Source: Candidatus Omnitrophota bacterium
Lineage (GTDB): Bacteria > Omnitrophota > Gorgyraeia > Gygaellales > JBFMHM01
Assembly: GCA_040753015.1 (NCBI GenBank)
Contig: JBFMHM010000002.1
Span: 102,111-166,110 of the forward strand
Direction of reading: 5' to 3'
Length of the DNA stretch: 64,000 nucleotides
In this document: piece by piece, positions 1 through 64,000 of the stretch
Layout of the letters: each line of letters starts with the position of its first letter
How positions within the stretch are numbered: the stretch's first letter is position 1
Notes under the pieces: generated by a model
The model's database searches: none
Told to the model about the DNA's origin: nothing
The model's input: the letters and a program-made list of their open reading frames with translations, nothing else
Translations under genes and position numbers: made by a program

Positions 1-87
1 AAAATTATAACGTTCAAACTTACGCCGCTCTAAGCCACGCCAAACTTTTTTATCTAAGCTAACTTTTGCGATTTGTTTGGAATCCAT
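1..87 (-). CDS. 5' end of a gene that extends beyond the window start (N-terminus MDSKQIAKVSLDKKVWRGLERRKFERYNF); function unknown
   Basis: An ATG at 85-87 on the minus strand lies 4 nt downstream of the stop of the PP2C gene, and the frame stays open to position 1. It is the same orientation and tightly packed with the gene above, so it is probably the next operon member. Confidence 0.3.
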   Translation of the reverse strand, partial: MDSKQIAKVSLDKKVWRGLERRKFERYNF

Positions 88-91
88 ACTC

Positions 92-1993
92 TTATATACA
101 TTTAATAACAATTATTGTTAAATCATCGTGCTGAGTTGCACCATATGAAAACTTTGCAATCCCATCATTTATCCTACTAACCAATTCACTGGCTTTTAAA
201 TGCTTCGATTCAATAACATCATTAATAAGTTTTTGCTTACCAAAATCTTCTGTTTTAATTGATTTTGCCTCTATTACTCCATCAGTATATAAAACAATAA
301 TGTCATCTTTTTCTAACGGAAATTCTACTTGGGAAAATTGAGCCTCTTCTAATATACCCAGCGGAGGCCCAAAATCAAAATTTAATTCTATTGATTTTCC
401 TGCCCTTATTACGATAGGTGAAAAATGGCCTGCATTTGCAGCAATTATCTTCTTGTTTGCTATATCCAAAACTAAATAATTCATTGTAACAAAAATACTT
501 TCCCTTGACTCAATAGAAAGTTTATTATTAAGTTTTAATAATACGTCTTTGGGTAGATCGTTGGATTTTGCAAAATATCGGAAATCCGAAATGGTCTTAG
601 CCATAAAAAGCGCGGCCGGAACACCCTTTCCGGAAACATCTGCTATCATTACACCGATATTTTGATTACCAAGCTGAACAAAATCGTATAAATCCCCTCC
701 AATTTTTCTAGCAGGAACCATCAAACCGGCAATCTCAAAACACTCTGACCGAGGAAATCCTTTTGGTAAAAAACTCTCTTGAATCTTCTTAGCAACTATC
801 AGCTCTTTTTCAACAAGCTCATTTTTCCTTTTTTCATTTAAATATTTGAATAAATTAATTGATAAATAAATAATAAATAAAATTAAAATCGGATAGAATA
901 AATCAATCCATATTCCAAAATAATAAAAAGACACACAGCTTAATATAAATAAAATTACAATAATAAAAATAGTTAGGATTGAACCGTCTAAAAATTTAAA
1001 CTTTCTGTTTACAAAAATTGTCAGCAACGAAAAAAATAATAATAAAATAATATTTACAAAATGTGATGCGCGCATAATTGGACTACCCTGAACAATCATG
1101 TTAAAAATACTCGCATTAGATCCAACCATAGGATATGTGTTCTCAATAGGAATCGGATTTAAATCACATGTGGCAGTTGCTGTTAAACCAATAAAACAAA
1201 CTTTACCATTTAAATCATCTAAATTAATACGCGGAGTTTCTCCAAAAAGCGCTTGTTTATAACTCACTAAAATATCGTAATATGAATAATGCTTAAAAAC
1301 CTTATGCCATTTTCCAGGATAATTAATTAAACAACGAGCCTTATTATCTAAGGGTATCTTAGTAAAACTACCAATTTTAATAAATCTATCCGGAATAAAT
1401 TGTATGTTTCTTTGGTCTATCTTTAAATAATCAACAGCTGCTATCAAACTAATATGCGAAAATAAATTACTGCCATATTTAATAAATAAAGGTGCCCAAC
1501 GGTATTTGCCGTCTATATCCGGCATAGTACTTATAAAGCCTTGTGCCTTGCTTGCATCCTTTATTTTTTCTGCTATCTCAAGATCGGCTTTTTTTGCATC
1601 AAGAATATGTTTTGATTTACTATCAATACTAAGTACAAATGGCAAATAAACATTCCCTGATTCCTTAATTGCAAGGGCTAAATCATCATCTTGGTTAGTA
1701 GGATCGGAAAAAACAATATCAAAAATAATTTGTCTTACACCATATTCTTTTAGTATCCGGATTAATGTAGCATGGAAATCGCGCGGAATTGGCCAAGAAC
1801 CTAGTTCTTTCAGTGTATCATCAGAAACTTCTATTATTACAATATCCTTATTCCAATTTTGGGTAGGCCTTAATTTATAACGAAAATCAAAAGTAGGAAG
1901 CTCGAGAATATCAAAAACTCTTAAATAAGAAAATAAAATAAGTATAAAAAGTATCAAACAAGCTAAAAATAATTTTCTTATTTTAGAATTCAT
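92..1993 (-). CDS. CHASE2 sensor domain / multi-TM / PP2C (SpoIIE-RsbU type) serine phosphatase
   Basis: An N-terminal signal/TM segment is followed by a periplasmic domain of about 300 aa (CHASE2-like) and then a cluster of 4-5 hydrophobic helices. The C-terminal ~230 aa carry PP2C/SpoIIE hallmarks (MIADVSGKGVPAALFM ... LYTDGVIEA ... ATQHDDLTIIVIKCI). Confidence 0.8.
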   Translation of the reverse strand: MNSKIRKLFLACLILFILILFSYLRVFDILELPTFDFRYKLRPTQNWNKDIVIIEVSDDTLKELGSWPIPRDFHATLIRILKEYGVRQIIFDIVFSDPTNQDDDLALAIKESGNVYLPFVLSIDSKSKHILDAKKADLEIAEKIKDASKAQGFISTMPDIDGKYRWAPLFIKYGSNLFSHISLIAAVDYLKIDQRNIQFIPDRFIKIGSFTKIPLDNKARCLINYPGKWHKVFKHYSYYDILVSYKQALFGETPRINLDDLNGKVCFIGLTATATCDLNPIPIENTYPMVGSNASIFNMIVQGSPIMRASHFVNIILLLFFSLLTIFVNRKFKFLDGSILTIFIIVILFILSCVSFYYFGIWIDLFYPILILFIIYLSINLFKYLNEKRKNELVEKELIVAKKIQESFLPKGFPRSECFEIAGLMVPARKIGGDLYDFVQLGNQNIGVMIADVSGKGVPAALFMAKTISDFRYFAKSNDLPKDVLLKLNNKLSIESRESIFVTMNYLVLDIANKKIIAANAGHFSPIVIRAGKSIELNFDFGPPLGILEEAQFSQVEFPLEKDDIIVLYTDGVIEAKSIKTEDFGKQKLINDVIESKHLKASELVSRINDGIAKFSYGATQHDDLTIIVIKCI

Positions 1994-1999
1994 GTTGAA

Positions 2000-3016
2000 T
2001 TAGAATGTATAATTCAAACCGACCGTCGTTAAGCTACCTGAGTATTTTTGGCTGGGAACATTTGACACATTTTCTCTATAAGAATAGTCTAATATAGAAG
2101 ATAAGTATTTTGTAAAGTTATAGCTCAAGGATGCGTTAAAGGTATACGTGTATTCTTTTTCCGGAGAAGGATTACCGTCAAGCCATCTGCGGTCTTTATA
2201 CTGGCGTTTTTGAAAGCCAAAACTTGTATATCCCAGCAGTTTTTCAGTAAAGTTATACCCTAAACTAAGAACACCTCTATTTGAATAAAAATCATAGTAA
2301 TCTAAATAAAGCTCATTAGATTTATTTACGTAGAATTGATAACTAACCTTCGCATATAATTTCTTGAAAAAAATCCCGATTTCGTAAGCTGGCTGACTGC
2401 GATAATCAAATCTCTTTTTATCTGAAAAATTATAGTCTGCGAGCCTTCTGTTACGTGCTGTATAGTTCTTTGTGAGAAACGTAAATTTAAACGCGTGATA
2501 TAAACCTTTATAAATGTCGTGCCTTAAGCTAAAACCTAAATCATTTTCAACATAAGAGCTGTTGTCATCTTTAGGAAAAGCCAAGTATTCTATCTGATAA
2601 AATTTCTGGAATGTAAAAATTTTAAATAACTTTCTTGTCCAATCCAGTTTTAGAATATTATCAAGGAGCGTATTTTTAGTATATTTATCGTAATTTATAA
2701 CAGTAAAATTATATAATGCACCAGCGCTTGTTTTTTTACTAAAACTATAACGATAGTCGGCATTTATAATCGCCTCTTGAAATAAATCACCTTTTCTCGA
2801 CGAATCTAAGTTAGCGTTATTATCAAACCCTTGCATGGCCGTAACAAAAGCCCGAAACTTACCCTTTACGTCCTTGATTTTTTCTGGCCGGCCTGCTGTT
2901 GGATATTGAATATATTTCTCCTCTTCTGCTCTTTGAGCAAAAGAAAAATCACCTATAAAAAAGATGCTTATTAAAACAAATATTAATAATTTTATTTTCA
3001 CTATATTTTCCTCCAA
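2000..3016 (-). CDS. putative outer-membrane beta-barrel protein (signal peptide, alternating amphipathic strands, C-terminal ...GLNYTF)
   Basis: The N-terminal signal peptide is MEENIVKIKLLIFVLISIFFIGDFSFAQ. The sequence is rich in Tyr/Asn/Thr in alternating patterns and ends in an aromatic residue, typical of OM barrels. It sits inside the Mla operon. Confidence 0.4.
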   Translation of the reverse strand: MEENIVKIKLLIFVLISIFFIGDFSFAQRAEEEKYIQYPTAGRPEKIKDVKGKFRAFVTAMQGFDNNANLDSSRKGDLFQEAIINADYRYSFSKKTSAGALYNFTVINYDKYTKNTLLDNILKLDWTRKLFKIFTFQKFYQIEYLAFPKDDNSSYVENDLGFSLRHDIYKGLYHAFKFTFLTKNYTARNRRLADYNFSDKKRFDYRSQPAYEIGIFFKKLYAKVSYQFYVNKSNELYLDYYDFYSNRGVLSLGYNFTEKLLGYTSFGFQKRQYKDRRWLDGNPSPEKEYTYTFNASLSYNFTKYLSSILDYSYRENVSNVPSQKYSGSLTTVGLNYTF

Positions 3017-3024
3017 ATTCTCAT

Positions 3025-3849
3025 TTACCAGCCTCTTCTTGCATCATTCTCATTGTCATTATCCATTCTTGATTCGGATCTTTGCTCTACAGCTTCAGAC
3101 CGCGATTCATGTATTGCTTCAAAACGGGCTTCGCGGCCATCCTCCATTATTTGGAATCTTTCTTCCGCATCTTCAAAATCTTCTTCTCCGCCGGATTGCT
3201 CATTTGGATTTAGAAATGTTCTTTTATGTTTCTCGATACCAGACTTTATTTTATTCCATTTATTTATTTGACCTTTACTTAATTTCTCAAGTGCCGATGG
3301 TGGGTTAAATTCATCTACGCTCGATTTAAAGCCAGCAGGAATATCGATTTGGCCTAAAATACTGCCATCTTTAGCTAAACCCGCGGCATATATCGTATGC
3401 TCATAACCTTCAATATCAGTTTTGCCGCCTTCTATAGCCATTGACCATCCTGTGCCACGAGCTCCTGCTACTGCTTGAGGCGTGCGCACTTCAAAAGTAG
3501 AGCCCTTATCTAAATTATCAATTATAGAAAACACTCTCCCCTTAACAATGCTCACCTTAACCGGATTAAAACTTTGAATGCTAAATATTGAATATTCATC
3601 TATTTTTACAATATTACCAATTTTCTCATCAAACGCGATTTCAACTGTACTCTTTTTATTTGTTTTTAATATATCTCCTGCATGAATTGAATCGCCAACT
3701 TTTCCTTTTCTGGAATCACCTGTATCCTTTGTCTGAATAATAACATCACCTTTTACATAAATTAATTTTGCGGAATCTATAGCAGCGAATAAAGGCATAG
3801 CAATAGAAAAAAGAAAAAAAATAGTTAAAACAATAGCTGTTTTTTTCAC
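3025..3849 (-). CDS. secreted FecR-domain protein with acidic C-terminal tail
   Basis: It has a signal peptide and a FecR-like core (GKVGDSIHAGDILKTNKKSTVEIAFDE ... FEVRTPQAVAGARGTGWSM). The C-terminal ~60 aa are Glu/Asp/Arg-rich and low in complexity. Confidence 0.45.
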   Translation of the reverse strand: MKKTAIVLTIFFLFSIAMPLFAAIDSAKLIYVKGDVIIQTKDTGDSRKGKVGDSIHAGDILKTNKKSTVEIAFDEKIGNIVKIDEYSIFSIQSFNPVKVSIVKGRVFSIIDNLDKGSTFEVRTPQAVAGARGTGWSMAIEGGKTDIEGYEHTIYAAGLAKDGSILGQIDIPAGFKSSVDEFNPPSALEKLSKGQINKWNKIKSGIEKHKRTFLNPNEQSGGEEDFEDAEERFQIMEDGREARFEAIHESRSEAVEQRSESRMDNDNENDARRGW

Positions 3850-3850
3850 G

Positions 3851-4474
3851 TTAATCCTCCTCTTTATTTTTTTTAGTATCTTTTGGTTTTTCTTTTGTTT
3901 TGTATAAAAGTTTCCACGGGTATGTTTTTATATCTTCGCTGAACTCTTTCATATTTTCACTTACAATTTTTAAATTCGCTATAGATGCATTTAAATCTTT
4001 TTTGTTTAAAACTAAAATATCATCTAAACTCTTAGAAATAGAATCTGCTCTTTTCATGAGCATATCCATATCAATAGGATTTTCGCTTAAAATAAAAGAT
4101 TTTTTATCAAGGAACGCGGCGCCATCTGATCCGCGGGAAATTTCAATATATTTTTCTCCCATAAGCCCCAAAATAGCAAGACGTGCAGTTGAATCAACTC
4201 TAGGTCTTGCCTGGCTATTCAACCATAAGGTAAGACGAATTTGTGTCCTATTATCATCGTATATTAAATTAATATCCCTCACCTCACCAACTTCAAAACC
4301 AGAAAGCCGGACTGGTGCATGCTTCATCAGGCCATCAACAGAATTAAAATATACATAAAATTCATTACCATCTTTTGCAAAACGATAAGCCCCTACCTTA
4401 ATTGTCAAAACGAATAAAACAATCAGAGTAATTATAATAAGCGCCCCTACCTTAATTGCATTCTTTATTTTCAT
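3851..4474 (-). CDS. mlaD: MlaD (Mce-domain periplasmic component of phospholipid ABC transporter)
   Basis: A single N-terminal TM anchor is followed by an Mce domain (YVYFNSVDGLMKHAPVRLSGFEVGEV). It is immediately downstream of mlaF/mlaE. Confidence 0.8.
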   Translation of the reverse strand: MKIKNAIKVGALIIITLIVLFVLTIKVGAYRFAKDGNEFYVYFNSVDGLMKHAPVRLSGFEVGEVRDINLIYDDNRTQIRLTLWLNSQARPRVDSTARLAILGLMGEKYIEISRGSDGAAFLDKKSFILSENPIDMDMLMKRADSISKSLDDILVLNKKDLNASIANLKIVSENMKEFSEDIKTYPWKLLYKTKEKPKDTKKNKEED

Positions 4475-4483
4475 AATAATCTC

Positions 4484-5287
4484 CTATACCAATAAATCTT
4501 TTAAATAATCATCGGAATTTTGAACAAAAGAAACCGGCCCTTCCGGTTCTCCTTTTATAAATTGCTGCACAAGCCCATCCTTAGAATTTCTTATTTCATC
4601 TGGCGAACCGTTAGCAATAACTTTTCCTTTATGCAGCATAATAATCCTATCGGCAATACTAAACACACTTCTCATATCATGAGTAACAACAACTGATGTT
4701 ATAACTAATTTTTCTGTTAAATCTCGGATTAATTTATCGATTACGGCTGACATTATCGGGTCTAACCCAGCTGTCGGCTCGTCATAAAAAACAACTTCGG
4801 GATCCATAGCAATTGCCCGCGCAAGCCCAACGCGTTTTTTCATACCGCCTGAAAGCTGAGAAGGCATAAGATTTTGGAATCCACTCAATCCCACAAGCTG
4901 TAATTTCATTTTTATTATAAGATCGATTATATGTGGGTCTAGCTTAGTATGCTCGAGTAGAGGAAGTGAAACATTACCTTTTACATCTAAAGAATCAAGA
5001 AGTGCTCCTGACTGAAAAAGAATTCCAAACCTCTTTCGTATCCCATCAAGCCCGTCTTCATCTAATTCATTTATATCTTTACCAAAAAAATTTACTTTCC
5101 CCTGATCTGGCTTCATTGCGCCAACTAAATGACGTAGTAAAGTCGACTTACCGCACCCAGAACCACCCATTACTACTAAAAGCTCTCCTCTATATACTTC
5201 TAAATCTACGCCGTTAAGAACAGCTCTTTTGCCAAAATATTTAACTAAATTTTCGGTTTTTATAATTATTTCTCTAACATTATTCAT
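4484..5287 (-). CDS. mlaF: MlaF, ABC transporter ATP-binding protein
   Basis: Walker A is GGSGCGKST, the ABC signature is LSGGMKKRVGLARA, and Walker B is VVFYDEPTAGLD. Confidence 0.85.
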   Translation of the reverse strand: MNNVREIIIKTENLVKYFGKRAVLNGVDLEVYRGELLVVMGGSGCGKSTLLRHLVGAMKPDQGKVNFFGKDINELDEDGLDGIRKRFGILFQSGALLDSLDVKGNVSLPLLEHTKLDPHIIDLIIKMKLQLVGLSGFQNLMPSQLSGGMKKRVGLARAIAMDPEVVFYDEPTAGLDPIMSAVIDKLIRDLTEKLVITSVVVTHDMRSVFSIADRIIMLHKGKVIANGSPDEIRNSKDGLVQQFIKGEPEGPVSFVQNSDDYLKDLLV

Positions 5288-5290
5288 AAA

Positions 5291-6088
5291 TTATATTTTT
5301 GCAAAATAAAAAATTCCTGTCAAGATACAATCTGCAAGAATTATTAAAATAAAGCTCGTAACAACACTAACCGTTGTTGCGCGGCCTACACCCTCTGCGC
5401 CACCTTCAGTAGTCAAGCCTTTATAGCATGCAACCAGAACAATCAATATAGAAAAAATAAATGATTTAAATATACCTGTATAGATATCTTTAAGTGTTAA
5501 AAATTTAATTGTTATATCAATATACAAATAAGGGTTAATATTCAAGTTTGTTATTCCTATCAAGAACCCGCCTATCATACCTATAATGTTGCCTAGCAAT
5601 GTAAGACAGGGAAGCATAATTATTAACGATAAAAAACGCGGAACAACTAAAAATCTTACTGGATTTATTGCCATAACTGACAATGCCTCTATTTGTTCAT
5701 TTACTTTCATCGATCCTATCTCAGCAGTAATAGCTGCGCCAATCCGCCCAGCGATAACAAGAGCGGTCAACACTGGCCCTAGCTCTCTAACAATAGAAAC
5801 ACCGACAAACGAAGAAATATACATTACCGCACCAAATTTAGCTAGCTGTGGCGCCCCCTGCATAGCCAAAACAATACCCGTAAAAAGCATAACAAAAAAT
5901 ACAATAATCAAAGATTGTATCCCCATAAAAACCATCTGATATAACACAGAATCCACAGGAATATTTTTTTTCTTAAACGGACCAATAAAAATCCAATATA
6001 ACGTCTGGCCAAATAATAATAATATCTGCCATAATTCAGAAATAATATTTAACGTGTAAATTCCTATATTTTCATAAAATTTATTCAT
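5291..6088 (-). CDS. mlaE: MlaE, ABC transporter permease
   Basis: It is a polytopic membrane protein with the conserved MlaE core (ALVIAGRIGAAITAEIGSMKVNEQIEAL). Confidence 0.85.
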   Translation of the reverse strand: MNKFYENIGIYTLNIISELWQILLLFGQTLYWIFIGPFKKKNIPVDSVLYQMVFMGIQSLIIVFFVMLFTGIVLAMQGAPQLAKFGAVMYISSFVGVSIVRELGPVLTALVIAGRIGAAITAEIGSMKVNEQIEALSVMAINPVRFLVVPRFLSLIIMLPCLTLLGNIIGMIGGFLIGITNLNINPYLYIDITIKFLTLKDIYTGIFKSFIFSILIVLVACYKGLTTEGGAEGVGRATTVSVVTSFILIILADCILTGIFYFAKI

Positions 6089-6091
6089 TAG

Positions 6092-6430
6092 TTAAAAATT
6101 TTGAAGCGCTTCTTCTTCACTAGAAAAAATATTAAATAACTTATCAAGCTTAGTAATCTCAAATAATGAGCTTACTTTTTCTGATAAATTAGATAACCGC
6201 ATTAATCCATTATTGCGCTTTACCCGCTGCAATATTTCGATTAAAGTTGCTAACCCAGAACTATCTATATACGAAACATTATTCAAATTCAGTAAAATTT
6301 TTTTACTATCTTCTCTTACTAGCTTCTCAAACTCTTTTCGCATATTAGGAGATGTATTAATATTAATCTCTCCTTTGACCGAACAAACAATCACATCGTT
6401 AGATTGTTTCTCTTTTATTTCAAGATTCAC
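6092..6430 (-). CDS. STAS-domain anti-sigma-factor antagonist (SpoIIAA/RsbV type), positioned where MlaB would be
   Basis: It is 112 aa with the canonical phosphorylatable motif (SYIDSSGLATLIEIL). Its start overlaps the stop of the kinase gene by 4 nt. Confidence 0.8.
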   Translation of the reverse strand: MNLEIKEKQSNDVIVCSVKGEININTSPNMRKEFEKLVREDSKKILLNLNNVSYIDSSGLATLIEILQRVKRNNGLMRLSNLSEKVSSLFEITKLDKLFNIFSSEEEALQNF

Positions 6431-6873
6431 TTAGGCCTCCTATTTAAAATGGCGTTGCTTTTAGACGGCTTTACGCCGATGAATTTCTCCATCGTAATCA
6501 TATTGCCTTTTTTGTTAAAACTCACTCGATCCATTAATTTTTTTATTAAAAAAACTCCTCTACCACTGGTCCTTTGTAAATTTTTGCCTAAAATTGGATT
6601 TGCAATTTTATTATAATTATAACCTTGCCCCTCATCCTTAATGCTTAAAATTATTAAATTATTATTTATTATTAAATTGCATTCAACTGTTAATTTTTTA
6701 TCAAATTTATTGCCATGTTTTATAGCATTAATTATGGCCTCTTCTAATGATAGCCTTATATCCTCTAAGGAATCCTTTGACAAATTTAATTCTTTTAACT
6801 GGCCTAATATTTCTCTGCTAACACAATTTATCTTTGATAAATCTGAAGATATTTTAAATATCATTGTTTCCAA
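6427..6873 (-). CDS. anti-sigma regulatory factor / GHKL serine-protein kinase (RsbW/SpoIIAB type)
   Basis: The HATPase_c N-box (EAIINAIKHGN) and G-boxes (IKDEGQGY ... SGRGVFLIKKLMD) are present. The protein is about 148 aa. Confidence 0.75.
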   Translation of the reverse strand: METMIFKISSDLSKINCVSREILGQLKELNLSKDSLEDIRLSLEEAIINAIKHGNKFDKKLTVECNLIINNNLIILSIKDEGQGYNYNKIANPILGKNLQRTSGRGVFLIKKLMDRVSFNKKGNMITMEKFIGVKPSKSNAILNRRPK

Positions 6874-7373
6874 AGACCCCTATTATTCTCGCGGGCTTGC
6901 TTTTGTAAATTCAAAAATAATTCTTGGTGTTTAACATTTGGCGGAATAGTCATTGTCTGCGCATAACCTTCTTCAATAATTTTTGCATTTATAAATGTAT
7001 TGTCCTCTAAATAAACATATGCCAAAAGTCTTCCGTATTTATCATAATGCTCAATATCAAATTCAATGCTCACCGCCTTACCTTCAACTAGACTTTTAGT
7101 AAATTGATAGGCAAGCCGGCCCTGGGCTTGAATTACCTTTATATCTTTTTTAGTCCGCTTTGCATCGCGATAAAGTTTATCACTTTCATGCATCTCTGGT
7201 GTATCAAGGCCAATTAGACGCACCTTCTGGCCATTATTAAGCAGTAAAGTATCTCCGTCTATAACCCTTTTAACTATAAATATTTTATGGATATGATTTT
7301 GACTACCTCTAGGACATTCTTGCGCAAAACAAATAACCGGAATTAATAAAAACAATATAAAAAGTTTTTTCAC
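6861..7373 (-). CDS. secreted thermonuclease (staphylococcal/micrococcal nuclease, SNase family); GTG start
   Basis: It has a signal peptide and the SNase catalytic motifs (VIDGDTLLL ... VRLIGLDTPE ... YGRLLAYVY). The start is a GTG inside the sequence AAGTGAAA, overlapping the TGA stop of the upstream small ORF. Confidence 0.8.
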   Translation of the reverse strand: MKKLFILFLLIPVICFAQECPRGSQNHIHKIFIVKRVIDGDTLLLNNGQKVRLIGLDTPEMHESDKLYRDAKRTKKDIKVIQAQGRLAYQFTKSLVEGKAVSIEFDIEHYDKYGRLLAYVYLEDNTFINAKIIEEGYAQTMTIPPNVKHQELFLNLQKQARENNRGLWKQ

Positions 7374-7537
7374 TTTGACTGCCCTGTATTATTAATACCT
7401 GCATCTTTGACTGGCTCTTCTTGTTTTTGCTCATCTTCACCGCTTCTCCAGCGCCCACCAGCCCATTGTTTTATTGAAGCGCAGCCATTTAAAAAAAATA
7501 TAAAAATAAATCCTATAAATAATATATTTTTAATCAT
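7370..7537 (-). CDS. small lipoprotein (56 aa; MIKNILFIGFIFIFFLNGC-ASIKQWAGGRWRSGEDEQKQEEPVKDAGINNTGQSK), not in the supplied ORF track
   Basis: I translated this by hand from the minus strand. It has a hydrophobic h-region ending in a lipobox (L-N-G-C). There is GGGGG about 6 nt upstream of the ATG. Its stop overlaps the GTG start of the nuclease gene (GTGA). Confidence 0.45.
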   Translation of the reverse strand: MIKNILFIGFIFIFFLNGCASIKQWAGGRWRSGEDEQKQEEPVKDAGINNTGQSK

Positions 7538-7596
7538 TTTAACCCCCGATATAAATATAATTTTACCAAAAAGATAAATAAATTTAAAGAATTATA

Positions 7597-8229
7597 TTAA
7601 CTATCCAGCATCCTCAAATCTTTTGTAAGTTCCGTCTCTAAAAATAAGTATCTTTTGGTAACCGGATGAACAAATTCTATAGACTTAGCGTGTAAAGCGA
7701 CACGCCTAAATTTAAGACTATAATCTTTCGCAAAAGCAAATTTTCGCTCACCAACCAAAGGATGCCCTATTTGTTTAAAATGTATCCTAATCTGATTAGT
7801 GCGCCCTGTAATAGGCCTAACTAAAACTTTAACATAATTAGAATAGTCTTTTAAAACTTGATATTTGGTAATCGCGCTCTTTAAAATATCGTGTTCGGGA
7901 ATTTTATTATCAATCAAACCTGACATTTTTTTTAATCTACCATGAACAAAGGCAATATAAGTTTTTTTTATTTTTCTTTCTAGAAATAACCGCATAATCG
8001 CTGCCTGAGTTGCCTTATCTTTTGCATAAATGATTATTCCAGAAGTATCTCTATCTAACCTATGAACAGGATAGGCATGCATATTAGGATTATTTTTCTC
8101 TAGATAAGTATTAACAATTGCTGTAAGCGTGTGTTTTTCTTTTTTTGGCGTGGGTACAACTAAAATCCCAGGAGGCTTATCAACTGCGATGAGCCAATCA
8201 TCTTCAAAGATTACTTTTGGCTCTATCAT
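7597..8229 (-). CDS. RluA-family RNA pseudouridine synthase
   Basis: The catalytic motif is HRLDRDTSGIIIYAK. Confidence 0.8.
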   Translation of the reverse strand: MIEPKVIFEDDWLIAVDKPPGILVVPTPKKEKHTLTAIVNTYLEKNNPNMHAYPVHRLDRDTSGIIIYAKDKATQAAIMRLFLERKIKKTYIAFVHGRLKKMSGLIDNKIPEHDILKSAITKYQVLKDYSNYVKVLVRPITGRTNQIRIHFKQIGHPLVGERKFAFAKDYSLKFRRVALHAKSIEFVHPVTKRYLFLETELTKDLRMLDS

Positions 8230-8233
8230 TATT

Positions 8234-9427
8234 TCAAACTTTTAATTTAATTTTTATAAATTTTTTCTTACCAATTTTAAAAAGATATTCTCTTGCATAT
8301 GATATTTTATAATCCAAACTCGTTACTGTTTCACTATTAATAGATACCGCACCCTGTGACAGAAGACGCCTAAATTCATTCTTTGAGGCAATGCCTAATG
8401 TTGAAATTAAATTTAATTCTAAAAGCTCATTTAAACTAAATTCTTTTTCAGATTCTACTTTAATTATTTTTTCTTCCATATTTTGAGGCAGTTCCTTTTT
8501 TTGAAAGATTTTTTCAAAACATTCTCTTGCTCTAATAGCTTCGGCCTCAAGATAATATTCAGAAACAATAAATTCCGCTAATTTCTTTTTTGCATCAAGC
8601 GGATGCATTTTTTTAACTTCATTGATATCAAAATTAGTAAGTGTTTCATAAAACTTAATCATGAGCTCATCGGATATCGACATAAGTTTTCCGAATATTT
8701 CCTGCGGCGGCTCATTTATTGAAACATAGTTACCTAGGGACTTACTCATTTTATTTACACCATCAAGGCCAACAAGAAGAGGAGTCATAATTACGACTTG
8801 CGGTTCTTGGCCAAAATCTTTTTGAAGTTCTCTGGCTAAGAGTAAATTAAATTTTTGATCTATCCCCCCAAGTTCAATATCTGCCCTAAGCTCTACCGAA
8901 TCATATGCCTGCAAAAGAGGATAGAAGAATTCTAAGAGAGAAATATCCCGCCCATTTTTATATCTATCACTAAAATCTGCCCGCGCAAGAAGTTGAGCTA
9001 TCGTGATATGTGAAGCCAAATCTAGAATCTTTTCGGATGGAAGATTAATCAACCATTTACTATTAAAAACGACTCTAGTTTTTTTTGGATTAAGAATTTT
9101 AAAGACTTGTTTTTTATAGGTTTGGGCGTTGGATAAAACCTCTTTCGCTGAAAGTCTTGGCCTCTGTTTGTCTTTACCTGAAGGATCTCCAATCCTAGCC
9201 GTAAAGTCCCCAATTAAAAAGTATACAATATGGCCAAGATCCTGAAAAAGACGAAGTTTCCTTAAAATAACTGAGTGACCCAAATGAATATCGGCAGCAG
9301 TAGGATCAAATCCAGCTTTAATTACAAGTGGACGATTTTTTTTTAATTTATTCTTAAGATCGTCATCCGAAATTATTTCGGATGTGCCGCGTCTTATTAA
9401 TTTTAGCTGTTCTTCAATTGACAGCAT
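8234..9427 (-). CDS. tyrS: tyrosyl-tRNA synthetase
   Basis: It has the class I HIGH-type motif (ADIHLGH), KMSKS and a C-terminal S4-like domain. Confidence 0.9.
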   Translation of the reverse strand: MLSIEEQLKLIRRGTSEIISDDDLKNKLKKNRPLVIKAGFDPTAADIHLGHSVILRKLRLFQDLGHIVYFLIGDFTARIGDPSGKDKQRPRLSAKEVLSNAQTYKKQVFKILNPKKTRVVFNSKWLINLPSEKILDLASHITIAQLLARADFSDRYKNGRDISLLEFFYPLLQAYDSVELRADIELGGIDQKFNLLLARELQKDFGQEPQVVIMTPLLVGLDGVNKMSKSLGNYVSINEPPQEIFGKLMSISDELMIKFYETLTNFDINEVKKMHPLDAKKKLAEFIVSEYYLEAEAIRARECFEKIFQKKELPQNMEEKIIKVESEKEFSLNELLELNLISTLGIASKNEFRRLLSQGAVSINSETVTSLDYKISYAREYLFKIGKKKFIKIKLKV

Positions 9428-9434
9428 TTTTTAA

Positions 9435-10973
9435 TTATATTTTTGCCGATAAACCAATTTTAGCTTCTTCAATATCGACTTTTATTATCTTCGCCTCTAA
9501 CTTATCGCCAACCTTAAGGTTCTGTAGCGCTTCTTTATCGATTTCGTTTGAATAAATTAACCCTTCAATATCTTCCTCTAGCTTAGCAAAAACACCAAAT
9601 TCAGTAATACTTACAACGGTAACTTCTATAATTTTACCTACAGGATAAGCCTCAGATATTTGCGGCCATGGATTAGCAAGTAGCTGTTTTAACCCTAAAG
9701 AAATCTTCCTATTTTTCCCATCAACAGAAATAACCATTGCTTCAATCTTTTGCCCTTTTTTAAGAATATCTTGTGGCCGGGCGATTCTCTTTGTCCAAGA
9801 AAGATCACTAACATGAATCATGCCTTCAAGATTACCTTCAAGCTCTATAAAAGCTCCGTAATCTGTAAAACCTCTCACCACTCCCGTTACTCTTGAGTTA
9901 ACTGGAAATCTTTCTTCTGCTTCAAGCCAGGGATTTACCTCAAGCTGCTTTATACTTAATGATATACGGCGGCTATCGCGGTCAATATTTAAAACTTGCA
10001 CTTCAATAATGTCGCCGATTGCAAAAGTATCGCTAAGATTAGTAATTTTTTTTGACCAAGAAATTTCAGAAATATGCACTAAACCCTCGATTCCTTTTTC
10101 AAGCTCAACAAATATTCCATAAGGCAGTATATTAACTACCTTGCCTTTTGTTTTTGAACCAGAAGGATATTTATTTTCGATATTTTCCCAGGGATCAGGC
10201 AACCTCTGTTTTAACCCTAAAGAAACTTTTTCATTATCTTTATCGATTGATAGTATAGTTAACTCTATTTGATCATCTATCGCAACCACTTCGGATGGAT
10301 GATTAACTTTAGACCATGACATATCAGTTATATGCAAAAGCCCATCAACACCACCTAGGTCGATAAATGCACCAAAATCAGTAATTGCTTTAACCTTACC
10401 TTTCACTACCTGCCCTGCTTCAAGCTTAGACCAAAGCTCTCCCTTTGCAGCCTTTACTTCGCGTGCTTGAGCTTCCTTTCGCGACAAAATAAGGCTTTTT
10501 CTAAGATTATTCATTTTAGTAATCTTGAATTTAAAAACCTTATTAATAGTCTCGCGATCAGACATATTCTTAAAGGTTGATAATGATGCCGGTAAAAATC
10601 CAACCACCCCCCAAACATCAACCATATATCCACCCTTAACTTTTCTTATTACCTTACCATCAACCATTTCGTCATTTTTTTGACAATCTACAATAGTTTG
10701 CCAGCCTTTTAATTTCTTTGCCTTCTCATAGGAAAGAACTATCATCCCCTCTTCATTTTCTGTAGCCTCAACCAAAACTTCGATTTCACGGTCTATCTCA
10801 AGCTCTTCCTTGGAAAACTCGATAATCGGAATTATGCCTTCTGACTTATATCCAACATCAATAAATACCTCATTTTTACCTATAGAAACGATTTTACCTT
10901 TAACAATCTGCCCTTCCTTAACTTCTTTAAAACTCATCGAATATAGATCTTTTAACTCTTGTGATGTTTCCAT
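9435..10973 (-). CDS. rpsA: 30S ribosomal protein S1
   Basis: It contains repeated S1 RNA-binding domains (..GKV..I..FGAFIDLGG.DGLLHI..). Confidence 0.9.
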   Translation of the reverse strand: METSQELKDLYSMSFKEVKEGQIVKGKIVSIGKNEVFIDVGYKSEGIIPIIEFSKEELEIDREIEVLVEATENEEGMIVLSYEKAKKLKGWQTIVDCQKNDEMVDGKVIRKVKGGYMVDVWGVVGFLPASLSTFKNMSDRETINKVFKFKITKMNNLRKSLILSRKEAQAREVKAAKGELWSKLEAGQVVKGKVKAITDFGAFIDLGGVDGLLHITDMSWSKVNHPSEVVAIDDQIELTILSIDKDNEKVSLGLKQRLPDPWENIENKYPSGSKTKGKVVNILPYGIFVELEKGIEGLVHISEISWSKKITNLSDTFAIGDIIEVQVLNIDRDSRRISLSIKQLEVNPWLEAEERFPVNSRVTGVVRGFTDYGAFIELEGNLEGMIHVSDLSWTKRIARPQDILKKGQKIEAMVISVDGKNRKISLGLKQLLANPWPQISEAYPVGKIIEVTVVSITEFGVFAKLEEDIEGLIYSNEIDKEALQNLKVGDKLEAKIIKVDIEEAKIGLSAKI

Positions 10974-10995
10974 TATATAACCACCCTTATTTTTA

Positions 10996-11865
10996 TTATT
11001 TACTTTTTAAATAGTTTAACAATTCACTAACTAAAAAACTCGGTGTAGATGCACCGGTTGCAATTCCTGCAGTCTTAATTCTGCTTATTACATTGCCTTT
11101 ATTTCTTAATTCGCTAATTTTTTCAATATGAAAAGTTTTTACTCTCGTCTGTTGGCATAACTCATTCAGGCGCTTTGTATTAGCACTATTTTTCCCGCCG
11201 ATAATAAACATAGCATCAACCTCCTTTGATAACTCGATAACTTCTTTTTGCCTGGAGATTGCGTCAGCACAAATAGTATTAAATACTCTCACCTCCTTAA
11301 TAAACGAATTCTCCCAAAGAAAATGATAAATAAAACTAAAGTATTTATCTTTTGCCTGTGTAGTTTGGGAAATTATGCCAAAAACTAGTTTATTATTATC
11401 CTTTAATTTAATAAATTTGTCAAGTAAAAGATGCGTTGAAGGACTAACGATAAATGCCTGAGGTATACGGCTCTTAATTGCTCTTATTTCCGGATGCTTT
11501 TTATCACCATAAATTATTATTTGATAATTTTGTTTTTTTAATGATTCGGCTATTCTATAAACTTTACTAACATAAGGACAAGTTGTATCAACTATTTTTA
11601 TTTTTTTTCTTGCTAATTCCTTAATTATATTTTCCGGGACCCCGTGAGAAGGTAAAATTAATATAGCATTGTCTTTAATTTTGCTTATATCATTAATTAC
11701 TATAAGACCCAAACCCATTAATTCTTCAATAACACCCTTATTATGGATAATTTGGCCAAGCGAATAAACCGGTGATTTTGACTTAGCTAAAACATTCTTA
11801 GTTAAATCGAGTGCACGTCTTACACCTTGACAAAACCCGATAGTTTTTGCAATTTTAACTCTCAT
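10996..11865 (-). CDS. ispH: 4-hydroxy-3-methylbut-2-enyl diphosphate reductase
   Basis: The N-terminus is MRVKIAKTIGFCQGVRRA, with conserved Cys residues and the HG/SQTT motifs. It shows the classical linkage with rpsA. Confidence 0.9.
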   Translation of the reverse strand: MRVKIAKTIGFCQGVRRALDLTKNVLAKSKSPVYSLGQIIHNKGVIEELMGLGLIVINDISKIKDNAILILPSHGVPENIIKELARKKIKIVDTTCPYVSKVYRIAESLKKQNYQIIIYGDKKHPEIRAIKSRIPQAFIVSPSTHLLLDKFIKLKDNNKLVFGIISQTTQAKDKYFSFIYHFLWENSFIKEVRVFNTICADAISRQKEVIELSKEVDAMFIIGGKNSANTKRLNELCQQTRVKTFHIEKISELRNKGNVISRIKTAGIATGASTPSFLVSELLNYLKSK

Positions 11866-12443
11866 CCTTTTAAATTATTAATAGATTCCATAATTTTATT
11901 TAATACATATTCTCGCGATAATTCATTTTGATAATATATCGGCCTGCCAAACTTTACAGAAACATCACAAAAATTAATCCTACTAGCATGCTTAGGCCAG
12001 GCATAAGAAGCCCCACTAACATACGCAGGAACAACTGGCACGTTGGCGCTTTCAGCAAGTAATGCAACCCCTGCCTTTATACCTCTTACTTCTTCACTGT
12101 CGCGGCTACCCTGAGGAAACATTACCATAGCATGCCCATTTTTCAAAAATTTAATTGCTTTTTTTATTGCAGAAAAATCGTTAAATCCGCGCTTAATTGG
12201 AAAAACCCCTAGTTGTTTTAGAAATAAAGCAAACAAAGGATTTATAAAAAGCGTATCCCTCGCCATAAACTTCAATTTTATCGGAACGCTTACCCCAAGG
12301 ATTATTGGATCTAAGAAACTCGTATGATTGCTTGCAACAATGTAACCTGTTTTTCGAGGAAGGTTTTCTTGGCCTGATGTTTTTAAATTAAAAAATAATC
12401 TGAGCAATACGAATGAAATAAACCTGCTAATAGTATAAATCAT
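11862..12443 (-). CDS. plsC: 1-acyl-sn-glycerol-3-phosphate acyltransferase
   Basis: The HX4D motif is present (SNHTSFLDP), with a short N-terminal TM segment. Confidence 0.75.
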   Translation of the reverse strand: MIYTISRFISFVLLRLFFNLKTSGQENLPRKTGYIVASNHTSFLDPIILGVSVPIKLKFMARDTLFINPLFALFLKQLGVFPIKRGFNDFSAIKKAIKFLKNGHAMVMFPQGSRDSEEVRGIKAGVALLAESANVPVVPAYVSGASYAWPKHASRINFCDVSVKFGRPIYYQNELSREYVLNKIMESINNLKG

Positions 12444-12448
12444 ATGCC

Positions 12449-13837
12449 TTACTTACTAAATACTAGCTCTCTGCCAAAATTGAGTAATTCCTTTGCTCTT
12501 TTTTGCGTGGTCGCTTCGGAGTAAATTCTCATTATCGGTTCAGTCCCTGATGCGCGCATCATAAGCCAGCTTTGATCAGAACATGTAAGTCGAACCCCAT
12601 CTGAATCCTTAACATCGATAACATCTTTACCAAGTAAATTTTTATAATTTTTGAAATCGTTTATATTAAACTTAACGCCATCAATATTAAAATGATCTTT
12701 TAGATAATAAAATCTACCGTATTTCTGTTCCATGTCATTAATTAATCGCTTGAGCGTCTTGTTTCTAAACGCCATCATCTCAAGTAAGAGTAAAATTGCA
12801 AGACTACCGTCGCGCTCTGGAATATAATTTTTAAAACCCATGCCGCCCGCCTCTTCGCCTCCAACAACAACGTCTTCTCTCTCCATTAAATCAGAAATAT
12901 ATTTAAAACCAACTGGTGTTTCATATAATTTAACATTAAACCCTTTTGCAATATTATCCATCATTGTAGTACCAACAATGGTTTTTACAATTCCCCCGGA
13001 TAATTTACGATCTTCATTTAAGTGCAAAGCAAGTAAACCCAAAATCTTTTGAGGACTAATAAATTCGCCATCTTCAGTTACCGCCGCAAGCCTATCTGCA
13101 TCACCATCTAAAACAAAACCAGCACTAAACTTATCTTTCTTAACTCTCTTTAATAACTCCTGCACATATTCAGCAACAGGTTCGGGCCTCATGCCGCCAA
13201 AGGACGGATTAATATCATCATGCATAAAATCAATTTCTATATGACTATTTTTTAACACATCCTTTAAAAATGTATTCCCGCTCCCATGCATAACATCTAC
13301 AAGAATCCTAAATTTTGCTCTTTTTATAATTTTCAAATTAATATATAAAGATAGTGCCTTGATGTAATCTTTAGTAATATTTTTTATAACAATGTCTTTT
13401 TTATCCATTAATATAATATCTTTTTGATTTATTGTCGGAATAATTTTTTCAACTTCTTGAGTAATGCTAGCTCCAGCGGCTCCGCCGGTTGAGGTTTTGA
13501 TTTTTATTCCATTAAACTCAGCTGGGTTATGGCTTGCTGTGATCATAACCCCTAGATTGCATTTATTATCTTTAACCGCCAAACTTAAAGCTGGCGTTGG
13601 AACTGATTGATCCGACAGAAACACTAATATATCATTAGCTGCGATAACCTGTGCTGTTATAGAAGCAAACTTATCCGATAAGAAACGATTATCAAAACCT
13701 ACTGCCATCTTAATATTTTTGCCGAATGTTCTTTTTGCATAAATTGCAATGGCTTGAGCCACTAACTTCACATTTTCAAATGTAAATTCATCAGCAATCA
13801 CTGCACGCCATCCGTCTGTACCAAATTTAATCATCAA
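12449..13837 (-). CDS. phosphomannomutase/phosphoglucomutase (alpha-D-phosphohexomutase family)
   Basis: It begins with FGTDGWRA, has the active-site Ser loop (GVMITASHNP) and a metal loop (DGDADR). Confidence 0.8.
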   Translation of the reverse strand: MMIKFGTDGWRAVIADEFTFENVKLVAQAIAIYAKRTFGKNIKMAVGFDNRFLSDKFASITAQVIAANDILVFLSDQSVPTPALSLAVKDNKCNLGVMITASHNPAEFNGIKIKTSTGGAAGASITQEVEKIIPTINQKDIILMDKKDIVIKNITKDYIKALSLYINLKIIKRAKFRILVDVMHGSGNTFLKDVLKNSHIEIDFMHDDINPSFGGMRPEPVAEYVQELLKRVKKDKFSAGFVLDGDADRLAAVTEDGEFISPQKILGLLALHLNEDRKLSGGIVKTIVGTTMMDNIAKGFNVKLYETPVGFKYISDLMEREDVVVGGEEAGGMGFKNYIPERDGSLAILLLLEMMAFRNKTLKRLINDMEQKYGRFYYLKDHFNIDGVKFNINDFKNYKNLLGKDVIDVKDSDGVRLTCSDQSWLMMRASGTEPIMRIYSEATTQKRAKELLNFGRELVFSK

Positions 13838-14484
13838 ATTGTCCTCCTTAAAACTTCAATAGCCGCCTTTGGATCTTTTGATCTAAAAATATAACTGCCG
13901 GACGCAAGAATATTCGCACCAGCATCTACCGCCATAGGCGCTGTTTTATCATCTATACCTCCATCAACAACTATATTACCTTTATAAATTTTACGTAAGT
14001 CCTTAATTTTCTCTAAACATCCGTCTATAAATTTCTGCCCGCCAAAACCAGGATTAACAGTCATAATCAAAACATAGTCGCACAAGCATAAAACAGGAAT
14101 AATTTTAATTAAAGGCGTGGGCGGATTAAGCGAAATACCAACAAGAATTCCTTGCTTCTTAAGATTAACTGCTGTTTTCTTAAAATCTAATGGCGTGATT
14201 GTTTCAATATGCAATGTAATCATTGAACATCCACTCTTAATAAATTCATCGATAAACTTTAACGGATTTTCAATCATCAAATGTGCTTCTAATGGTAATT
14301 TTGTAATCTTACGAATATCACGCACAATAGGCATACCATAAGTAATGTTCGGAACAAAATGCCCATCCATAATATCAAGGTGTAAAAAATCTACTCCCAG
14401 AGCTTCAACCATTTTTATCTCGGCACCTAAATTACAAAAATCTACTGCTAATATTGACGGTGCAATTTTAATTCTCTTTTGCAT
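13834..14484 (-). CDS. rpe: ribulose-phosphate 3-epimerase
   Basis: Conserved motifs are PSILAVDF, HLDIMDGHFVPN and MTVNPGFGGQKF. Confidence 0.9.
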   Translation of the reverse strand: MQKRIKIAPSILAVDFCNLGAEIKMVEALGVDFLHLDIMDGHFVPNITYGMPIVRDIRKITKLPLEAHLMIENPLKFIDEFIKSGCSMITLHIETITPLDFKKTAVNLKKQGILVGISLNPPTPLIKIIPVLCLCDYVLIMTVNPGFGGQKFIDGCLEKIKDLRKIYKGNIVVDGGIDDKTAPMAVDAGANILASGSYIFRSKDPKAAIEVLRRTI

Positions 14485-15043
14485 AGAGCCTTTTTTTTAT
14501 TATAAAATTTCTGACTTTATCTGGGACTAAATACCTTATCGAAAGATTGCTCTTTAAACGCTCCCTAATCTCAAAAGCTGATATATCTAGACCATTAATA
14601 TATACCTGGATTATACGTTTATCAATATCTTTAAAATCATATCCTGGGCGCGCCGCCATCACGAATTTTGCTATTTTATAAATTTCATCGATATCTCTCC
14701 AATCATTCAAATATGCAACGGCGTCGGATCCGACTATAAAAAATAATTCGTCCTGCTGATATTTTTGCCTAAAATATTTTACTGTATCAATAGAATAAGA
14801 AATGCCGCCTCTTTTTATCTCTAAATCACTAACTAAAAAACTATTATTCCCGGAAATTGCCCATTTTACCATTTTAAACCGCATGCTCGAAGGTAAAAAA
14901 TTTTTATCTTGTTTATGCGGCGTAATATTTGCCGGAATAAATATTACTCGATCTAAAGAAAGCTTGCCTTTTATTTCCTCGGCAAGTATTAAATGACCTA
15001 AGTGGATAGGATCAAACGATCCGCCTAATAAACCTATTTTCAT
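14468..15043 (-). CDS. nadD: nicotinate-nucleotide adenylyltransferase
   Basis: The N-terminus is GLLGGSFDPIHLGHL. Confidence 0.85.
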   Translation of the reverse strand: MKIGLLGGSFDPIHLGHLILAEEIKGKLSLDRVIFIPANITPHKQDKNFLPSSMRFKMVKWAISGNNSFLVSDLEIKRGGISYSIDTVKYFRQKYQQDELFFIVGSDAVAYLNDWRDIDEIYKIAKFVMAARPGYDFKDIDKRIIQVYINGLDISAFEIRERLKSNLSIRYLVPDKVRNFIIKKRLYAKEN

Positions 15044-16299
15044 TCCCTAATTTGCCCTCTGCCAAGAATTTCATATTTATAGGTCGTAAGCTCCTCTAGC
15101 GCCATCGGCCCTCTAGCATGAATTTTGTCAGTAGAAATACCGATCTCTCCGCCCATTCCAAACTGGAAACCATCAGTAAATCTTGTTGAAGCATTTTGAT
15201 ATACACAGGCTGAATCTACTAATTTTAAAAACCTTAAAGCATTGCTCTTTTTTTCTGTAATTATACTGTCCGAATGACGTGAACCATAATAATTGATGTG
15301 AGTAATTGCATCCTCTAAAGAATTCACAACTTTTATCGCTAGAATTAAATCCAAATATTCTTCATACCAATCTGCTTCCCTAGCATTATTAATATCTTTT
15401 ACGATTCTTTTTGTAATAGGGCACCCTCTAACTTCAACATTAAAACTTTTTAACTCTTTTATTAATTTAGGCAGAAAATTCTTGGCAATATCACGATGTA
15501 CTAATACTTTTTCTACCGCATTACAAACTCCCGGCCTCTGCACTTTAGCATTAATTATAATTTTTAAAGCCATTTCTAAATTCGCCATATTATCAACAAA
15601 AATGTGGCATACACCTTTGTAATGCTTAATCACGGGAATTTTAGATTTTTCAGTCACAAGCCTAATTAAACTCTCCCCGCCCCTAGGCATCACTAAATCA
15701 ATGTAATTATCCAATTTTAATAATACATTTATCACATTCCTTTCGACAAAAGGAACTAAATTAATACAATCAGGGTTAATTTTATTTTTAATTAAAACCT
15801 CTCTTAAAATTTTATAAATTGCCCTATTAGAATTTATTGCCTCGCTACCACCGCGTAAAATTACAGCATTAGAACTTTTAAAACATAAACCTATACAATC
15901 AGAGGTTACATTTGGACGAGATTCATAAATTACCACGATAACACCAATTGGTACACGTACTTTATTAATAATCAGCCCATTCGGCCGCCGAGTTTTTGAT
16001 ATTATTTTACCAATAGGATCCGGCAACATTGAAATGGCAATAAGAGATGCCGCCATTTCTTTAATACGTTTATCACTTAAAGTTAATCTATCTATTAAAG
16101 CTCCCGGAAAATTTTTATTTTTTGCGAAATCTATATCTTTATGGTTTTCTTTCAAAATGAAATCTCTATTTTTTAAAAGAGACTCTGCCATTTCTCTCAA
16201 AACTTTATTTTTTATCTTAGTATCAATATCTAATAAACTAAAGCAAGCTGCTTTTGTTCTTTTAGCAATATCTATAATTTGTTTCTTTAAATTCACCAT
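15040..16299 (-). CDS. proA: gamma-glutamyl phosphate reductase
   Basis: It has the aldehyde-dehydrogenase fold, the ProA catalytic Cys region (SACVYQNASTRFTDG) and proB-proA linkage. Confidence 0.9.
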   Translation of the reverse strand: MVNLKKQIIDIAKRTKAACFSLLDIDTKIKNKVLREMAESLLKNRDFILKENHKDIDFAKNKNFPGALIDRLTLSDKRIKEMAASLIAISMLPDPIGKIISKTRRPNGLIINKVRVPIGVIVVIYESRPNVTSDCIGLCFKSSNAVILRGGSEAINSNRAIYKILREVLIKNKINPDCINLVPFVERNVINVLLKLDNYIDLVMPRGGESLIRLVTEKSKIPVIKHYKGVCHIFVDNMANLEMALKIIINAKVQRPGVCNAVEKVLVHRDIAKNFLPKLIKELKSFNVEVRGCPITKRIVKDINNAREADWYEEYLDLILAIKVVNSLEDAITHINYYGSRHSDSIITEKKSNALRFLKLVDSACVYQNASTRFTDGFQFGMGGEIGISTDKIHARGPMALEELTTYKYEILGRGQIRE

Positions 16300-16302
16300 A
16301 TT

Positions 16303-17127
16303 TTAGAAATGTTTTGCTTTGATCTGCGTTAATAATTCGCTATCAATAGTTACACGCGTATTCTTAGGTATAAAAATTGTACCGACAGCATAATGATTAA
16401 TTATTTTTGACAAAACATTTTTTGTTTTGCCGTTTGCAATTACTAGAGGAATACCGCTTGCGCCGGCAATCTTTGCCGCGGTAATCTTTGAAGACATACC
16501 ACCTACACAATGCTCTTTATCTGTACCACAAGCGAATCGCTCGATATCAGGCGTGATTTTTTTAACTATTCTTAGGCATTTTTTACCTTTATATAACCCA
16601 TCTACGTCTGATAAAATTATTAAAAGATCTGCATCTACTAAACCACTTACAAGACTAGATAATTTATCATTATCGCCAAATTTAATTTCTTCAACAGAAA
16701 CGGCATCATTTTCATTAACAACTGGAATTACTTTTAATCTTAAAGAATCCAATAATGTATTTCTTGCATTAATAAAACGTTTTTTTTGGCTAAAATCATC
16801 CCATGTAAGAAGTATTTGAGAACAAGCTATTCCTCTTGGTTTTAAAAATTTGTTAAAAGCATCCATTAGGTGCACCTGGCCGATTGATGCTGCAGTCTGT
16901 AAAACAGATAGTTTTTTAGGGCGGGTTTTGAGTTTTAGAACATTCATACCGAAGGCAATTGCACCGGATGAAACAATAACAATCTCTTTGCCTTGGCTAA
17001 TCAAATCTAAAATATCATCTAAGATAGCCGATAAATAAGAGTAGTTTATTTTCCCTGAAGATAAAGAAAATATGCTTGAGCCAAGTTTAACTACTATACG
17101 ACTATATTTTCTTTTTAATTGTTTCAA
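16303..17127 (-). CDS. proB: glutamate 5-kinase (no PUA domain)
   Basis: The N-terminus is RIVVKLGSS and the amino-acid-kinase fold is present. At 274 aa it lacks the C-terminal PUA domain. Confidence 0.9.
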   Translation of the reverse strand: MKQLKRKYSRIVVKLGSSIFSLSSGKINYSYLSAILDDILDLISQGKEIVIVSSGAIAFGMNVLKLKTRPKKLSVLQTAASIGQVHLMDAFNKFLKPRGIACSQILLTWDDFSQKKRFINARNTLLDSLRLKVIPVVNENDAVSVEEIKFGDNDKLSSLVSGLVDADLLIILSDVDGLYKGKKCLRIVKKITPDIERFACGTDKEHCVGGMSSKITAAKIAGASGIPLVIANGKTKNVLSKIINHYAVGTIFIPKNTRVTIDSELLTQIKAKHF

Positions 17128-18055
17128 CCAACTCCTCCAGACCTATGCCCTTTAAAGCTGAAATAACACAAACCTCTTTAATTTTTAGACTGTTAAATTT
17201 TTTTAGATTTTCCTGCGCGCCTTCTACATCTATTTTATTTAAAACAACAATCTGTTTTTTTCTAGAAAGCAATTGGCTATAATTACTTAATTCGGTATTT
17301 AAATCTCTGTAATCAGAAACTGGATCACGGCCATTCAAAGGGTCTAAATCAATCAAATGAATTAATATTGAAGTTCTCTCAATATGCCTTAAAAACCTGT
17401 CTCCTAACCCCTTACCTAAATGAGACCCTTTGATTAAACCAGGAATATCTGCAACGATTATTCTTAAGTCATCGTTATTAATAACACCCAGTATTGGCTC
17501 TTTAGTTGTAAAAGGATAATTACCTATTCTTGATTTTGCATTAGTTAGTTTATTAATAAGGGTAGATTTACCGGCGTTAGGAAAACCTATAATGCCCACT
17601 TGGGCAATCAATTTTAATTCTAGCAGCAAGTTCTTTTCTTCTCCTGCTAAACCATTAGTTGCTTCATGCTTATGCTGATTTCCCCTCCCCCCTTGTCCGC
17701 CTTTAGCAATAACAATCTCAATACCGTATTCATTAAGATCTCTTATAATGCAATCTGAATCTAAATCCCGCACAATAGTTCCTAGCGGAACTTTAATAAC
17801 TAAATTTGGAGCGTCTTTGCCTTTTTTATTTTTTCCTGACCCATGCTTGCCAGATTCTGCCTTAAAATATTTATTAAACTTAAAATCATAAAGGGTAAGA
17901 ATATTAGGATCTGTCTTTAAAATTATATCGCCGCCGTTGCCACCATCACCTCCGTCTGGCTTAGAATAACGTGTATATTTATCGCTATAGAAACTATTAA
18001 CACCGTTACCGCCTAAGCCGGCTCTTACAAAGATCTTGGCTTCATCAATAAACAC
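17102..18055 (-). CDS. obg: GTPase Obg
   Basis: It has the Gly-rich Obg fold (GGDGGNGGD) and the G-domain motifs (GFPNAGKST, DIPGLI). Confidence 0.9.
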   Translation of the reverse strand: MFIDEAKIFVRAGLGGNGVNSFYSDKYTRYSKPDGGDGGNGGDIILKTDPNILTLYDFKFNKYFKAESGKHGSGKNKKGKDAPNLVIKVPLGTIVRDLDSDCIIRDLNEYGIEIVIAKGGQGGRGNQHKHEATNGLAGEEKNLLLELKLIAQVGIIGFPNAGKSTLINKLTNAKSRIGNYPFTTKEPILGVINNDDLRIIVADIPGLIKGSHLGKGLGDRFLRHIERTSILIHLIDLDPLNGRDPVSDYRDLNTELSNYSQLLSRKKQIVVLNKIDVEGAQENLKKFNSLKIKEVCVISALKGIGLEELVETIKKKI

Positions 18056-18069
18056 AAAGCACCTTATAA

Positions 18070-18384
18070 CTATTTATTGATTATTTCTTTAATCAAAAGG
18101 CGTGTTAAATTCTGCCGATGGCCGCGTTTCGTAGATGAACTTTTCCGACGCCTAAATTTAAAAGCAATTACTTTTTTAGCTCTAAAGTCTCCCTTTACTT
18201 CTGCCTTTATTTTAGCATCCTTTATATAAGGCTTGCCAATCTTTATATCATCCTTATCGGCGATTAAAAGAACTTTATTTAGTTCTACAGATTTTGCTTT
18301 TCCCTGCCCAATAAGCTCAACATTGATAATATCGCCTTCTTTTATAGTATATTGCTTTGCCCCAACTTCAACTATTGCATACAT
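18070..18384 (-). CDS. rplU: 50S ribosomal protein L21
   Basis: The N-terminus is MYAIVEVGAKQY. GGAGG lies 7 nt upstream of the ATG. No rpmA follows in this window. Confidence 0.9.
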   Translation of the reverse strand: MYAIVEVGAKQYTIKEGDIINVELIGQGKAKSVELNKVLLIADKDDIKIGKPYIKDAKIKAEVKGDFRAKKVIAFKFRRRKSSSTKRGHRQNLTRLLIKEIINK

Positions 18385-18460
18385 TTATAACCTCCAAAGT
18401 TAATGAATTATTATGCTAGCTGTCAATAAAAAATTATAATATCATGAGTGAGTTAAACCG

Positions 18461-19909
18461 TCAAGTTATCTTTACTTGATCAAGCGAGAGACTAATATCT
18501 GAGGATATGAATATTTTTTTGCGGTATTTTCTTTCAATATTCGCCAAATAGGCTCTATTTTCTTTAAAGAATACCTCTGATACTTGAGGATTTAAACTAA
18601 TAAAAACATCTCTTTTGGCAATATCTTTTATCTGTTTCTTTAAAGACTGAATTGCACTTACGCAAATACTAACTATTGATTTTATCTTGCCGCTGCCTTG
18701 ACAATGTGGACAATCTTGAAAAAATAGGCTTTCGGGCGTTCTGTGAACGCGCTCCCTCGTCATTTGCACTAATCCAAACTTCGATATCTCTAGAATATCG
18801 GTTTTTGCCCTATCTTCCCTAAATACTTGTTTTAATTTTTTTAATATATCCTGCCTATGAAAAAATTTTTCCATATCAATAAAATCAATTACTATAATAC
18901 CGCCTAGATCCCTTAATTTTATCTGCCTTACGATCTCTGGCACCGCTTCGAGATTAACAGAATAAGCCATATTCTCCTGATTAAGCTTCTTCTTAAATTT
19001 ACCACTATTAACATCTATAACTGCAAGCCCCTCTGTCTGTTCAATAACTAAATATGCGCCACTTTTAAGATATACTTTTTTTTCATAAATTTTCGGGATT
19101 TCGCATTCTAAGTTTTTATAATTAAATAACGGCAAATCCTTATTATAAAATTCGATTCTTCTGATTGCTTCTCTAAAAAAAGATTTCATAAAATTAACAA
19201 CTCTTTTAAACTCTTCCCTAGAATCAATAAGAAGCCTCGTTACATCATCAGAAAAACAATCTCTTATTATACGTAAAATTAAATCATATTCTTCATAGAT
19301 AAGCATCGGCGCTCGAGATCGTTTTGCAAGCCGCTCAATCCTTGACCATAATTTGATTAAGAAACGGAAATCTCTGATTAAATCTTTTTTAGTTGCGCCA
19401 TATGCAGCTGTTCTAATTATAAAACCTTTATCCTTCGGTAAATGCAGCTCATGCAATAAACCAAGCAAGCGCTTTCTCTCGATGGAATCGTCGATCCTTC
19501 TTGAAATTCCTGAGGTAGTGTCTTGCGGCATGATAACTAAATTCCTTGCAGCAATACTAATATTAGTAGTTAAACGGGGCCCTTTTGTACCATAGGGTTC
19601 TTTGGTAACTTGAACTAATATTTCCTGTCCAACCTTAAATTCTAGGGGCTTTCTTTCCTTAACCGGCTCAAGTGATTCTAAATCTAAAGGCGCTTCTGAT
19701 AAATATAAAAAACCATTTTTAATAAGACCTATATTTACAAAGGCAGCGCCTATTTCTGGATGCACAGACTCAACCTTACCCTTATATATATTTCCTACTA
19801 TTGTTTTATATTGGGGCTGCTCAAGATAAAACTCTTCAAATCTACCGTCTTTGGTCACGGCGACTTGAACTTGCTGTGGTTCAACATTAATTAAAATTTC
19901 TTTAGGCAT
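18461..19909 (-). CDS. rng: ribonuclease G/E-family endoribonuclease
   Basis: An N-terminal S1 domain (IYKGKVESVHPEIGAAFVNIG) is followed by the RNase E/G catalytic core. Confidence 0.85.
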   Translation of the reverse strand: MPKEILINVEPQQVQVAVTKDGRFEEFYLEQPQYKTIVGNIYKGKVESVHPEIGAAFVNIGLIKNGFLYLSEAPLDLESLEPVKERKPLEFKVGQEILVQVTKEPYGTKGPRLTTNISIAARNLVIMPQDTTSGISRRIDDSIERKRLLGLLHELHLPKDKGFIIRTAAYGATKKDLIRDFRFLIKLWSRIERLAKRSRAPMLIYEEYDLILRIIRDCFSDDVTRLLIDSREEFKRVVNFMKSFFREAIRRIEFYNKDLPLFNYKNLECEIPKIYEKKVYLKSGAYLVIEQTEGLAVIDVNSGKFKKKLNQENMAYSVNLEAVPEIVRQIKLRDLGGIIVIDFIDMEKFFHRQDILKKLKQVFREDRAKTDILEISKFGLVQMTRERVHRTPESLFFQDCPHCQGSGKIKSIVSICVSAIQSLKKQIKDIAKRDVFISLNPQVSEVFFKENRAYLANIERKYRKKIFISSDISLSLDQVKIT

Positions 19910-20162
19910 ATTCTAATTTATTTATTTCAATCCCTTCGGGTAACTGCGTTAAGATAGCACGATTAACATGATCAATAGCTATTGAATCTTTTAATTCAAA
20001 GCTCGCTTCTTCATTGAAAAACTCCACACCAAGTTTAAACGCTCTTTTTATGCTGAATTTAGGATGAGGATTGAAACCTTCGCTAAATTTCAAAGGCAGG
20101 CCACTTCTCCTTAAAACACGCAAAAATAAACGCATTAAATCTAAATGCGAAATATATTTCAA
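19902..20162 (-). CDS. DUF2344/TIGR03936-like mini-protein (86 aa)
   Basis: It carries the SHLDLMRLF..RR.GLP...SEGFNPHPK motif. The gene overlaps the rng start by 8 nt. Confidence 0.5.
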   Translation of the reverse strand: MKYISHLDLMRLFLRVLRRSGLPLKFSEGFNPHPKFSIKRAFKLGVEFFNEEASFELKDSIAIDHVNRAILTQLPEGIEINKLEYA

Positions 20163-20193
20163 ATTGTTAAATTTTGAAAAAAATAATCTAATT

Positions 20194-21873
20194 TTAATAA
20201 AGTTTCTCTTCTATTATACGTTTGTTATTATCTCGTTTTTTATTCTTTTTTACTACTTTATTGCTGAGAAGTGGAACTTTTGGCGGAATCTGATGCTCCC
20301 GCTGTTTCTCTAATTGTTTAATATGTTCTATTCTAAAATCATCGTCTTCTAATACATGGGTTGTAATAAAAATTAACAGGTCGACTTTTTCGGTATCGCT
20401 TGTTGTACGCCTAAAAACATTACCTACTAAAGGTAAATCTTTCAATAAAGGCACGCCTATAACTTCTTCGGTCTTAACATCTTTAAGCAAGCCCCCCATT
20501 ACAACGGTTTGGCCGTTTTCAATGAGCACCTGAGTTTGTGCCTCTCTAACATTGATAATCGGATATGTGTCAGAGCTAGTTATTGCCGTTGCTCCGGTAC
20601 CAATAACTGAAGTTGCGGTTACATTTGCTGTAGATGATGTAACACTTGGATGAATAATTAAATTCACAGATTTTCCATCTTCTGAAACTTGAGGAACTAC
20701 ATTAAGCCTTATACCAATTTCTTGATAATAATCTAGGGTCTTACTAAGCATTGGCCCGGTAGTTGTTGAACCTGCGGTCATTTCACTTTTTATAATCGGC
20801 CTATGCAACCCTACTAAAATTCCTGCCTCCTGATTATCTAATGTTAAAATGCTCGGGCTTGATAAGGTATTTGTATCTGCGTCTTCTTCTAAAGCATGAA
20901 GTATAACCTCAAGTTGAGCCCCTGTAAGTTTCTTTAGTATAAACTGTAAACCAGCATTATATGGATATGTGCCAAGTAATCCCGTTGACAATGGATTAAA
21001 TGCAGAAGGCGTAATCTGAGAAATCAATGACCTTCCTGACCCTTGCATATCATCCCTAAAACCTGCCCCTTTATTTATAGGAGTGAATTCAGGAGTTGTA
21101 TAGCTCTGGGCACCGGTTGATCCTGTTGAAAAATCAACGCCGATATCTTTTAAGGTATCCCTGTTAACCTCCATTATCCTAGCTTGAATTAAAACTTGTT
21201 TTGGTTTTTTATCGATTTCTGGCAAAATAACATTCCTAATTTTATCCAAAACAATCGCAGTATCTGTTATAATTAAAGTCTTTGATTTTATATCGCCGCC
21301 TTCTTTGCCTCCCGGCCCCTCAACCCTCTCCGGGGCTTCGGTTGATCCTTCTTTGCCTATTTTAAAAGTCCCAAATTTCCATCCTTTTTGACCCCTTACA
21401 TCAAGAACTGTTACATTCCCACGCGCTGAAAGCTGCGGCCTTATTGCATTTGCTGCATCGTGAGCATCAAGATACCTAAGATCAAATACTTCTGTTCTTA
21501 GCGGCTCCGACTCTTGCATTTTTAAAACATCCTCTAGCTTCATTACCATAATTACATTTTCCTGCTCAACATAACCATAATTATAAGTCTTTAAAATAAT
21601 ATCTAAAGCATTTTTCCATGGAGTATCTTCAATGCTAACAGAAATTTGCCCCATCACATCAGGCTTTGGTACAATATTTACACCAGCTTTTTCTGAAATT
21701 ATCTTAAGAACACTTCTAATATCTGCGTCTTTAAAATTTAAAGAAACATTGCCTGCTTTAGAAATAACATGTTCAGAACTCAAATCTTGAACCGGCACTT
21801 CTACGTCTTGTGCATAAACAAGGCTATTTGAAAAGAAAAAATAAATACACAATAATAGTTTCAAACCTTTCAT
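20194..21873 (-). CDS. pilQ: type IV pilus secretin PilQ
   Basis: It has a signal peptide, N0/secretin_N domains and a C-terminal secretin domain. It follows pilMNOP. Confidence 0.85.
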   Translation of the reverse strand: MKGLKLLLCIYFFFSNSLVYAQDVEVPVQDLSSEHVISKAGNVSLNFKDADIRSVLKIISEKAGVNIVPKPDVMGQISVSIEDTPWKNALDIILKTYNYGYVEQENVIMVMKLEDVLKMQESEPLRTEVFDLRYLDAHDAANAIRPQLSARGNVTVLDVRGQKGWKFGTFKIGKEGSTEAPERVEGPGGKEGGDIKSKTLIITDTAIVLDKIRNVILPEIDKKPKQVLIQARIMEVNRDTLKDIGVDFSTGSTGAQSYTTPEFTPINKGAGFRDDMQGSGRSLISQITPSAFNPLSTGLLGTYPYNAGLQFILKKLTGAQLEVILHALEEDADTNTLSSPSILTLDNQEAGILVGLHRPIIKSEMTAGSTTTGPMLSKTLDYYQEIGIRLNVVPQVSEDGKSVNLIIHPSVTSSTANVTATSVIGTGATAITSSDTYPIINVREAQTQVLIENGQTVVMGGLLKDVKTEEVIGVPLLKDLPLVGNVFRRTTSDTEKVDLLIFITTHVLEDDDFRIEHIKQLEKQREHQIPPKVPLLSNKVVKKNKKRDNNKRIIEEKLY

Positions 21874-22220
21874 TTATTAAGCTCCTTTTCTAACTGTAGC
21901 GTAATCTTTTCACTGCCTCTTATTAGAATAACCTCATTTTTCTTTATGTCAAATACTAAATAATCGTTAAAGGCTTGTCCCTTCTTCAAAACAATACCGT
22001 TGATAACCGCTAACGACTCGCCGCTCTTATCAAATACAATCCCTTCTAAATTCAGCACACTTGTTTCTTTCGGTTCAAGATCTATTATTTGTCCGGTTTC
22101 GGTAACAAGCGGCAAAAAAGGGTCTCTTTTATTTTTTGATTCATAAACAAATTTATTTTGTTCAGCAAATAAATTTAAAAAAATAAAAACAAATAATAAA
22201 TTTAATAAAAATATTTTCAT
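21870..22220 (-). CDS. pilP: PilP-like pilus assembly protein
   Basis: It is a small protein with a signal peptide, an RDPF motif, and sits between pilO and pilQ. Confidence 0.6.
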   Translation of the reverse strand: MKIFLLNLLFVFIFLNLFAEQNKFVYESKNKRDPFLPLVTETGQIIDLEPKETSVLNLEGIVFDKSGESLAVINGIVLKKGQAFNDYLVFDIKKNEVILIRGSEKITLQLEKELNK

Positions 22221-22786
22221 TATTTTACTATAAAAGCCCCTAGTGTTAAATGCACAACTTGGGTAGTATAAAGCTGCTTATCAAATTTTATATCAATAAA
22301 TAAAACCTTTAAGAATTGATCTAGGTTTTCTAGTTTATTTATAAACCTGCCCAATTGATGATAACCGCTATGTATATATATATTTATCATCACTGGATAA
22401 ATATCTCCCTTTGAATAGCCGCTGATCTTTTTTGCCTTTGGATCTTCTATAGGAGATATCTGGATTATTTTAACATCCTCCTCTCTACCAATCTTAGAAA
22501 TTTTTTCTACAAGAGTAAGCAGCTCATCTTCTTGTATAATTCTTTTGTCTAGACCGATTGATTTTTTATTTAAAATCTCAAAGCTTGCTTTTAATTGGTT
22601 TAAATTCTTTTTATCTTCCTCGAAAGCTTTTAAATCAGCCGATAATTTATTAATTTCTGGTGAAATTTTTTTTATTGTTAAGATTTGCGGTTTAATAATA
22701 AATAATATATCTATTGCCAAAACAGTAATTATAATTAATAAATAAATTATGATTTTTTTTTGTTTTAAAAAATCAAGCTTCATCAT
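22220..22786 (-). CDS. pilO: PilO-like pilus assembly protein
   Basis: It is bitopic with a coiled-coil region, and sits between pilN and pilP. Confidence 0.65.
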   Translation of the reverse strand: MMKLDFLKQKKIIIYLLIIITVLAIDILFIIKPQILTIKKISPEINKLSADLKAFEEDKKNLNQLKASFEILNKKSIGLDKRIIQEDELLTLVEKISKIGREEDVKIIQISPIEDPKAKKISGYSKGDIYPVMINIYIHSGYHQLGRFINKLENLDQFLKVLFIDIKFDKQLYTTQVVHLTLGAFIVK

Positions 22787-23343
22787 TTTATTTTAACCCT
22801 TAATATAAAATCAATTATATCGATACCTTGAAAATTTCTTTTTTTTGCATCTGCCAGCTCAAGCTTATCAGATACCTTAATATTTTTTTCATTCTTTAGA
22901 CTGGTTAAAAATTTATTGAGAAGCGACATCTCATCTTCTTTTAAGGAAACAACGCTTCCTTCAAGCTCAAATTCTGTTTCGTCTAATTTTAAGTGCCTAA
23001 ACCATATCCCGTTGGATAAATCCATGCTTAATCTATTTAACGCAAATGCTACTTCCATTCTATCTTTAGTAATATCTAAAATTTTACTGGTATCTGCCTG
23101 CAAGAGCTTAACTCTATTCTTGAGATCGCTGATTTCTTTTAGATCTTGTTCTATCTTAGGAACTATGGATTTAAGATTCCTAAATTTAATTTTTTTAAAA
23201 ATAAAAGTGCTCCCTATTAAAAGATGAATAAAGGCCAAAATAATTACTAAAGCAATAATAACATTATAATAAAAATCTTTATTAAATTCTGCATTAATGT
23301 TTTTTTTCTTTAGCTTTTCTGGCAATAAATTAATATCGATCAT
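22783..23343 (-). CDS. pilN: PilN-like pilus assembly protein
   Basis: It starts MIDINLLP, is bitopic, and follows pilM. Confidence 0.7.
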   Translation of the reverse strand: MIDINLLPEKLKKKNINAEFNKDFYYNVIIALVIILAFIHLLIGSTFIFKKIKFRNLKSIVPKIEQDLKEISDLKNRVKLLQADTSKILDITKDRMEVAFALNRLSMDLSNGIWFRHLKLDETEFELEGSVVSLKEDEMSLLNKFLTSLKNEKNIKVSDKLELADAKKRNFQGIDIIDFILRVKIK

Positions 23344-24336
23344 CTATAAACCTCTTAAAGCAAGCCCAAGCGATATTAATAGAGAATTCTTATTGGAATT
23401 AAACTTTTCGCGATCAACGCCTTCTTTTAATTCTATATTATCTATATTTGGCCAAAATAATACCTGTATACCAAGATAATTCTGTAAAATACCTTCAATT
23501 CCCTTAAGATTCGCTCCTCCGCCTGAAATAAAAATCTTCTTTATCGAAAAGTGAGCCTGGCTTTCATAATAATCAAACGAAGCCCGTATCTCAGAACAAA
23601 AATTTTGCATAGTTTGTTCGATTGCCGGATTAACTTTTTCCATGCCCTCTTTAGTACTGCATTTTAATTCCTCTGCTTGCTCAATAGATAAATTTAATTT
23701 ATCAGAAATAGCCTGCGTAAAAATATTACCTCCGAATAACAAATCCCTAGTAAATTCCGGATTACCATTATCAATAATTACCAAGTTGCTAACCTGGGAG
23801 CCAATATTTAAAAGAGCGAATGGCTCTTTATTGATCTCTCTATTAAAAAAATTGAATGCGTTAATTAAACATACGGAATCCACATCAATAACCCCTAAGT
23901 TTAAACCAAGCTCCTGAATAAGCTTAATCTTTTCATCAATTAAAGCTTTTTTAGCAGCAACAACTAAAACGAGCATCTTCTTATCAGCAAGGTCTTTTAA
24001 AATAAAACTATCTAAATAAACTTCGCTAATAGGAAATGGAATATGTTTTTCTGCCTCGAAATAAAGTGAATTTTTAAGCTCGGTATTAGTTAACTTCGGA
24101 AAAGTCAGATAGCGGATTAAAACATTCGGCCCGCCAACAGAGAGATTCACTGATTCTTTAGTAATATTAAAATTTTTAATCTGCGCCTTCAATGATTCAA
24201 AATTATTTGACTTGTTCTTTTCAATTATAAAACTATTGAGCGATATATTGCCAGAAATTCTCTCTAATGAAGTTAGTTTTATTGTATGATTACCAATATC
24301 CAATCCAAAAGTCTTTTTTGTTTTTTTAAATAACAT
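23344..24336 (-). CDS. pilM: type IV pilus assembly ATPase-fold protein PilM
   Basis: It has an actin-like fold (FGLDIGNHTIKL) and heads the pilMNOPQ block. Confidence 0.85.
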   Translation of the reverse strand: MLFKKTKKTFGLDIGNHTIKLTSLERISGNISLNSFIIEKNKSNNFESLKAQIKNFNITKESVNLSVGGPNVLIRYLTFPKLTNTELKNSLYFEAEKHIPFPISEVYLDSFILKDLADKKMLVLVVAAKKALIDEKIKLIQELGLNLGVIDVDSVCLINAFNFFNREINKEPFALLNIGSQVSNLVIIDNGNPEFTRDLLFGGNIFTQAISDKLNLSIEQAEELKCSTKEGMEKVNPAIEQTMQNFCSEIRASFDYYESQAHFSIKKIFISGGGANLKGIEGILQNYLGIQVLFWPNIDNIELKEGVDREKFNSNKNSLLISLGLALRGL

Positions 24337-24341
24337 ATAAA

Positions 24342-24566
24342 TTAAATAATAAGTGGCTCTTCTTGTTGTTCATCTGTACCTTTATCTTCTTTTTCTATAT
24401 TCTCTATATTAAATATTGGCTGTGCTGGCTGTTCGTCAACCTTAATACTTTCTTGTATTTGCTCGGGAATTTTTTTAGCTTCATTATTAATGTGATTTAT
24501 CCAAAATATAAAAACTAAAATAATTATAAAAAAGATAATAAATATATATAATAATTTCGACTTCAT
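24342..24566 (-). CDS. small single-pass membrane protein (start likely the internal MKSKLLYIFIIFF...)
   Basis: The hydrophobic helix is followed by an acidic tail. If the internal Met is the start, the gene begins right after the stop of the upstream gene. Confidence 0.35.
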   Translation of the reverse strand: MKSKLLYIFIIFFIIILVFIFWINHINNEAKKIPEQIQESIKVDEQPAQPIFNIENIEKEDKGTDEQQEEPLII

Positions 24567-26251
24567 TCTAAAACTCCTTCCTTCCAGGTAAGCAAGGCAC
24601 TTGGCCAAGTAGGTGTTGAAATATAATTACTTAAAGTAGGAAAATATGGCGGCGCATAACCCTCGAGCATTCTTTGATCATATATGAATTTTCTTCCATA
24701 GCCTGAGCGCAGATCACTTCCGCTAAAAGTTCCAAAAGCGCCATAAAAATCTGTGATTGCTCCACCTAGCAATGTAACATTGCCTGACGGCGACCTTGAA
24801 TCATAATTATCAACTGTAAATACGCCATGAACTGACATTATAACAGCATGTATATCTAAATTACTCGGGGCATCTGCCCCAATTCTAACATCACCGCCCC
24901 ATGATAAAAGACCTAAAAGATTTTCGTAACCAGTTGCATTAACTGGCGGGCCTGCATTATATTGTTCATAGCGTATATGATTATTAATCACTATATCTCT
25001 CTCGCTAGAGATTGTAACTTGGGAACAATTCTGGACCATACCGCTCACACCTCTGATATTTCCTTTTCCGTAAATTATTACACCTGCATCACCTACGCCA
25101 TCAGGAATACCTTGATAAGTATTTGAGTTCTCTCCTTCTCTTACAGTTGTTTGGTTATTTGCATAATCAACAATTATCTCCTTTGTCGTTGAACCTTGAG
25201 TAATCGCATATCTTGCATTACCACCAACGACAGACATTATTAAACTATCTGCATCGCCTCTTATATAAACACCGCCTGTCACATTAGCGCCATCGTTAGG
25301 CACATAAATTCCATCTTGCCCCGGCTCATTCATATCGCCAAGAGCCTGTACTCTTAAATCATTAGAAGTTACCACTGATTCTAAATTTATCAACGGCACA
25401 TCTCTTAAAAAATTAACGCCTTGCCCAAATTGAGGCACATCACGAGGAGGATTACTGCTAGCATCTAAAAAAATAGATCTGCCATTATTATAATAACGAG
25501 TTGTTTTCATTTTTTGAGATACTTCTATACCAGTATCAGACAACTTATCAAACCGGCCGCTTGGATTACCTGCAAAACTAAAACGCTCATTTGTGTGAAC
25601 TGGGCCATAAAATTGAGTTTTATCTGTAAACCAAACAGTAGTTCCGTTCTCCATCATATGATGAAAAGTAAAAAGTGCATACCTTGCAAAATTTCCACGC
25701 TGCACCCTAACAGAAAATTCACCATTTAAAAAAGAAACCTGCCTCGTAATATTAGGAGTAACAGCATTAATTAAACCTGTGCCTGTAATTCTAAATTTAT
25801 AAGGGAAGTTGTATACTTCTCCCTGTTTTGTAGGGATGCCGTTTGGACTGATAAAAATTGTCCCTGAATAAGTACCCCTAACATCGCTCCCCAAGCCAAT
25901 CGCTGTTAAACTAACTTGAGCCTCATTATTAATAATACTAAATTGCGGCTGGCCATCTTCATAAGCATAATCTGCCAAAAATCCTAAAGAATTATTAAGA
26001 TATTCATCAAAAGCATTATTTCTTGAAACTTTATTAAGCTGAATATTTAAATCTGAATTAATCCTTTTTCGCAGCTCTGATAAACCATGGTTAATTCCTG
26101 CTTCGGCTAGGTAAAGAGATTGATTAGCATATTTTGATGTATCGCTTGCTCTTTTTTCTGAAACAGTACTTGAGAAAAAAACTGCCGTTAAAATTAATAA
26201 TACCGATAAAACAAGCGCTGTTGCAACAAGTATAATCCCGCGTTTTTGCAT
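24563..26251 (-). CDS. large PilX_N-domain pilus-associated protein (candidate tip/adhesin component)
   Basis: The N-terminus (MQKRGIILVATALVLSVLLILTAVFFSS) resembles the PilX N-terminal domain. The remaining ~500 aa are a Gly/Asn/Thr-rich, predicted beta-rich ectodomain. Confidence 0.55.
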   Translation of the reverse strand: MQKRGIILVATALVLSVLLILTAVFFSSTVSEKRASDTSKYANQSLYLAEAGINHGLSELRKRINSDLNIQLNKVSRNNAFDEYLNNSLGFLADYAYEDGQPQFSIINNEAQVSLTAIGLGSDVRGTYSGTIFISPNGIPTKQGEVYNFPYKFRITGTGLINAVTPNITRQVSFLNGEFSVRVQRGNFARYALFTFHHMMENGTTVWFTDKTQFYGPVHTNERFSFAGNPSGRFDKLSDTGIEVSQKMKTTRYYNNGRSIFLDASSNPPRDVPQFGQGVNFLRDVPLINLESVVTSNDLRVQALGDMNEPGQDGIYVPNDGANVTGGVYIRGDADSLIMSVVGGNARYAITQGSTTKEIIVDYANNQTTVREGENSNTYQGIPDGVGDAGVIIYGKGNIRGVSGMVQNCSQVTISSERDIVINNHIRYEQYNAGPPVNATGYENLLGLLSWGGDVRIGADAPSNLDIHAVIMSVHGVFTVDNYDSRSPSGNVTLLGGAITDFYGAFGTFSGSDLRSGYGRKFIYDQRMLEGYAPPYFPTLSNYISTPTWPSALLTWKEGVLE

Positions 26252-26841
26252 TAGAATTCCCCCTCTTCACCAGCAATCTCTTCTACTGGCACATCATTAA
26301 TAACTACTGAATTATTGCGTAAAGATATTTGTGAACTCAAAACAAAAGTATCCTGATTTATTATAACCGGTATTCTAACCAATATTTCTGAACGCGATCC
26401 ATTTAAAAATTGGAAAAATGGTTTTTCAGATGCAACATTATTTATCACAGCGTCAGTTAGCGGAATTTGGCCACCGGCGCCTGCAATTCTGAATAATTGT
26501 TTGCCATCCTGTCCTGCACAGTAAATTCTCTCTTCCTGAAGACCTATGATCTCACCAGAAATATCAAAAATAGGCACATAAAATCTTATTGCATCTCCTG
26601 CTGCATTAATTTCTATCTCGTAATTAACACCATCAACTTGCCACATTGGCGCTGATTCACGCAGCTGCAAAGCAATAAAATCCATTGCCTTTCTTGCCTC
26701 TTGCTGAGTCTCTAATTTAAGCCTACCAATCCGCCAAGATTGATTTGAATAATATATAATACTTAATGTTAAACCGAAAATAAAAGAAAAAACAGCAACT
26801 ACAACTAAAATTTCGACTAATGTATACGCCCTGTTTTTCAT
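26251..26841 (-). CDS. minor pilin/pseudopilin (PilW/GspJ-like, prepilin N-terminal domain)
   Basis: The prepilin-type N-terminal helix is AYTLVEILVVVAVFS. Confidence 0.6.
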   Translation of the reverse strand: MKNRAYTLVEILVVVAVFSFIFGLTLSIIYYSNQSWRIGRLKLETQQEARKAMDFIALQLRESAPMWQVDGVNYEIEINAAGDAIRFYVPIFDISGEIIGLQEERIYCAGQDGKQLFRIAGAGGQIPLTDAVINNVASEKPFFQFLNGSRSEILVRIPVIINQDTFVLSSQISLRNNSVVINDVPVEEIAGEEGEF

Positions 26842-27300
26842 TTATCTCGACACCAAAGAAACAACTTCTATGGGAGAATCAAGACGGTTATTTGCATTTA
26901 AATCTTCGCCTGCGTCAAATAACCCATTTAGATTAATATCTTCGCCAATAAGCCTGTTTTGAGACTGCCTAAAAGAAACTATTATTCTTATTTCACGAAG
27001 ATCTGTATAGCCAGCTATATCCGTAACTTCAACCCTCCCTTTTGCCCTGCCCAAGGTAAAACCCGTCACATCAAAAACTTCGCCATTATGATTTAATAAA
27101 TTATCAAATGTTTCCTGTTTTAATTCTTCCATTTTTGTCCTAGCGCCGCTTAAAGCAATTGTTGTGTTTCTAGATGTTTCATTTAATATAAAACAACCAA
27201 TATATGTAACAAGTAAACCACATAAACAAAAAACTAATATTCCTGCGGCTACTAAAACTTCAATTAAAGTAAAACCAGAATTAATTTTTTTAATTTTCAT
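26842..27300 (-). CDS. minor pilin (PilV-like, prepilin N-terminal methylation domain)
   Basis: The N-terminus is SGFTLIEVLVAAGIL. Confidence 0.65.
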   Translation of the reverse strand: MKIKKINSGFTLIEVLVAAGILVFCLCGLLVTYIGCFILNETSRNTTIALSGARTKMEELKQETFDNLLNHNGEVFDVTGFTLGRAKGRVEVTDIAGYTDLREIRIIVSFRQSQNRLIGEDINLNGLFDAGEDLNANNRLDSPIEVVSLVSR

Positions 27301-27302
27301 AA

Positions 27303-27737
27303 CTATGAAAATATTGGGTCTGCCGCACTTGCAGGCCCACCTTCTTTAAACCGGACAATACCGCTTTGATCCATAAAAAAATAACGCGGATTACCAACAT
27401 TATTAATAGGATTCGCATTAATTATAAAACCACTATCTGTTTGAGAATAAAAAAAATTATAATTTTGCCTTCTTCCGGAAGCTAATTCAGTATCAATATA
27501 AGGCGGGGTTGAATTAGGAGGAATTAAATCTGCTAGGCCGCCGGGATATGCTTGATTATTGTTTAAAAATAATTGGCAGGCATTGTTAATTGCGCGCAAT
27601 CCGCTAACAGCCATTCCTTCGCTAGCTGTTGTGCGAGAACGCAATAGATTCGGAATCCCTATAGAAAGAATGACAAGAAGTATAGCAACAACAACCATCA
27701 TTTCAACTAAAGTAAACCCGAATCTTTGTTTATTCAT
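27303..27737 (-). CDS. type IV pilin / GspG-like pseudopilin
   Basis: The N-terminus is QRFGFTLVEMMVVVAILLVILSIGIPNLLRSR. Confidence 0.7.
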   Translation of the reverse strand: MNKQRFGFTLVEMMVVVAILLVILSIGIPNLLRSRTTASEGMAVSGLRAINNACQLFLNNNQAYPGGLADLIPPNSTPPYIDTELASGRRQNYNFFYSQTDSGFIINANPINNVGNPRYFFMDQSGIVRFKEGGPASAADPIFS

Positions 27738-27781
27738 TTAAATTTTTTATAATTTATAATAACAAATTTAATCTTAAATTA

Positions 27782-27809
27782 ATTTTACTATTTAGGTTAT
27801 AAAAGTCAA
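27782..27809 (-). promoter_or_regulatory. candidate sigma70 promoter for the downstream pilin/minor-pilin genes (TTGACT, 16-nt spacer, TAAAAT)
   Basis: The minus strand reads cTTGACTtttataacctaaatagTAAAATt. It lies between the terminator hairpin and the ATG at 27737. Confidence 0.35.
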
Positions 27810-27820
27810 GTAAAAGATAC

Positions 27821-27857
27821 TAAAAAATACCCCGATACAAAAATTGTATCGGGGTAT
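27821..27857 (-). terminator. intrinsic terminator after the major pilin gene
   Basis: A perfect 12-bp stem (ataccccgatac / gtatcggggtat) with a 5-6-nt loop is followed on the minus strand by a T-run (TATTTTTTAG). Confidence 0.55.
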
Positions 27858-27879
27858 TTGTGTGTGCTAGAACTATAAA

Positions 27880-28287
27880 TTATGCGCAAGCTGCTGAGGT
27901 TAACACGCCGCCAGTAGTAATAGTATAAGTATTATTTCCTGTGGTACCGCAAGTTACCGGAGTTGCTGTCACTGTATAACCTGCTGCTGCTGTATTAACA
28001 GCAAAATTATAGCCTTGAAGGGCTATACCATTATAACCTCTGTTTAGATACGGAGGATTTGCACCAGTCAAAGCAGCCTCGTTTGCAGGATAGTTACCAT
28101 TATTTGCTGCTGCAAATGTCTCACATGCAGTTGAAATTGTACGCAAGGTTGCTTGTGCATTTGATTCATTAGCTGTTAATCTCGCACGAAGTAAGTTTGG
28201 AATTGCAATTGCTGCCAAAAGCGCAATAATAGCAACTACTATCATAATTTCGACGAGAGTGAAACCTTTTCTATTCTTTATAAACAT
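27880..28287 (-). CDS. pilA: major type IV pilin (PilA-like); real start is the internal MFIKNRKGFTLVEIM
   Basis: AGGAGG lies 9 nt upstream of the ATG at 28285-28287. The class III signal peptide is KGFTLVEIMIVVAIIALLAAIAIPNLLRAR, and the C-terminal Cys pair would form the disulfide loop. Confidence 0.75.
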   Translation of the reverse strand: MFIKNRKGFTLVEIMIVVAIIALLAAIAIPNLLRARLTANESNAQATLRTISTACETFAAANNGNYPANEAALTGANPPYLNRGYNGIALQGYNFAVNTAAAGYTVTATPVTCGTTGNNTYTITTGGVLTSAACA

Positions 28288-28382
28288 ATAGATAACGCCT
28301 CCTTTCTTAGGTATAATTAATCCCAAGCTTCTTTAAAAAATAAAATGAAACCAATAAAAAAGCCCTGATTACCTAATGTCTT

Positions 28383-28411
28383 AATTATATTTTAAATTAT
28401 TAAAAAAGTCA
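28383..28411 (-). promoter_or_regulatory. near-consensus sigma70 promoter for pilA (TTGACT, 17-nt spacer, TATAAT)
   Basis: The minus strand reads cattgacttttttaataatttaaaatataatta. Both hexamers match the consensus, with a 17-nt spacer. Confidence 0.55.
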
Positions 28412-28420
28412 ATGTTTTAT

Positions 28421-29617
28421 TTAAGCGCTTATTAAAGAAGTTATTTTAAAAATCGGTAAAAATAAAGCAACAACTATCCCTCCAATTACAGTTCCTAAAA
28501 AAACAATTACAAGCGGCTCAATCATATTTGATAGATTGGCCAACGTAATATCGACTTGTTCTTCGTAAAAATCTGCGATCTTGCCAAGCATTTTTTCGAG
28601 TTCGCCTGTCTGTTCTCCTACAGAGATCATCCTTGTAACCATCGGCGGAAAAATACGGCTTTCCATAAGAGGTTTTGCAATCGGTTCCCCCTCTTTAATA
28701 GATACCCTACTTTTTTCTATCGCCTCTTCAACAATTTTATTGCCTGAAGTTTTTGAAACTATTTCAAGGGCTGTTAAAATTGGAACGCCGCTTTTTACTA
28801 AAGTAGAAAATGTACGGCTGAATTTTGCAACAGCCATATTACGAAATAACGGACCAAAGATGGGAGCTTTTAAAATAATCTTATGAAAATTATATTTACC
28901 TTTTTCAGTATTAACATACTTTTTAAATAAAAAAGCGCTAATTATCAAAATGATCACTGTTAATAAAAAATTATACCTTAGTAAATCACTCGCGGCAATT
29001 AAAATTTTTGTTGGCATAGGCAATGTTCCTCCTAGCATCTCAAAAATCCCTTTAAATGTCGGAACAACCTTAATTAAAAGAAAAGAAGTAATACCAATAG
29101 CTATAATTATAACTAAAACTGGATAAACTAAGGCAGACTTCACTTTTCTGATGAATGAAGCGGTTTTTTCTAAATAAGTTGCGAGCCTTTCTAAAACAGC
29201 ATTCAGCATACCTGATGCCTCGCCCGCTTTTGCCATATTAACAAAAAGTTCGCTAAAGATTGCGGGATGTTTTTTTAATGCATCACAAAAATTTATTCCT
29301 TGTTCAATATCCTGTTTTATTTTTAAAATTATACTGGCAAGATATTTATTATCTGTTTGTTCGGATAGAATAAGAAGAGCCTGGACTAATGGTATTCCGC
29401 TATCGACTAAAGTTGCAAGCTGCCTTGCAAAACCAGCTAGCTGATCAAGTTTAATTGTTTTCTTTGCAACTAATTTAGATTTTTCTTCAATTAAAGAAAT
29501 TATCGTGAGGTCTTTTTTGTGAAGAATCGCTTGGGCTTCCTTTGTATCTAAAGCTTCTAATGCCCCCTTAAGAGTATCGCCATTAATATTTTTTACGGTG
29601 TATTTGAAATTCGCCAT
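28421..29617 (-). CDS. pilC: type IV pilus inner-membrane platform protein PilC (GspF family)
   Basis: The fold is a duplicated GspF/PilC domain with three TM helices. Confidence 0.9.
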   Translation of the reverse strand: MANFKYTVKNINGDTLKGALEALDTKEAQAILHKKDLTIISLIEEKSKLVAKKTIKLDQLAGFARQLATLVDSGIPLVQALLILSEQTDNKYLASIILKIKQDIEQGINFCDALKKHPAIFSELFVNMAKAGEASGMLNAVLERLATYLEKTASFIRKVKSALVYPVLVIIIAIGITSFLLIKVVPTFKGIFEMLGGTLPMPTKILIAASDLLRYNFLLTVIILIISAFLFKKYVNTEKGKYNFHKIILKAPIFGPLFRNMAVAKFSRTFSTLVKSGVPILTALEIVSKTSGNKIVEEAIEKSRVSIKEGEPIAKPLMESRIFPPMVTRMISVGEQTGELEKMLGKIADFYEEQVDITLANLSNMIEPLVIVFLGTVIGGIVVALFLPIFKITSLISA

Positions 29618-29618
29618 A

Positions 29619-30686
29619 TTATACCTTGTCTAATACCTTTAAAAAAACTTCAACAATTTTAGGATCAAATTGGCTCCCGGAATTCCTCTTGATTTCTTCT
29701 ATTGCCTCTTGTTTAGATAAAGGCGTCTTCCTATAAGATCTAGCAGAAGTCATTGCATCATAGCTATCAGCAACACAAATTATTCTAGCTCCTAAAGGAA
29801 TCTGTTCTCCTTTTAGCCCATCTGGATAGCCCTTACCATCAAAACGCTCATGATGATGTTTTATCAACCCGATTGTATTATCTAAAAAGGTTAATGGTTC
29901 TAAAATTTGAACTGCTTTAATTGTATGCAATTCTACCTCGCGCCTTTCTTCTTTGGTTAATTTACCAGGCTTACTTAAAATATAGTCTGATATGCCTATT
30001 TTACCCAAATCATGAAGTTGGCAAGCTTCTTTGATTATCTCAATTTCTTTCGCCGGTAGATTCAATTCTTCTGCAATTAATAATGCATACTTAGACACCT
30101 TCTCAGAATGGCTTGAAGTAAAATGATCCCTTGCTTCAATAGCCTGCGCAAAAGCATTAACAGTACGTAGGTATGTCTGCCTTAAATCATCATATAACCG
30201 GCTTAGATTTTTTGTCGAATCTTCGATCCTTTTCGCAAGCAGTATATTTTGTTTTTGCAAAGACATATTTTGTTCAGATAAAGCCCTGTCAGCCTTATGC
30301 GAATGCACAGTTATATTCCTTGCTTCAATTGCTTTTTTAATAATAAAAACTAAATGGTTAAAATCAACAGGGAGATTTAAATAATCATAAATTTCTGCTC
30401 TATAAATTTCCGAAAAGACATCCGGGCTTAAATTTTCAACCAAAGCAATAATAATACTATCTGGATCTACTTCTTTTATCGCTCTAACCATATCAATGCC
30501 GGTAAGTTCTTCCGTGCTCCATTGAATAATAATGACATCAAAAGAAATTTTACGTATTAGATTAATTCCTGACCAAAAATGATTTTCGCTTTTAATTTGG
30601 CAATTCAAAATCATTAAAGCTTGTTTTATTGTCTTTACGATTGTTTCATCTTTATTAATAATCAAAATGTTAATATTTTCGTTCAC
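29619..30686 (-). CDS. pseudo-receiver / HD-GYP c-di-GMP phosphodiesterase
   Basis: The C-terminus has HD ... HHERFDGKGYPDGL. The N-terminal REC-like domain lacks the acidic pocket (NKDE replaces DDE) and lacks the phospho-acceptor Asp (IIIQWS). Confidence 0.8.
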   Translation of the reverse strand: MNENINILIINKDETIVKTIKQALMILNCQIKSENHFWSGINLIRKISFDVIIIQWSTEELTGIDMVRAIKEVDPDSIIIALVENLSPDVFSEIYRAEIYDYLNLPVDFNHLVFIIKKAIEARNITVHSHKADRALSEQNMSLQKQNILLAKRIEDSTKNLSRLYDDLRQTYLRTVNAFAQAIEARDHFTSSHSEKVSKYALLIAEELNLPAKEIEIIKEACQLHDLGKIGISDYILSKPGKLTKEERREVELHTIKAVQILEPLTFLDNTIGLIKHHHERFDGKGYPDGLKGEQIPLGARIICVADSYDAMTSARSYRKTPLSKQEAIEEIKRNSGSQFDPKIVEVFLKVLDKV

Positions 30687-30699
30687 AATGTTATCCTTT

Positions 30700-32397
30700 T
30701 TATTCTTCGGTGGTTGCTTCTACTGCTTCTTCTAAAGAAATAACCCCTTGCTGAACTTTTAATAAAGCGTCATCTCTTAAAGTTCTCATCTTTAGTTCTT
30801 TAATAGCATACTCGTTAATCTGAGAAGAATCAACTTTTTTCACAATCATCTCACGAATTTTATCATTAATAATAAGCGCCTCTAATATTGCAACCCTGCC
30901 TAAATAACCTGTATTATTACAGTATTGACATCCCTTGCCTCTAAAAAAAGTTATTTTATCTTTAATTCTTAATTTTTCAATTAAATCTTTTGGAACGCTT
31001 TCTTCTTCTTTGCAATGCGTGCATATTTTTCTACATAATCTTTGAGCGCAAGCAAAAATTAAACTTGAAGCAATAAGAAATGGTTCAACTCCCATATCAA
31101 TCAATCTAGTTATGCTGGAAGCCGCGTCATTTGTATGCAAAGTCGAAAGTATTAATTGTCCTGTAAGCGATGCTTTAACGGCAATATCTGCGGTTTCACC
31201 ATCGCGAATTTCTCCAATCATTATAACATCCGGGCTCTGCCTAAGTAAAGACCTGAGCCCTTGTGCAAAATCTAAGCCAATTTCCGGCTTAACCTGCACC
31301 TGAGTAATACCTTCGATCTGATATTCTACAGGATCTTCAATAGTAATAATATTTTTTTGTGGAGTATTTAGCTGTGTAACAATTGAATATAACGTTGTTG
31401 ATTTTCCTGATCCTGTTGGGCCAGTGACTAAAATCATGCCAAAAGGTTTTTTTATTGCTTCTTGGAAAAGCCTTAAAGGTTCTTCCGAAAAACCTAGCTT
31501 CTCAAGGCCGAAAGAAAGATTGCCCTTATCTAATGCTCTTAAAACGAACTTCTGGCCAAAATTAATCGGCAGGCATGAAACACGAAAATCAATTTCTCTA
31601 CCTTCTAATCTAACTTTAAAACGCCCGTCCTGTGGAATACGTGATTCTGTAATATCCATGCCAGAAACTATTTTTAGCCTTGCCGTTACTGCATTTTGCT
31701 TTGACCTAGGAATATTAAACACTTCGTGTAAAATTCCGTCAATTCGATATCTGATACGAACCATTCCTTCCTCGGGCTCAATATGGATGTCCGAAGCCCT
31801 TCTTTTAAGTGCTTCTATTATTAATAAATCTACGAGTTTTACAATTGGTGCTTTTGAGCTTTCTTCAATTAACTCACCTAAATTCATAGAAGATTCTTCT
31901 TTTACCACCTCAACATCTTCACCTAAACTTTGCGCCTCTAAAACAAGCTTAGATAAATCTTCACCTTTTTTATAATAACTATCTATAGCTAAAACTATAT
32001 CTTGTTCTGATGTCAGAACTAAATCAATCTTAAAACCGGTTAGAACCTTTAAATCGTCTAAAGCAAAAATATTAAGAGGATCCACGATAGCAACAGTAAG
32101 AGTTTTTCCAATGACTGAAATTGGAATTAATTGATATTGACGGCAAATTTTTTCTGGAACTAATCCAATTACAGACGGCTCTATTTTATATTTAGATAAT
32201 TTAATATGGGGTATTAATAATTCTCGAGATAATAAAGCAATAAGATCATCTTCGGAAATAACTTTTTCTTTTAATAAAATATCGCGGAATGATTCTTTTG
32301 TCTGCTTATGTGATTTAAGCAACGACTCTATCTGTTCCTTAGTCGCTTTTTTATCTTTCGTCAAAACTTCTATAAGTGTATCTTTAAGGCTTATCAT
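30700..32397 (-). CDS. pilB: type IV pilus assembly ATPase PilB (GspE family), paralog 1
   Basis: It has an N-terminal GSPII_E_N domain, Walker A (GPTGSGKSTTLYS), Asp/His boxes and the tetracysteine motif (CTHC ... CQYC). Confidence 0.85.
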   Translation of the reverse strand: MISLKDTLIEVLTKDKKATKEQIESLLKSHKQTKESFRDILLKEKVISEDDLIALLSRELLIPHIKLSKYKIEPSVIGLVPEKICRQYQLIPISVIGKTLTVAIVDPLNIFALDDLKVLTGFKIDLVLTSEQDIVLAIDSYYKKGEDLSKLVLEAQSLGEDVEVVKEESSMNLGELIEESSKAPIVKLVDLLIIEALKRRASDIHIEPEEGMVRIRYRIDGILHEVFNIPRSKQNAVTARLKIVSGMDITESRIPQDGRFKVRLEGREIDFRVSCLPINFGQKFVLRALDKGNLSFGLEKLGFSEEPLRLFQEAIKKPFGMILVTGPTGSGKSTTLYSIVTQLNTPQKNIITIEDPVEYQIEGITQVQVKPEIGLDFAQGLRSLLRQSPDVIMIGEIRDGETADIAVKASLTGQLILSTLHTNDAASSITRLIDMGVEPFLIASSLIFACAQRLCRKICTHCKEEESVPKDLIEKLRIKDKITFFRGKGCQYCNNTGYLGRVAILEALIINDKIREMIVKKVDSSQINEYAIKELKMRTLRDDALLKVQQGVISLEEAVEATTEE

Positions 32398-32399
32398 TG

Positions 32400-34109
32400 C
32401 TATTCATCCGGGGCTGTTATTCTTACTACCTCTTCTAAAGTTGTAATGCCTTCGCTTGCTTTCTCCATACCTTCCTCTCTCAACGTAAGCATACCTTCAT
32501 CCCTGCTTATTTTTTTAATCATGTATTCCTGGGCGCCTTCCAAAACAAGATCTCTAATTTTAGGCGTCAAAATTAGCACTTCAGCAATAGCAACTCTTCC
32601 TTTATAGCCGGTATTAAAACATTGCGCGCAACCTTTTGCTCTATAGAATTTTCTTGTTGGAATTTTTTTTAAATTCAGAGACTGCATTATATCATCGGAT
32701 AAAACATATTCTTCTCGGCAACTTACACAAACTTTTCTAAGAAGCCGTTGAGCAATAATCGCAATAACAGATGAAGTAATTAAAAAGGGCTCTATGCCAA
32801 TATTGGCTAAACGCATAACAGCTGCAGGAGCTGTTGTGGTATGAACAGTAGTTAATACTAGATGCCCTGTTAACGCTGCCTTAATTGATATATCAGCTGT
32901 TTCATGATCCCTAATCTCACCTACCATAATAACATCGGGATCCTGTCTTAATATTGAACGTAGGCAGCTTGCAAAAGTTAAATCAACCTCTGGCCTTATG
33001 TTAACTTGATTTATACCTGCCAACTGAAATTCAATTGGATCTTCAACCGTTATAATATTCTCTCTTGGGGTATCAATAAACTCTAATATAGAATATAACG
33101 TTGTAGTCTTTCCTGACCCAGTAGGGCCGCAAACAATAATCATGCCATGTGGTTTTTGTGAAGACCTCTTAATTCTATCTAATGCAGTTTGGGAAAAACC
33201 TAATTTTTCAATATCAAGCTGAGCTTGCGATTTATCTAATACGCGAAGAGCAACCTTTTCCCCAAACGAAGAGGCAATAACAGAAACACGAAAATCCACT
33301 TCCCGCGTACCTATTTTTATTTTAAAACGACCGTCTTGAGGAAGCCTATGCTCGGCAACATTAAGATTAGAAATAACCTTTATCCTGGAAACAATAGGCG
33401 CAAGCATAGATTTTGGCGGAGACTCCTGCTCTTGTAAAACACCGTCTATTCTATATCGAACACGCATCCTATTTTCTAATGGTTCAATTAAAATATCTGA
33501 TGCATACATATTAACTGCTTTTTCTAAAATCATGTTTGCTACTTTTATAACCGGGGCCTCATTTATAATTTGATTTATTGTAGCCAAAGAAAAAACTTCT
33601 TCTTTCTCGGCTCTAATTAACTCAATACTCCCGTCCTTAAAACCTTCGACCAGCTCTTCTATAGCTTCTTTTGCGCTTTCTTCATAATATTGATTTATAG
33701 TAGCATTAAGTTCTGAAGGAGAAACGATAACAGGAGTTATTTGATAGCCTGTAAGACTCTTAACATCATCGATTGCGAATACATCTAAAGGATCGCTCAT
33801 TGCAAGTGTTAGAGTCTTTCCAATCAAGGATACTGGGATAATTTGATATCGATGCGCTAAATCTTTACTGATGATTTTTATAACTGACCTTTCGATTTTA
33901 ATCCGCTTCAGGTCAATAATCGGGAATCCGAGGCCTTCGCTCAAAACTGGAAATAACTCTTTTTCTTTGATCAGATTATCTTCTATTAATATATCAACAA
34001 GCCTCTTCCTTCTCTTCTTGGCTAAATCAATAGCTTCTTTTAATTTGATTTCGGAGATTAAATTATTTTTTATTAAAATCTCATAAACTCTCTGAGCAAT
34101 TGATATCAT
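32400..34109 (-). CDS. GspE/PilB-family assembly ATPase, paralog 2
   Basis: The architecture matches paralog 1 (GPTGSGKTTTLYS; CVSC ... CAQC). It is about 45% identical to paralog 1 by eye. Confidence 0.8.
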   Translation of the reverse strand: MISIAQRVYEILIKNNLISEIKLKEAIDLAKKRRKRLVDILIEDNLIKEKELFPVLSEGLGFPIIDLKRIKIERSVIKIISKDLAHRYQIIPVSLIGKTLTLAMSDPLDVFAIDDVKSLTGYQITPVIVSPSELNATINQYYEESAKEAIEELVEGFKDGSIELIRAEKEEVFSLATINQIINEAPVIKVANMILEKAVNMYASDILIEPLENRMRVRYRIDGVLQEQESPPKSMLAPIVSRIKVISNLNVAEHRLPQDGRFKIKIGTREVDFRVSVIASSFGEKVALRVLDKSQAQLDIEKLGFSQTALDRIKRSSQKPHGMIIVCGPTGSGKTTTLYSILEFIDTPRENIITVEDPIEFQLAGINQVNIRPEVDLTFASCLRSILRQDPDVIMVGEIRDHETADISIKAALTGHLVLTTVHTTTAPAAVMRLANIGIEPFLITSSVIAIIAQRLLRKVCVSCREEYVLSDDIMQSLNLKKIPTRKFYRAKGCAQCFNTGYKGRVAIAEVLILTPKIRDLVLEGAQEYMIKKISRDEGMLTLREEGMEKASEGITTLEEVVRITAPDE

Positions 34110-34553
34110 TTATTTTTTATAAAATTTGTCAATTGCATTTTTTATATCGCTAAATGTACTTACAAAAATCTGCACGCTTAATTTTGTAAGAGTTTCAATA
34201 TCTTCTACTGCCTGTAGATTTAAAGGATTTGACATTGACACAGTTAGGGTATTGCCAATCTTGTCAATTGGCATCAGGCAATACTGGCGACAAACTCTCT
34301 CTGGAATAATACTGATTATTTCAGAGCCAATTTCATAATTAGAGAGCGGTAAATAGGGATAGCCGTATTGAGTAGTTATCGCCTGAGCAATATCAATTTC
34401 TTTAGCATAACCCATATCAACTAAAACTTCACCAATTAAACCACCCTTTTGTTTTTGCAATAAAAGGGCCTCGTTTAGTTGATCCTGAGTGATAATTTTT
34501 CTTTCAATTAGAAGCTCGCCTAACTGCTTAGTAATTATTTTTCGTGATGGCAT
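34110..34553 (-). CDS. standalone MshEN-like + GSPII_E N-terminal domain protein (candidate c-di-GMP receptor)
   Basis: Two 24-aa motifs separated by 5 aa (LGELLIERKIITQDQLNEALLLQ - KQKGG - LIGEVLVDMGYAKEIDIAQAITTQ) fit the MshEN c-di-GMP-binding consensus. They are followed by a T2SS-E N-terminal domain. Confidence 0.65.
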   Translation of the reverse strand: MPSRKIITKQLGELLIERKIITQDQLNEALLLQKQKGGLIGEVLVDMGYAKEIDIAQAITTQYGYPYLPLSNYEIGSEIISIIPERVCRQYCLMPIDKIGNTLTVSMSNPLNLQAVEDIETLTKLSVQIFVSTFSDIKNAIDKFYKK

Positions 34554-34554
34554 C

Positions 34555-35982
34555 TTAAGCTAAAATTACTCCTTTCGATTCTTTGCTACCAGAAAGCAGC
34601 TCTCTTGCCTTTGTTATTAATTCATTAGCGTTTACTCCATCAAGAGGATTTTCAGAAACCGCAATATTTAATATAATAGGTAACATAATTTCTTTATCAT
34701 TAGATAATAAAGAATCAATCAATCTTTTTAGTTTTATTGCTTTTTCTTTTGCTTGTTTTTTATTTTTTTCAGGAATCACGATAGCGAAACTATTCGAGTT
34801 AAAACGCCCGGCTTTTTCTACAGGGCTTAATTCATCTTTTATTATTAAAGCAATTTTCTTTAGTGCTTTTTCAGCTGTGATATCTCCAAACTGCTGTCTG
34901 TAATCTCTAAAATTTATTATCTCCAGGTCTAAAAATGAACACGGCCTTTGAAACATAATCGCTCTTTTGATTTCATCTTCAAGATAATTAATAATAAAAT
35001 TTTCATTATAAAGCCCTGTTAAAGCATCCCTGGTTTCGAGCTGCTTTACCCTATGAATTAAAGCATCGTTTTCAATAGCTATAGAAATTTGTTTTGAAAA
35101 AATATTTAAAAAATCCATAGACTCTTGGACAAAGAAGAAATCCTCTATATTGTTGCCTATAATCAACATGCCTACAACTTCTTGCTTTGTTACAATCGGA
35201 ATCAATATAATATTCCTTAAACTTAACTCATCAATCAACGCCTGCTCATCCTTTGTAATTTTTTTCCTAGAAACATCTAAAACCAAAACTTTTTTCTCTT
35301 CTATAATTTTTAGAAATAATTTTCCAATATCTCCTTTATCTAAAAATATCTGCTTATTGAATAAAGATTTGGCAAGCTTTCCAGATGCACACACTACTTT
35401 ATAATTTAAACGCTCCTGTTCACTTTTACTAAATAGGACTGCTGCCTCACAACCAGGTATTGCCTGCATCTTTTCAACTGTTGATGATAAAATTTCATCC
35501 AAGGAAAGACCCTGAGTAATAAGATTGCTAACCTGTAGAATACCTGAGAGAACCAATATCCTATTTTGTATCTGAATATTTGTCCTTTGTGCCTCTTGGC
35601 CAAAGACATTTAATTGCTGCATATTATCTTTAACTTTCGAAGTAATTTCATTTAGTGCAGCGCCTAAATCTCCCAGCTCATCTTCTCTGTCTATCTTAAT
35701 CCTTCTTGTATAATCACCATTTGCAATTAATTTTGCATCATTGCTCATTCTAATAAGCGGCTCGATAATCTGTTTAATAAGCAAAAACCCTCCGTATGCA
35801 ACACAAATACTAACTAAAACTATAAATGTAAAATTGATTTTTTTTGAAGCTAGAAGGCTGATATAATCAGAAAAAACATATAATATAACAAGAATAGGAA
35901 TGACAAACGTAAGCGCAAAGGAAATTTTTAGGACATATCGCAGGCTCTTAGTAGTAAGAGAAATTTTTTTTGCTTTCAGCAT
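34555..35982 (-). CDS. membrane HAMP / GGDEF-domain protein with degenerate active site
   Basis: Two TM helices are followed by HAMP and a GGDEF-fold region (RDALTGLYNENF...). The signature reads AGRFNSNSF where GG(D/E)EF is expected. Confidence 0.65.
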   Translation of the reverse strand: MLKAKKISLTTKSLRYVLKISFALTFVIPILVILYVFSDYISLLASKKINFTFIVLVSICVAYGGFLLIKQIIEPLIRMSNDAKLIANGDYTRRIKIDREDELGDLGAALNEITSKVKDNMQQLNVFGQEAQRTNIQIQNRILVLSGILQVSNLITQGLSLDEILSSTVEKMQAIPGCEAAVLFSKSEQERLNYKVVCASGKLAKSLFNKQIFLDKGDIGKLFLKIIEEKKVLVLDVSRKKITKDEQALIDELSLRNIILIPIVTKQEVVGMLIIGNNIEDFFFVQESMDFLNIFSKQISIAIENDALIHRVKQLETRDALTGLYNENFIINYLEDEIKRAIMFQRPCSFLDLEIINFRDYRQQFGDITAEKALKKIALIIKDELSPVEKAGRFNSNSFAIVIPEKNKKQAKEKAIKLKRLIDSLLSNDKEIMLPIILNIAVSENPLDGVNANELITKARELLSGSKESKGVILA

Positions 35983-36054
35983 TTTAAACTCCTTTTATTT
36001 TCTGCCCGCTAAAAATAAATTATCAGATTATTATTATAGATAACTTTTGATTAC

Positions 36055-36083
36055 AATATACTCTAGTGATAAATTAATGTCAA
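36055..36083 (-). promoter_or_regulatory. candidate sigma70 promoter for the GGDEF-pilB-pilC operon (TTGACA, 17-nt spacer, TATATT)
   Basis: The minus strand reads TTGACAttaatttatcactagagTATATT, about 70 nt upstream of an AAAAGGAG RBS and the ATG at 35982. Confidence 0.4.
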
Positions 36084-37763
36084 TTACAAAAACATTTTTT
36101 TATAATTATTAATTAAAAATTGTTTATTTAATCCTGTATCTATATAGTCCCAAGGCAGAGTATCGCGAATGTCTCTTTGCTTTAAATAACTATCTAGGTT
36201 AATATTCTCTTCTCTAAAAGAATCTTGCCATAAATAAAAATTGAAATGATCCTGCCAGCCGTCAAATTTTGCGCCCTTTTGCCATACTCTATAAATAATC
36301 CTACCTAACGCCCTATCGCCTCTAGATAGCACTGCCTCTATAATGCTAGTTTCCAAATTATGAAAGCTTATCTTCAAGCTGCTAGATATCTTTTTTAAAT
36401 TTACCCTAAGATATTCCTCTTTGCGCTTCAAGTTTATGGCATTATCAAACGCCAGCCATTGCAATGCTGTATGCGGCTTCGGAATAAGATTTGAAATGCT
36501 TAAATTTAAAAATATCTTTTTGTTGCTCACCCTCTTACCGACATCAAAAATCTCTCTTGATAAATTAATTATCTGCTCTAACTCCTCCTCTGTTTCCGTA
36601 GGTATGCCAATCATAAAATATAATTTAATATGAAGATACCCTGCCTTAAATAACTCCTGGCTAGTTTTTTTTAGTTCTTCAATATTAAGATTTTTATTTA
36701 AAACACATCTTAGCCTTAAACTTGCTGTTTCGGGTGCAAAAGTAATTGTAGTTTTTTTAACTTTACTTAATAAACCTCCCAGCCTTGTGACTAAAGAATT
36801 TGCCCTAATCGAAGGAAAAGACAAGGCAATTTTCCGTTCATTACAAAAATCATAAACTTCCCCTATAAAATTATCTAAATTCAAATAGTCAGAAGCTGAA
36901 AGGCCCATAAGAGAAACTTCTTCATACCCTGTATTATTATAAAGATCTATTAATTGTTTTTTTAATACATCAACTTTTCTCTCTCGATATGGCCAATAAT
37001 AAACTCTTGCCTGGCAGAAATAACAATTATTCGGGCAACCGCGCGCTATCTCTAAAGATAATCGGTCATGAACTATCTCGATATACGGTACAATCCAATT
37101 TTTAGGAAAATAGGCGGTATTTAAATCTTTAACAACCCTTTTTTTTATTGTTTTTTTATTCTCGAAGCTAGGCACATGCACGCCTTCTATATTCGAAAAT
37201 TCAAGCAATAATTCCCGCCTATCCAGTTTTCTATTATTTCTATAAACTTCTAATATTTCTAAAATTGCCTCTTCCGCGTCACCAACTAAAAATAAATCAA
37301 AAAAATCCGCAACAGGCTCTGGATTTAATGTACAGTTTCCTCCGCCGATAACCAAAGGATGCAAAATAGTCCTATCTTTTGATAACAAAGGTAGCCCAGA
37401 CAGATCAAGCATATTTAAAACATTAGTATAATTTAATTCATAGGTTAAGCTAAATCCTATAATATCAAATTCTTTCAAAGGAACTCTATTCTCTAAAGAG
37501 AAAAGCGGTATTTTATTATCACGCAAAATTTTTTCAAAATCATCTGCGGGCGCAAATACTCTCTCGCAGCAAATATCTTTTTGTTCATTTAATAAACCAT
37601 ACAGAATACGCAATCCTAAATAACTCATACCTAATTCATAAATATCAGGAAAACATAAGGCAAATTTAATGTCACAAGTTTTGGGATCTTTTTTAATAGT
37701 GTTCCATTCACCGCCAATATACCTAGCGGGTTTTCTAACTTGCAATAAATAATCTTCGATCAT
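36084..37763 (-). CDS. radical SAM protein (B12-binding-like N-terminal domain; TIGR03960-like)
   Basis: The CX3CX2C motif is present (GCPNNCYFCQA). It lies upstream of rodA-mrdA-mreDCB. Confidence 0.8.
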   Translation of the reverse strand: MIEDYLLQVRKPARYIGGEWNTIKKDPKTCDIKFALCFPDIYELGMSYLGLRILYGLLNEQKDICCERVFAPADDFEKILRDNKIPLFSLENRVPLKEFDIIGFSLTYELNYTNVLNMLDLSGLPLLSKDRTILHPLVIGGGNCTLNPEPVADFFDLFLVGDAEEAILEILEVYRNNRKLDRRELLLEFSNIEGVHVPSFENKKTIKKRVVKDLNTAYFPKNWIVPYIEIVHDRLSLEIARGCPNNCYFCQARVYYWPYRERKVDVLKKQLIDLYNNTGYEEVSLMGLSASDYLNLDNFIGEVYDFCNERKIALSFPSIRANSLVTRLGGLLSKVKKTTITFAPETASLRLRCVLNKNLNIEELKKTSQELFKAGYLHIKLYFMIGIPTETEEELEQIINLSREIFDVGKRVSNKKIFLNLSISNLIPKPHTALQWLAFDNAINLKRKEEYLRVNLKKISSSLKISFHNLETSIIEAVLSRGDRALGRIIYRVWQKGAKFDGWQDHFNFYLWQDSFREENINLDSYLKQRDIRDTLPWDYIDTGLNKQFLINNYKKMFL

Positions 37764-37765
37764 AT

Positions 37766-38863
37766 TTAAAATACTATCTTCGTCCTGCTGATATTTAATA
37801 AAATTCCTAAACTTAAAAAAGTTATAACAAGCGATGACCCGCCATAACTCATAATTGGAAGAGGCAAACCAACAATAGGTAAGAGACCAAGATTCATAGA
37901 AATATTAATGAAAATTTGCATGCCTAAACTTAAAACAATTCCGTAAGACAAAAGTTTTCCAAACATATCCTTTGTCTTTTCTGCAATATTCAATGTTTGA
38001 TAAATTAGCAAATAATACAAACTAAACAGTATCAATACGCCTATAAAACCCCATTTCTCACAAAATGATGCAAATATAAAATCGGTATGCGCTTCTGGTA
38101 AAAACCTTAATCTACTCTGTGTTGCATCAACTAACCCCTTCCCAAATATTCTTCCAGAACCAACCGCAATTTTAGACTGAATAATTGTATACCCTGCGCC
38201 TAAAGGATCAAGGTTAGGGTTAATAAAAACAAGGATTCTGTCTTTTTGATAAGGTTTTAATGAATTCCAAAAAAATGGCGCAAGTAATAAGCTCGCTAAA
38301 ATAAAAAATATAATGAATTTTTTATTTATTCCAACAATAAAAAGCATTGAAATAAAAATAAAAATTAAAACTAATGCCGTGCCCAAATCTGGTTGTTTTA
38401 AAATAAACCCTACTGGAATTAAAATTAAAATGAATGGCAAGATTAAAGCTTTAAAGATTCCAAACTGATTCGCATTTTGTTTCACATAAAAAATATTTTT
38501 TTTACTAAAATAATGAGCGAGTAATAAAACAACCGAAACCTTGGCAAGCTCTGAAGGTTGAAAATTTAACCACCAAAGTTTAATCCAACGTTGAGCTCCA
38601 AGACGTGTCGCTCCAAAAACACTAACAAAAATTAATAAAATACAAACAAAAATAAAAAGAGGCACTGTAAATAATTTTAATTTTCGATAAGGAAATTTTG
38701 ATGCCCCAAACATACAAATAAAAGATATAATCATCCATAGGGCTTGTCGAAAAAATACCTGCTTTATATACTGTATCTGAGAAATTTTCGAAATAGTATA
38801 TAAGTTTATCAGGCTTAATAAAACTAAACCGAATACTGCTAAAATAAAGAATTTATTTCTCAT
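37766..38863 (-). CDS. rodA: rod shape-determining SEDS protein RodA
   Basis: It has the FtsW/RodA/SpoVE family motifs (PEAHTDFIF) and 10 TM helices. Confidence 0.85.
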   Translation of the reverse strand: MRNKFFILAVFGLVLLSLINLYTISKISQIQYIKQVFFRQALWMIISFICMFGASKFPYRKLKLFTVPLFIFVCILLIFVSVFGATRLGAQRWIKLWWLNFQPSELAKVSVVLLLAHYFSKKNIFYVKQNANQFGIFKALILPFILILIPVGFILKQPDLGTALVLIFIFISMLFIVGINKKFIIFFILASLLLAPFFWNSLKPYQKDRILVFINPNLDPLGAGYTIIQSKIAVGSGRIFGKGLVDATQSRLRFLPEAHTDFIFASFCEKWGFIGVLILFSLYYLLIYQTLNIAEKTKDMFGKLLSYGIVLSLGMQIFINISMNLGLLPIVGLPLPIMSYGGSSLVITFLSLGILLNISRTKIVF

Positions 38864-40575
38864 TAGATTAAACTTTCTTTCTGTAAATCTTCGATGATTT
38901 TTTTGGTCAAATATGAGCTAGCTGCTCCGCTGCCACCATTCTCTAAAAACACGCAAATTGAAATTTTCGGATTATCTGCCGGTAAATAACCTACAAACCA
39001 ACCATGTGATTCTTTACCTGCCACCTGCGCAGTTCCTGTTTTACCCGCTATGCTTAAATCCTGCATATAAAGATTGTGCGCTGTGCCATCGGACCTATCA
39101 ACTACACCAAAAAGCCCTTCTTTTACAATCTGTAAATTATTATTATTTTTAAAAGTTAATTTTTTAATAACCGGTGATTTCTTTACATCTCCTATTTGCT
39201 TAACAATATACGGCTTTACCAATAAACCGTTGGTTGCAAAAACATTAATCATTACAGCCATCTGAATTGGAGTAGTCAATAAATCGCCCTGGCCGATCGA
39301 AAAATTAGCCGTATCTCCATCAAACCAGCCGCGGAATTTCTTAACACGTTTCCAAAATGGGCTAGGAACTAACCCCTTATTTTCATTAGGCAAATCTATA
39401 CCTGTATGTTCGCCTAAATTGAATTTTTGTGCGTACTCAGCAATTAAGTTTGGGCCTAATATTAGTCCTAAATTATAAAAATAAACATCGCAAGAATGCT
39501 CAATCGCCTCAATCATATTTTGTAAACCGTGTATACTCCAACAGCCAAAATTTCTTGCACCCACCTTCATAAACCCTTTACAATCAAACTTCTTAGTTAA
39601 ATTAATTTTTTTTGTCTCAAGGCCTGCCATACTAACCACAGGCTTAAAAATCGACCCAGGAGGAAAAACCCCAGAAATAGCCCTATTTAAAAGAGGCGAC
39701 GACTTGCTTTTTAACAGCATTTTTATTCTATCCCTATCATCCTTATTTTGTGAAATAAACCAACCTGGATTAAAATTCGGGCTTGAGGCAAGGGCAAGTA
39801 TTTCACCTGTTTTGGATGACATAATAACAACTGCTCCCTTTTTACCGATAAGTGAATTTTCTACTATTCTTTGAATAGCCGCATCTATAGTTAAATATAA
39901 CGAAGCACCATCCTTCGGTTTTCGCACACCTAAAATACTTACAAGCCTCCCTCTATGATCAACTTCAATTTGCATACCACCCTTAGCTTCTCTTAAAAAA
40001 TAATCATATTTTTCTTCAATCCCAGAAAAACCAACTAAATCCGTAGGATTATATCCATACGGCTTTAACAACTGCAGCCTTGTTTTATCAATCTTGGAAA
40101 GATAACCTAAGACATGAGAACACAGGCTGCTGAAAGGATAATAACGGGTATAATTTTTTTCTATGATTACTCCGGGTAAATCAAGTTTATTCTCCTCAAT
40201 TTTTATAATTTCATTTCTGGAAATATGTTTTTTTATAACTGCTGGAATAAAAGGAGCGGCATAATTTTTTTTGAATTCTTTTTCTAAAATATCCTTATCT
40301 TCGCCTAATATCTTTGAAACTTGATTTAGAGCTTTATCTTTATCTGTTTCTTGCAAAACAATACTTAAATCAAAAGATGACTTATTTTCTACTATAATTT
40401 TTCCATTCCTATCAAAGATTTCACCTCTCATTGAATCCAAGGGAATAATACGAATGCAATTTTTTTTACTTAAGGAATTGAAAAAATTGCCTTTGATAAT
40501 TTGGAAAAAGAATAAAGTAAAAATTAAAATAATAAATCCGCCGGCAAAAATTATTTTAACTAATCGATTGGACAT
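38863..40575 (-). CDS. mrdA: penicillin-binding protein 2 (elongasome transpeptidase)
   Basis: Motifs SxxK (GSIFKP), SxN and KTG (AGKTGTAQ) are present, with an N-terminal TM anchor. Confidence 0.9.
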   Translation of the reverse strand: MSNRLVKIIFAGGFIILIFTLFFFQIIKGNFFNSLSKKNCIRIIPLDSMRGEIFDRNGKIIVENKSSFDLSIVLQETDKDKALNQVSKILGEDKDILEKEFKKNYAAPFIPAVIKKHISRNEIIKIEENKLDLPGVIIEKNYTRYYPFSSLCSHVLGYLSKIDKTRLQLLKPYGYNPTDLVGFSGIEEKYDYFLREAKGGMQIEVDHRGRLVSILGVRKPKDGASLYLTIDAAIQRIVENSLIGKKGAVVIMSSKTGEILALASSPNFNPGWFISQNKDDRDRIKMLLKSKSSPLLNRAISGVFPPGSIFKPVVSMAGLETKKINLTKKFDCKGFMKVGARNFGCWSIHGLQNMIEAIEHSCDVYFYNLGLILGPNLIAEYAQKFNLGEHTGIDLPNENKGLVPSPFWKRVKKFRGWFDGDTANFSIGQGDLLTTPIQMAVMINVFATNGLLVKPYIVKQIGDVKKSPVIKKLTFKNNNNLQIVKEGLFGVVDRSDGTAHNLYMQDLSIAGKTGTAQVAGKESHGWFVGYLPADNPKISICVFLENGGSGAASSYLTKKIIEDLQKESLI

Positions 40576-40585
40576 ATTATTTAAA

Positions 40586-41056
40586 TTAACGATATGAAAT
40601 TTTAATTTTAAAATAATTAAATAATTTTTTTAATAAATAAATTATTGCCAAGCTTAGCAAAAAAGTATAAAAAGCAGCAATAATAATTAATCTTATCGAG
40701 AAATTGTGCGAGAAGACCGCGAGAATCAAAAAATTGATAATAACCCCTATAAAAATAATCAGGCCTTGAGTAAATATCTGCTCCCTATAAACCTTAAATT
40801 TAATCCTTTTTAAAAATATATTCCATAGAGTATAAGTAATAATATTTAAACCAAAAAGGCCCGAAGAAAAGATATCTAATAATAAACCATTAAAAGCTGA
40901 AAGCATAAAAGATAAAGGATCCTTCAAAAGAAGGCTAAAAAAGACACATAGAATGAATAAAAATTGAGGTGTTATATTTGTATTAAAATAATAATTCCAA
41001 TTCAGTTGAATAAAAGCTGTAATTAGGCAAATAAAAAATAAAACAATAGCTCTCAT
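40586..41056 (-). CDS. mreD: MreD
   Basis: It is a small polytopic membrane protein directly after mreC. Confidence 0.6.
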   Translation of the reverse strand: MRAIVLFFICLITAFIQLNWNYYFNTNITPQFLFILCVFFSLLLKDPLSFMLSAFNGLLLDIFSSGLFGLNIITYTLWNIFLKRIKFKVYREQIFTQGLIIFIGVIINFLILAVFSHNFSIRLIIIAAFYTFLLSLAIIYLLKKLFNYFKIKISYR

Positions 41057-41803
41057 CTAACTAATTACAACCAGTACTGTTTCTAATTTTTCCAGCTCAA
41101 CAGATGGTTTCACAATTACAACTAAATCTTTATTAAAAATGTCTTTTTCAACTCTAACTACTTCCCCAATCAACACGCCTTTAGGATAAACTGTACTTAA
41201 ATTTGATGTTATAATCTTATCGCCACTTGTTACATCGTCATCTTCTACATATTTCATTATTAAATACCCACCGATACCTCCACAAATTATCCCTTGGCTG
41301 CGTGTACGGGAAATTATAGCGCTTATACTTAGACTCGAATCAGTGATTAATAGTACTTGAGAACAATCATCTCCGGAATCAATAACTCTACCAACTAAAC
41401 CACCTTCATTTATAACTACCATACCTTTTCTAATACCTGCCTTAAGGCCCTTATCAATAATTATTGTTGTGGAAAAACCGGATAGGTCACCGCCGATTAC
41501 ATTAGCCCCTCTTAATTTCAATGCAGAAGATTGCTTAAAATCAAATAATTTTTTTAATTGTAAATTTTCTCTTTTAAGATTGTCAATAATAATTTGATTA
41601 TTCGCAAGACTCATATTTTCACTTTTTAATTTTTTATTTTCAGCTAAAAGCTGATTATAGGTGGCAATGCTTATCTTAATTGATGAAAAAAAACTAAGAG
41701 GATTTCTGAAAAGGTCAATTAGATTTAATCTAAAAGGTATAATAAAATGGATTACAACAATTACAATTAATATAACTGGAAGGATGAAGGACTTTACCTT
41801 CAT
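41057..41803 (-). CDS. mreC: MreC
   Basis: It has an N-terminal TM segment, a coiled coil, and a beta-rich C-terminal domain. Confidence 0.8.
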   Translation of the reverse strand: MKVKSFILPVILIVIVVIHFIIPFRLNLIDLFRNPLSFFSSIKISIATYNQLLAENKKLKSENMSLANNQIIIDNLKRENLQLKKLFDFKQSSALKLRGANVIGGDLSGFSTTIIIDKGLKAGIRKGMVVINEGGLVGRVIDSGDDCSQVLLITDSSLSISAIISRTRSQGIICGGIGGYLIMKYVEDDDVTSGDKIITSNLSTVYPKGVLIGEVVRVEKDIFNKDLVVIVKPSVELEKLETVLVVIS

Positions 41804-41807
41804 TAGA

Positions 41808-42878
41808 TTATACTTCTGACTTTGTAGAAACGGTTACACGTCTTAAATAATGAATCTCGTTTAAAACTGCGCCTGTGCCAAGAGCAACTGCTCTTGTTGG
41901 ATCATCAGCAACATGCACAGGAAGCCCTGTTTCTTCGCTGATTAACTTATCAAGGCCGCGCAAAAGCGAACCCCCTCCTGCCATAACAATTCCATGCTCA
42001 ATTAAATCTGCAGCAAGCTCGGGAGGCGTTCTCTCAAGAACAATTTTTGCAGCATCAACAATCGCTTTAACCGGTTCACTCAAAGCCTCGCGTATCTCAT
42101 CAGATGTAATTGTAATAGTTTTTGGAAGGCCAGCAATTAAATCTCTGCCTTTAACTTCTAGAGTAAGGCGCTCTTCTAAAGGATAGGCTGAACCTATTTT
42201 CATTTTTATATCTTCAGCTGTACGCTCGCCAACCATAAGGTTATATGCTTTTTTCAAATACTCAATTATCGCTACATCCATTTCATCTCCAGCGATACGG
42301 ATTGACTTTGAGAAGACAATACCTGCTAATGATATAACTGCAATCTCTGTTGTACCACCTCCAATATCAATAATCATATTGCCTATTGGTTCTTGAATAG
42401 GCAGACCTACGCCAATCGCCGCTGCAACCGGTTCTTCGACTAGAAATATCTCTCGAACCCCTGCGCGTTCTGCCGAATCTTCAACAGCTCTTTTCTCAAC
42501 TTCCGTAATTCCAGAAGGAATCGCAATAACCATGCGCGGACGAACTAAAACTTTACGATTATGGACTTTTTTTATGAAGTGGCGAAGCATTGCCTCGGTA
42601 ATTTCAAAATCAGCAATAACGCCATCTTTCATCGGGCGAATTGCTACTATATCACCAGGTGTCCTACCAAGCATTCGTTTTGCCTCAGCGCCAACTGCTA
42701 AAACTTGCGATGTCCCCTTTTTAATCGCAACAACGGAAGGCTCGCATAAAACAACCCCTTGTCCTTTTACATAAACAAGAGTTGTAGCAGTGCCAAGGTC
42801 TATCCCCATATCATTGGAAAATAAACCACCGACATAATTTATGACAGTATTAAATATATTATTAAATTTTGTTTTCAT
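41808..42878 (-). CDS. mreB: MreB (start at internal [23 protein letters not shown])
   Basis: It aligns by eye with the E. coli MreB N-terminus ([25 protein letters not shown]) and has the actin fold. Confidence 0.9.
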
Positions 42879-42925
42879 ATAAATTATAAGGCTTATGCAG
42901 AATATATCAAATGAATGCGCTAGTG

Positions 42926-43561
42926 TCAAGAAAAAATGTGCCGGATTATTTCATCACTTAATGCCTGCCTCGTAACAACCATTTTAATATTCTTAGTACG
43001 ATCTATTATATAAGCAATATGTTTTCTTTTTTTAATCTGTTTTAAATCGTTAGCAACAACTAAATCTGAATTATTTTTTAGTAGATCTTTATAAGAAGAA
43101 TTAATCAGCTCATCTTTATCTTTATTAACTTCTAATTTAAACTGGACTAGAAAAATTTTTGGATCATATTTTTTAATCAACCTGATAATTTTAGGTGTTG
43201 GAATGAGTTTTAAACAAAGATTATTTTTACCAGATTCTATTTTTTGTGCAGAAATTTTTTCAACCCTATAATCGCTTACTGCAGCTAGATGAATTACAGC
43301 ATCATATTTTTTTGTTTTGAGTTCTTGCTCTATTAAAGTAAACAGCTCGTCAAAATATTTAAAACGTTTAATTATAAGATTTGGATTTTTAAGGGTAAAG
43401 CTTTCAGTGACTGGGCCAAGCAATAACGTAACTTTTGCGCCTTGTTTTAGCGCAGTTTTCGTAATAGCAATACCAGTTGCGCCGCTTGAAATATTTGAAA
43501 TTACACGGACTTTGTCAATTGCAACCCATGTTGGGCCGCAAGTTATCAAAATTTTAGGCAT
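42926..43561 (-). CDS. coaB: phosphopantothenate-cysteine ligase (CoaB) as a separate gene
   Basis: It has the CoaB fold ([24 protein letters not shown]). It overlaps the coaC stop by 8 nt. Confidence 0.75.
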
Positions 43562-44129
43562 GCTTAATAATAGTGGATAAAATCAAATCGGCATCTGCCA
43601 TTGCCCCTTTACCAACAGTGCCGCAGGCAAGGCGTGAAATGCGTGGTTCAATAAAAATATATTTTCCGCCTGCTTGCCGGACAGGCAGGGGTATCTTTTT
43701 TAGCGATGCGATATTTTTTTGCATAATCTCGTTTTCCCACATATTTGTATTCATAGCAGGAGCGATTAAAACTTTAGTTTTTTTTGGCAAGGATAAAACT
43801 AATGCCGCTAATAAATTATCGGCAAAACCATAAGAAATTTTTGAGATTATATCTGCTGTGGCTGGGGCAATCACAACTAAATCTGCCCAGTTAGAAAGTT
43901 CAATATGCTGGCAATTAAATTCTGATATGGGTTTAAACATATCAGTGTAAACCGGATTTTGCGTAAGCGACTGAATTGTTAACGGAGTGATAAAATTACA
44001 CGCGTCAGGCGTAAGCACTCCCTTGACATTATAATTTTTGTGCTTTAAAACACTGATTAAATCACACGCCTTATAAGCAGCAATGCTTGCAGTTATTCCA
44101 ATAATGATGTTTTTATTACTAGTAGGCAT
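43554..44129 (-). CDS. coaC: phosphopantothenoylcysteine decarboxylase flavoprotein (CoaC)
   Basis: The flavoprotein N-terminus is IIIGITASIAAYKA. Confidence 0.8.
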   Translation of the reverse strand: MPTSNKNIIIGITASIAAYKACDLISVLKHKNYNVKGVLTPDACNFITPLTIQSLTQNPVYTDMFKPISEFNCQHIELSNWADLVVIAPATADIISKISYGFADNLLAALVLSLPKKTKVLIAPAMNTNMWENEIMQKNIASLKKIPLPVRQAGGKYIFIEPRISRLACGTVGKGAMADADLILSTIIKHA

Positions 44130-44133
44130 ATGT

Positions 44134-44382
44134 TTAAGATGGCTGGGCTATTCTATGTAAAAGCTCAGAAATAAAAGTTTGATACCTTATACCGAGCCGA
44201 TAAGCTTTATGTTTAATGTTTTCTAGGTCTTGCTTATTTACGCGAATATTTAAAACCGCATCTTTCTTCCTTGCAGATATAACACTAATAATTTGTTCGT
44301 ATTCCCGCTTATCCACAGGAACAAAATGCTCAAGATTATCTTCTATCGCCCGCTCTTCTTTTGTTAATTTAATCTTTCTCAT
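44134..44382 (-). CDS. BrnA-like antitoxin (RHH/CopG-like, DUF4415-type)
   Basis: The C-terminal GIRYQTFISELLHRIA resembles the BrnA G.GYQT.IN.ILR.Y motif. It overlaps the upstream toxin by 14 nt. Confidence 0.55.
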   Translation of the reverse strand: MRKIKLTKEERAIEDNLEHFVPVDKREYEQIISVISARKKDAVLNIRVNKQDLENIKHKAYRLGIRYQTFISELLHRIAQPS

Positions 44383-44659
44383 GGTTTCTCCTGTTTTTGT
44401 AAAATTTCGTTAACTTTCTGCTTGGATATATCGTCTTCAAAAATATTATTTCGCCATCTATTACATACGGCACAGCCCACAGATAACCTTTATACTGATA
44501 AATAAGAATTTTCTGATTTTCTCTATTTGGATGCCTACGTATGTCTATTAGCTTTGAAGCAATGATTTCTTCAAACGAAACGCCGCGCGTTTGCTTAAGA
44601 CGCTCGCTCTTTAATTGGCTCCATCTAATATCTTTCATACATTTATTTTGTATATACAA
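44369..44659 (-). CDS. BrnT-like toxin (DUF497, RelE-fold ribonuclease)
   Basis: Conserved elements are W....NE.NQ.KHGVSFEE and RIISAR-like IFLKTIYPSRKLTKFY. The toxin-before-antitoxin order matches BrnTA. Confidence 0.55.
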   Translation of the reverse strand: MYIQNKCMKDIRWSQLKSERLKQTRGVSFEEIIASKLIDIRRHPNRENQKILIYQYKGYLWAVPYVIDGEIIFLKTIYPSRKLTKFYKNRRNHEKD

Positions 44660-44695
44660 TTGTATTATACAAAATAAATAAGTTGTGTCAAGATA

Positions 44696-47600
44696 TTAAT
44701 GATTTAACGCTTCGATTTGGATGAGGCTTAGATCAATGCCGCCAAGGTTAACGGCGCCTTGCGATGGCTGACTTAATGCCTCGGCTGGGCTTTCGCCAGT
44801 GTAAACTCTTGCTCTCTCCTCTAGCGACAATATCGTGCCTGCACGATCGGTTATTTCATCGGAGGAAGCGCCGGCGCGCTGCAATAGCGCCTCGACTGCT
44901 TGATTCCAGTCGGATTGCCTCTTGACTTCTTGTTTTGCCATTATTGAAATAATAACATCTGAAATAAACAATACTATATTACTTATGCCAATAAATCCTA
45001 AAACAATTGGCATCGCAGAAAAAGAAAAACCTAAAGCTATCCCGCCCACCGTTAAATTAGCAAACGGCCCAGCTAATAAAGTAGCTACTTTTTTCCAAGT
45101 TGAAGCTCCCTCATAATTAATATCTGCGCTAGACCAAAGGTTGATCGAATTCACTTTTAATCCAAATAACTTCGCAGTTAAAATATGAGCTGCCTCGTGT
45201 AAAGGCAAAGCAACTACAAAAGCGCTAAACCGTAATAAATTACCCCGCCCGCCCCCCTCTCTTAATAACGCTGCTGTAATTGAACGCGTAGGCTCTCTTC
45301 TATCTACAAAAATAACACCCTTTTTCTTAAAAAAATCATAAAGCTTCTGCTCAGTATCGTAAATCACGCCTAACCTTTCATTATTACTATTTCTATCTTT
45401 ACGAATCGTAGCATTTCTAATTTTATTACCGTTTAAATCGCCATGAAACATTTTTGCGGAAAAGAGATCTGCGTCGGAGAGATCTGCAAAGGAAAGATCT
45501 ACACCACGAAGGTCTGCCTCGGAGAGATTTGCCTTAAAAAGGCTTGCGGTCGAAAGGTCTGCATTGTAAAGGATTGCGCGGGTAAGTCTTGTATTAAAAA
45601 AGCGTGAATTACTAAGGTTTGCTCCGGTAAGGTTTGCATTAAAAAGGTTTGTACGGGAAAGATCTGCGGAGGAAAGATCTGCACCGATAAGATTTACGTA
45701 GCTAAGAATTGCGTTAGTAAGAATTGCACGGGAAAGCTTTGCACCAGAAAGATCTGCGTAGCGAAGCTTTACGCCGGAAAGATCCTTACCAGAAAAATCA
45801 AATTTTGAAAGATCAAGCCTATAAAAAACAGCATTTTTAAAATAAGAAGCTTCGGATAAACTCTTCAAAGCCCTCACAAATTCATCATTAACTACAACTG
45901 TTTGGCCATCTTGAAGAGGCGAGCTTCTAAGATAATCTTGCTTGGCTTGATTAAATTCATCTATTTTTTGTTCTAAAGTTTTACTTGAATCGTTTAAAAT
46001 TTCTGTGAGCTGTTGTAATGTTTCCGCCCAGCCTTCTGGCGAAACGGCTGTAGGCCCGGCAGCTGACGGATCTGCTGGCGGAGTTACATCCGGAGGTGCT
46101 GGTGGCTGTTCATCCTGAGCCTGTCGAAGGACTGGCGCGTCAGCGGCTGGTGCTACAGGCGCAGGAGTTCCAACTTCAGACTCAATTACCTTGCCATCTT
46201 TATCTACTCTTTGCCCTTGCTCGTTAACAAAAATAATACCACGTTCTTGAGTTAAATATCTATATAATCTATCCATATCAAGAGTAACTTCTTTTAAACT
46301 TTTATAGCTTCCTGAATCCAATATCATCGCGTCTTGAATCTTATCTTTATCTAAGTCAGAAAATAACATCCTTGCTCCGGAAAGGTTTGCGTTGGCAAGG
46401 CTTGCGCCGGTAAGGGTTGTACCGCAAAGGTCTGCATTGGAAAGGTTTGCATTAGTAAGGTCTGCGCCAGTAAAATCTGCACCGCGAAAGTCTGCGTAGG
46501 AAAGAACTGCGCCGCGAAGGTCTGCGCCGGAAAGGTCTGCGTTGCGAAGGTCTGCGTAGGGAAGAATTGCGCCGCAAAGGTCTGCGTAGGGAAGAATTGC
46601 GCCGCGAAGGTCTGCGCCGCGAAGGCCTGCGTAGGAAAGAACTGCACCGGAAAGGTTTACGCCGGAAATGTCTGCGTTGCGAAGGTTTGCGTTGCAAAGG
46701 TATGCGTTGCGAAGGTTTAACCTTGAAAGATCTAACCTATAAATAGTACTACCTCTATTATAAAAACATTGTTCTAAACCTTTTATAGCGGTTATAAATT
46801 CAAAATTAACTGCAAGCACCTCACCTTCACTAAGAGGCGAACTTGCAAGAAAATCTTGCTTAGCTTGGTTAAACTCATTTATTTTTTGTTTTAGGGTTTT
46901 ACTAGTATCGCTTAAAATTGCTGTAAGTTGTGTAAGCACACCATCCCAACCTTCTGGCGATACGGCTGTTGCGTCATCTGCAGCTGGCGGATTAGCTGGA
47001 TCCGCTGGCGGAGCTGACGCAGGTGGCTCACCTCGTGGAACCGCAGATGCATCAGCGGTAGGCGCAGCTGCAGCTGAAACAGCACCGTCAATCACATTAC
47101 CATCTTTATCCACAGCTTGCCCTTGCTCGTTAACAAAGATAACACCCCGACTGGTCAGATAATCATACCGCTCTTGTTTAGTTGAATAAACATCATCCAA
47201 TCTTCTCCAAGTCCTAGCATCAATAAATAGTAAAATACCATTAATTTTATCAGTGTCTAAATCACTATAAAACATAACTGTTTGAGAAAGGTCTGGCCCC
47301 ATCTCTTTTTTTCTAGAAATGTATTGCGCGTAAGAAAATATTGCTCCTGATCCCCGACGTGCTATTATTTCAGCATTGCGTCTTAAATACACGTCCTCGG
47401 AAAGATCAAATGGTGCGAAAAGTCTTACACCAGAAATATCCTTTCCAGAAAAATCTAACCTAGAAAGGTCGAGTTGAATACAAATGGCGCTAGCTTGTCT
47501 ATTAAAATACCATGTCCGCTCTAATCTTCTTAAGCCATCCGCAAACGCATCATTAACTTTAAATGTTTGGCTAGATTGAAAAGGAGAGCTTCTAAGATAA

Positions 47601-50600
47601 TCTTGCTTGGCTTGATTAAATTCATCTATTTTTTGTTCTAAAGTTTTACTTGAATCGTTTAAAATTCCTGTGAGCTGTTGTAATGTTTCCGCCCAGCCTT
47701 CTGACGAAACGGCTGTAGCCTCTGCCGCAGGCCTCGCCGTTTCCTGGCGGGCTGGTGACGATGGATCTGCGGGCGGCTCGGCTGGTGGCGGTGCAGGCGC
47801 GTCAGAGGCTGGCGTAGCTAATTTTTCTCTTAAACTAGCAATTAATTGTTCATTATTCGCGCTTTCGCCAGATTCTTTCAGTAAACGAATAAGCTCATTA
47901 ATTACTGCTTGCTGTTGTAATTGCTCTAGAGTAAAACCATTATTAAGAAGCATTAAAATAATTTTAGCAGCCTTATCATCTGTTAGATTCGTTTCGTCTG
48001 CAATAGTCTCTAAAAAATTACCCATTTGTCTATTTACGCTATCCAATAATGCCATATCTATACCTTTTTCTTTTAATAATTGTGCCTGGTTTTGGACAAT
48101 AGCAGTATAGGCGTTGACTTTAAGTAAAGGTTCACTATCAGGAGTTCTTATTGCCATAGCAATAGCATTTGCAAATTCACCTGTTTCTGCACAAACTTGG
48201 ATAATTAAGTCAGAAGCTAAGAGTCTTTTGTAATCGTTACTACTGTCATTGGGAATTTCTTCTGCCGCAGCGCGTGCATTTTTAAGGTTTCTTTCTATTT
48301 TTCGTTTTGGTATTTTTGCTTTTATCTGAACTCTAGCAACAAGAGAATAGGCATTGGTTTTATAAAAAGGCTGGTCCTGATTATCGGGAATTTTTTTTAT
48401 CAAATTAATAATCAATCGCAAAATATCTTCTACTTCATTCATCGGCCTACCTATTTTTGCCTGGGTTTCGGCAATTATAAGAAGAAGGAGCGCTTTCCAA
48501 TATTCACCAGGTGCGAAAGTTCTTTCCGTTAACGTAGAAGCCAATCGCAAAGTATCTTCTACTTCATTCATTGGCCTACCTATTTTTGCCTGGGTTTCGG
48601 CAATAAATGTATAAGCTCTAATTTGGTCATCATAAGTTGCATCTGCATATCTTGTTGGAAGTTTTTCTGCTATATCAAGAGCTTTATTAATGTTTTCGAT
48701 TATTTCTTCTGTTGGCCTACCTGCTTGTGCTTGAGCTTGAGCAATAGAGGTATAGGCTTTAATTTGTGCCCAAGGGTCATAAATGCTTATTTCTTCTACC
48801 ATAATAATAGCCTTGTTAAGACTAGTAGATATTTCATCTTCCGGGCTACCTATTTCGATTTTAACTTGGGCGATAAATGCTTGGACGGCAGCTTGCGATG
48901 CACGATTAAGCGCAGTTGCAGCGATATCGGCTTTATTAATGTTTTCGATTATTTCTTCTGTTGGCCTACCTGCTTGAGCTTGGGCAATGAGTGCATAGGT
49001 CATAGCCTTATCAGGATCATCATCCTCCATCCTTATTACCAGGTTGAGAGCATCATTAAATCTGTTTAACGTTATAAAAGTTTCGATAACAGTGATGGTG
49101 GCTTTTTCTTTTTGGGAAGAATCATCAAATCTTTCTGCTGCTGCGATAGAGGCTAAACGTAAAGCTAAATCTTGCGTATGAATAGTTTTCAAAATTTCTG
49201 GAGTTAATACTACTGGTTCTCTTGCAGGCATTCCTGGATCTGCCGGCGGTTCGTCTAAAGGCGCTTGCGTAGCGGCTGATGCAACTAGCCCAGGAGGAGC
49301 TGGCGCGTCAGGGGCTGGTACTACAGGCGGTGTCGTCGGTTCGTTGCCAAACAAAATTGGAATTCGCGTGGATCTTGGAAAAGTTGGGCTGTCGCCTGTA
49401 CTAGGCGTAAGCCCGCAACTTACTTCAATCGCAGTTTTTGAAACACCTAATTCTCTCATTAAAAAATTAGCCAAAATGCCTTGTAACTGAGAGTGGCCTT
49501 GCAATGCTTTAAGCTGTTCTGTTGCAGCTTGAATAAATGCGGTTTTAATTGATGCGTCTGATTGTTGCGGCTCTGCCGCCTGCCCAGCACTTTGAAGCCT
49601 TGCGTGTTGTTCAGAAAAAAGCGTATGCGCCCGGCCAATAACATAATTAGAAACTCTTACGCCTGCTAACGACCCAGCCAAAACACCAGCCAAACGTTGC
49701 GCCACAAGAGGAACAGCGCTTCCAGCTCCGCCGTTTGGCGCAGTTGGTGAAGCAACACTTACAAAACGTAAAATTGCATCAGGCAGCGCACTTAATGCTT
49801 CTCTTTTTGCTTTTTCTATTTCAAGCATTGTTGCTCCAACTGGCACGCCGATAACTAAAGTTGCAGCCGGCGCAGTATCTGGCGTTTCTACTTCTCCGAT
49901 ATCAACATCCGCAGCAAGTTCAACACCATCTGTCGGTTCAAACCTCACAGCTACTTGAACCTCGGGAATTTCGTCAGTTGCTGGAACTGTGACAGTTTTT
50001 GCATCACGATTTGCTAACTCCACTCTAACTGCTCGCGCTCGTTCTGGAGTTAACTGCTCGAACGTTCTAGGAGCCTGTGGAGTAACGCTAGTTCCACCGG
50101 GTGCCATGCCTACCGGCAGGCAGGCACTAGGATCAGGCTCTGGCCTTGGCCCAGAGTCAACCCATTTTACTTTTTGCCGCATATCAGGGTCAGCTAAAAC
50201 AGTATCTGTTGCATTGGGTGAAACCAAAAACCATTTGCGGCCGCTAATCTCTCCGTCGCAAGCCACAGCGCCTGCTTCAATATCTCTTGCTAAGGCGCAA
50301 TGCCCCAACATCACAACTAAATTATTTTTTTCGCCGGAAAAAAATAAATCTTTAGCTTGTCTGCCAGCATATCTCTGGCAAACTAACGAACCATTATTTT
50401 GATAAATCAACTGGCTATCGCCTGAAACTCTGTCAATTAACTCAAAACTAAAATTTGCATCAGACGGTTTATACAAGCGAATAATCAGCTCTGAATTATC
50501 TTTCTTTAAATATACCTCTATTTTACCGTGTTCATCCTCTAAAGTTTTTCTAATATAAATAGCATTTGGCTCTTCTCTATCCCTAACTTCATCCTGCCTC

Positions 50601-53600
50601 CACTCTAAAGCCTTAAAAATTGCTTCAACTTTCTTTTCTTCAACTTCTTGATAACCGTCAATAGGAATATCGACAAAAAGCTTAGTTGTATTTTGCTCTG
50701 TCTGGTTTGCAAAACTAAATGTTGCGCCTAATTTGCGCAATTCATTTCTAACCCTAAAGTAAGGCTCTAATGCGTGATATTCTTTTCCTTGCATACATAA
50801 ATTACCTAAGTCGCCTTCGCCTGCCTCGAATAAAGCAGTTTTTAACCACTTACGAAGTGGTGCAGAAAAACTTATTTCTAAACGCAAATGATTGCCAAAG
50901 CTAAGCCAACTAACAGTAATTCCGCTATCTGCCAACTCACTTTGCCAACGCTCTATATCATTATTGTCAATTTGTCCAGCCTCTGGTGGTTGGACAAATT
51001 GATCCTGAGCACCGTCGAAGGATCTTAATCTTACGCCAAGCTGAGGCTGGCGATAAACTTCAGCCAATAAGCGGCCTTCTTGATTAAATGCGTGGCGCAT
51101 TGCGGTTTCTTTTTTGGCAAGCGTCAACCACTGGCTAACTAATTGCATTGCAAATCTAATTTGTTGTTTATTTTTATCTGGCTTAGGCACGCTAGTTTTT
51201 AATCTTTGCTTTTCTGCATTCCATTCTCTATCAGGCCTGCAAAAATTAATATCACTAGTTAAGAATGTCTCTGTCCCAGCCATAGCCAAAGCTTCACCTC
51301 TTGTTTCTTCAATAGCCATCCAAGTAATTTCAAGCGCCTCGGTTACAGCTTCTTGGGTAATCTCACTAATTGGCCTTTGGTACAGCTCTTCTAAATTCCT
51401 CATCTGCATTGCTTCAACTTCTGTCATCTCTTGGCCAACAACCCGAGCAACTGCGGGGATAAATTTAAACCTTAAATCTCCGTCCACAACAAAAACCTCA
51501 ATAGCATCACCATCATTCCAAGCATCTCGTTCATATAATCCACTGGCAAATTTAGTTAAATTTTCCTTAAACTTATCCAACACATTAGCAAGCGGCCGCG
51601 CTCCTTGGCCTGCCTCAAACCCAAGCTTGTAAAAATAATCTAGCACTGCCGTCTTATGTTCCGGGCTAACTCTAACCTCAATTGGATAAAACTTATTTCT
51701 TGCATCTTTATAAACCCAATTTTTATAGGGCTTTAGTTTTGCTTCTGCCATTGCCTTAAACATTGCCTCATCCATAAATTTAAACGGAACTATTTTATCA
51801 AGCCGCGCTAAAAATTCCGGACGGTATTTATATTTATGATAAGCTGATATTTGTGCATCTAATTCGTCGTAAAAACGCGTAAGCGCTTCTGAGTCTGTTT
51901 GTGCTGCATCAAGTGCCTTTTTGTATTGCTGGTAAGCGTCTGGCCCACCTGTTTGAGGTGTTAAAAAACGGCCTGTTGCCGCGTCATAAGTTTCTTCAAC
52001 GCCGCCGTTTGAGGTAAAGATAATAATACACTGGCTAAAAGAAACTGTGTTGCCTTTTGAGTCAGTTAAACGCCCATCGTCGGTAAGAGACAATAAAAGC
52101 ATCAATATTTCTTCTTTGTCAACGCGATGCAATTCATCAAATACGATTACACTTTTTGGGTTGCGTTTTACTTGACTGGTCAACCAATTTTCTGAATCAT
52201 CATGCCCAACATATCCGGGCGGTGCACCGATTAATCTCGTGCTAGAATCCATATCAGCCATAGGCACATGAATATAATTATACCCTAACTCGCTAGCTAC
52301 CACCCTTGCTAATTCTGTTTTACCCACACCTGTTGGCCCAGAAAATAAAAAGCTGCCTACAGGTTTATTCGGTCGCTTTAAACCGGATTCAGCACGATAA
52401 ATTGCACTAACCACTAAATCGACCGCCTCATCTTGGCCAACTAAACGGGCTTTAATACGCCCTTTTAAACTTAACAAATCACTAGTCTTTCTCTGGCTAA
52501 CAAGCAAAGAATCAACGCCGCGTTTAATTAAAAATGAGCGCACATCTTCTATTGTCGGGGTAAGCTTTACATCCTGCCTGTCAACACTGCGCCAACGCCT
52601 AATTTCGGCAAGTGATTCTGCTTGTTTTACTGGCTGGCTTCTTCGTTTTGCTGCCTTTATTTTTTCAGCTAAGACACGAGCAATATTACGTTTTTCTTTT
52701 ACCGGTTGTTTTTGTAAACCTATCTCTTTTGCTTTTGCACTATAATGCTGATCGAGAAATTCAGCCAATAACATCTTATGGTCTTCGTCAGCTAAGGCTA
52801 TAGCAAATAACGACAAAGCCTGCTCCATTAATTCAAAAGGCATTAAATCAGTTGTTTCTGGCAAAGCCCCAGTTATCGGCGATATATGCTTTGCATAATA
52901 CGCCCTTCGTAACACAAGCCACATATCTTCAACTTGCCCAGCCTCTGGCGCTTGGGCAAGTTGATCTCGAGTCCCTGCGAGAGATCTTTCTAATAAATCA
53001 ACACGGCTAAACCATTGTTCATAAAGCGGGTCTCTTAACACAGCCTCTGAACTAGTTGATAGAATTAATCTCCCCTTCTGCTCATCTTTAAACGCGCTTA
53101 AGAATTGCCCTAAGTGGAACTCCGCGCCAGTTGGTAAACCATCTCTGCCTTGAGCGCTAATACTAGCTTTTTGAAAACTATCTAAGTCCAAATAAACAAC
53201 CGTGCGTATTCCTTTTTTCTTATCATCGTCGGCAATTGCATCTAAAAGCCTGAGCACAGTTGCCTCAAACTTTCCTGCCAAACTAAATGTAGTTGCAAAA
53301 CTAGAAAACTTTAAACTAAGAACTCTGACATTTTCTTGGCCATTCAATTTTCCCTCACAAGCTAAGCGGCTATATTGCTGGACTAATTGCTCGGTTGCTT
53401 TTTGGTTTTTTGCCCAAAGAAGAGGAAAATTTCTGCGTGCTTGAGCTTGAATTGATAAAACGCTTACCATTGTCTCTGGGTTAATACTTTCTTCGGGAAT
53501 TCTTCCTTGGCTAGAAAACGCCGTCAGATTTACCACCATTTCATTTAATTCTTTTTCTTGCTGTTTTATCTTATCAACTGAAGCTTCATCGGCATCTTCT

Positions 53601-56600
53601 GGAATGGGTAGGGAAATTTTAAGTTTATCATTATTCCAAGCAGCATTAGGCGGAACCTGTGCAACAGGTGTTGGCAAAAGCGCTTGCTTTGCTTCTAAAT
53701 TAGAAGCAGCTAAAATTGCTCTTGTTGTTGGATGAAGCGCCTCTTGCGCTTGTTGCCTAACTACTTCACCTACCGGCTCAGTTAATTTAAAAGTAATTTT
53801 TCCTTCACTATCAGCACTAACTGAAATTTGAGTTCCCTTGGGATATTTTTTTGCAACTAAAATTTCTGCTAATTGCGAACCAATTAAATTATCAATAGCA
53901 CGAGCCATAGGACGCGCGCCATTAACCGCGTCATAGCCTGCCTTAAGAATTACCTCTTTTGCCGCATCATCAAAATTAAGAACATAACCTTGGTTAGCCA
54001 GTTTTTCTTTTAACATATCGAGGATAAAATCGCGGATTTTTTCAATTTCTTTTTTGCGCAAACGCTTAAACACCAAAATTTCACCGATACGGCCTTGCAT
54101 CGAATTTATAAAATAACGATTAATTCTTTTCCTTATTTCATCTTGTATGCTTTCTTCCATAACATCAAGTAACTGACTACGGCTTGCACTACTTAAATCT
54201 TTACCAGCTTCCTCGCTATGCCTATTTACTTGGCTAATTAAGCGGCAAACACCCAGCCTTTCTTCCCTTGCCTTAGACGTCATTACCTTTAATTTTTGAA
54301 TATAATCCCATAGGCCGCCAAACGCCTCTTCGCATTGCCTGCGTTCTTGCGGCAGCAATCCAAATTCATCAAGCCTAGCAAATCTTCCAGCTTCACCTTG
54401 TTTGGGAAATCGATCTGGCACACAATCAGGTTTTTGCGCCCGCAAATATGCCTTTAATGCCGAATCTCTATTTGCAACAAGCGGGCTAATCCAAAATTCC
54501 TCAATATTATCCAAAACATCTTCTAACGTCAGGCGTTCAGGAAGAAAATCTAATTGGACGCTGTTTAATGCCCTGCTAAATACACCGCCCGGTTTAAGCG
54601 TTTCCTCAATAAGTTCAGCCACTTCATTAAACACATCTTTATTATATGCACGAAGCTGAATAGCTGCCTGCTGCAACCTTTGGCGCTTAGCAGCTGCAAC
54701 ACGTCTTCCCATTTCAGGATCCATTGCTTGCAACTCTTTCTGTGGTTCATCTTCAATAGCTACTTCTTTACCAGCTTTTTTGTATTCATCAATTTGCTTT
54801 TCTTTTTCTGTAATTTGACTCTGCAATCTAGTCCTTTCAGCATCGACACTGGCCCTGTAAAAAGCAATCTTAAGCTCATATAATTCGATATATTCACCAA
54901 ACACATCAATAAGTTGCTTAGTGTGTTTAATATGTTCTAAATTTAGCTTAACATTTTGTTCAAGAGAATTCTTGTATTCAGCTTGCTGGCGCTTTAAAAG
55001 CACGAGCAACTGCTCGGCTTTTCTATGCTCGTCGGTAATTTCAACCCTAAACCATGAATAATCACTTGCCGCAAGCTCTGTCTCGTCTTGCGCCTGAGTA
55101 AACTCCTCATCACTCATTAAATCTATTGCATCCATTGCCCGATATGCGTCGTAAATTTCCGGAGTCATGCCTAAATTTGAAGTCATTGCAATTAAGTGAT
55201 TAGTTGCCGATAAAGTTTCTCCTGTTGAACTTTGTGTTGTGCCTGTATCAAATAAATCATATAAATTTTCTAATACATCCGGATGCGCCTTTTCAAGTTC
55301 ATCCAATAAAAGAACACCAATAGGCGAGGCTCGTAAAATTTGCACTAATCGCCCGCCATTTTTATCATAACCAACATAACCTTGCGGTGCGCCCATAAGT
55401 TTTGTTTTAGCAAATTCATCTTGCAGCTCTGCCATATCAATGCGGCCCATTTTGCCGTCAAAAATAAGCTCAGCAATTGCTTTTACAAGCTCGGTTTTTC
55501 TACGCCCGTTGGGCCTGCCAACATAAAAACACCAATTGGTTTATTTGGCTCTTTTTGTCCGTTAACAAATAAACGAATTTTTGCTAAAATGGCATCGACT
55601 ACATGTTCGTGGCCAACATAACGCTTTGCTAAATTTTCTTTAAATCTATCAACGCGCGCTCTAATATCACCGGTTAATAAGCTAACTGTAGTTTGCGCCT
55701 CTTTTGCCAGCGCAGTTAAAACTTCTTCTTCGCTAATTCTTACGGATGGGCCTAAAGTTGTATCTACATCGCTTGCGCCCGCCATTACCATTACCCAATA
55801 ATCCAGGCGGCCAGTTAAAAATTCAACAAGCTCTGGTGTGTTAGCCTGCTCTAACTCGCCAATTAAAGCCAAGGCTCGGCTTCCGGCATAAGCTCTATCT
55901 AAATTACTCCTGTATTCTTGTTTTTTATTTTTATCAACTAAAAGTTTCTGAATTAAATCTATTGCAATTTCCCTTTCTGAAGCTTTAGGCAAGAATTTTT
56001 TAGTATAACCCATAATCCGCTTTAAAAATTCAAACGCATCATCGCTTTCAATTTTTAAATTTAAAAGCTCGTTATGCACGGTTTTAAACCACGGTAACCC
56101 CTCTTCTAAAAGCCGCAAAATTTCATCTGCCTCTTTTTCGAATTCAGGAGAGCTAGATAGCTCGTAACGTTGAGGATACTCCATAATTTGAGATATTTCT
56201 TTCCATTTGTTTCTAGGAAATACCGCCTGAATTGTTTTAGGCTCACCGCCAATAATTACAGGAATTGGGCTTTTAAGAAGCTCATCTAATAACCACTCTA
56301 AGCGCGAGCCAAGCTTAAACTTCAAACTCAAAATTCCCGCGTATTCTTCAGCATCAATATAAAAAGCTAAATTACGGCGCGTGCCTTTTTTTTCTGCATC
56401 GTGATACACCTTGCGCATATTGCTGACAAAAGCGCGAACAACCTTTTCAAAACCATCTGCCTGCAAAAACACTCCGCCGGCTAATAATTTTTTAATATCT
56501 AATTTTAAAATTTCTAACTTTTGTAAAGAAACTGGCAATGGGCTGTCATCAAGGCTTGCTTGATAAGCCAAAGAACGTATTGTCTGCTCTACTTCTCTCG

Positions 56601-59421
56601 GATGGCCGATTAAAATAATATTATTATTACTTGTATTTTTAATTTCATCTAATCTATCTACAAAACCTTGATCTGGCCTTTGGTGTAAACTTAAACTTTG
56701 CGAAGAGCCTTCGAATGTTTCTATCTTGGAAAGATAAGCCATCAAGTTTTCTTCAGTTTCTCCTTCTCTGCCATCGTCTGGATATATAGGAGAATAAAAA
56801 TTACCGCCTACTAGAGGCGCGCCAATCATTGCTGCCATAGCAGCAAAAACATCATCGCCAGAAGAGGCATCACCAAAAAACTTAAAATAAAACCAGCGAA
56901 ATAAATATGCGGCCGGAATTAATAATAAAGGTAACAATAAAGATTTTAATATTGTGGTTTTTGCAGGGCCACTGCCTGGCCTTGGCGATTTTGGACCTTG
57001 ATCATCAGTCTCTGTTTCTGCTGCTTTTTTACGCAATGCGTCCCGTTGTTCTCTAGCGTCTGCGCTATAATCATGATGATGATCAGCATGAACAGTTCCA
57101 TCAGCGTGGCGATGCTGGCCTTCAGGAACACCGTGATGATGTGGATGTCTTGCGCCACTAACGTTACCATCGTGATCGCGGTGAATATGCTTTACAAGCA
57201 TCCTGTTATGTATTCTACCTATCCTAGCCTCTACTTCATTTCTCTTGCCAGCCTTAATTCTAGGCACTCTCGTGCTATAGCCATAACGGGTTTTTTCTAT
57301 TAAGCCTTTTTTAGAAAGTGCACGTTTAATAATTTCCTTTGCTTTATCTTTATCGTTCTCGTCTAACTTTCCTTCACCAATTGCCTGCTCTGCAATTTCA
57401 TCAGCCAACCTCTCAATTACTTCCGGATTATTTGTTCCGTTCTTTCGTAATTTACCATCATTTAAAATATTTAAAAGTCCTCTTGTAATCCAAGTGCGGA
57501 AATTATGCTCCATCGTAAGATCGCTGATATCACTATCTTTATCAGCTTCTTCAACTGACGTATTAATTTCATCTAAGATTTCATTTAACAGTTCCTCATC
57601 GCCTTTATCATCATCTTCATCTTTATCATCTTCATCTTCATAATCATCGCTATTTTTACGGCTATCTTCTATTTGTGCCAACCGCCACATCGGACCACAA
57701 CTCGCTCCTATTGAACCCTCGCTAACATCTACATCTGTATCTTCAGCGATTTTGTTGCCCCTTTTTTGCTCCTCTACTACTCTATTATGCGCTTGTATCC
57801 AATTTAAACCTTGTTTGCGATAATATATTTCGCGTTGTTCGTGCAACAAAACATCAGTATCTAAGGTACTTTGAAAACCAACTATACGCCAAACATTATC
57901 TGTACCTTTAAAATTAATTGCCTGTACGCCATCATCTAAGTTAATTGCCCATCTTTTGAGCACATCAATAATTCTTTGCGCGTCTTGATCCCTAACATTA
58001 TCATTAATCGCAATAATTCGGTTTCCCACATCATCTGTATTAGTTTTAACTGCCCCCAGCTTATCAAGCTGTGTAATACAATATTCAACAATCTCTCGAT
58101 TACTAGCGTTTTGTGATAATTCAGGAACTTTCTTACTTCTTGCCAAAACTCTTAGAATTCTTAAAAGATTTTTTAGATTCTTTACATCAGATACTTCTGC
58201 GCCAATATCTTCTGGTTGCCCAATGCTTACCGTAATTGTAACTGGCACCCTGCCTGCCTCTCCCGCTGTTGCTAGCTGTGTAGGAATTTCTCCTGTTGGC
58301 GCAAAAAGTACACCGCCTGAGGCATAGGTGCGGCGGATTTTATGATTTATCGTAGGGGCGAAACCATGTTTTCGCCCATTAATTATAGGGCGATTACGCG
58401 GAATCGCCCCTACAACATCAACCAATTTGTATTCGCCTTTTGTTGAGTTTAGATAAGATTTGTAGATTTGTTCTGGTTTAAACTTAAGGTTGTTGGTTTT
58501 TTGGTAGGTTTTTATGAATTGCTCTAACTTTTCGCTTTTCGCTTTACTCTTTACGCTTTTTTTGTACCATTGTGCAAAAATGAGTGCTTGATATATTTGT
58601 CTAAGTGGTTCATAGGCTTTGTCTTGGTTTACTCGTTGAGTTAGTTCTGGGAGTATTAGTTGTTTTAGATGAGATTCACAATATTCCTGTAGTTCCTCAG
58701 TTCGTCTGTTCTTCAGTTCGTCAGTTCGTTTGTCATTGGAAATTGGGATTTGGGATTTCTCAAGGTATTCGCTTTCTAGAAGCACCTTGAGCGTTGCTTT
58801 AACTATTGTTATTGAGCTATCTGTCTCATAGACCCTTGCCTCATCTGGCACTATCCAGACACGAAAGGTAGTTGGTACTTTGTAGTTAGTAGTTTGGTTT
58901 TGTTGTTTTGGTCCTAATTTTAAATTTTGAGTTATAGTTTTACCTTTTTCGTTTTGAGTTTTTACTTCCAAAGTTTTGGCTTTAGTAAATACTTTATCCC
59001 AATAGGTTTTAGCATTTTTACCATAACCGGGTAATAATTCAAAGGCTGTGTCTTTCTTAAGCTTTAAATCTAATACTAAGAGCGCTTTACCTAAATCAGT
59101 ATCAGCTATTGTATTGCCGATGATTCTACTTGGGTCATTAGGGTTTAGATTAACCCAAAGATCTTTGTAGTCTATAGATAGGCTAGTAAAGAAATAATCT
59201 AGAAGTTCTTTGGTTTTAAGCTTCTTTTGTTGTTCTGAGAGGTTGCGAGGAAGAAAGTTGAAATTAAAATTAAAACCTGAATTTAGACTAAGCGAAACAA
59301 ACGAGGCGTTTGGGTCATGCACTTTTAGGCTAACAACTTGGCCAAAGCTAATACTCTGGCAAAGAAAGGTAAATGCCAAAAATAGACAAAAAATCCTCTT
59401 TATATGGTTTACTTTAATCAT
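44696..59421 (-). CDS. giant multidomain protein, about 4,900 aa as a single reading frame interrupted by one frameshift near 55.49-55.50 kb
   Basis: ORF 55483..59421 ends ...FMLAGPTGVEKPSL* and ORF 44696..55450 starts MGRIDMAE.. LMGAPQGYVGYD. Restoring one G (GTAGGAAAAACC) gives the contiguous ClpB-D2 sequence [30 protein letters not shown]. The domain content is listed in the findings. Confidence 0.7.
45923..46052. repeat. intragenic direct repeat of ~130 bp, near-identical (3 mismatches) to 47591..47720, with a diverged third copy at ~46845..46975
   Basis: I aligned the two copies by eye (agcttctaagataatcttgcttggcttgattaaattcatctattttttgttctaaagttttacttgaatcgtttaaaat...ccgcccagccttctg.cgaaacggctgtag). 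Each encodes SPEGWAETLQQLT.ILNDSSKTLEQKIDEFNQAKQDYLRSSP. Confidence 0.8.
46340..46760 (-). repeat. pentapeptide-repeat coding block (15-nt periodic tandem units, A(D/N)LxG-type)
   Basis: The protein reads NLRNADISGVNLSGAVLSYAGLRGADLRGAILPYADLCGAILPYADLRNADLSGADLRGAVLSYADFRGADFTGADLTNANLSNADLCG. Two further blocks lie at ~45430..45860 and ~47270..47520. Confidence 0.8.
55493..55503 (-). other. single-nucleotide frameshift site inside the Walker A codons (observed GTAGAAAAACC; GTAGGAAAAACC needed for GPTGVGKT)
   Basis: The downstream frame is open through the site and encodes ...[29 protein letters not shown]. The upstream frame terminates 3 codons later. Confidence 0.7.
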
Positions 59422-59494
59422 TCTAAATTTTTGAAAAAGTGGACAAAAAAATTTTCTTGTTTCTTTGCATTGGGTTTTTCTTAAATCTTAACTC

Positions 59495-59514
59495 CCTGCC
59501 TGCCGGCAGGCAGG
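59495..59514. promoter_or_regulatory. perfect 20-bp GC-rich palindrome (CCTGCCTGCC|GGCAGGCAGG) in the AT-rich hflX-to-giant-gene intergenic region
   Basis: I read it directly in the sequence. It is not followed by a T-run on the minus strand, so it is not an obvious hflX terminator. It lies about 75 nt upstream of the giant gene ATG. Confidence 0.3.
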
Positions 59515-59591
59515 TTATCTCTGCTTTTTAGGGGGGATATTTTAACAGAATAAATATACCATATAAAGTGTAAAAAAGCCAGTTTTTTTGA

Positions 59592-60863
59592 TTATTTTTT
59601 TTCTGTATCAATAACCCTTACCTGTGAAGATATTTTATCAAATAATACAACTGGCAAAACTAAATTAATAATTATTTCTTTATCGGTATATAGAATATTT
59701 TTTATATTAGCTTTTTCATGCAATAAATTAACAATATTCATTTTATCTAACCCTAAAGCAAGCGTTAATGCAAGTGTCTTTGATAAAAGAAATCCTTCGA
59801 TTGTTGCAAATAATTTATCAAAATTCAACTTGCTAAGTGCAGAAATTTCAATTGAATTTGGAAACGAATTTTTTAAAGTTTTAAGCCAAGCTAAATCATC
59901 TACTCGATCTATTTTATTTAAAACAGTAATAATTGGTTTTTCGTTAGCGCCAAGTTCTTTTAAAACAATTTCGACTGATTTTGCCCGTTCGTTAAAAGTT
60001 TCAGAGCTAATGTCTAGAACATGTAATAATAAATCTGCTTGCCGAACTTCTTCAAGCGTAGCCTTAAATGCTTCTACTAAATGATGCGGCAGACGATGTA
60101 AAAAACCAACTGTATCAAACAAAACTACTTCTTGATGATTTGGCAAAATCAATGTACGCGATACTGAATCAAGTGTAGTAAATAGGCTATTGCGAGAAAG
60201 TTCTTCTGACCCGGTTAAGGCATTCAAAAGCGTGGTTTTACCAGCATTCGTATAACCTACTAAACCAATTAACGGTACACCAGTTTGTTTTCGTTTTTCA
60301 CGAAGCCGTGCTCGATGCATCGAAACATCATCTAAATCTTTTTTTAATTTCGCTATTCGCTCGCTAATTCTTCTGCGGTCAATCTCAAGCTTCTGTTCGC
60401 CCGGGCCTCGCGTACCGATGCCACCGCCTAAACGCGATAATTCTATGCCCTTACCAGAAAGCCGCGGCAATAAATATTGTTTCTGTGCAAGCTCAACTTG
60501 TAATTTTCCTTCAAGCGTTTTAGCATGCTTTGCAAAAATATCTAAAATTAATTGCGTGTGGTCAATAATTCTTTTATTAATTATTTCCTCAAGGTTTCTT
60601 TGATGCGTGGGCGATAAATCATGATTAAAAATAACTGTATCAATATTTTTTTCTTGGCAAATTAAACGAATCTCTTCTGCCTTACCTTTACCAATATAAC
60701 AGTTTGGTGCTGGCTCATCGCGCTTAACTAAAATTTCATCAACAACCTCTGCACCAGCAGTTTTTGTCAAATCTCTTAACTCTTGGCTAATATCTTCTAT
60801 TGACCAAAAATCTTTTTGGTGCTCATGTGCAAATTTTACAGTTACAAGTAAGACGCGCTCCAC
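59592..60863 (-). CDS. hflX: GTPase HflX
   Basis: It has the HflX N-terminal domain and the G domain (GYTNAGKTTLLN, DTVGF, NKID). Confidence 0.9.
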   Translation of the reverse strand: MERVLLVTVKFAHEHQKDFWSIEDISQELRDLTKTAGAEVVDEILVKRDEPAPNCYIGKGKAEEIRLICQEKNIDTVIFNHDLSPTHQRNLEEIINKRIIDHTQLILDIFAKHAKTLEGKLQVELAQKQYLLPRLSGKGIELSRLGGGIGTRGPGEQKLEIDRRRISERIAKLKKDLDDVSMHRARLREKRKQTGVPLIGLVGYTNAGKTTLLNALTGSEELSRNSLFTTLDSVSRTLILPNHQEVVLFDTVGFLHRLPHHLVEAFKATLEEVRQADLLLHVLDISSETFNERAKSVEIVLKELGANEKPIITVLNKIDRVDDLAWLKTLKNSFPNSIEISALSKLNFDKLFATIEGFLLSKTLALTLALGLDKMNIVNLLHEKANIKNILYTDKEIIINLVLPVVLFDKISSQVRVIDTEKK

Positions 60864-61711
60864 TCAATCCTCTTATCTTTATTAAACCAGGTCATTTGAC
60901 GCTTGGCATAACGACGGGTATTTTTAGCCATTTCTTCTTTTGCCTGTTCTAAAGTAATTTTTCCGTCTAAATAATCCTTTATTTCTCTAATACCTATTGC
61001 AAACTGTGCGGTTTTGCTGAGTTTTAATTTCAAAAGTTTTTTAACTTCTTTGACTAACCCTTGCTTAATCATTTTATTTACTCTTTTGTTAATTTTATTA
61101 TAAAGCTCTTCCCTGTTTAAATTTAATCCAAAAATCTTGATATCATATTTACCCCAAATCCCGGAACGCTTTTCTTTGAGCTCTGAAAATTTTTTATCTT
61201 GCGAAAGACAGACTTCAAGGGCACGCACAATACGCCTTAGATCATTAGGATGTATTTTTTCTGCTGCTTCCGGATCCAATTTCGCAAGCTTATCATAAAG
61301 TTTTTGACTGCCAAACTTTTCTGCTTCTTTGTATAGCCTTGCCCTAATCTCTGGGTTTTCTTTTACGCCTTCAAATATTCCATCAAGCATGATAGTCATA
61401 TAAAGCCCTGTGCCGCCAACGAATATAGGCGTTTTATTCTTTTTAAGAATTTTCTCAATTAATGCAAGGGCTTTCTTGCGGTATTCGGCAACACTAAATT
61501 CTTTTGTTGGACTTATTTGGCCAATCAAATGATGTTTAACTTTTTTTAAATATTCTTTTTTGGGATATGCTGCAACAATATTCATTCCTTTATAAATCTG
61601 CATTGAGTCAAGTGAAATAATTTCTCCAGATATTTTTTTTGCAAGTTTATAGGCAAGTTCTGATTTGCCGCTTGCAGTCGGACCAACAAGAAAAATAATA
61701 TCTGATTTCAT
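60842..61711 (-). CDS. miaA: tRNA dimethylallyltransferase
   Basis: The P-loop is GPTASGKSELA. It overlaps hflX by 22 nt with no hfq between them. Confidence 0.9.
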   Translation of the reverse strand: MKSDIIFLVGPTASGKSELAYKLAKKISGEIISLDSMQIYKGMNIVAAYPKKEYLKKVKHHLIGQISPTKEFSVAEYRKKALALIEKILKKNKTPIFVGGTGLYMTIMLDGIFEGVKENPEIRARLYKEAEKFGSQKLYDKLAKLDPEAAEKIHPNDLRRIVRALEVCLSQDKKFSELKEKRSGIWGKYDIKIFGLNLNREELYNKINKRVNKMIKQGLVKEVKKLLKLKLSKTAQFAIGIREIKDYLDGKITLEQAKEEMAKNTRRYAKRQMTWFNKDKRIEWSASYL

Positions 61712-63546
61712 TTTCTTAGCAATTCTAACTCTTTTTTAATAATCTCTTGTTTTAGGCGATCAGAAGCATTAAGTTTAGTCAATCCAATCGTGAATACATT
61801 TTTTGCTTCTTCTTTTTTATCAAGCCCTTTATAAGCAAGGCCTAATTGATAATATGCTAACTTATTTTCTGGATCAAGCGATAATGTTTTTTGAAACATA
61901 ACCACAGCATCCTTAAATCTAAACTGCTCGTTATAAATAAAACCTAAACTATAATATGCCTCGGAAGCTAAAGGATTTATTTCTATTAATCTTAACCAAT
62001 ATTTATTAGCTTCCTTGAGATTACGTAAATAAAAACTTAGCTCGCCCGCAAGAAATAATGCCCTTTGATTATCTGGCCTTATCATTAAGGCCTTCCTTAA
62101 TTCTATAAAAGCATTATAATATTGTCCATCATTATAAAGCCGGGAAGCTATAAACATATATGATTCGAAATCGTCTGATTGAATTAATGATTTTTTATAC
62201 CAAGAACTATCACAGAATAATAACCCATAAGCTAACAACAATAAACAAGTAAAAACAATAAAATATTTTTTCTTTTTTATAACATAAATCCAATTAGTTA
62301 GCCCATAAGATGCAAATATAATAAATATAGGGGTAATAATAATACGGTATCTGGAAGTTATGAAAAAAATAGTTATACTTATAGCAATGCTGACTAAAAA
62401 TATATACAACAAAGCTAATTTTTTAAAATTTTTTATACCAAACAATACTCCCGTTATTATGAATGGGAAAATAAAAATAAGATTACTTGGCAAATACTTT
62501 AATATATCCACATTTTCTCTAAGTATATAAAATTCAACTTCATTGGTATATTCATATGGGCTAAAAACTAAACCCAGTTTTTTTATTATAAGTAATAAAT
62601 GCCTAAATGGCTCTCTGCATATAGAAACGATTCCCCGTTTAAACCAATAAAATGAGACCTCTGATGTTTTAAGCTGCCTGCCAACGTTATACGATGCAAT
62701 AATCCTGGCATTTCTAAAAATACCCTCTTGACTAGCACTAAATTCATCGGGACAATAGAATATTCCATTAGCATTATGATTATTACCTATATAAAAATTA
62801 ATTCCGGCGTTACCCTGTATTAGGACGAAGTCTTTTTCAACTAAATAATTATGTATGACTGTTAAACTAATAATAAATAAAGCACCAATTATAAAAGATA
62901 TAAATCTAAAAATTATGATATGTAATTTATTTTTATTAATAATTAATAACCACAAACAAGCACAACTAGCAAAAATAATAATATTTCCCTGTAAAATAGT
63001 AGCTATCCCAGAAAGAACTCCTATCCAAAATAATTTTAATCCATTTAAATCATCTTTTGTCTTTATAAAAATAAATAAAATTATAAGGTTTAATAAAATT
63101 GATATGGTCGTGTAAACGGCTAGGCTTTCAAAGAAAATGAATAAACCATAAGTGGCAGTTAATAAACCAGCAAGAAAAGAGGCTTCTTTATTAAAAAACT
63201 CTTTTGAGATAAAATAAACTAAAACACTACTTAACACCCCAATAATAAACTGTAAATAATATACCACAGATAGTTTTATACCAGATATTTTAAATATACC
63301 TGCTAAAATATACGGGTATAAAGGCCACTTCATAAATGCCTTATGGTTCAAAAAATCACCATAAACAATATCTTTTGCCCAGCGAAAAAATTCCTGGCTA
63401 TCCGAATTCAAGGCAAATGGAAAAATAGATGTAGTTAAGTAATCTTGCATATAAAGAAGCCTTATAATTATCGCTGTTAATATAATAATTGAGAGGTATA
63501 TCAAATCTTTATATTTATTATAAAAGGCGGGCTTTGATGTGATCAT
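61708..63546 (-). CDS. ArnT/PMT-family (GT-C) membrane glycosyltransferase with C-terminal TPR repeats
   Basis: About 11 TM helices with a conserved early loop are followed by ~150 aa of TPR-like repeats (AYYSLGFIYNEQFRFKDAVVMFQKTLSLDPEN...). Confidence 0.55.
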   Translation of the reverse strand: MITSKPAFYNKYKDLIYLSIIILTAIIIRLLYMQDYLTTSIFPFALNSDSQEFFRWAKDIVYGDFLNHKAFMKWPLYPYILAGIFKISGIKLSVVYYLQFIIGVLSSVLVYFISKEFFNKEASFLAGLLTATYGLFIFFESLAVYTTISILLNLIILFIFIKTKDDLNGLKLFWIGVLSGIATILQGNIIIFASCACLWLLIINKNKLHIIIFRFISFIIGALFIISLTVIHNYLVEKDFVLIQGNAGINFYIGNNHNANGIFYCPDEFSASQEGIFRNARIIASYNVGRQLKTSEVSFYWFKRGIVSICREPFRHLLLIIKKLGLVFSPYEYTNEVEFYILRENVDILKYLPSNLIFIFPFIITGVLFGIKNFKKLALLYIFLVSIAISITIFFITSRYRIIITPIFIIFASYGLTNWIYVIKKKKYFIVFTCLLLLAYGLLFCDSSWYKKSLIQSDDFESYMFIASRLYNDGQYYNAFIELRKALMIRPDNQRALFLAGELSFYLRNLKEANKYWLRLIEINPLASEAYYSLGFIYNEQFRFKDAVVMFQKTLSLDPENKLAYYQLGLAYKGLDKKEEAKNVFTIGLTKLNASDRLKQEIIKKELELLRK

Positions 63547-63561
63547 AAAAATATAAATAAT

Positions 63562-64000
63562 TTATTTTTTCTTAGAAATTTCTCTTTGAAGATCCAAAAT
63601 CAACCCATGACGGCGTTCTTTTTCTTGCTTTGGCACATCATCAACAAAATTCAATGCTTTTGTGTGTGGGCGTGGTGAATATTTAAAAATATAGGCCTTA
63701 TTAAACTTGACTTTTTTTACTAAATCATAAGTTTCTTTGAAATCTTCTTCTGTTTCTCCGGGAAAACCAACAATTATATCTGTAGATATAACTCCGCCCT
63801 TAACAATATCGCGATATTTTTTAACTAAACCTAAATAATGCTCTTTTGTATAACCTCGATTCATTGATTTTAGAATCCTATTAGACCCTGATTGAACCGG
63901 TAAATGCAAATGCTTTATTAATTTATCACATTCAGCCATTGTTTTAAATAAAGCATAAATTGCATCCTTAGGGTGGCTAGTCATAAAATCAAACTGTTTT
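63562..64000 (-). CDS. miaB: C-terminal part of a MiaB-like tRNA methylthiotransferase (5' end outside the window)
   Basis: It carries LHLPVQSGSNRILKSMNRGYT and a TRAM-like C-terminus. It is adjacent to miaA. Confidence 0.7.
   Translation of the reverse strand, partial: KQFDFMTSHPKDAIYALFKTMAECDKLIKHLHLPVQSGSNRILKSMNRGYTKEHYLGLVKKYRDIVKGGVISTDIIVGFPGETEEDFKETYDLVKKVKFNKAYIFKYSPRPHTKALNFVDDVPKQEKERRHGLILDLQREISKKK

What the first reader, a model, noticed from the sequence alone, without database searches (positions are those of the whole stretch)
51900..56640. Three Clp-type nucleotide-binding modules, only some catalytically plausible
The module at about 56.0-56.6 kb has a ClpB D1-like context but no P-loop (IILIGHPREVEQTIRSLA). 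The module at about 55.16-55.62 kb is an intact D2, apart from the frameshift. The module at about 52.0-52.46 kb is a second intact D2 with a sensor-2-like motif (GARPLANVLDK). No middle (M) domain or N-domain is recognisable. An internal repeat of unfoldase modules within one polypeptide is unusual, since Clp/Hsp100 proteins normally oligomerise as hexamers of two-ring protomers.
Basis: partly seen in the sequence, partly recalled or inferred. Interest (0 to 1): 0.5.

Follow-up and report, generated by a model that had tools for sequence, protein, structure and literature searches.

The report
Tandem Clp-like unfoldase in giant protein
One giant membrane protein of an Omnitrophota bacterium carries two complete ClpB/ClpC-like unfoldase units in a row, each with a dead first ATPase module and an intact second one; I found no description of this layout, which is shared by a small family of giant proteins.

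Summary
It missed a fourth: a second P-loop-less D1 at window 52796-53494. The region is the core of one minus-strand gene (59421..44696), which reads as 4,908 aa if a single missing G at position 55500 is restored.

The layout is [pseudo-D1, helical hairpin, D2] twice, which amounts to two complete class-I Clp/Hsp100 protomers fused in tandem.
- **D2 modules:** both keep every catalytic motif.
- **Absent features:** there is no Clp N-domain and no ClpP-docking loop.
- **Insertion:** the first D2 carries a 330-aa insertion where that loop would sit.

At least nine other giant proteins (2,881-7,819 aa) share the cassette, with about 1,000 aa between the two P-loops. All the named ones come from Omnitrophota MAGs.

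Most likely this is a membrane-anchored ring unfoldase powered by D2, with the D1 modules as scaffold, comparable to Pex1/Pex6. Stoichiometry, substrate and the status of the frameshift are open. I rate it a new variant of a known kind, of moderate to high interest.

The parts
44696..59421 (-). The whole giant gene. As deposited it is two ORFs, 59421..55483 (1,312 aa) and 55450..44696 (3,584 aa). Restoring one G gives a single 4,908-aa reading frame.
   Evidence: The two halves match NCBI proteins of a Candidatus Omnitrophota MAG. P0241 (MEW5758408.1) ends with the exact ORF B sequence after 9 extra residues from an ATT start. P0001 (AB1755_02935) is ORF A read from a downstream start.
59332..59403 (-). 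N-terminal hydrophobic segment (aa 7-30), either a signal peptide or a membrane anchor.
   Evidence: Kyte-Doolittle peak of 1.7.
57130..57675 (-). Acidic run followed by a His-rich run (aa 583-764). It is collinear with the 'EKHDIR...HHHH' region that precedes the cassette in relatives.
   Evidence: Weak, compositionally biased HMM match to the family's pre-D1 region. Sequences.
56884..56955 (-). Transmembrane segment (aa 823-846) just upstream of the ATPase core.
   Evidence: Kyte-Doolittle peak of 1.9.
55993..56670 (-). Pseudo-D1 number 1 (aa 918-1143), an AAA+ large subdomain plus lid. By alignment to ClpB: the P-loop reads GHPRE-VE (Lys to Val, Thr to Glu, one residue deleted), Walker B is YIDA (Glu to Ala), sensor-1 Thr is lost and the Arg-finger pair RR reads EY.
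55759..55977 (-). Helical hairpin number 1 (aa 1149-1221) at the position of the ClpB/ClpC middle domain.
   Evidence: AlphaFold helices 257-300 and 304-329, pLDDT about 67-89. The family profile spans the M-domain columns of ClpB with gaps.
55151..55746 (-). D2 number 1, N-terminal helices and large subdomain (aa 1226-1424). Motifs: Walker A GPTGV[G]KT (K1309), pore loop GYVG (Y1349), Walker B D1374/E1375, sensor-1 N1416.
   Evidence: Pfam AAA_2 at 5.8e-34. ClpB D2 at 1.5e-57. Motifs.
55495..55501 (-). Frameshift site, gta g^aaaaa cc. One G is missing relative to GTA GGA AAA ACC (V-G-K-T). The stop of the upstream ORF is at 55483-55485.
   Evidence: All relatives read GPTGVGKTE without interruption. 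An unrelated Clp gene has the identical 29 nt with the extra G.
54161..55150 (-). A 330-aa, mostly helical insertion in D2 number 1 (aa 1425-1754), between sensor-1 and the Arg-finger helix. This is where ClpA/C/X carry the ClpP-docking loop.
   Evidence: Gap between the ClpB-profile matches. Relatives have 100-200 aa at the same place. No [ILV]G[FL] motif beyond the conserved SNLGM.
53777..54160 (-). D2 number 1, C-terminal part (aa 1755-1882): Arg finger R1778, D2-small domain and sensor-2 GARPM (R1837).
   Evidence: Pfam ClpB_D2-small at 2.8e-18. Alignment to ClpB 211-328.
53495..53776 (-). Linker between the two units (aa 1883-1976), Pro-rich and then helical.
   Evidence: No profile match. 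Relatives have a longer coiled-coil-like linker.
52796..53494 (-). The P-loop position reads LWAKNQKATE (all three Gly lost, Lys to Thr). The Walker B position reads LDLDS.
   Evidence: hhalign of the family alignment against ClpB/C/A, E 1.6e-12, and against pseudo-D1 number 1, E 1.2e-16. AlphaFold model. Foldseek aligns about 700 columns to whole ClpC/ClpB/ClpA protomers.
52589..52780 (-). Helical hairpin number 2 (aa 2215-2278) at the M-domain position.
   Evidence: AlphaFold helices 239-285 and 291-302.
51458..52555 (-). D2 number 2, complete (aa 2290-2655). Motifs: K2368, Y2404, D2429/E2430, N2472, Arg finger R2540, sensor-2 GARPL (R2609).
   Evidence: Pfam AAA_2 at 2.4e-30. ClpB and ClpC at about 1e-49. 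Motifs. pLDDT 80-93.
50582..51421 (-). Conserved domain of unknown function after the second D2 (aa 2668-2947), shared by the family.
   Evidence: Family HMM match, i-E 1.9e-9 for aa 2832-2947. No Pfam or NCBIfam hit.
45428..47545 (-). Variable payload of this family member: three pentapeptide-repeat blocks.
   Evidence: Pfam Pentapeptide at 1.2e-69. DNA repeats.
44933..45226 (-). C-terminal membrane domain with HEAAH, resembling an M50 (site-2 protease) zincin.
   Evidence: Pfam Peptidase_M50 at 26.1 bits against a cut-off of 27.2, plus DUF3267 and M50B. Hydropathy peaks.

Best explanation
The flagged region is the ATPase core of one giant, membrane-anchored protein of a Candidatus Omnitrophota bacterium.

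**Shown**
- The core is two complete class-I Clp/Hsp100-type protomers fused head to tail. Each consists of a pseudo-D1, a short helical hairpin where ClpB and ClpC have their middle domain, and a D2 with its small domain.
- Both pseudo-D1 modules have the D1 fold in the models. They have lost the P-loop lysine and threonine, the Walker B glutamate, sensor-1 and the arginine fingers.
- Both D2 modules keep Walker A and B, the pore-loop tyrosine, sensor-1 Asn, the arginine finger and the sensor-2 GAR motif.
- There is no Clp N-domain and no ClpP-docking tripeptide.
- The cassette is conserved, with about 1,000 aa between the two P-loops. It sits in at least nine other giant proteins with otherwise different domain content.

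**Inferred**
- Only the D2 modules burn ATP and grip substrate. The pseudo-D1 modules serve as a nucleotide-independent scaffold tier. The Pex1/Pex6 heterohexamer is organised this way (inactive D1 ring, active D2 ring).
- Each chain supplies two different protomers, so the simplest assembly is a trimer forming an alternating six-protomer double ring. Covalently cross-linked ClpA dimers are known to form working pseudohexamers.
- A six-chain, four-tier stack is the main alternative.
- The substrate is unknown. Without a ClpP loop the motor is ClpB/Hsp104-like (remodelling or extraction) rather than a ClpP partner.

**Frameshift**
- The single missing G in the first D2's Walker A is either a consensus error or strain variant in the MAG, or a very recent inactivation. 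Every relative is uninterrupted at this point, and the 3,584 codons downstream are still open.
For: **Two D2s**
- Pfam AAA_2 at 5.8e-34 and 2.4e-30, and ClpB_D2-small at 2.8e-18.
- PDB sequence hits to ClpB, ClpC, ClpA and Hsp104, with E-values from 1e-57 to 1e-37.
- Catalytic motifs are intact here and across the family.

**Two pseudo-D1s**
- A ClpB-family profile places the segments in the order D1, D2, D2-small, D1, D2 plus D2-small in this protein and in every full-length relative. Domain i-E-values for the degenerate D1 reach 2.9e-16 in relatives.
- Profile-profile E-values are 3.5e-17, 1.6e-12 and, between the two pseudo-D1s, 1.2e-16.

**Family**
- Exhaustive HMMER found giants of 2,881 to 7,819 aa with the same cassette.
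- All the named ones are Candidatus Omnitrophota MAG proteins.
- Accessory domains vary: M50, NHL, GNAT, HEAT, HATPase_c, Fic.

**Negative features and topology**
- No ClpP loop and no Clp_N domain.
- Transmembrane segments flank the core.

**Precedents**
- Cross-linked ClpA dimers form active pseudohexamers, and D2 is the stronger motor (PMC7568338).
- Pex1/Pex6 is an alternating heterohexamer with an inactive D1 ring and an active D2 ring (PMC10518020).

**Frameshift**
-.
Against: - No experiment or multimer model supports ring formation, the stoichiometry or unfoldase activity. These rest on analogy.
- In canonical ClpA and ClpB, nucleotide binding to D1 helps hexamer assembly (my own knowledge). 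Without it, assembly may need something else.
- As deposited, the gene is broken inside the Walker A of the first D2, so in this organism the cassette may be non-functional.
- The window's protein is the most divergent family member, at 15-29% identity in the D1-like modules. Its own D1-like segments match ClpB only weakly without the family profile.
- The AlphaFold models are of moderate confidence: mean pLDDT 67.7 and 76.9, pTM 0.45 and 0.51.
- In relatives P0253 and P0254, the pore-loop Tyr and the Arg finger are lost together in the first D2. That fits homotypic stacked rings slightly better than an alternating ring.
Confidence: 0.6

Rival explanations
1. The gene is a pseudogene in this genome. 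The 1-nt deletion is real, so the first D2 is cut through its P-loop and the cassette no longer works here. What we see is a decaying member of the family.
For: The deposited sequence has the frameshift, and NCBI annotates two separate proteins. The site is a GG dinucleotide and not a long homopolymer, so it is not a classic homopolymer sequencing error. A -1 slip on A-AAA would give GPTGVEKT, a defective P-loop, so programmed frameshifting would not rescue it (inference).
Against: There are no other stops or shifts across 14.7 kb, and every D2 motif is intact. Any inactivation would therefore be very recent. MAG consensus sequences do carry occasional indel errors and strain variants (my own knowledge). 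The family as a whole is under clear constraint.
Confidence: 0.25
2. The architecture is the same but the assembly differs. Six chains stack four homotypic rings (pseudo-D1, D2, pseudo-D1, D2) into one long channel, instead of three chains forming an alternating double ring.
For: Homotypic ring contacts are the default for Clp/Hsp100 (my own knowledge). In P0253 and P0254 the Arg finger and the pore-loop Tyr degenerate together in the first D2 while the second D2 stays intact, as expected if each D2 type forms its own ring. The insertion at the bottom face of the first D2 could form the interface to the next tier.
Against: A linker of 95-200 aa between the units is not needed for direct stacking. 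The 100-335-aa insertion would have to be accommodated between tiers. No four-tier Clp assembly is known to me. None of this was tested here.
Confidence: 0.3
3. The cassette is a ClpA/ClpC-type partner of a peptidase. It feeds substrates to ClpP, or in cis to the M50-like zinc protease domain, in the manner of FtsH.
For: The top Foldseek hits are ClpC and ClpA from ClpP complexes. This protein ends in an HEAAH membrane domain, and relative P0242 starts with a bona fide M50 domain.
Against: There is no [ILV]-G-[FL] docking loop in either D2. M50-like domains were detected only in this protein and P0242 among the seven members scanned. The window's M50 match is below Pfam's cut-off. The active site of an intramembrane M50 protease does not form a chamber that docks under an AAA+ ring (my own knowledge).
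Confidence: 0.07
4. The modules do not form a translocating ring. The two D2s act as ATP-dependent switches or clamps that regulate the conformation of the giant protein's other domains.
For: The accessory domains are very diverse, and the cassette always sits inside a much larger chain. AAA+ modules with switch roles exist (my own knowledge).
Against: In most family members both D2s conserve the pore-loop tyrosine, the trans-acting arginine finger and sensor-2. These matter only for ring assembly and substrate threading.
Confidence: 0.08

Closest known systems
ClpC / ClpB / ClpA / Hsp104 (class-I Clp/Hsp100 AAA+ unfoldases)
   Same: - Each unit has the order D1, helical insertion, D2, D2-small.
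- The D2 is of the AAA_2 type, with GYVG pore loop, sensor-1 Asn, Arg finger and GAR sensor-2.
- These proteins are the best sequence, profile and fold matches.
- Like ClpB and Hsp104, it has no ClpP-docking loop.
   Different: - Two protomers sit in one chain.
- Both D1 modules lack every catalytic motif.
- There is no N-domain.
- The hairpin at the M-domain position is shorter than in ClpB.
- The first D2 carries an insertion of 100-335 aa.
- The cassette is membrane-anchored inside a protein of 3-8 thousand residues.
- Scores are far below the NCBIfam cut-offs for ClpB, ClpA, ClpV, ClpK and ClpG.
Pex1/Pex6 peroxisomal AAA-ATPase
   Same: This is a resemblance in how it works. Two diverged double-ring protomers act together, the D1 tier is catalytically inactive and structural, and the D2 tier is the motor. 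The complex is recruited to a membrane (PMC10518020).
   Different: - Pex1 and Pex6 are separate polypeptides.
- Their degenerate D1s still bind ATP.
- Pex1/Pex6 is eukaryotic.
Engineered covalently linked Clp unfoldases (cross-linked ClpA dimers)
   Same: Two protomers are joined covalently and assemble as a trimer of dimers into an active pseudohexamer. Three active D2 modules are enough for translocation (PMC7568338).
   Different: Those are laboratory constructs of identical protomers with functional or point-mutated D1. Here the fusion is natural, the protomers are diverged paralogues, and assembly has not been tested.
Giant multi-domain proteins of Omnitrophota
   Same: Same phylum and same style of very long, membrane-anchored chains with mixed domains (10.1101/2023.11.21.568195 and 10.64898/2026.06.07.730766).
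   Different: Neither paper contains a word beginning with 'Clp'. Their only ATPase mentions are AAA_5, HATPase_c and V/A-type ATPase. The tandem cassette is not described there.

Membership tests
Class-I Clp/Hsp100 (ClpA/ClpB/ClpC/Hsp104) | Two AAA+ modules per protomer in the order D1 then D2, with an AAA_2-type D2 followed by the D2-small domain. | tested here: met
   Present twice in one chain. Collinear profile matches, Pfam and Foldseek over about 700 columns to whole protomers. Pfam did not call D2-small for the second unit in this protein; the ClpB alignment covers it there.
Class-I Clp/Hsp100 (ClpA/ClpB/ClpC/Hsp104) | D1 with functional Walker A (GxxxxGK[ST]), Walker B (hhhhDE), sensor-1 and Arg fingers. 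| tested here: not met
   Both D1-like modules lack them, here and in all relatives (alignments). There are only two P-loops per protein.
Class-I Clp/Hsp100 (ClpA/ClpB/ClpC/Hsp104) | D2 catalytic set: Walker A and B, pore-loop Tyr, sensor-1 Asn, Arg finger, sensor-2 GAR. | tested here: met
   Both D2s, once the missing G is restored in the first.
Class-I Clp/Hsp100 (ClpA/ClpB/ClpC/Hsp104) | N-terminal Clp repeat (Clp_N) domain. | tested here: not met
   No PF02861 hit at E up to 0.1.
ClpB / ClpA / ClpV / ClpK / ClpG equivalogs (NCBIfam) | Whole-protein score above the curated cut-off. | tested here: not met
   The best score is 197 bits against a ClpB cut-off of 1232. ClpA scores 195 against 993.
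ClpB/Hsp104 disaggregases | Long coiled-coil middle domain that binds Hsp70/DnaK. | tested here: inconclusive
   A shorter two-helix hairpin is predicted at that position in both units. The top Foldseek hits are ClpC. DnaK binding cannot be tested with these tools.
ClpA/ClpC/ClpX (ClpP partners) | [LIV]-G-[FL] ClpP-docking loop between sensor-1 and the Arg-finger helix. | tested here: not met
   No such tripeptide in either D2 apart from the conserved SNLGM.
Class-I Clp/Hsp100 (ClpA/ClpB/ClpC/Hsp104) | Hexameric ring assembly with a central substrate channel. | not testable with these tools
   No multimer prediction or experiment is available.
Unnamed Omnitrophota tandem-Clp giant-protein family (P0242-P0254, P0276) | Cassette of pseudo-D1, D2 with insertion, linker, pseudo-D1, D2, then a conserved domain after the second D2. 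About 1,000 aa separate the two P-loops. | tested here: met
   Spacing here is 1,059 aa, against 857-1,041 in relatives. Collinear domains. The post-D2 domain matches at i-E 1.9e-9.
Pex1/Pex6-type AAA | Membership by sequence or fold, as opposed to working like one. | tested here: not met
Peptidase M50 (C-terminal domain, outside the finding) | HExxH within a membrane helix and a Pfam score above the gathering cut-off. | tested here: inconclusive
   HEAAH is present among hydrophobic segments. The score is 26.1 bits against a cut-off of 27.2.

The most novel reading that the evidence does not exclude
The cassette is a natural single-chain pseudohexamer. Three giant chains each contribute two diverged Clp-like protomers to one alternating ring, with a nucleotide-free D1 scaffold tier and a six-site D2 motor. 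The ring is anchored in the inner membrane. It acts as a built-in engine that unfolds, extracts or deploys protein cargo for the variable payload domains of Omnitrophota giant proteins, possibly including the giant chain itself. That would be a new way of building an asymmetric AAA+ unfoldase, and the first functional clue for part of the Omnitrophota giant-protein repertoire.
Probability: 0.2. Interest if true: 0.8.

Novelty: new variant of a known kind. Interest (0 to 1): 0.58.

Why it matters
- **Rarity of the layout.** AAA+ unfoldases normally build their rings from six separate one- or two-module chains. Chains carrying many AAA+ modules are known to me from dynein, midasin and RNF213, and not from the Clp/Hsp100 clade.
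- **A natural version of a laboratory design.** Here two diverged Hsp100 protomers are fused by evolution and both D1 tiers are reduced to scaffolds. Laboratories build similar designs by cross-linking to study how ring subunits divide labour.
- **What it could test.** It offers a defined system for asking how much of a double-ring unfoldase can be catalytically silent, and how assembly works without nucleotide in D1.
- **Relevance to Omnitrophota.** It also puts a recognisable motor inside some of the poorly understood giant proteins of this phylum. Public databases label these proteins only as 'AAA family ATPase' or 'ClpA'.

Tried and rejected
**Searches that led nowhere**
- Exact-sequence look-ups of ORF A and of P0001 found no contig on record.
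- Word-indexed protein searches with 1,800-aa and 901-aa fragments returned ordinary ClpB/ClpC/ClpA-like proteins, plus P0001, which is ORF A itself. Hit lengths were about 0.55-1.05 times the query, so the giant relatives were missed. This apparent length filter is my inference from the hit lists.
- The full-length 4,908-aa query timed out.
- A scan of GTDB species genomes with aa 1-1270 found no relative.
- A metagenome scan for the frameshift locus, with or without the extra base, found nothing. The frameshift therefore could not be checked against an independent assembly.
- Single-sequence profile comparison of the D1-like segments was weak or missed them. Family alignments were needed.

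**Ideas considered and rejected**
- **Programmed -1 frameshifting.** There is no X-XXY-YYZ heptamer. Slippage of tRNA-Lys on A-AAA would give GPTGVEKT, replacing the invariant P-loop glycine. All relatives encode GVGKT in one frame.
- **Two genuinely separate genes.** The split falls inside a Walker A motif.
- **ClpP partnership.** No docking loop is present.
- **The neighbouring coaC/coaB split as a sign of an indel-prone assembly.** The junction has a proper ATG and an 8-nt overlap at the domain boundary, which looks natural.
- **Conserved synteny.** The context of relative P0253 is unrelated to the window's miaA-hflX / coaCB-mreBCD surroundings.
Full report
**1. What is in the sequence**

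The finding lies inside one very long minus-strand reading frame. As deposited it is two ORFs, 59421..55483 (1,312 aa) and 55450..44696 (3,584 aa). They meet inside a Walker A motif. The upstream ORF ends ...GPTGVEKPSL*, and the next frame continues ...RKTELVKAIAELIFDGKMGRIDMAELQ.

Inserting one G at window 55500 turns gta g^aaaaa cc into GTA GGA AAA ACC. That gives GPTGVGKTELV and a single 4,908-aa frame with no other interruption. The two halves match two NCBI proteins from a Candidatus Omnitrophota MAG, on a contig of 260,384 bp. One is a 'hypothetical protein' (AB1755_02935), which is ORF A read from a downstream start. The other is a 'pentapeptide repeat-containing protein' (MEW5758408.1), which is ORF B exactly, extended by 9 residues from an ATT start.

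The flanks are ordinary chromosome: miaA and hflX upstream; coaC, coaB, mreB, mreC, mreD, PBP2 and rodA downstream.

**2. Checking the three reported modules**

All three are there.
- **First D2:** matches Pfam AAA_2 at 5.8e-34 and T. thermophilus ClpB D2 at 1.5e-57.
- **Second D2:** matches AAA_2 at 2.4e-30, and ClpB and ClpC at about 1e-49.
- **Motifs:** both carry the full catalytic set.

| Motif | First D2 | Second D2 |
|---|---|---|
| Walker A Lys | K1309 | K2368 |
| Pore-loop Tyr (GYVG) | Y1349 | Y2404 |
| Walker B Asp/Glu | D1374/E1375 | D2429/E2430 |
| Sensor-1 Asn | N1416 | N2472 |
| Arg finger (by alignment to T. thermophilus ClpB R747) | R1778 | R2540 |
| Sensor-2 Arg (GARP) | R1837 | R2609 |

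The first D2 is not compact. A 330-aa, mostly helical insertion (aa 1425-1754) separates its large subdomain from the Arg-finger helix and the D2-small domain (Pfam ClpB_D2-small, 2.8e-18).

The P-loop-less segment IILIGHPREVEQT is at aa 935-947. By itself it aligns to a ClpB profile only weakly, though in register (2.6 bits). A single-sequence hhalign missed it.

**3. A fourth module**

Upstream of the second D2 is another degenerate D1: RNFPLLWAKNQKATEQLVQQYSRLACEGKLNGQENVRVLSLKFSSFATTFSLAGKFEATVLRLL. It runs parallel to ClpB's [26 protein letters not shown]...RVLALD.GAL.AGAKYRGEFEERLK. The layout is therefore D1', D2, D1', D2: two complete Clp/Hsp100 protomers.

**4. Relatives**

The word-indexed searches returned only ordinary ClpB-like proteins of about the query's length. 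An exhaustive HMMER search with unit 2 found a set of giants that match across both the degenerate D1 and the D2:
- Full-length members: P0242 (4,189 aa), P0243 (4,896), P0244 (7,819), P0245 (3,304), P0248 (4,355), P0249 (2,881), P0253 (5,570), P0254 (5,016) and P0276 (4,718).
- Several fragments in addition.

Shared properties:
- A ClpB/ClpC/ClpA profile hits every full-length member in the order D1, D2, D2-small, D1, D2 plus D2-small. Significant domain E-values for the degenerate D1s reach 2.9e-16.
- The GxxGxGK[ST] search found two P-loops in eight of the nine. They lie 857-1,041 aa apart, against 1,059 aa here. In P0276 the first reads AGTGVGKT.
- All have an insertion of 100-200 aa at the same place in the first D2.
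- All share a conserved domain of about 280 aa after the second D2. It matches the window's aa 2832-2947 at i-E 1.9e-9.
- All that carry a name are Candidatus Omnitrophota MAG proteins, labelled 'AAA family ATPase' or 'ClpA'.
- Outside the cassette the domain content differs: M50 protease and NHL; GNAT and HEAT; WD40; histidine-kinase ATPase and Fic.
- The genomic context of P0253 is unrelated to the window's.

**5. Are the degenerate modules really D1?**

Sequence evidence, using family alignments trimmed of every D2 residue:
- Module 1 matches the D1 columns of a 30-sequence ClpB/ClpC/ClpA alignment at E 3.5e-17, probability 98.9%.
- Module 2 matches at E 1.6e-12, probability 97.7%.
- The two match each other at E 1.2e-16.

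The alignments show what was lost.
- **Module 1:** the P-loop G-E-P-G-V-G-K-T has become G-H-P-R-E-(gap)-V-E. Walker B F-I-D-E has become Y-I-D-A. The sensor-1 Thr is gone, and the Arg-finger pair RR reads EY.
- **Module 2:** all three P-loop glycines and the lysine are replaced.
- **Family:** no member has GK[ST] at either position.

Structure evidence:
- The AlphaFold models used only the family alignments and no templates. They give an alpha-beta-alpha core with five strands in the expected order, a helical lid and then a two-helix hairpin. Mean pLDDT is 67.7 for unit 1 (D1' to the start of D2) and 76.9 for the whole of unit 2.
- Foldseek aligns unit 2 over about 700 columns to whole ClpC, ClpB and ClpA protomers, with E-values from 5e-35 to 1e-29.

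**6. What is absent**

- No Clp_N domain.
- No ClpP-docking [ILV]-G-[FL] loop in either D2.
- Scores far below every NCBIfam Clp equivalog cut-off.
- The helical hairpins at the M-domain position are shorter than ClpB's middle domain. The closest folds are ClpC.

**7. Age of the duplication**

The two D2s are 38% identical. In a rough neighbour-joining tree most second D2s group together, while the first D2s form a looser grade. Apart from P0276, no member's two D2s pair with each other. The tandem arrangement therefore appears to predate the family's diversification.

**8. The frameshift**

- Relative to the family and to the canonical motif, exactly one G is missing.
- An unrelated Clp gene in a [Eubacterium] saphenum MAG has the same 29 nucleotides with the G present.
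- A -1 slip on A-AAA would produce GPTGVEKT, which lacks the invariant glycine, and there is no slippery heptamer. I therefore reject programmed frameshifting (inference).
- No independent assembly of this locus was found. The 90%-identity protein cluster holding ORF B has no other member.
- I cannot decide between a consensus error or strain variant and a very recent inactivation. The 14.7 kb are otherwise intact, which argues against long-standing decay.

**9. How it probably works**

What is shown is the architecture, the motif states, the conservation of the cassette and the hydrophobic segments flanking it (aa 7-30, aa 823-846 and the C-terminal HEAAH domain).

The rest is inferred. The ATPase core should face the cytoplasm and form a ring. 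The D2 modules would hydrolyse ATP and thread substrate with their tyrosine pore loops. The trans-acting arginine finger and sensor-2, conserved in most members, make sense only in a ring. The pseudo-D1 modules would be a structural tier.

Two precedents make this plausible.
- Pex1/Pex6 is an alternating heterohexamer with an inactive D1 ring and an active D2 ring (PMC10518020).
- Covalently cross-linked ClpA dimers assemble into functional pseudohexamers. In them three active D2 modules suffice, and D2 is the stronger motor (PMC7568338).

A trimer of tandem chains giving an alternating ring is the simplest model. A six-chain, four-tier stack is the main alternative. It is slightly favoured by one observation: the pore loop and the Arg finger degenerate together in the first D2 of P0253 and P0254.

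Without a ClpP loop the motor should remodel or extract proteins and not feed ClpP. A link to the M50-like domain is possible but is not a family trait.

**10. Novelty**

These proteins sit in public databases under generic names. In the literature I could search:
- The two papers on Omnitrophota giant proteins contain no word beginning with 'Clp'.
- A search for multi-module Hsp100 chains found no natural example.

I rate it a new variant of a known kind: a Clp/Hsp100 unfoldase built as a tandem of protomers with silent D1 modules, inside giant membrane proteins.

Noticed in passing
window 44933-45226 (minus strand; aa 4733-4830): C-terminal membrane domain with an HEAAH motif. It resembles site-2-protease-type (M50) zincins and scores just under Pfam's cut-off (26.1 against 27.2 bits). 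Relative P0242 carries a clear M50 domain at its N-terminus instead.
   Followed up: partly
window 45428-47545, with repeats at 45877-46063, 46795-46981 and 47542-47728: Three pentapeptide-repeat blocks with 15-nt periodicity. Each is preceded by a unit of about 187 nt repeated at 72-91% identity, which suggests recent internal duplication of the payload region.
   Followed up: partly
window 48276-48985: Near-identical DNA repeats of 56-63 nt (96-97% identity) inside a helical, TPR-like repeat region (AQAQAGRPTEEIIENINKA...).
   Followed up: no
window 44000-58000 compared with the flanks: GC content is 38-44% across most of the giant gene, against about 28-36% in the surrounding housekeeping genes. 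The 5' end of the gene (58-59.4 kb) matches the flanks. This could reflect Ala/Pro-rich composition or a foreign, mosaic origin.
   Followed up: no
window 57130-57675 (aa 583-764): An acidic run (DDYEDEDDKDEDDDKGDEE) followed by a His-rich run (HPHHHG...HADHHHD) between the N-terminal region and the transmembrane segment. It is collinear with an 'EKHDIR ... HHHH' region in relatives and may bind metal.
   Followed up: partly
window 43554-43561: coaC and coaB are separate ORFs overlapping by 8 nt (ATGCCTAA), and not the fused coaBC gene found in E. coli. The junction looks like natural translational coupling and not a frameshift.
   Followed up: yes
L001 3591-3619 ([Eubacterium] saphenum MAG, SFHN01000155.1): An unrelated Clp ATPase gene contains the same 29-nt Walker A string as the window, with the extra G (gtaGGaaaaacc). 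It pinpoints the missing base.
   Followed up: yes
relatives P0253 and P0254, first D2: The pore loop is GPPPAIIG (no tyrosine) and the Arg-finger position is Lys (FLNKL), while the second D2 stays canonical. The first D2 appears to be starting to degenerate in this branch.
   Followed up: partly
alignment A4 (second pseudo-D1), window about 53180-53200: Acidic residues at the Walker B position stay conserved across the family (I-D-F-D-[DE]; one Asp invariant, one at 90% or more) although the P-loop is gone. The window's own sequence reads LDLDS. The reason is unexplained.
   Followed up: no
whole window: Of 47 ORFs of at least 150 aa, all but three lie on the minus strand, and those three overlap longer minus-strand ORFs. 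GC skew is negative in all but one 2-kb window. No tRNA genes occur in 64 kb.
   Followed up: no

Follow-up and report, generated by a model that had tools for sequence, protein, structure and literature searches.

Two reading frames at one locus

The window, a 64,000-nucleotide (64-kb) stretch of DNA, matches a Candidatus Omnitrophota MAG in GenBank and carries on its minus strand two adjacent open reading frames that, judged from their sequences, together make up one 14.7-kb gene encoding a predicted 4,908-aa, membrane-anchored Clp/Hsp100-like protein (Table 1). In GenBank the two parts appear as separate proteins: MEW5758409.1 (AB1755_02935), annotated from 59379 as a 1,298-aa 'hypothetical protein', and MEW5758408.1, annotated from an ATT at 55477 as a 3,593-aa 'pentapeptide repeat-containing protein'. 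The former is 100% identical to our upstream ORF and has the same end, ...GPTGVEKPSL, indicating that the lesion was already present in the public record.

The first-pass annotation of this DNA had placed a frameshift inside Walker A codons, and re-reading both frames on the minus strand bore this out. In translation, the upstream frame ends in ...GVFMLAGPTGVEKPSL (...NKPIGVFMLAGPTGVEKPSL) followed by a stop, and the -1 frame reads ...RRKTELVKAIAELIFDGKMGRIDMAE (TNWCFYVGRPNGRRKTELVKAIAELIFDGKMGRIDMAE...). The Walker A remnant comprises 23 nt, one fewer than the 24 needed for GPTGVGKT, and the loss of one G at 55500 shifts the frame by -1. As given, the sequence has no in-frame Walker A (GPTGVEKPSL, then stop), which appears only after one G is inserted beside 55500, converting GGC GTA G^AA AAA CC to GGC GTA GGA AAA ACC. 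As had been proposed, this single extra G restores the ClpB NBD2 sequence, producing one 4,908-aa ORF without an internal stop, in which GPTGVGKT occurs twice, at aa 1303 (within GPTGVGKTE) and, in a copy that needed no repair, at aa 2362. The earlier description of the lesion as lying beside an A5 run can be refined: the run is A5 with or without the repair, and the missing base is one G of a GG pair rather than an A of the run. Within the downstream 3,600 codons the open frame contains no stops, whereas the two remaining frames have 244 and 413; its openness is thus not due to chance.

Table 1. Features of the broken gene, with positions in the window.
Feature	Position	Strand	Remarks
Upstream fragment	55483..59421	-	1,312 codons counted from the first ATG
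NBD1-like pseudo-ATPase, unit 1	56122..56709 (approximate)	-	NNNIILIGHPREVEQTI where GEPGVGKT expected
Walker A (P-loop) remnant, NBD2 of unit 1	55493..55515	-	GGC CCA ACG GGC GTA G^A AAA ACC
Lesion site	55500..55500	-	One G only; family and internal paralogue call for GG, in GGA encoding the Gly of G-K-T
Premature TAA stop	55485..55483	-	Follows the lesion by 5 codons, E K P S L
Downstream fragment	44696..55540	-	Open frame of 3,614 codons, ending in the stop at 44696
Walker B (LLDELEKAH) in the broken module	55283..55309	-	Intact, within LLLDELEKAH; aligned with ClpB and the family
ClpB_D2-small domain, end of unit 1	53819..54061	-	PF10431, E 2e-20
Intact NBD2 (AAA_2), second Clp-like unit	51791..52366	-	Walker A GPTGVGKT at 52316..52339
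Three pentapeptide-repeat modules ahead of the C-terminal membrane domain	Pfam matches ~46406-46537, ~45629-45847	-	
C-terminal membrane domain, HEAAH motif	44924..45223	-	Weak M50 site-2 protease similarity, under the Pfam cutoff

Domain architecture of the giant protein

The core of the protein consists of two tandem ClpC/ClpB-like units, each with a pseudo-ATPase NBD1 and a catalytic NBD2 separated by a coiled coil. The N-terminal part of the upstream fragment contains a hydrophobic signal-like segment, a lineage-specific domain, an acidic stretch, a His-rich stretch and one transmembrane helix, and the remainder contains the pseudo-ATPase NBD1, the coiled-coil linker and the ~50 initial residues of NBD2 up to GPTGV. 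Pfam searches with the 1,312-aa upstream ORF alone returned no matches, Clp_N included. Searching the PDB with the NBD1-like region as a single sequence also gave none, and the family profile alone revealed this domain: the profile aligned with residues 169-666 of ClpC (6em8_A) in one collinear stretch spanning NBD1, the M-domain and NBD2 (E 6e-113). At the NBD1 motif the window copy has IGHPREVEQT and the homologues have GDPxxxQG, with NFQD at the Walker B position of the family alignment; the signature of a catalytically competent NBD1 (GxxGxGKT, DE) was not found in the window copy. The module preceding the lesion is a pseudo-ATPase without Walker A in every family member, in agreement with the original description of the lesion as falling in the first intact AAA+ module. 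That module also keeps, further downstream, the GYVG pore loop (GYVGY), sensor-1 MTSN, GRIGEILVF and the sensor-2 GARP motif (NGARPM).

Like the class I Clp/Hsp100 proteins ClpB of T. thermophilus (1qvr) and ClpC of S. aureus (6em8), the giant protein has a collinear NBD1–M-domain–NBD2 arrangement, and its repaired NBD2 has Walker A GPTGVGKT, Walker B DE, GYVG, sensor-1, the GARP sensor-2 and the D2-small domain. Unlike them, it holds two units in tandem within ~4,900 aa, lacks Clp_N, has a coiled-coil insertion of ~300 aa within NBD2 and bears, besides a transmembrane anchor, large appendages that vary (in the window copy pentapeptide repeats plus an M50-like domain; in relatives GNAT, HEAT, NHL or M50), and both of its NBD1s lack Walker A and B, as they do in all members of the giant family. 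The window copy differs further in that the P-loop of its first NBD2 is destroyed by the frameshift.

Giant genes of Omnitrophota have been described as ORFs of great length in which signal peptides, transmembrane segments and many accessory domains, AAA-type ATPases among them, occur near N-terminal regions that are poorly annotated (West-Roberts et al., 2023, bioRxiv 10.1101/2023.11.21.568195). Those genes come from the same phylum as ours and encode far larger proteins, some exceeding the ~40,000-aa titin. The terms ClpB, frameshift and pseudogene were searched for in that preprint without a match. Literature searches combining Omnitrophota with giant/AAA or ClpB likewise turned up no description of the family or the locus. 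The family to which the gene belongs, giant membrane-anchored Omnitrophota proteins with tandem ClpC-like units and pseudo-ATPase NBD1s, thus appears to be undescribed. We find the host gene more interesting than its frameshift, which adds nothing to an understanding of the family.

A single ancestral gene

All eight of the divergent giant Omnitrophota homologues that we aligned (P0058, P0060-63, P0066, P0068 and P0073; 19–27% identical in unit 1 to the window copy) carry unit 1 in one ORF with no split at the point of the lesion, and GPTGVGKTE is invariant in all nine aligned sequences, counting the repaired window copy. BLAST alignments crossed the junction for P0061, P0063, P0066 and P0103, the last of which is unbroken over the junction with a variant P-loop. 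The repaired NBD2 also aligned straight through the junction both with NBD2 of T. thermophilus ClpB (1qvr 541-733; E 5.5e-43) and, at 38% identity, with the gene's own second module. Repair extended the Pfam AAA_2 match to profile positions 1–137 (115 bits), compared with 28–137 (83 bits) for the annotated downstream CDS, and the tail of the upstream ORF had no AAA_2 match. Because the homologues are continuous and the repaired module aligns through its P-loop, these results demonstrate that one gene, not two, was ancestral. The first-pass annotation had reasoned that uniform reads together with orthologues split at the same point would mean two real genes, and such a split is contradicted by the continuity of every homologue compared.

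The same data bear on the arrangement implied by the GenBank annotation, in which the halves are two genuine genes that evolved separately. NCBI has both halves as proteins, and in the downstream frame an in-frame ATT and ATG lie 6 nt and 33 nt past the stop. However, the break separates the glycine of the P-loop from its lysine and so interrupts one AAA+ fold, leaving the downstream product to start in mid-fold without strand beta1 or the P-loop, and in the upstream direction the downstream frame stays open for just 14 codons beyond the lesion. An SD-like signal precedes neither candidate start, although many genes in the window also lack one. With all homologues unbroken, we give two separate genes almost no credence.

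Searches for closer relatives were less informative. A 700-aa junction-spanning query returned one spurious 32%-identity match in each of the genome contigs and the metagenome contigs, and the exact sequences of both ORFs and of MEW5758409.1 (P0001) had no match in the contig collection. A further homologue search was saturated with ordinary ClpB/ClpC. When the ClpB-like core was excised the search returned no matches, and it also missed the self proteins P0001 and P0057, indicating that the word index has false negatives here. We tentatively take the gene to have no close relative.

Recoding and phase variation

We then weighed whether the shift of frame might serve the cell. A ribosome that slipped by -1 on GAA-AAA-C, with tRNA-Lys re-pairing on A AAA, would make some full-length product at a set ratio of short to long protein. 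The required shift is indeed -1, the stop lies just five codons on, and the A5 run would let tRNA-Lys pair again without mismatch after moving back one base; a -1 shift at a Lys AAA codon in an A-run is also what this site shares with programmed frameshifting in E. coli dnaX (A AAA AAG) and IS transposases. Unlike those sites, it lacks the tandem-slippery heptamer X XXY YYZ: the zero frame reads GTA GAA AAA CCG, in which only AAA can re-pair and the P-site GAA cannot. Neither an upstream SD-like stimulator nor a downstream stem-loop was found at the site, and the predicted folding energy of the 131 nt from the site onward (MFE -32.4) was close to the mean of shuffled sequences (-30.3; z -0.64), with 56 of 200 shuffles as stable. 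Transcriptional slippage needs runs of about 9 or more, for which A5 is too short. The site is not conserved, in that a frameshift at this point occurs in none of the homologues, and the slipped product would contain GVEKT, with Glu in place of a glycine invariant in 9/9 aligned sequences, and hence a defective P-loop. Leaky suppression of this kind is therefore very improbable. Slippage at a hungry codon was also rejected, since the following codon, CCG, makes up 26% of Pro codons and is not rare.

Phase variation seems even less plausible. At a contingency locus, frequent changes in the length of a G or A tract would switch the giant protein on and off, and large surface-associated proteins are typical targets of such switches. 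Like the poly-G and poly-A loci of Neisseria, Haemophilus and Campylobacter, ours combines a coding-region indel with a large envelope-associated protein, and a homopolymer adjoins the lesion. The known switches, however, have runs of about 7 nt or more, and the tracts here are only G1 (G2 if repaired) and A5. Longer runs are plentiful in the gene, which has 120 runs of at least 5 nt and 37 of at least 6 nt, all in frame, placing the lesion among its least slippery sites. In addition, we know of no design in which a switch is placed within an invariant catalytic motif. The suggestion that the site might be phase-variable or slippage-prone thus found no long tract, heptamer, stimulatory structure or conserved split to rest on, and slippage would in any case yield GVEKT. 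The lesion is an ordinary one with no regulatory role: it is either a knockout of very recent date or an error in the consensus.

Age and origin of the lesion

The locus resembles the frameshift pseudogenes and artificially split genes encountered in prokaryotic genome and MAG annotation: a single-base indel is followed by an immediate stop, homology to intact relatives carries on in another frame across the indel, and the two CDSs abut. We noted no essential difference from such cases, of which this one is unusual only in the size of the gene and in having no close full-length reference. An old pseudogene would be expected to have decayed further, with extra stops or indels, yet we found no stops in the downstream 3,600 codons. 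In this region 1,510 single substitutions could have created a stop and none has, which limits neutral divergence since the lesion to less than ~0.6%. Together with the intactness of the other catalytic motifs, this freedom from further decay implies that the lesion is either recent or artefactual.

We favor a deletion that is real in the DNA of the sampled population and constitutes a very recent null allele, with a probability of roughly 0.55, an estimate whose prior comes from general pseudogene and assembly-error rates rather than from data on this sample. The lost G comes from a 2-nt run rather than a long homopolymer, and a 14.7-kb accessory gene presents a large target for real mutation. 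No other frameshift candidates were found in the 64-kb window, and the 264 homopolymer runs of at least 6 nt in its ORFs (37 in the broken gene and 227, 30 of them at least 8 nt, in 49 other intact ORFs) are all in frame, so the assembly shows no systematic indel error. Against a real deletion, an intact downstream frame with intact catalytic motifs is exactly how an artefact would look too.

An error of sequencing, assembly or polishing is accordingly a possibility that we take seriously while leaning away from it. The organism would then have GTA GGA AAA ACC and an intact gene for 4,908 aa, from which the consensus dropped a G. The source is a MAG, in which consensus indels occur; the lesion sits at a G2/A5 junction; the whole 10.8-kb downstream frame is intact, as are its remaining catalytic motifs; and the downstream CDS could be called only by way of an ATT start, as is typical of an artificial break. 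Weighing on the other side are the position of the missing base outside any long homopolymer, the lack of a second broken gene in the window and the 264 in-frame runs, which suggest that indels of the platform type are rare here. Repeat-induced misassembly involving the two P-loop regions is implausible, as they have no long identical DNA in common.

Elsewhere in the window, coaC and coaB overlap at 43554-43561 and were examined as a second frameshift; the ATGCCTAA overlap looks like a natural two-gene arrangement. The remaining overlaps of open frames are between distinct full-length genes.

That the lesion should hit a P-loop had been called striking. It looks to us like a coincidence: the two P-loops occupy ~48 of 14,726 nt, a lesion in any named motif would have prompted the same remark, and we found no mechanism that targets the P-loop site.

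Predicted consequences and annotation

If the deletion is real, the first catalytic NBD2 would have lost one G from the Gly codon of G-K-T in its Walker A loop, and the ribosome would then read E-K-P-S-L and stop. The null allele may have become fixed, or the assembler may have picked this variant. The cell's product would be the 1,312-aa N-terminal fragment, consisting of the exported domain, the transmembrane helix, NBD1, the linker and a stub without a P-loop. Of the other 3,600 aa it would make little, if anything; that part would have neither beta1 nor the P-loop of its first AAA+ domain and has no evident start signal of its own. All that such a deletion would show is the loss, just completed or still under way, of one costly accessory gene from this population.

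A real deletion might instead be tolerated, with the gene used in two pieces: a constitutive, exported and membrane-anchored 1,312-aa fragment, and a small amount of the 3,600-aa ATPase/pentapeptide part supplied by tRNA-Lys slipping by -1 now and then on GAA-AAA-C or by reinitiation at the ATT or ATG. That would make the first NBD2 a further pseudo-ATPase beside the two NBD1s, which have this character throughout the family. We regard this combination as a long shot. Reinitiation would be expected to give an N terminus beginning MAELIFDGK or MGRIDMAELQDEFAK.

Whether the deletion proves to be a recent null allele or an error, MEW5758409.1 and MEW5758408.1 are pieces of one 4,908-aa protein and warrant merging or a frameshifted flag, as the unmerged records would give rise to protein clusters built on a truncated AAA+ domain. 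The annotation pipeline probably raised no 'frameshifted' flag because it had no close full-length reference.

A missing base breaks the P-loop of a single giant gene

The upstream ORF of the giant Clp/Hsp100-like gene, which begins with an ATG at 59421 and spans 1,312 codons, reads ...IGVFMLAGPTGVEKPSL* up to the lesion and terminates at a stop codon at 55485..55483 (-). Displaced by -1, the reading frame stays open from 55540 to a stop at 44696 (3,614 codons) and over the same nucleotides reads ...GRPNGRRKTELVKAIAELIFDGKMGRIDMAE. Adding one G beside 55500 (GTA G^AA AAA CC to GTA GGA AAA ACC) yielded a single 4,908-codon ORF with zero internal stops, in which GPTGVGKT occurs at residue 1303 and again, intact, at residue 2362. 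These reading frames and the one-G repair confirmed in every detail the frameshift described in the first-pass annotation, and the placement of the lesion in the 'first intact AAA+ module' agrees with the degenerate Walker motifs of the preceding NBD1 in all family members (Walker A, GDPxxxQG, or IGHPREVEQT in the window copy; Walker B replaced by NFQD). Repair leaves the A-run beside the lesion unchanged at A5, so the absent base is one G of a GG pair and not a homopolymer unit.

Comparisons at the sequence level indicate that the two ORFs are one gene. Taken together, the final ~50 residues of the upstream ORF and the initial ~130 residues of its downstream neighbor share 38% identity with the gene's own second module, unbroken across the repaired junction, and the repaired segment aligns to the NBD2 of Thermus thermophilus ClpB (1qvr residues 541-733, E 5.5e-43) with no break at the P-loop. 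Pfam AAA_2 matched the repaired segment over profile positions 1-137 (115 bits) and the annotated downstream CDS over positions 28-137 only (83 bits), while the upstream tail alone had no Pfam match; because the AAA_2 coverage splits there, the break sits inside one fold, with strand beta1 and the P-loop on one side and helix alpha1 on the other.

An exhaustive HMMER search of 1.84 billion representatives, using the first 1,199 downstream residues as query, ranked giant database proteins of 2,881-7,819 aa (P0058, P0060-P0063, P0066, P0068, P0073 and P0103) above the bulk of ordinary ClpB and ClpC, and all the named ones carry 'AAA family ATPase [Candidatus Omnitrophota]'. Eight of these relatives contain two ClpB-NBD2-like modules ~1,000 residues apart with GPTGVGKT in both; the exception, P0103, has AGTGVGKT in its first module. 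BLAST alignments were collinear through residues 1303-1310 for P0061 (query 926-1446), P0063 (958-1422), P0066 (926-1420) and P0103 (934-1424), and GPTGVGKTE was invariant in a nine-sequence alignment of unit 1, the first of the two tandem Clp-like units. No homologue compared was split at the lesion site, which contradicts the alternative of two real genes, for which the first-pass annotation had looked to orthologues that also split.

NCBI MEW5758409.1 matches the upstream ORF at 100% identity; the deposited assembly already contains the lesion, with the halves entered in the record as ordinary genes, two in number. MEW5758408.1 begins MAELIFDG where the window encodes IAELIFDG (Ile, ATT, 55475-55477 (-)), so its start was placed at the ATT at 55477, 6 bases past the upstream stop. 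The need for a non-canonical ATT start to call this protein is a warning sign for an artificial gene break. As an ordinary frameshift disruption, the lesion is of a kind already known, and its practical value lies in correcting the annotation, by merging or flagging MEW5758409.1 and MEW5758408.1.

Features of the giant gene, its product, its surroundings and its database records (window coordinates unless marked aa)
Feature	Position	Strand	Description
Frameshift	55620 down to 55380	minus	reads ...ATT GGT GTT TTT ATG TTG GCA GGC CCA ACG GGC GTA GAA AAA CCG AGC TTG TAA
Protein, 1st	aa 9-30		hydrophobic N-terminal segment
Protein, 2nd	~58222-59340; aa ~28-400 of upstream ORF	minus	~370-aa N-terminal domain, no Pfam match
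Protein, 3rd			acidic stretch and His-rich stretch
Protein, 4th	aa 822-846		one TM helix
Protein, 5th			Clp-like unit 1, ~300-aa coiled-coil insertion in its NBD2
Protein, 6th			Clp-like unit 2
Protein, 7th			long region with TPR-like repeats
Protein, 8th			three pentapeptide-repeat modules
Protein, 9th			C-terminal membrane domain with HEAAH motif, weak similarity to M50 proteases
Repeated modules, C-terminal third	~45500-47700	minus	three modules
Two small overlapping ORFs	44134-44659	minus	directly downstream of giant gene
coaC and coaB	42926-44129	minus	Flavoprotein, 191 aa; DFP, 211 aa
Downstream flank	36084-42929	minus	mreB, mreC, mreD, PBP2, rodA, radical-SAM protein
Upstream flank	59592-63546	minus	HflX-like GTPase, miaA, PMT_2/TPR glycosyltransferase
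MEW5758409.1			'MAG: hypothetical protein AB1755_02935 [Candidatus Omnitrophota bacterium]'; contig of 260,384 bp; 1,298 aa, ends ...GPTGVEKPSL
MEW5758408.1			downstream ORF, 'pentapeptide repeat-containing protein', 3,593 aa

Origin and age of the lesion

The indirect evidence leans modestly to a real variant, and we put the probability of a real, recent null allele, either fixed or a chosen strain variant, at about 0.55. Outside the giant gene the window holds 49 ORFs (46.8 kb) with 227 homopolymer runs of at least 6 nt (90 of at least 7 and 30 of at least 8), and all 49 are intact; the other open-frame overlaps are distinct full-length genes (PBP2, RodA, radical-SAM, PilO, MlaD, FecR-domain, STAS, HATPase and SNase). 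Because these run-rich ORFs are intact and the overlaps are genuine genes, the assembly has no systematic indel problem. A consensus error at this one position is somewhat less likely: the perfectly preserved remainder of the gene is also what an artefact would look like, but the lost base lies outside the long homopolymers where such errors concentrate. A 14.7-kb accessory gene is, moreover, a large target for genuine mutation. Repeat-induced misassembly is not plausible, as no long identical stretch of DNA is common to the two P-loop regions.

The 3,600 codons past the lesion contain no stops, versus 244 and 413 in the other two frames. With 1,510 of 32,400 single substitutions in the downstream frame creating a stop, the absence of stops bounds neutral divergence since the lesion at less than about 0.6% (95% level, equal substitution rates assumed). 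The stop-free frame and intact catalytic motifs thus imply that the lesion is very recent, that the downstream part is still selected, or that the lesion is not real. Contig scans for related loci returned one spurious match in each of two large collections, and two of three word-index protein searches were uninformative, missing the self proteins; because these failed and exact look-ups of the ORFs returned nothing, the absence of a close relative of the giant gene is only weakly established.

All readings besides a null allele and a consensus error are together improbable. One, with residual probability, is recoding, in which a -1 shift at the lesion restores the downstream frame. Although tRNA-Lys alone could re-pair one base back, the zero-frame GTA GAA AAA CCG lacks an X XXY YYZ heptamer, the stretch of 131 nt that starts at the site is no more stably folded than shuffled sequence (z -0.64; 56 of 200 shuffles as stable), the next codon, CCG, is not rare (26% of Pro codons), and the split is conserved in no homologue. 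Transcriptional slippage becomes appreciable only in runs far longer than A5, and the slippage product would read GVEKT, with Glu replacing the alignment-invariant glycine. Phase variation at the G/A tract likewise retains a residual probability: the giant gene has 120 runs of at least 5 nt and 37 of at least 6 nt, all in frame, which places the G1/G2 site among its least slippery positions. The suggestion of a phase-variable or slippage-prone site thus found no support, given the missing heptamer and structure, the short tracts and the unconserved split.

The position of the lesion in a P-loop had been called striking. The two P-loops occupy 48 of 14,726 nt (0.33%), and the chance of a random indel landing in any named AAA+ motif is of the order of 1-2%, so that such a hit is indeed uncommon, yet the remark was made after the fact. 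We found no mechanism, mutational or selective, that would steer an indel to this position; a frameshift anywhere in the gene's first third would be just as inactivating.

If the null allele is real, the product would be a 1,312-aa fragment that runs from the exported N-terminal domain and TM helix through the pseudo-NBD1 and linker to an NBD2 stub lacking the Lys/Thr. The remaining 3,600 aa would need an ATT or ATG start, and their product would open with an AAA+ domain devoid of beta1 and the P-loop. Unit 1 would have no ATPase activity in any scenario. No SD-like signal precedes the downstream ATT or ATG, a weak point because many genes here likewise lack one.

A family of giant tandem Clp-like proteins

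The host-gene family is of interest independently of the frameshift. Its members (P0058, P0060-P0063, P0066, P0068, P0073, P0082 and P0103) are Omnitrophota proteins of 2,900-7,800 aa named in databases just 'AAA family ATPase' or 'ClpA', and the literature searched held no description of a giant membrane-anchored tandem-ClpC-like Omnitrophota family. Their common core comprises acidic and His-rich stretches, a TM helix and a tandem pair of ClpC-like units, each with a pseudo-ATPase NBD1, a coiled coil and a catalytic NBD2 bearing a long coiled-coil insertion. The N- and C-terminal appendages vary (M50 peptidase, NHL, GNAT, HEAT, pentapeptide repeats): P0061 has a bona fide N-terminal Peptidase_M50 and NHL repeats, and P0060 has GNAT and HEAT domains. 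Because the unit 1 profile matched ClpC (6em8_A residues 169-666, covering NBD1, M-domain and NBD2) as one collinear stretch (E 6e-113), each unit is a complete class I Hsp100 body; a PDB search with NBD1 as a single sequence gave no match. Among the members, divergence is greatest in the window copy, which deviates at 27 of 69 otherwise conserved columns, mostly by conservative changes, and still retains Walker B (LLLDELEKAH), the GYVG pore loop, MTSN sensor-1, GRIGEILVF and NGARPM sensor-2. By analogy with Hsp100 biology, such a protein would form rings that thread polypeptides via ATP hydrolysis in the NBD2 tiers.

The N-terminal domain contains the motifs WVNLNPNDPSRI, DLKLKKDTAF, FRVWIVPD and LKVLLESEYL. 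Of the 56 database matches to the query, many aligned to its N-terminal part; they are large proteins, most of the named ones from Omnitrophota, and their Pfam domains vary widely (HEAT, HD, metallophosphoesterase, methyltransferase, NHL). The domain is also the part common to the three same-MAG paralogues read (P0002, 73% identical; P0003 and P0004, 43%), and it has the look of an export or anchoring module specific to the lineage. In the C-terminal third, each repeated module opens with a nearly identical ~45-aa segment (EGW..TLQQLT.ILNDSSKTLEQKIDEFNQAKQDYLRSSP), with Pro/Ala-rich linkers before and pentapeptide repeats after; the repeat region of the first module is degenerate. An assembly could collapse or mis-join internal repeats this similar.

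Genomic surroundings

The flanking genes are ordinary chromosomal housekeeping genes, which places the giant gene in a core chromosomal region and not on an obvious mobile element. Its G+C content (window 44001-58000) is 38-44%, versus 28-36% for these neighbors, which could reflect the Ala/Pro/Gly-rich C-terminal half or a foreign origin. One of the small downstream ORFs (96 aa) has no Pfam match and the other (82 aa) has weak CopG-antitoxin/NikA-like matches; the two may be a toxin-antitoxin pair. coaC and coaB are separate genes here and not the usual fused coaBC. We rejected them as a second frameshift: they overlap cleanly by ATGCCTAA where the two domains meet, and the arrangement looks natural.
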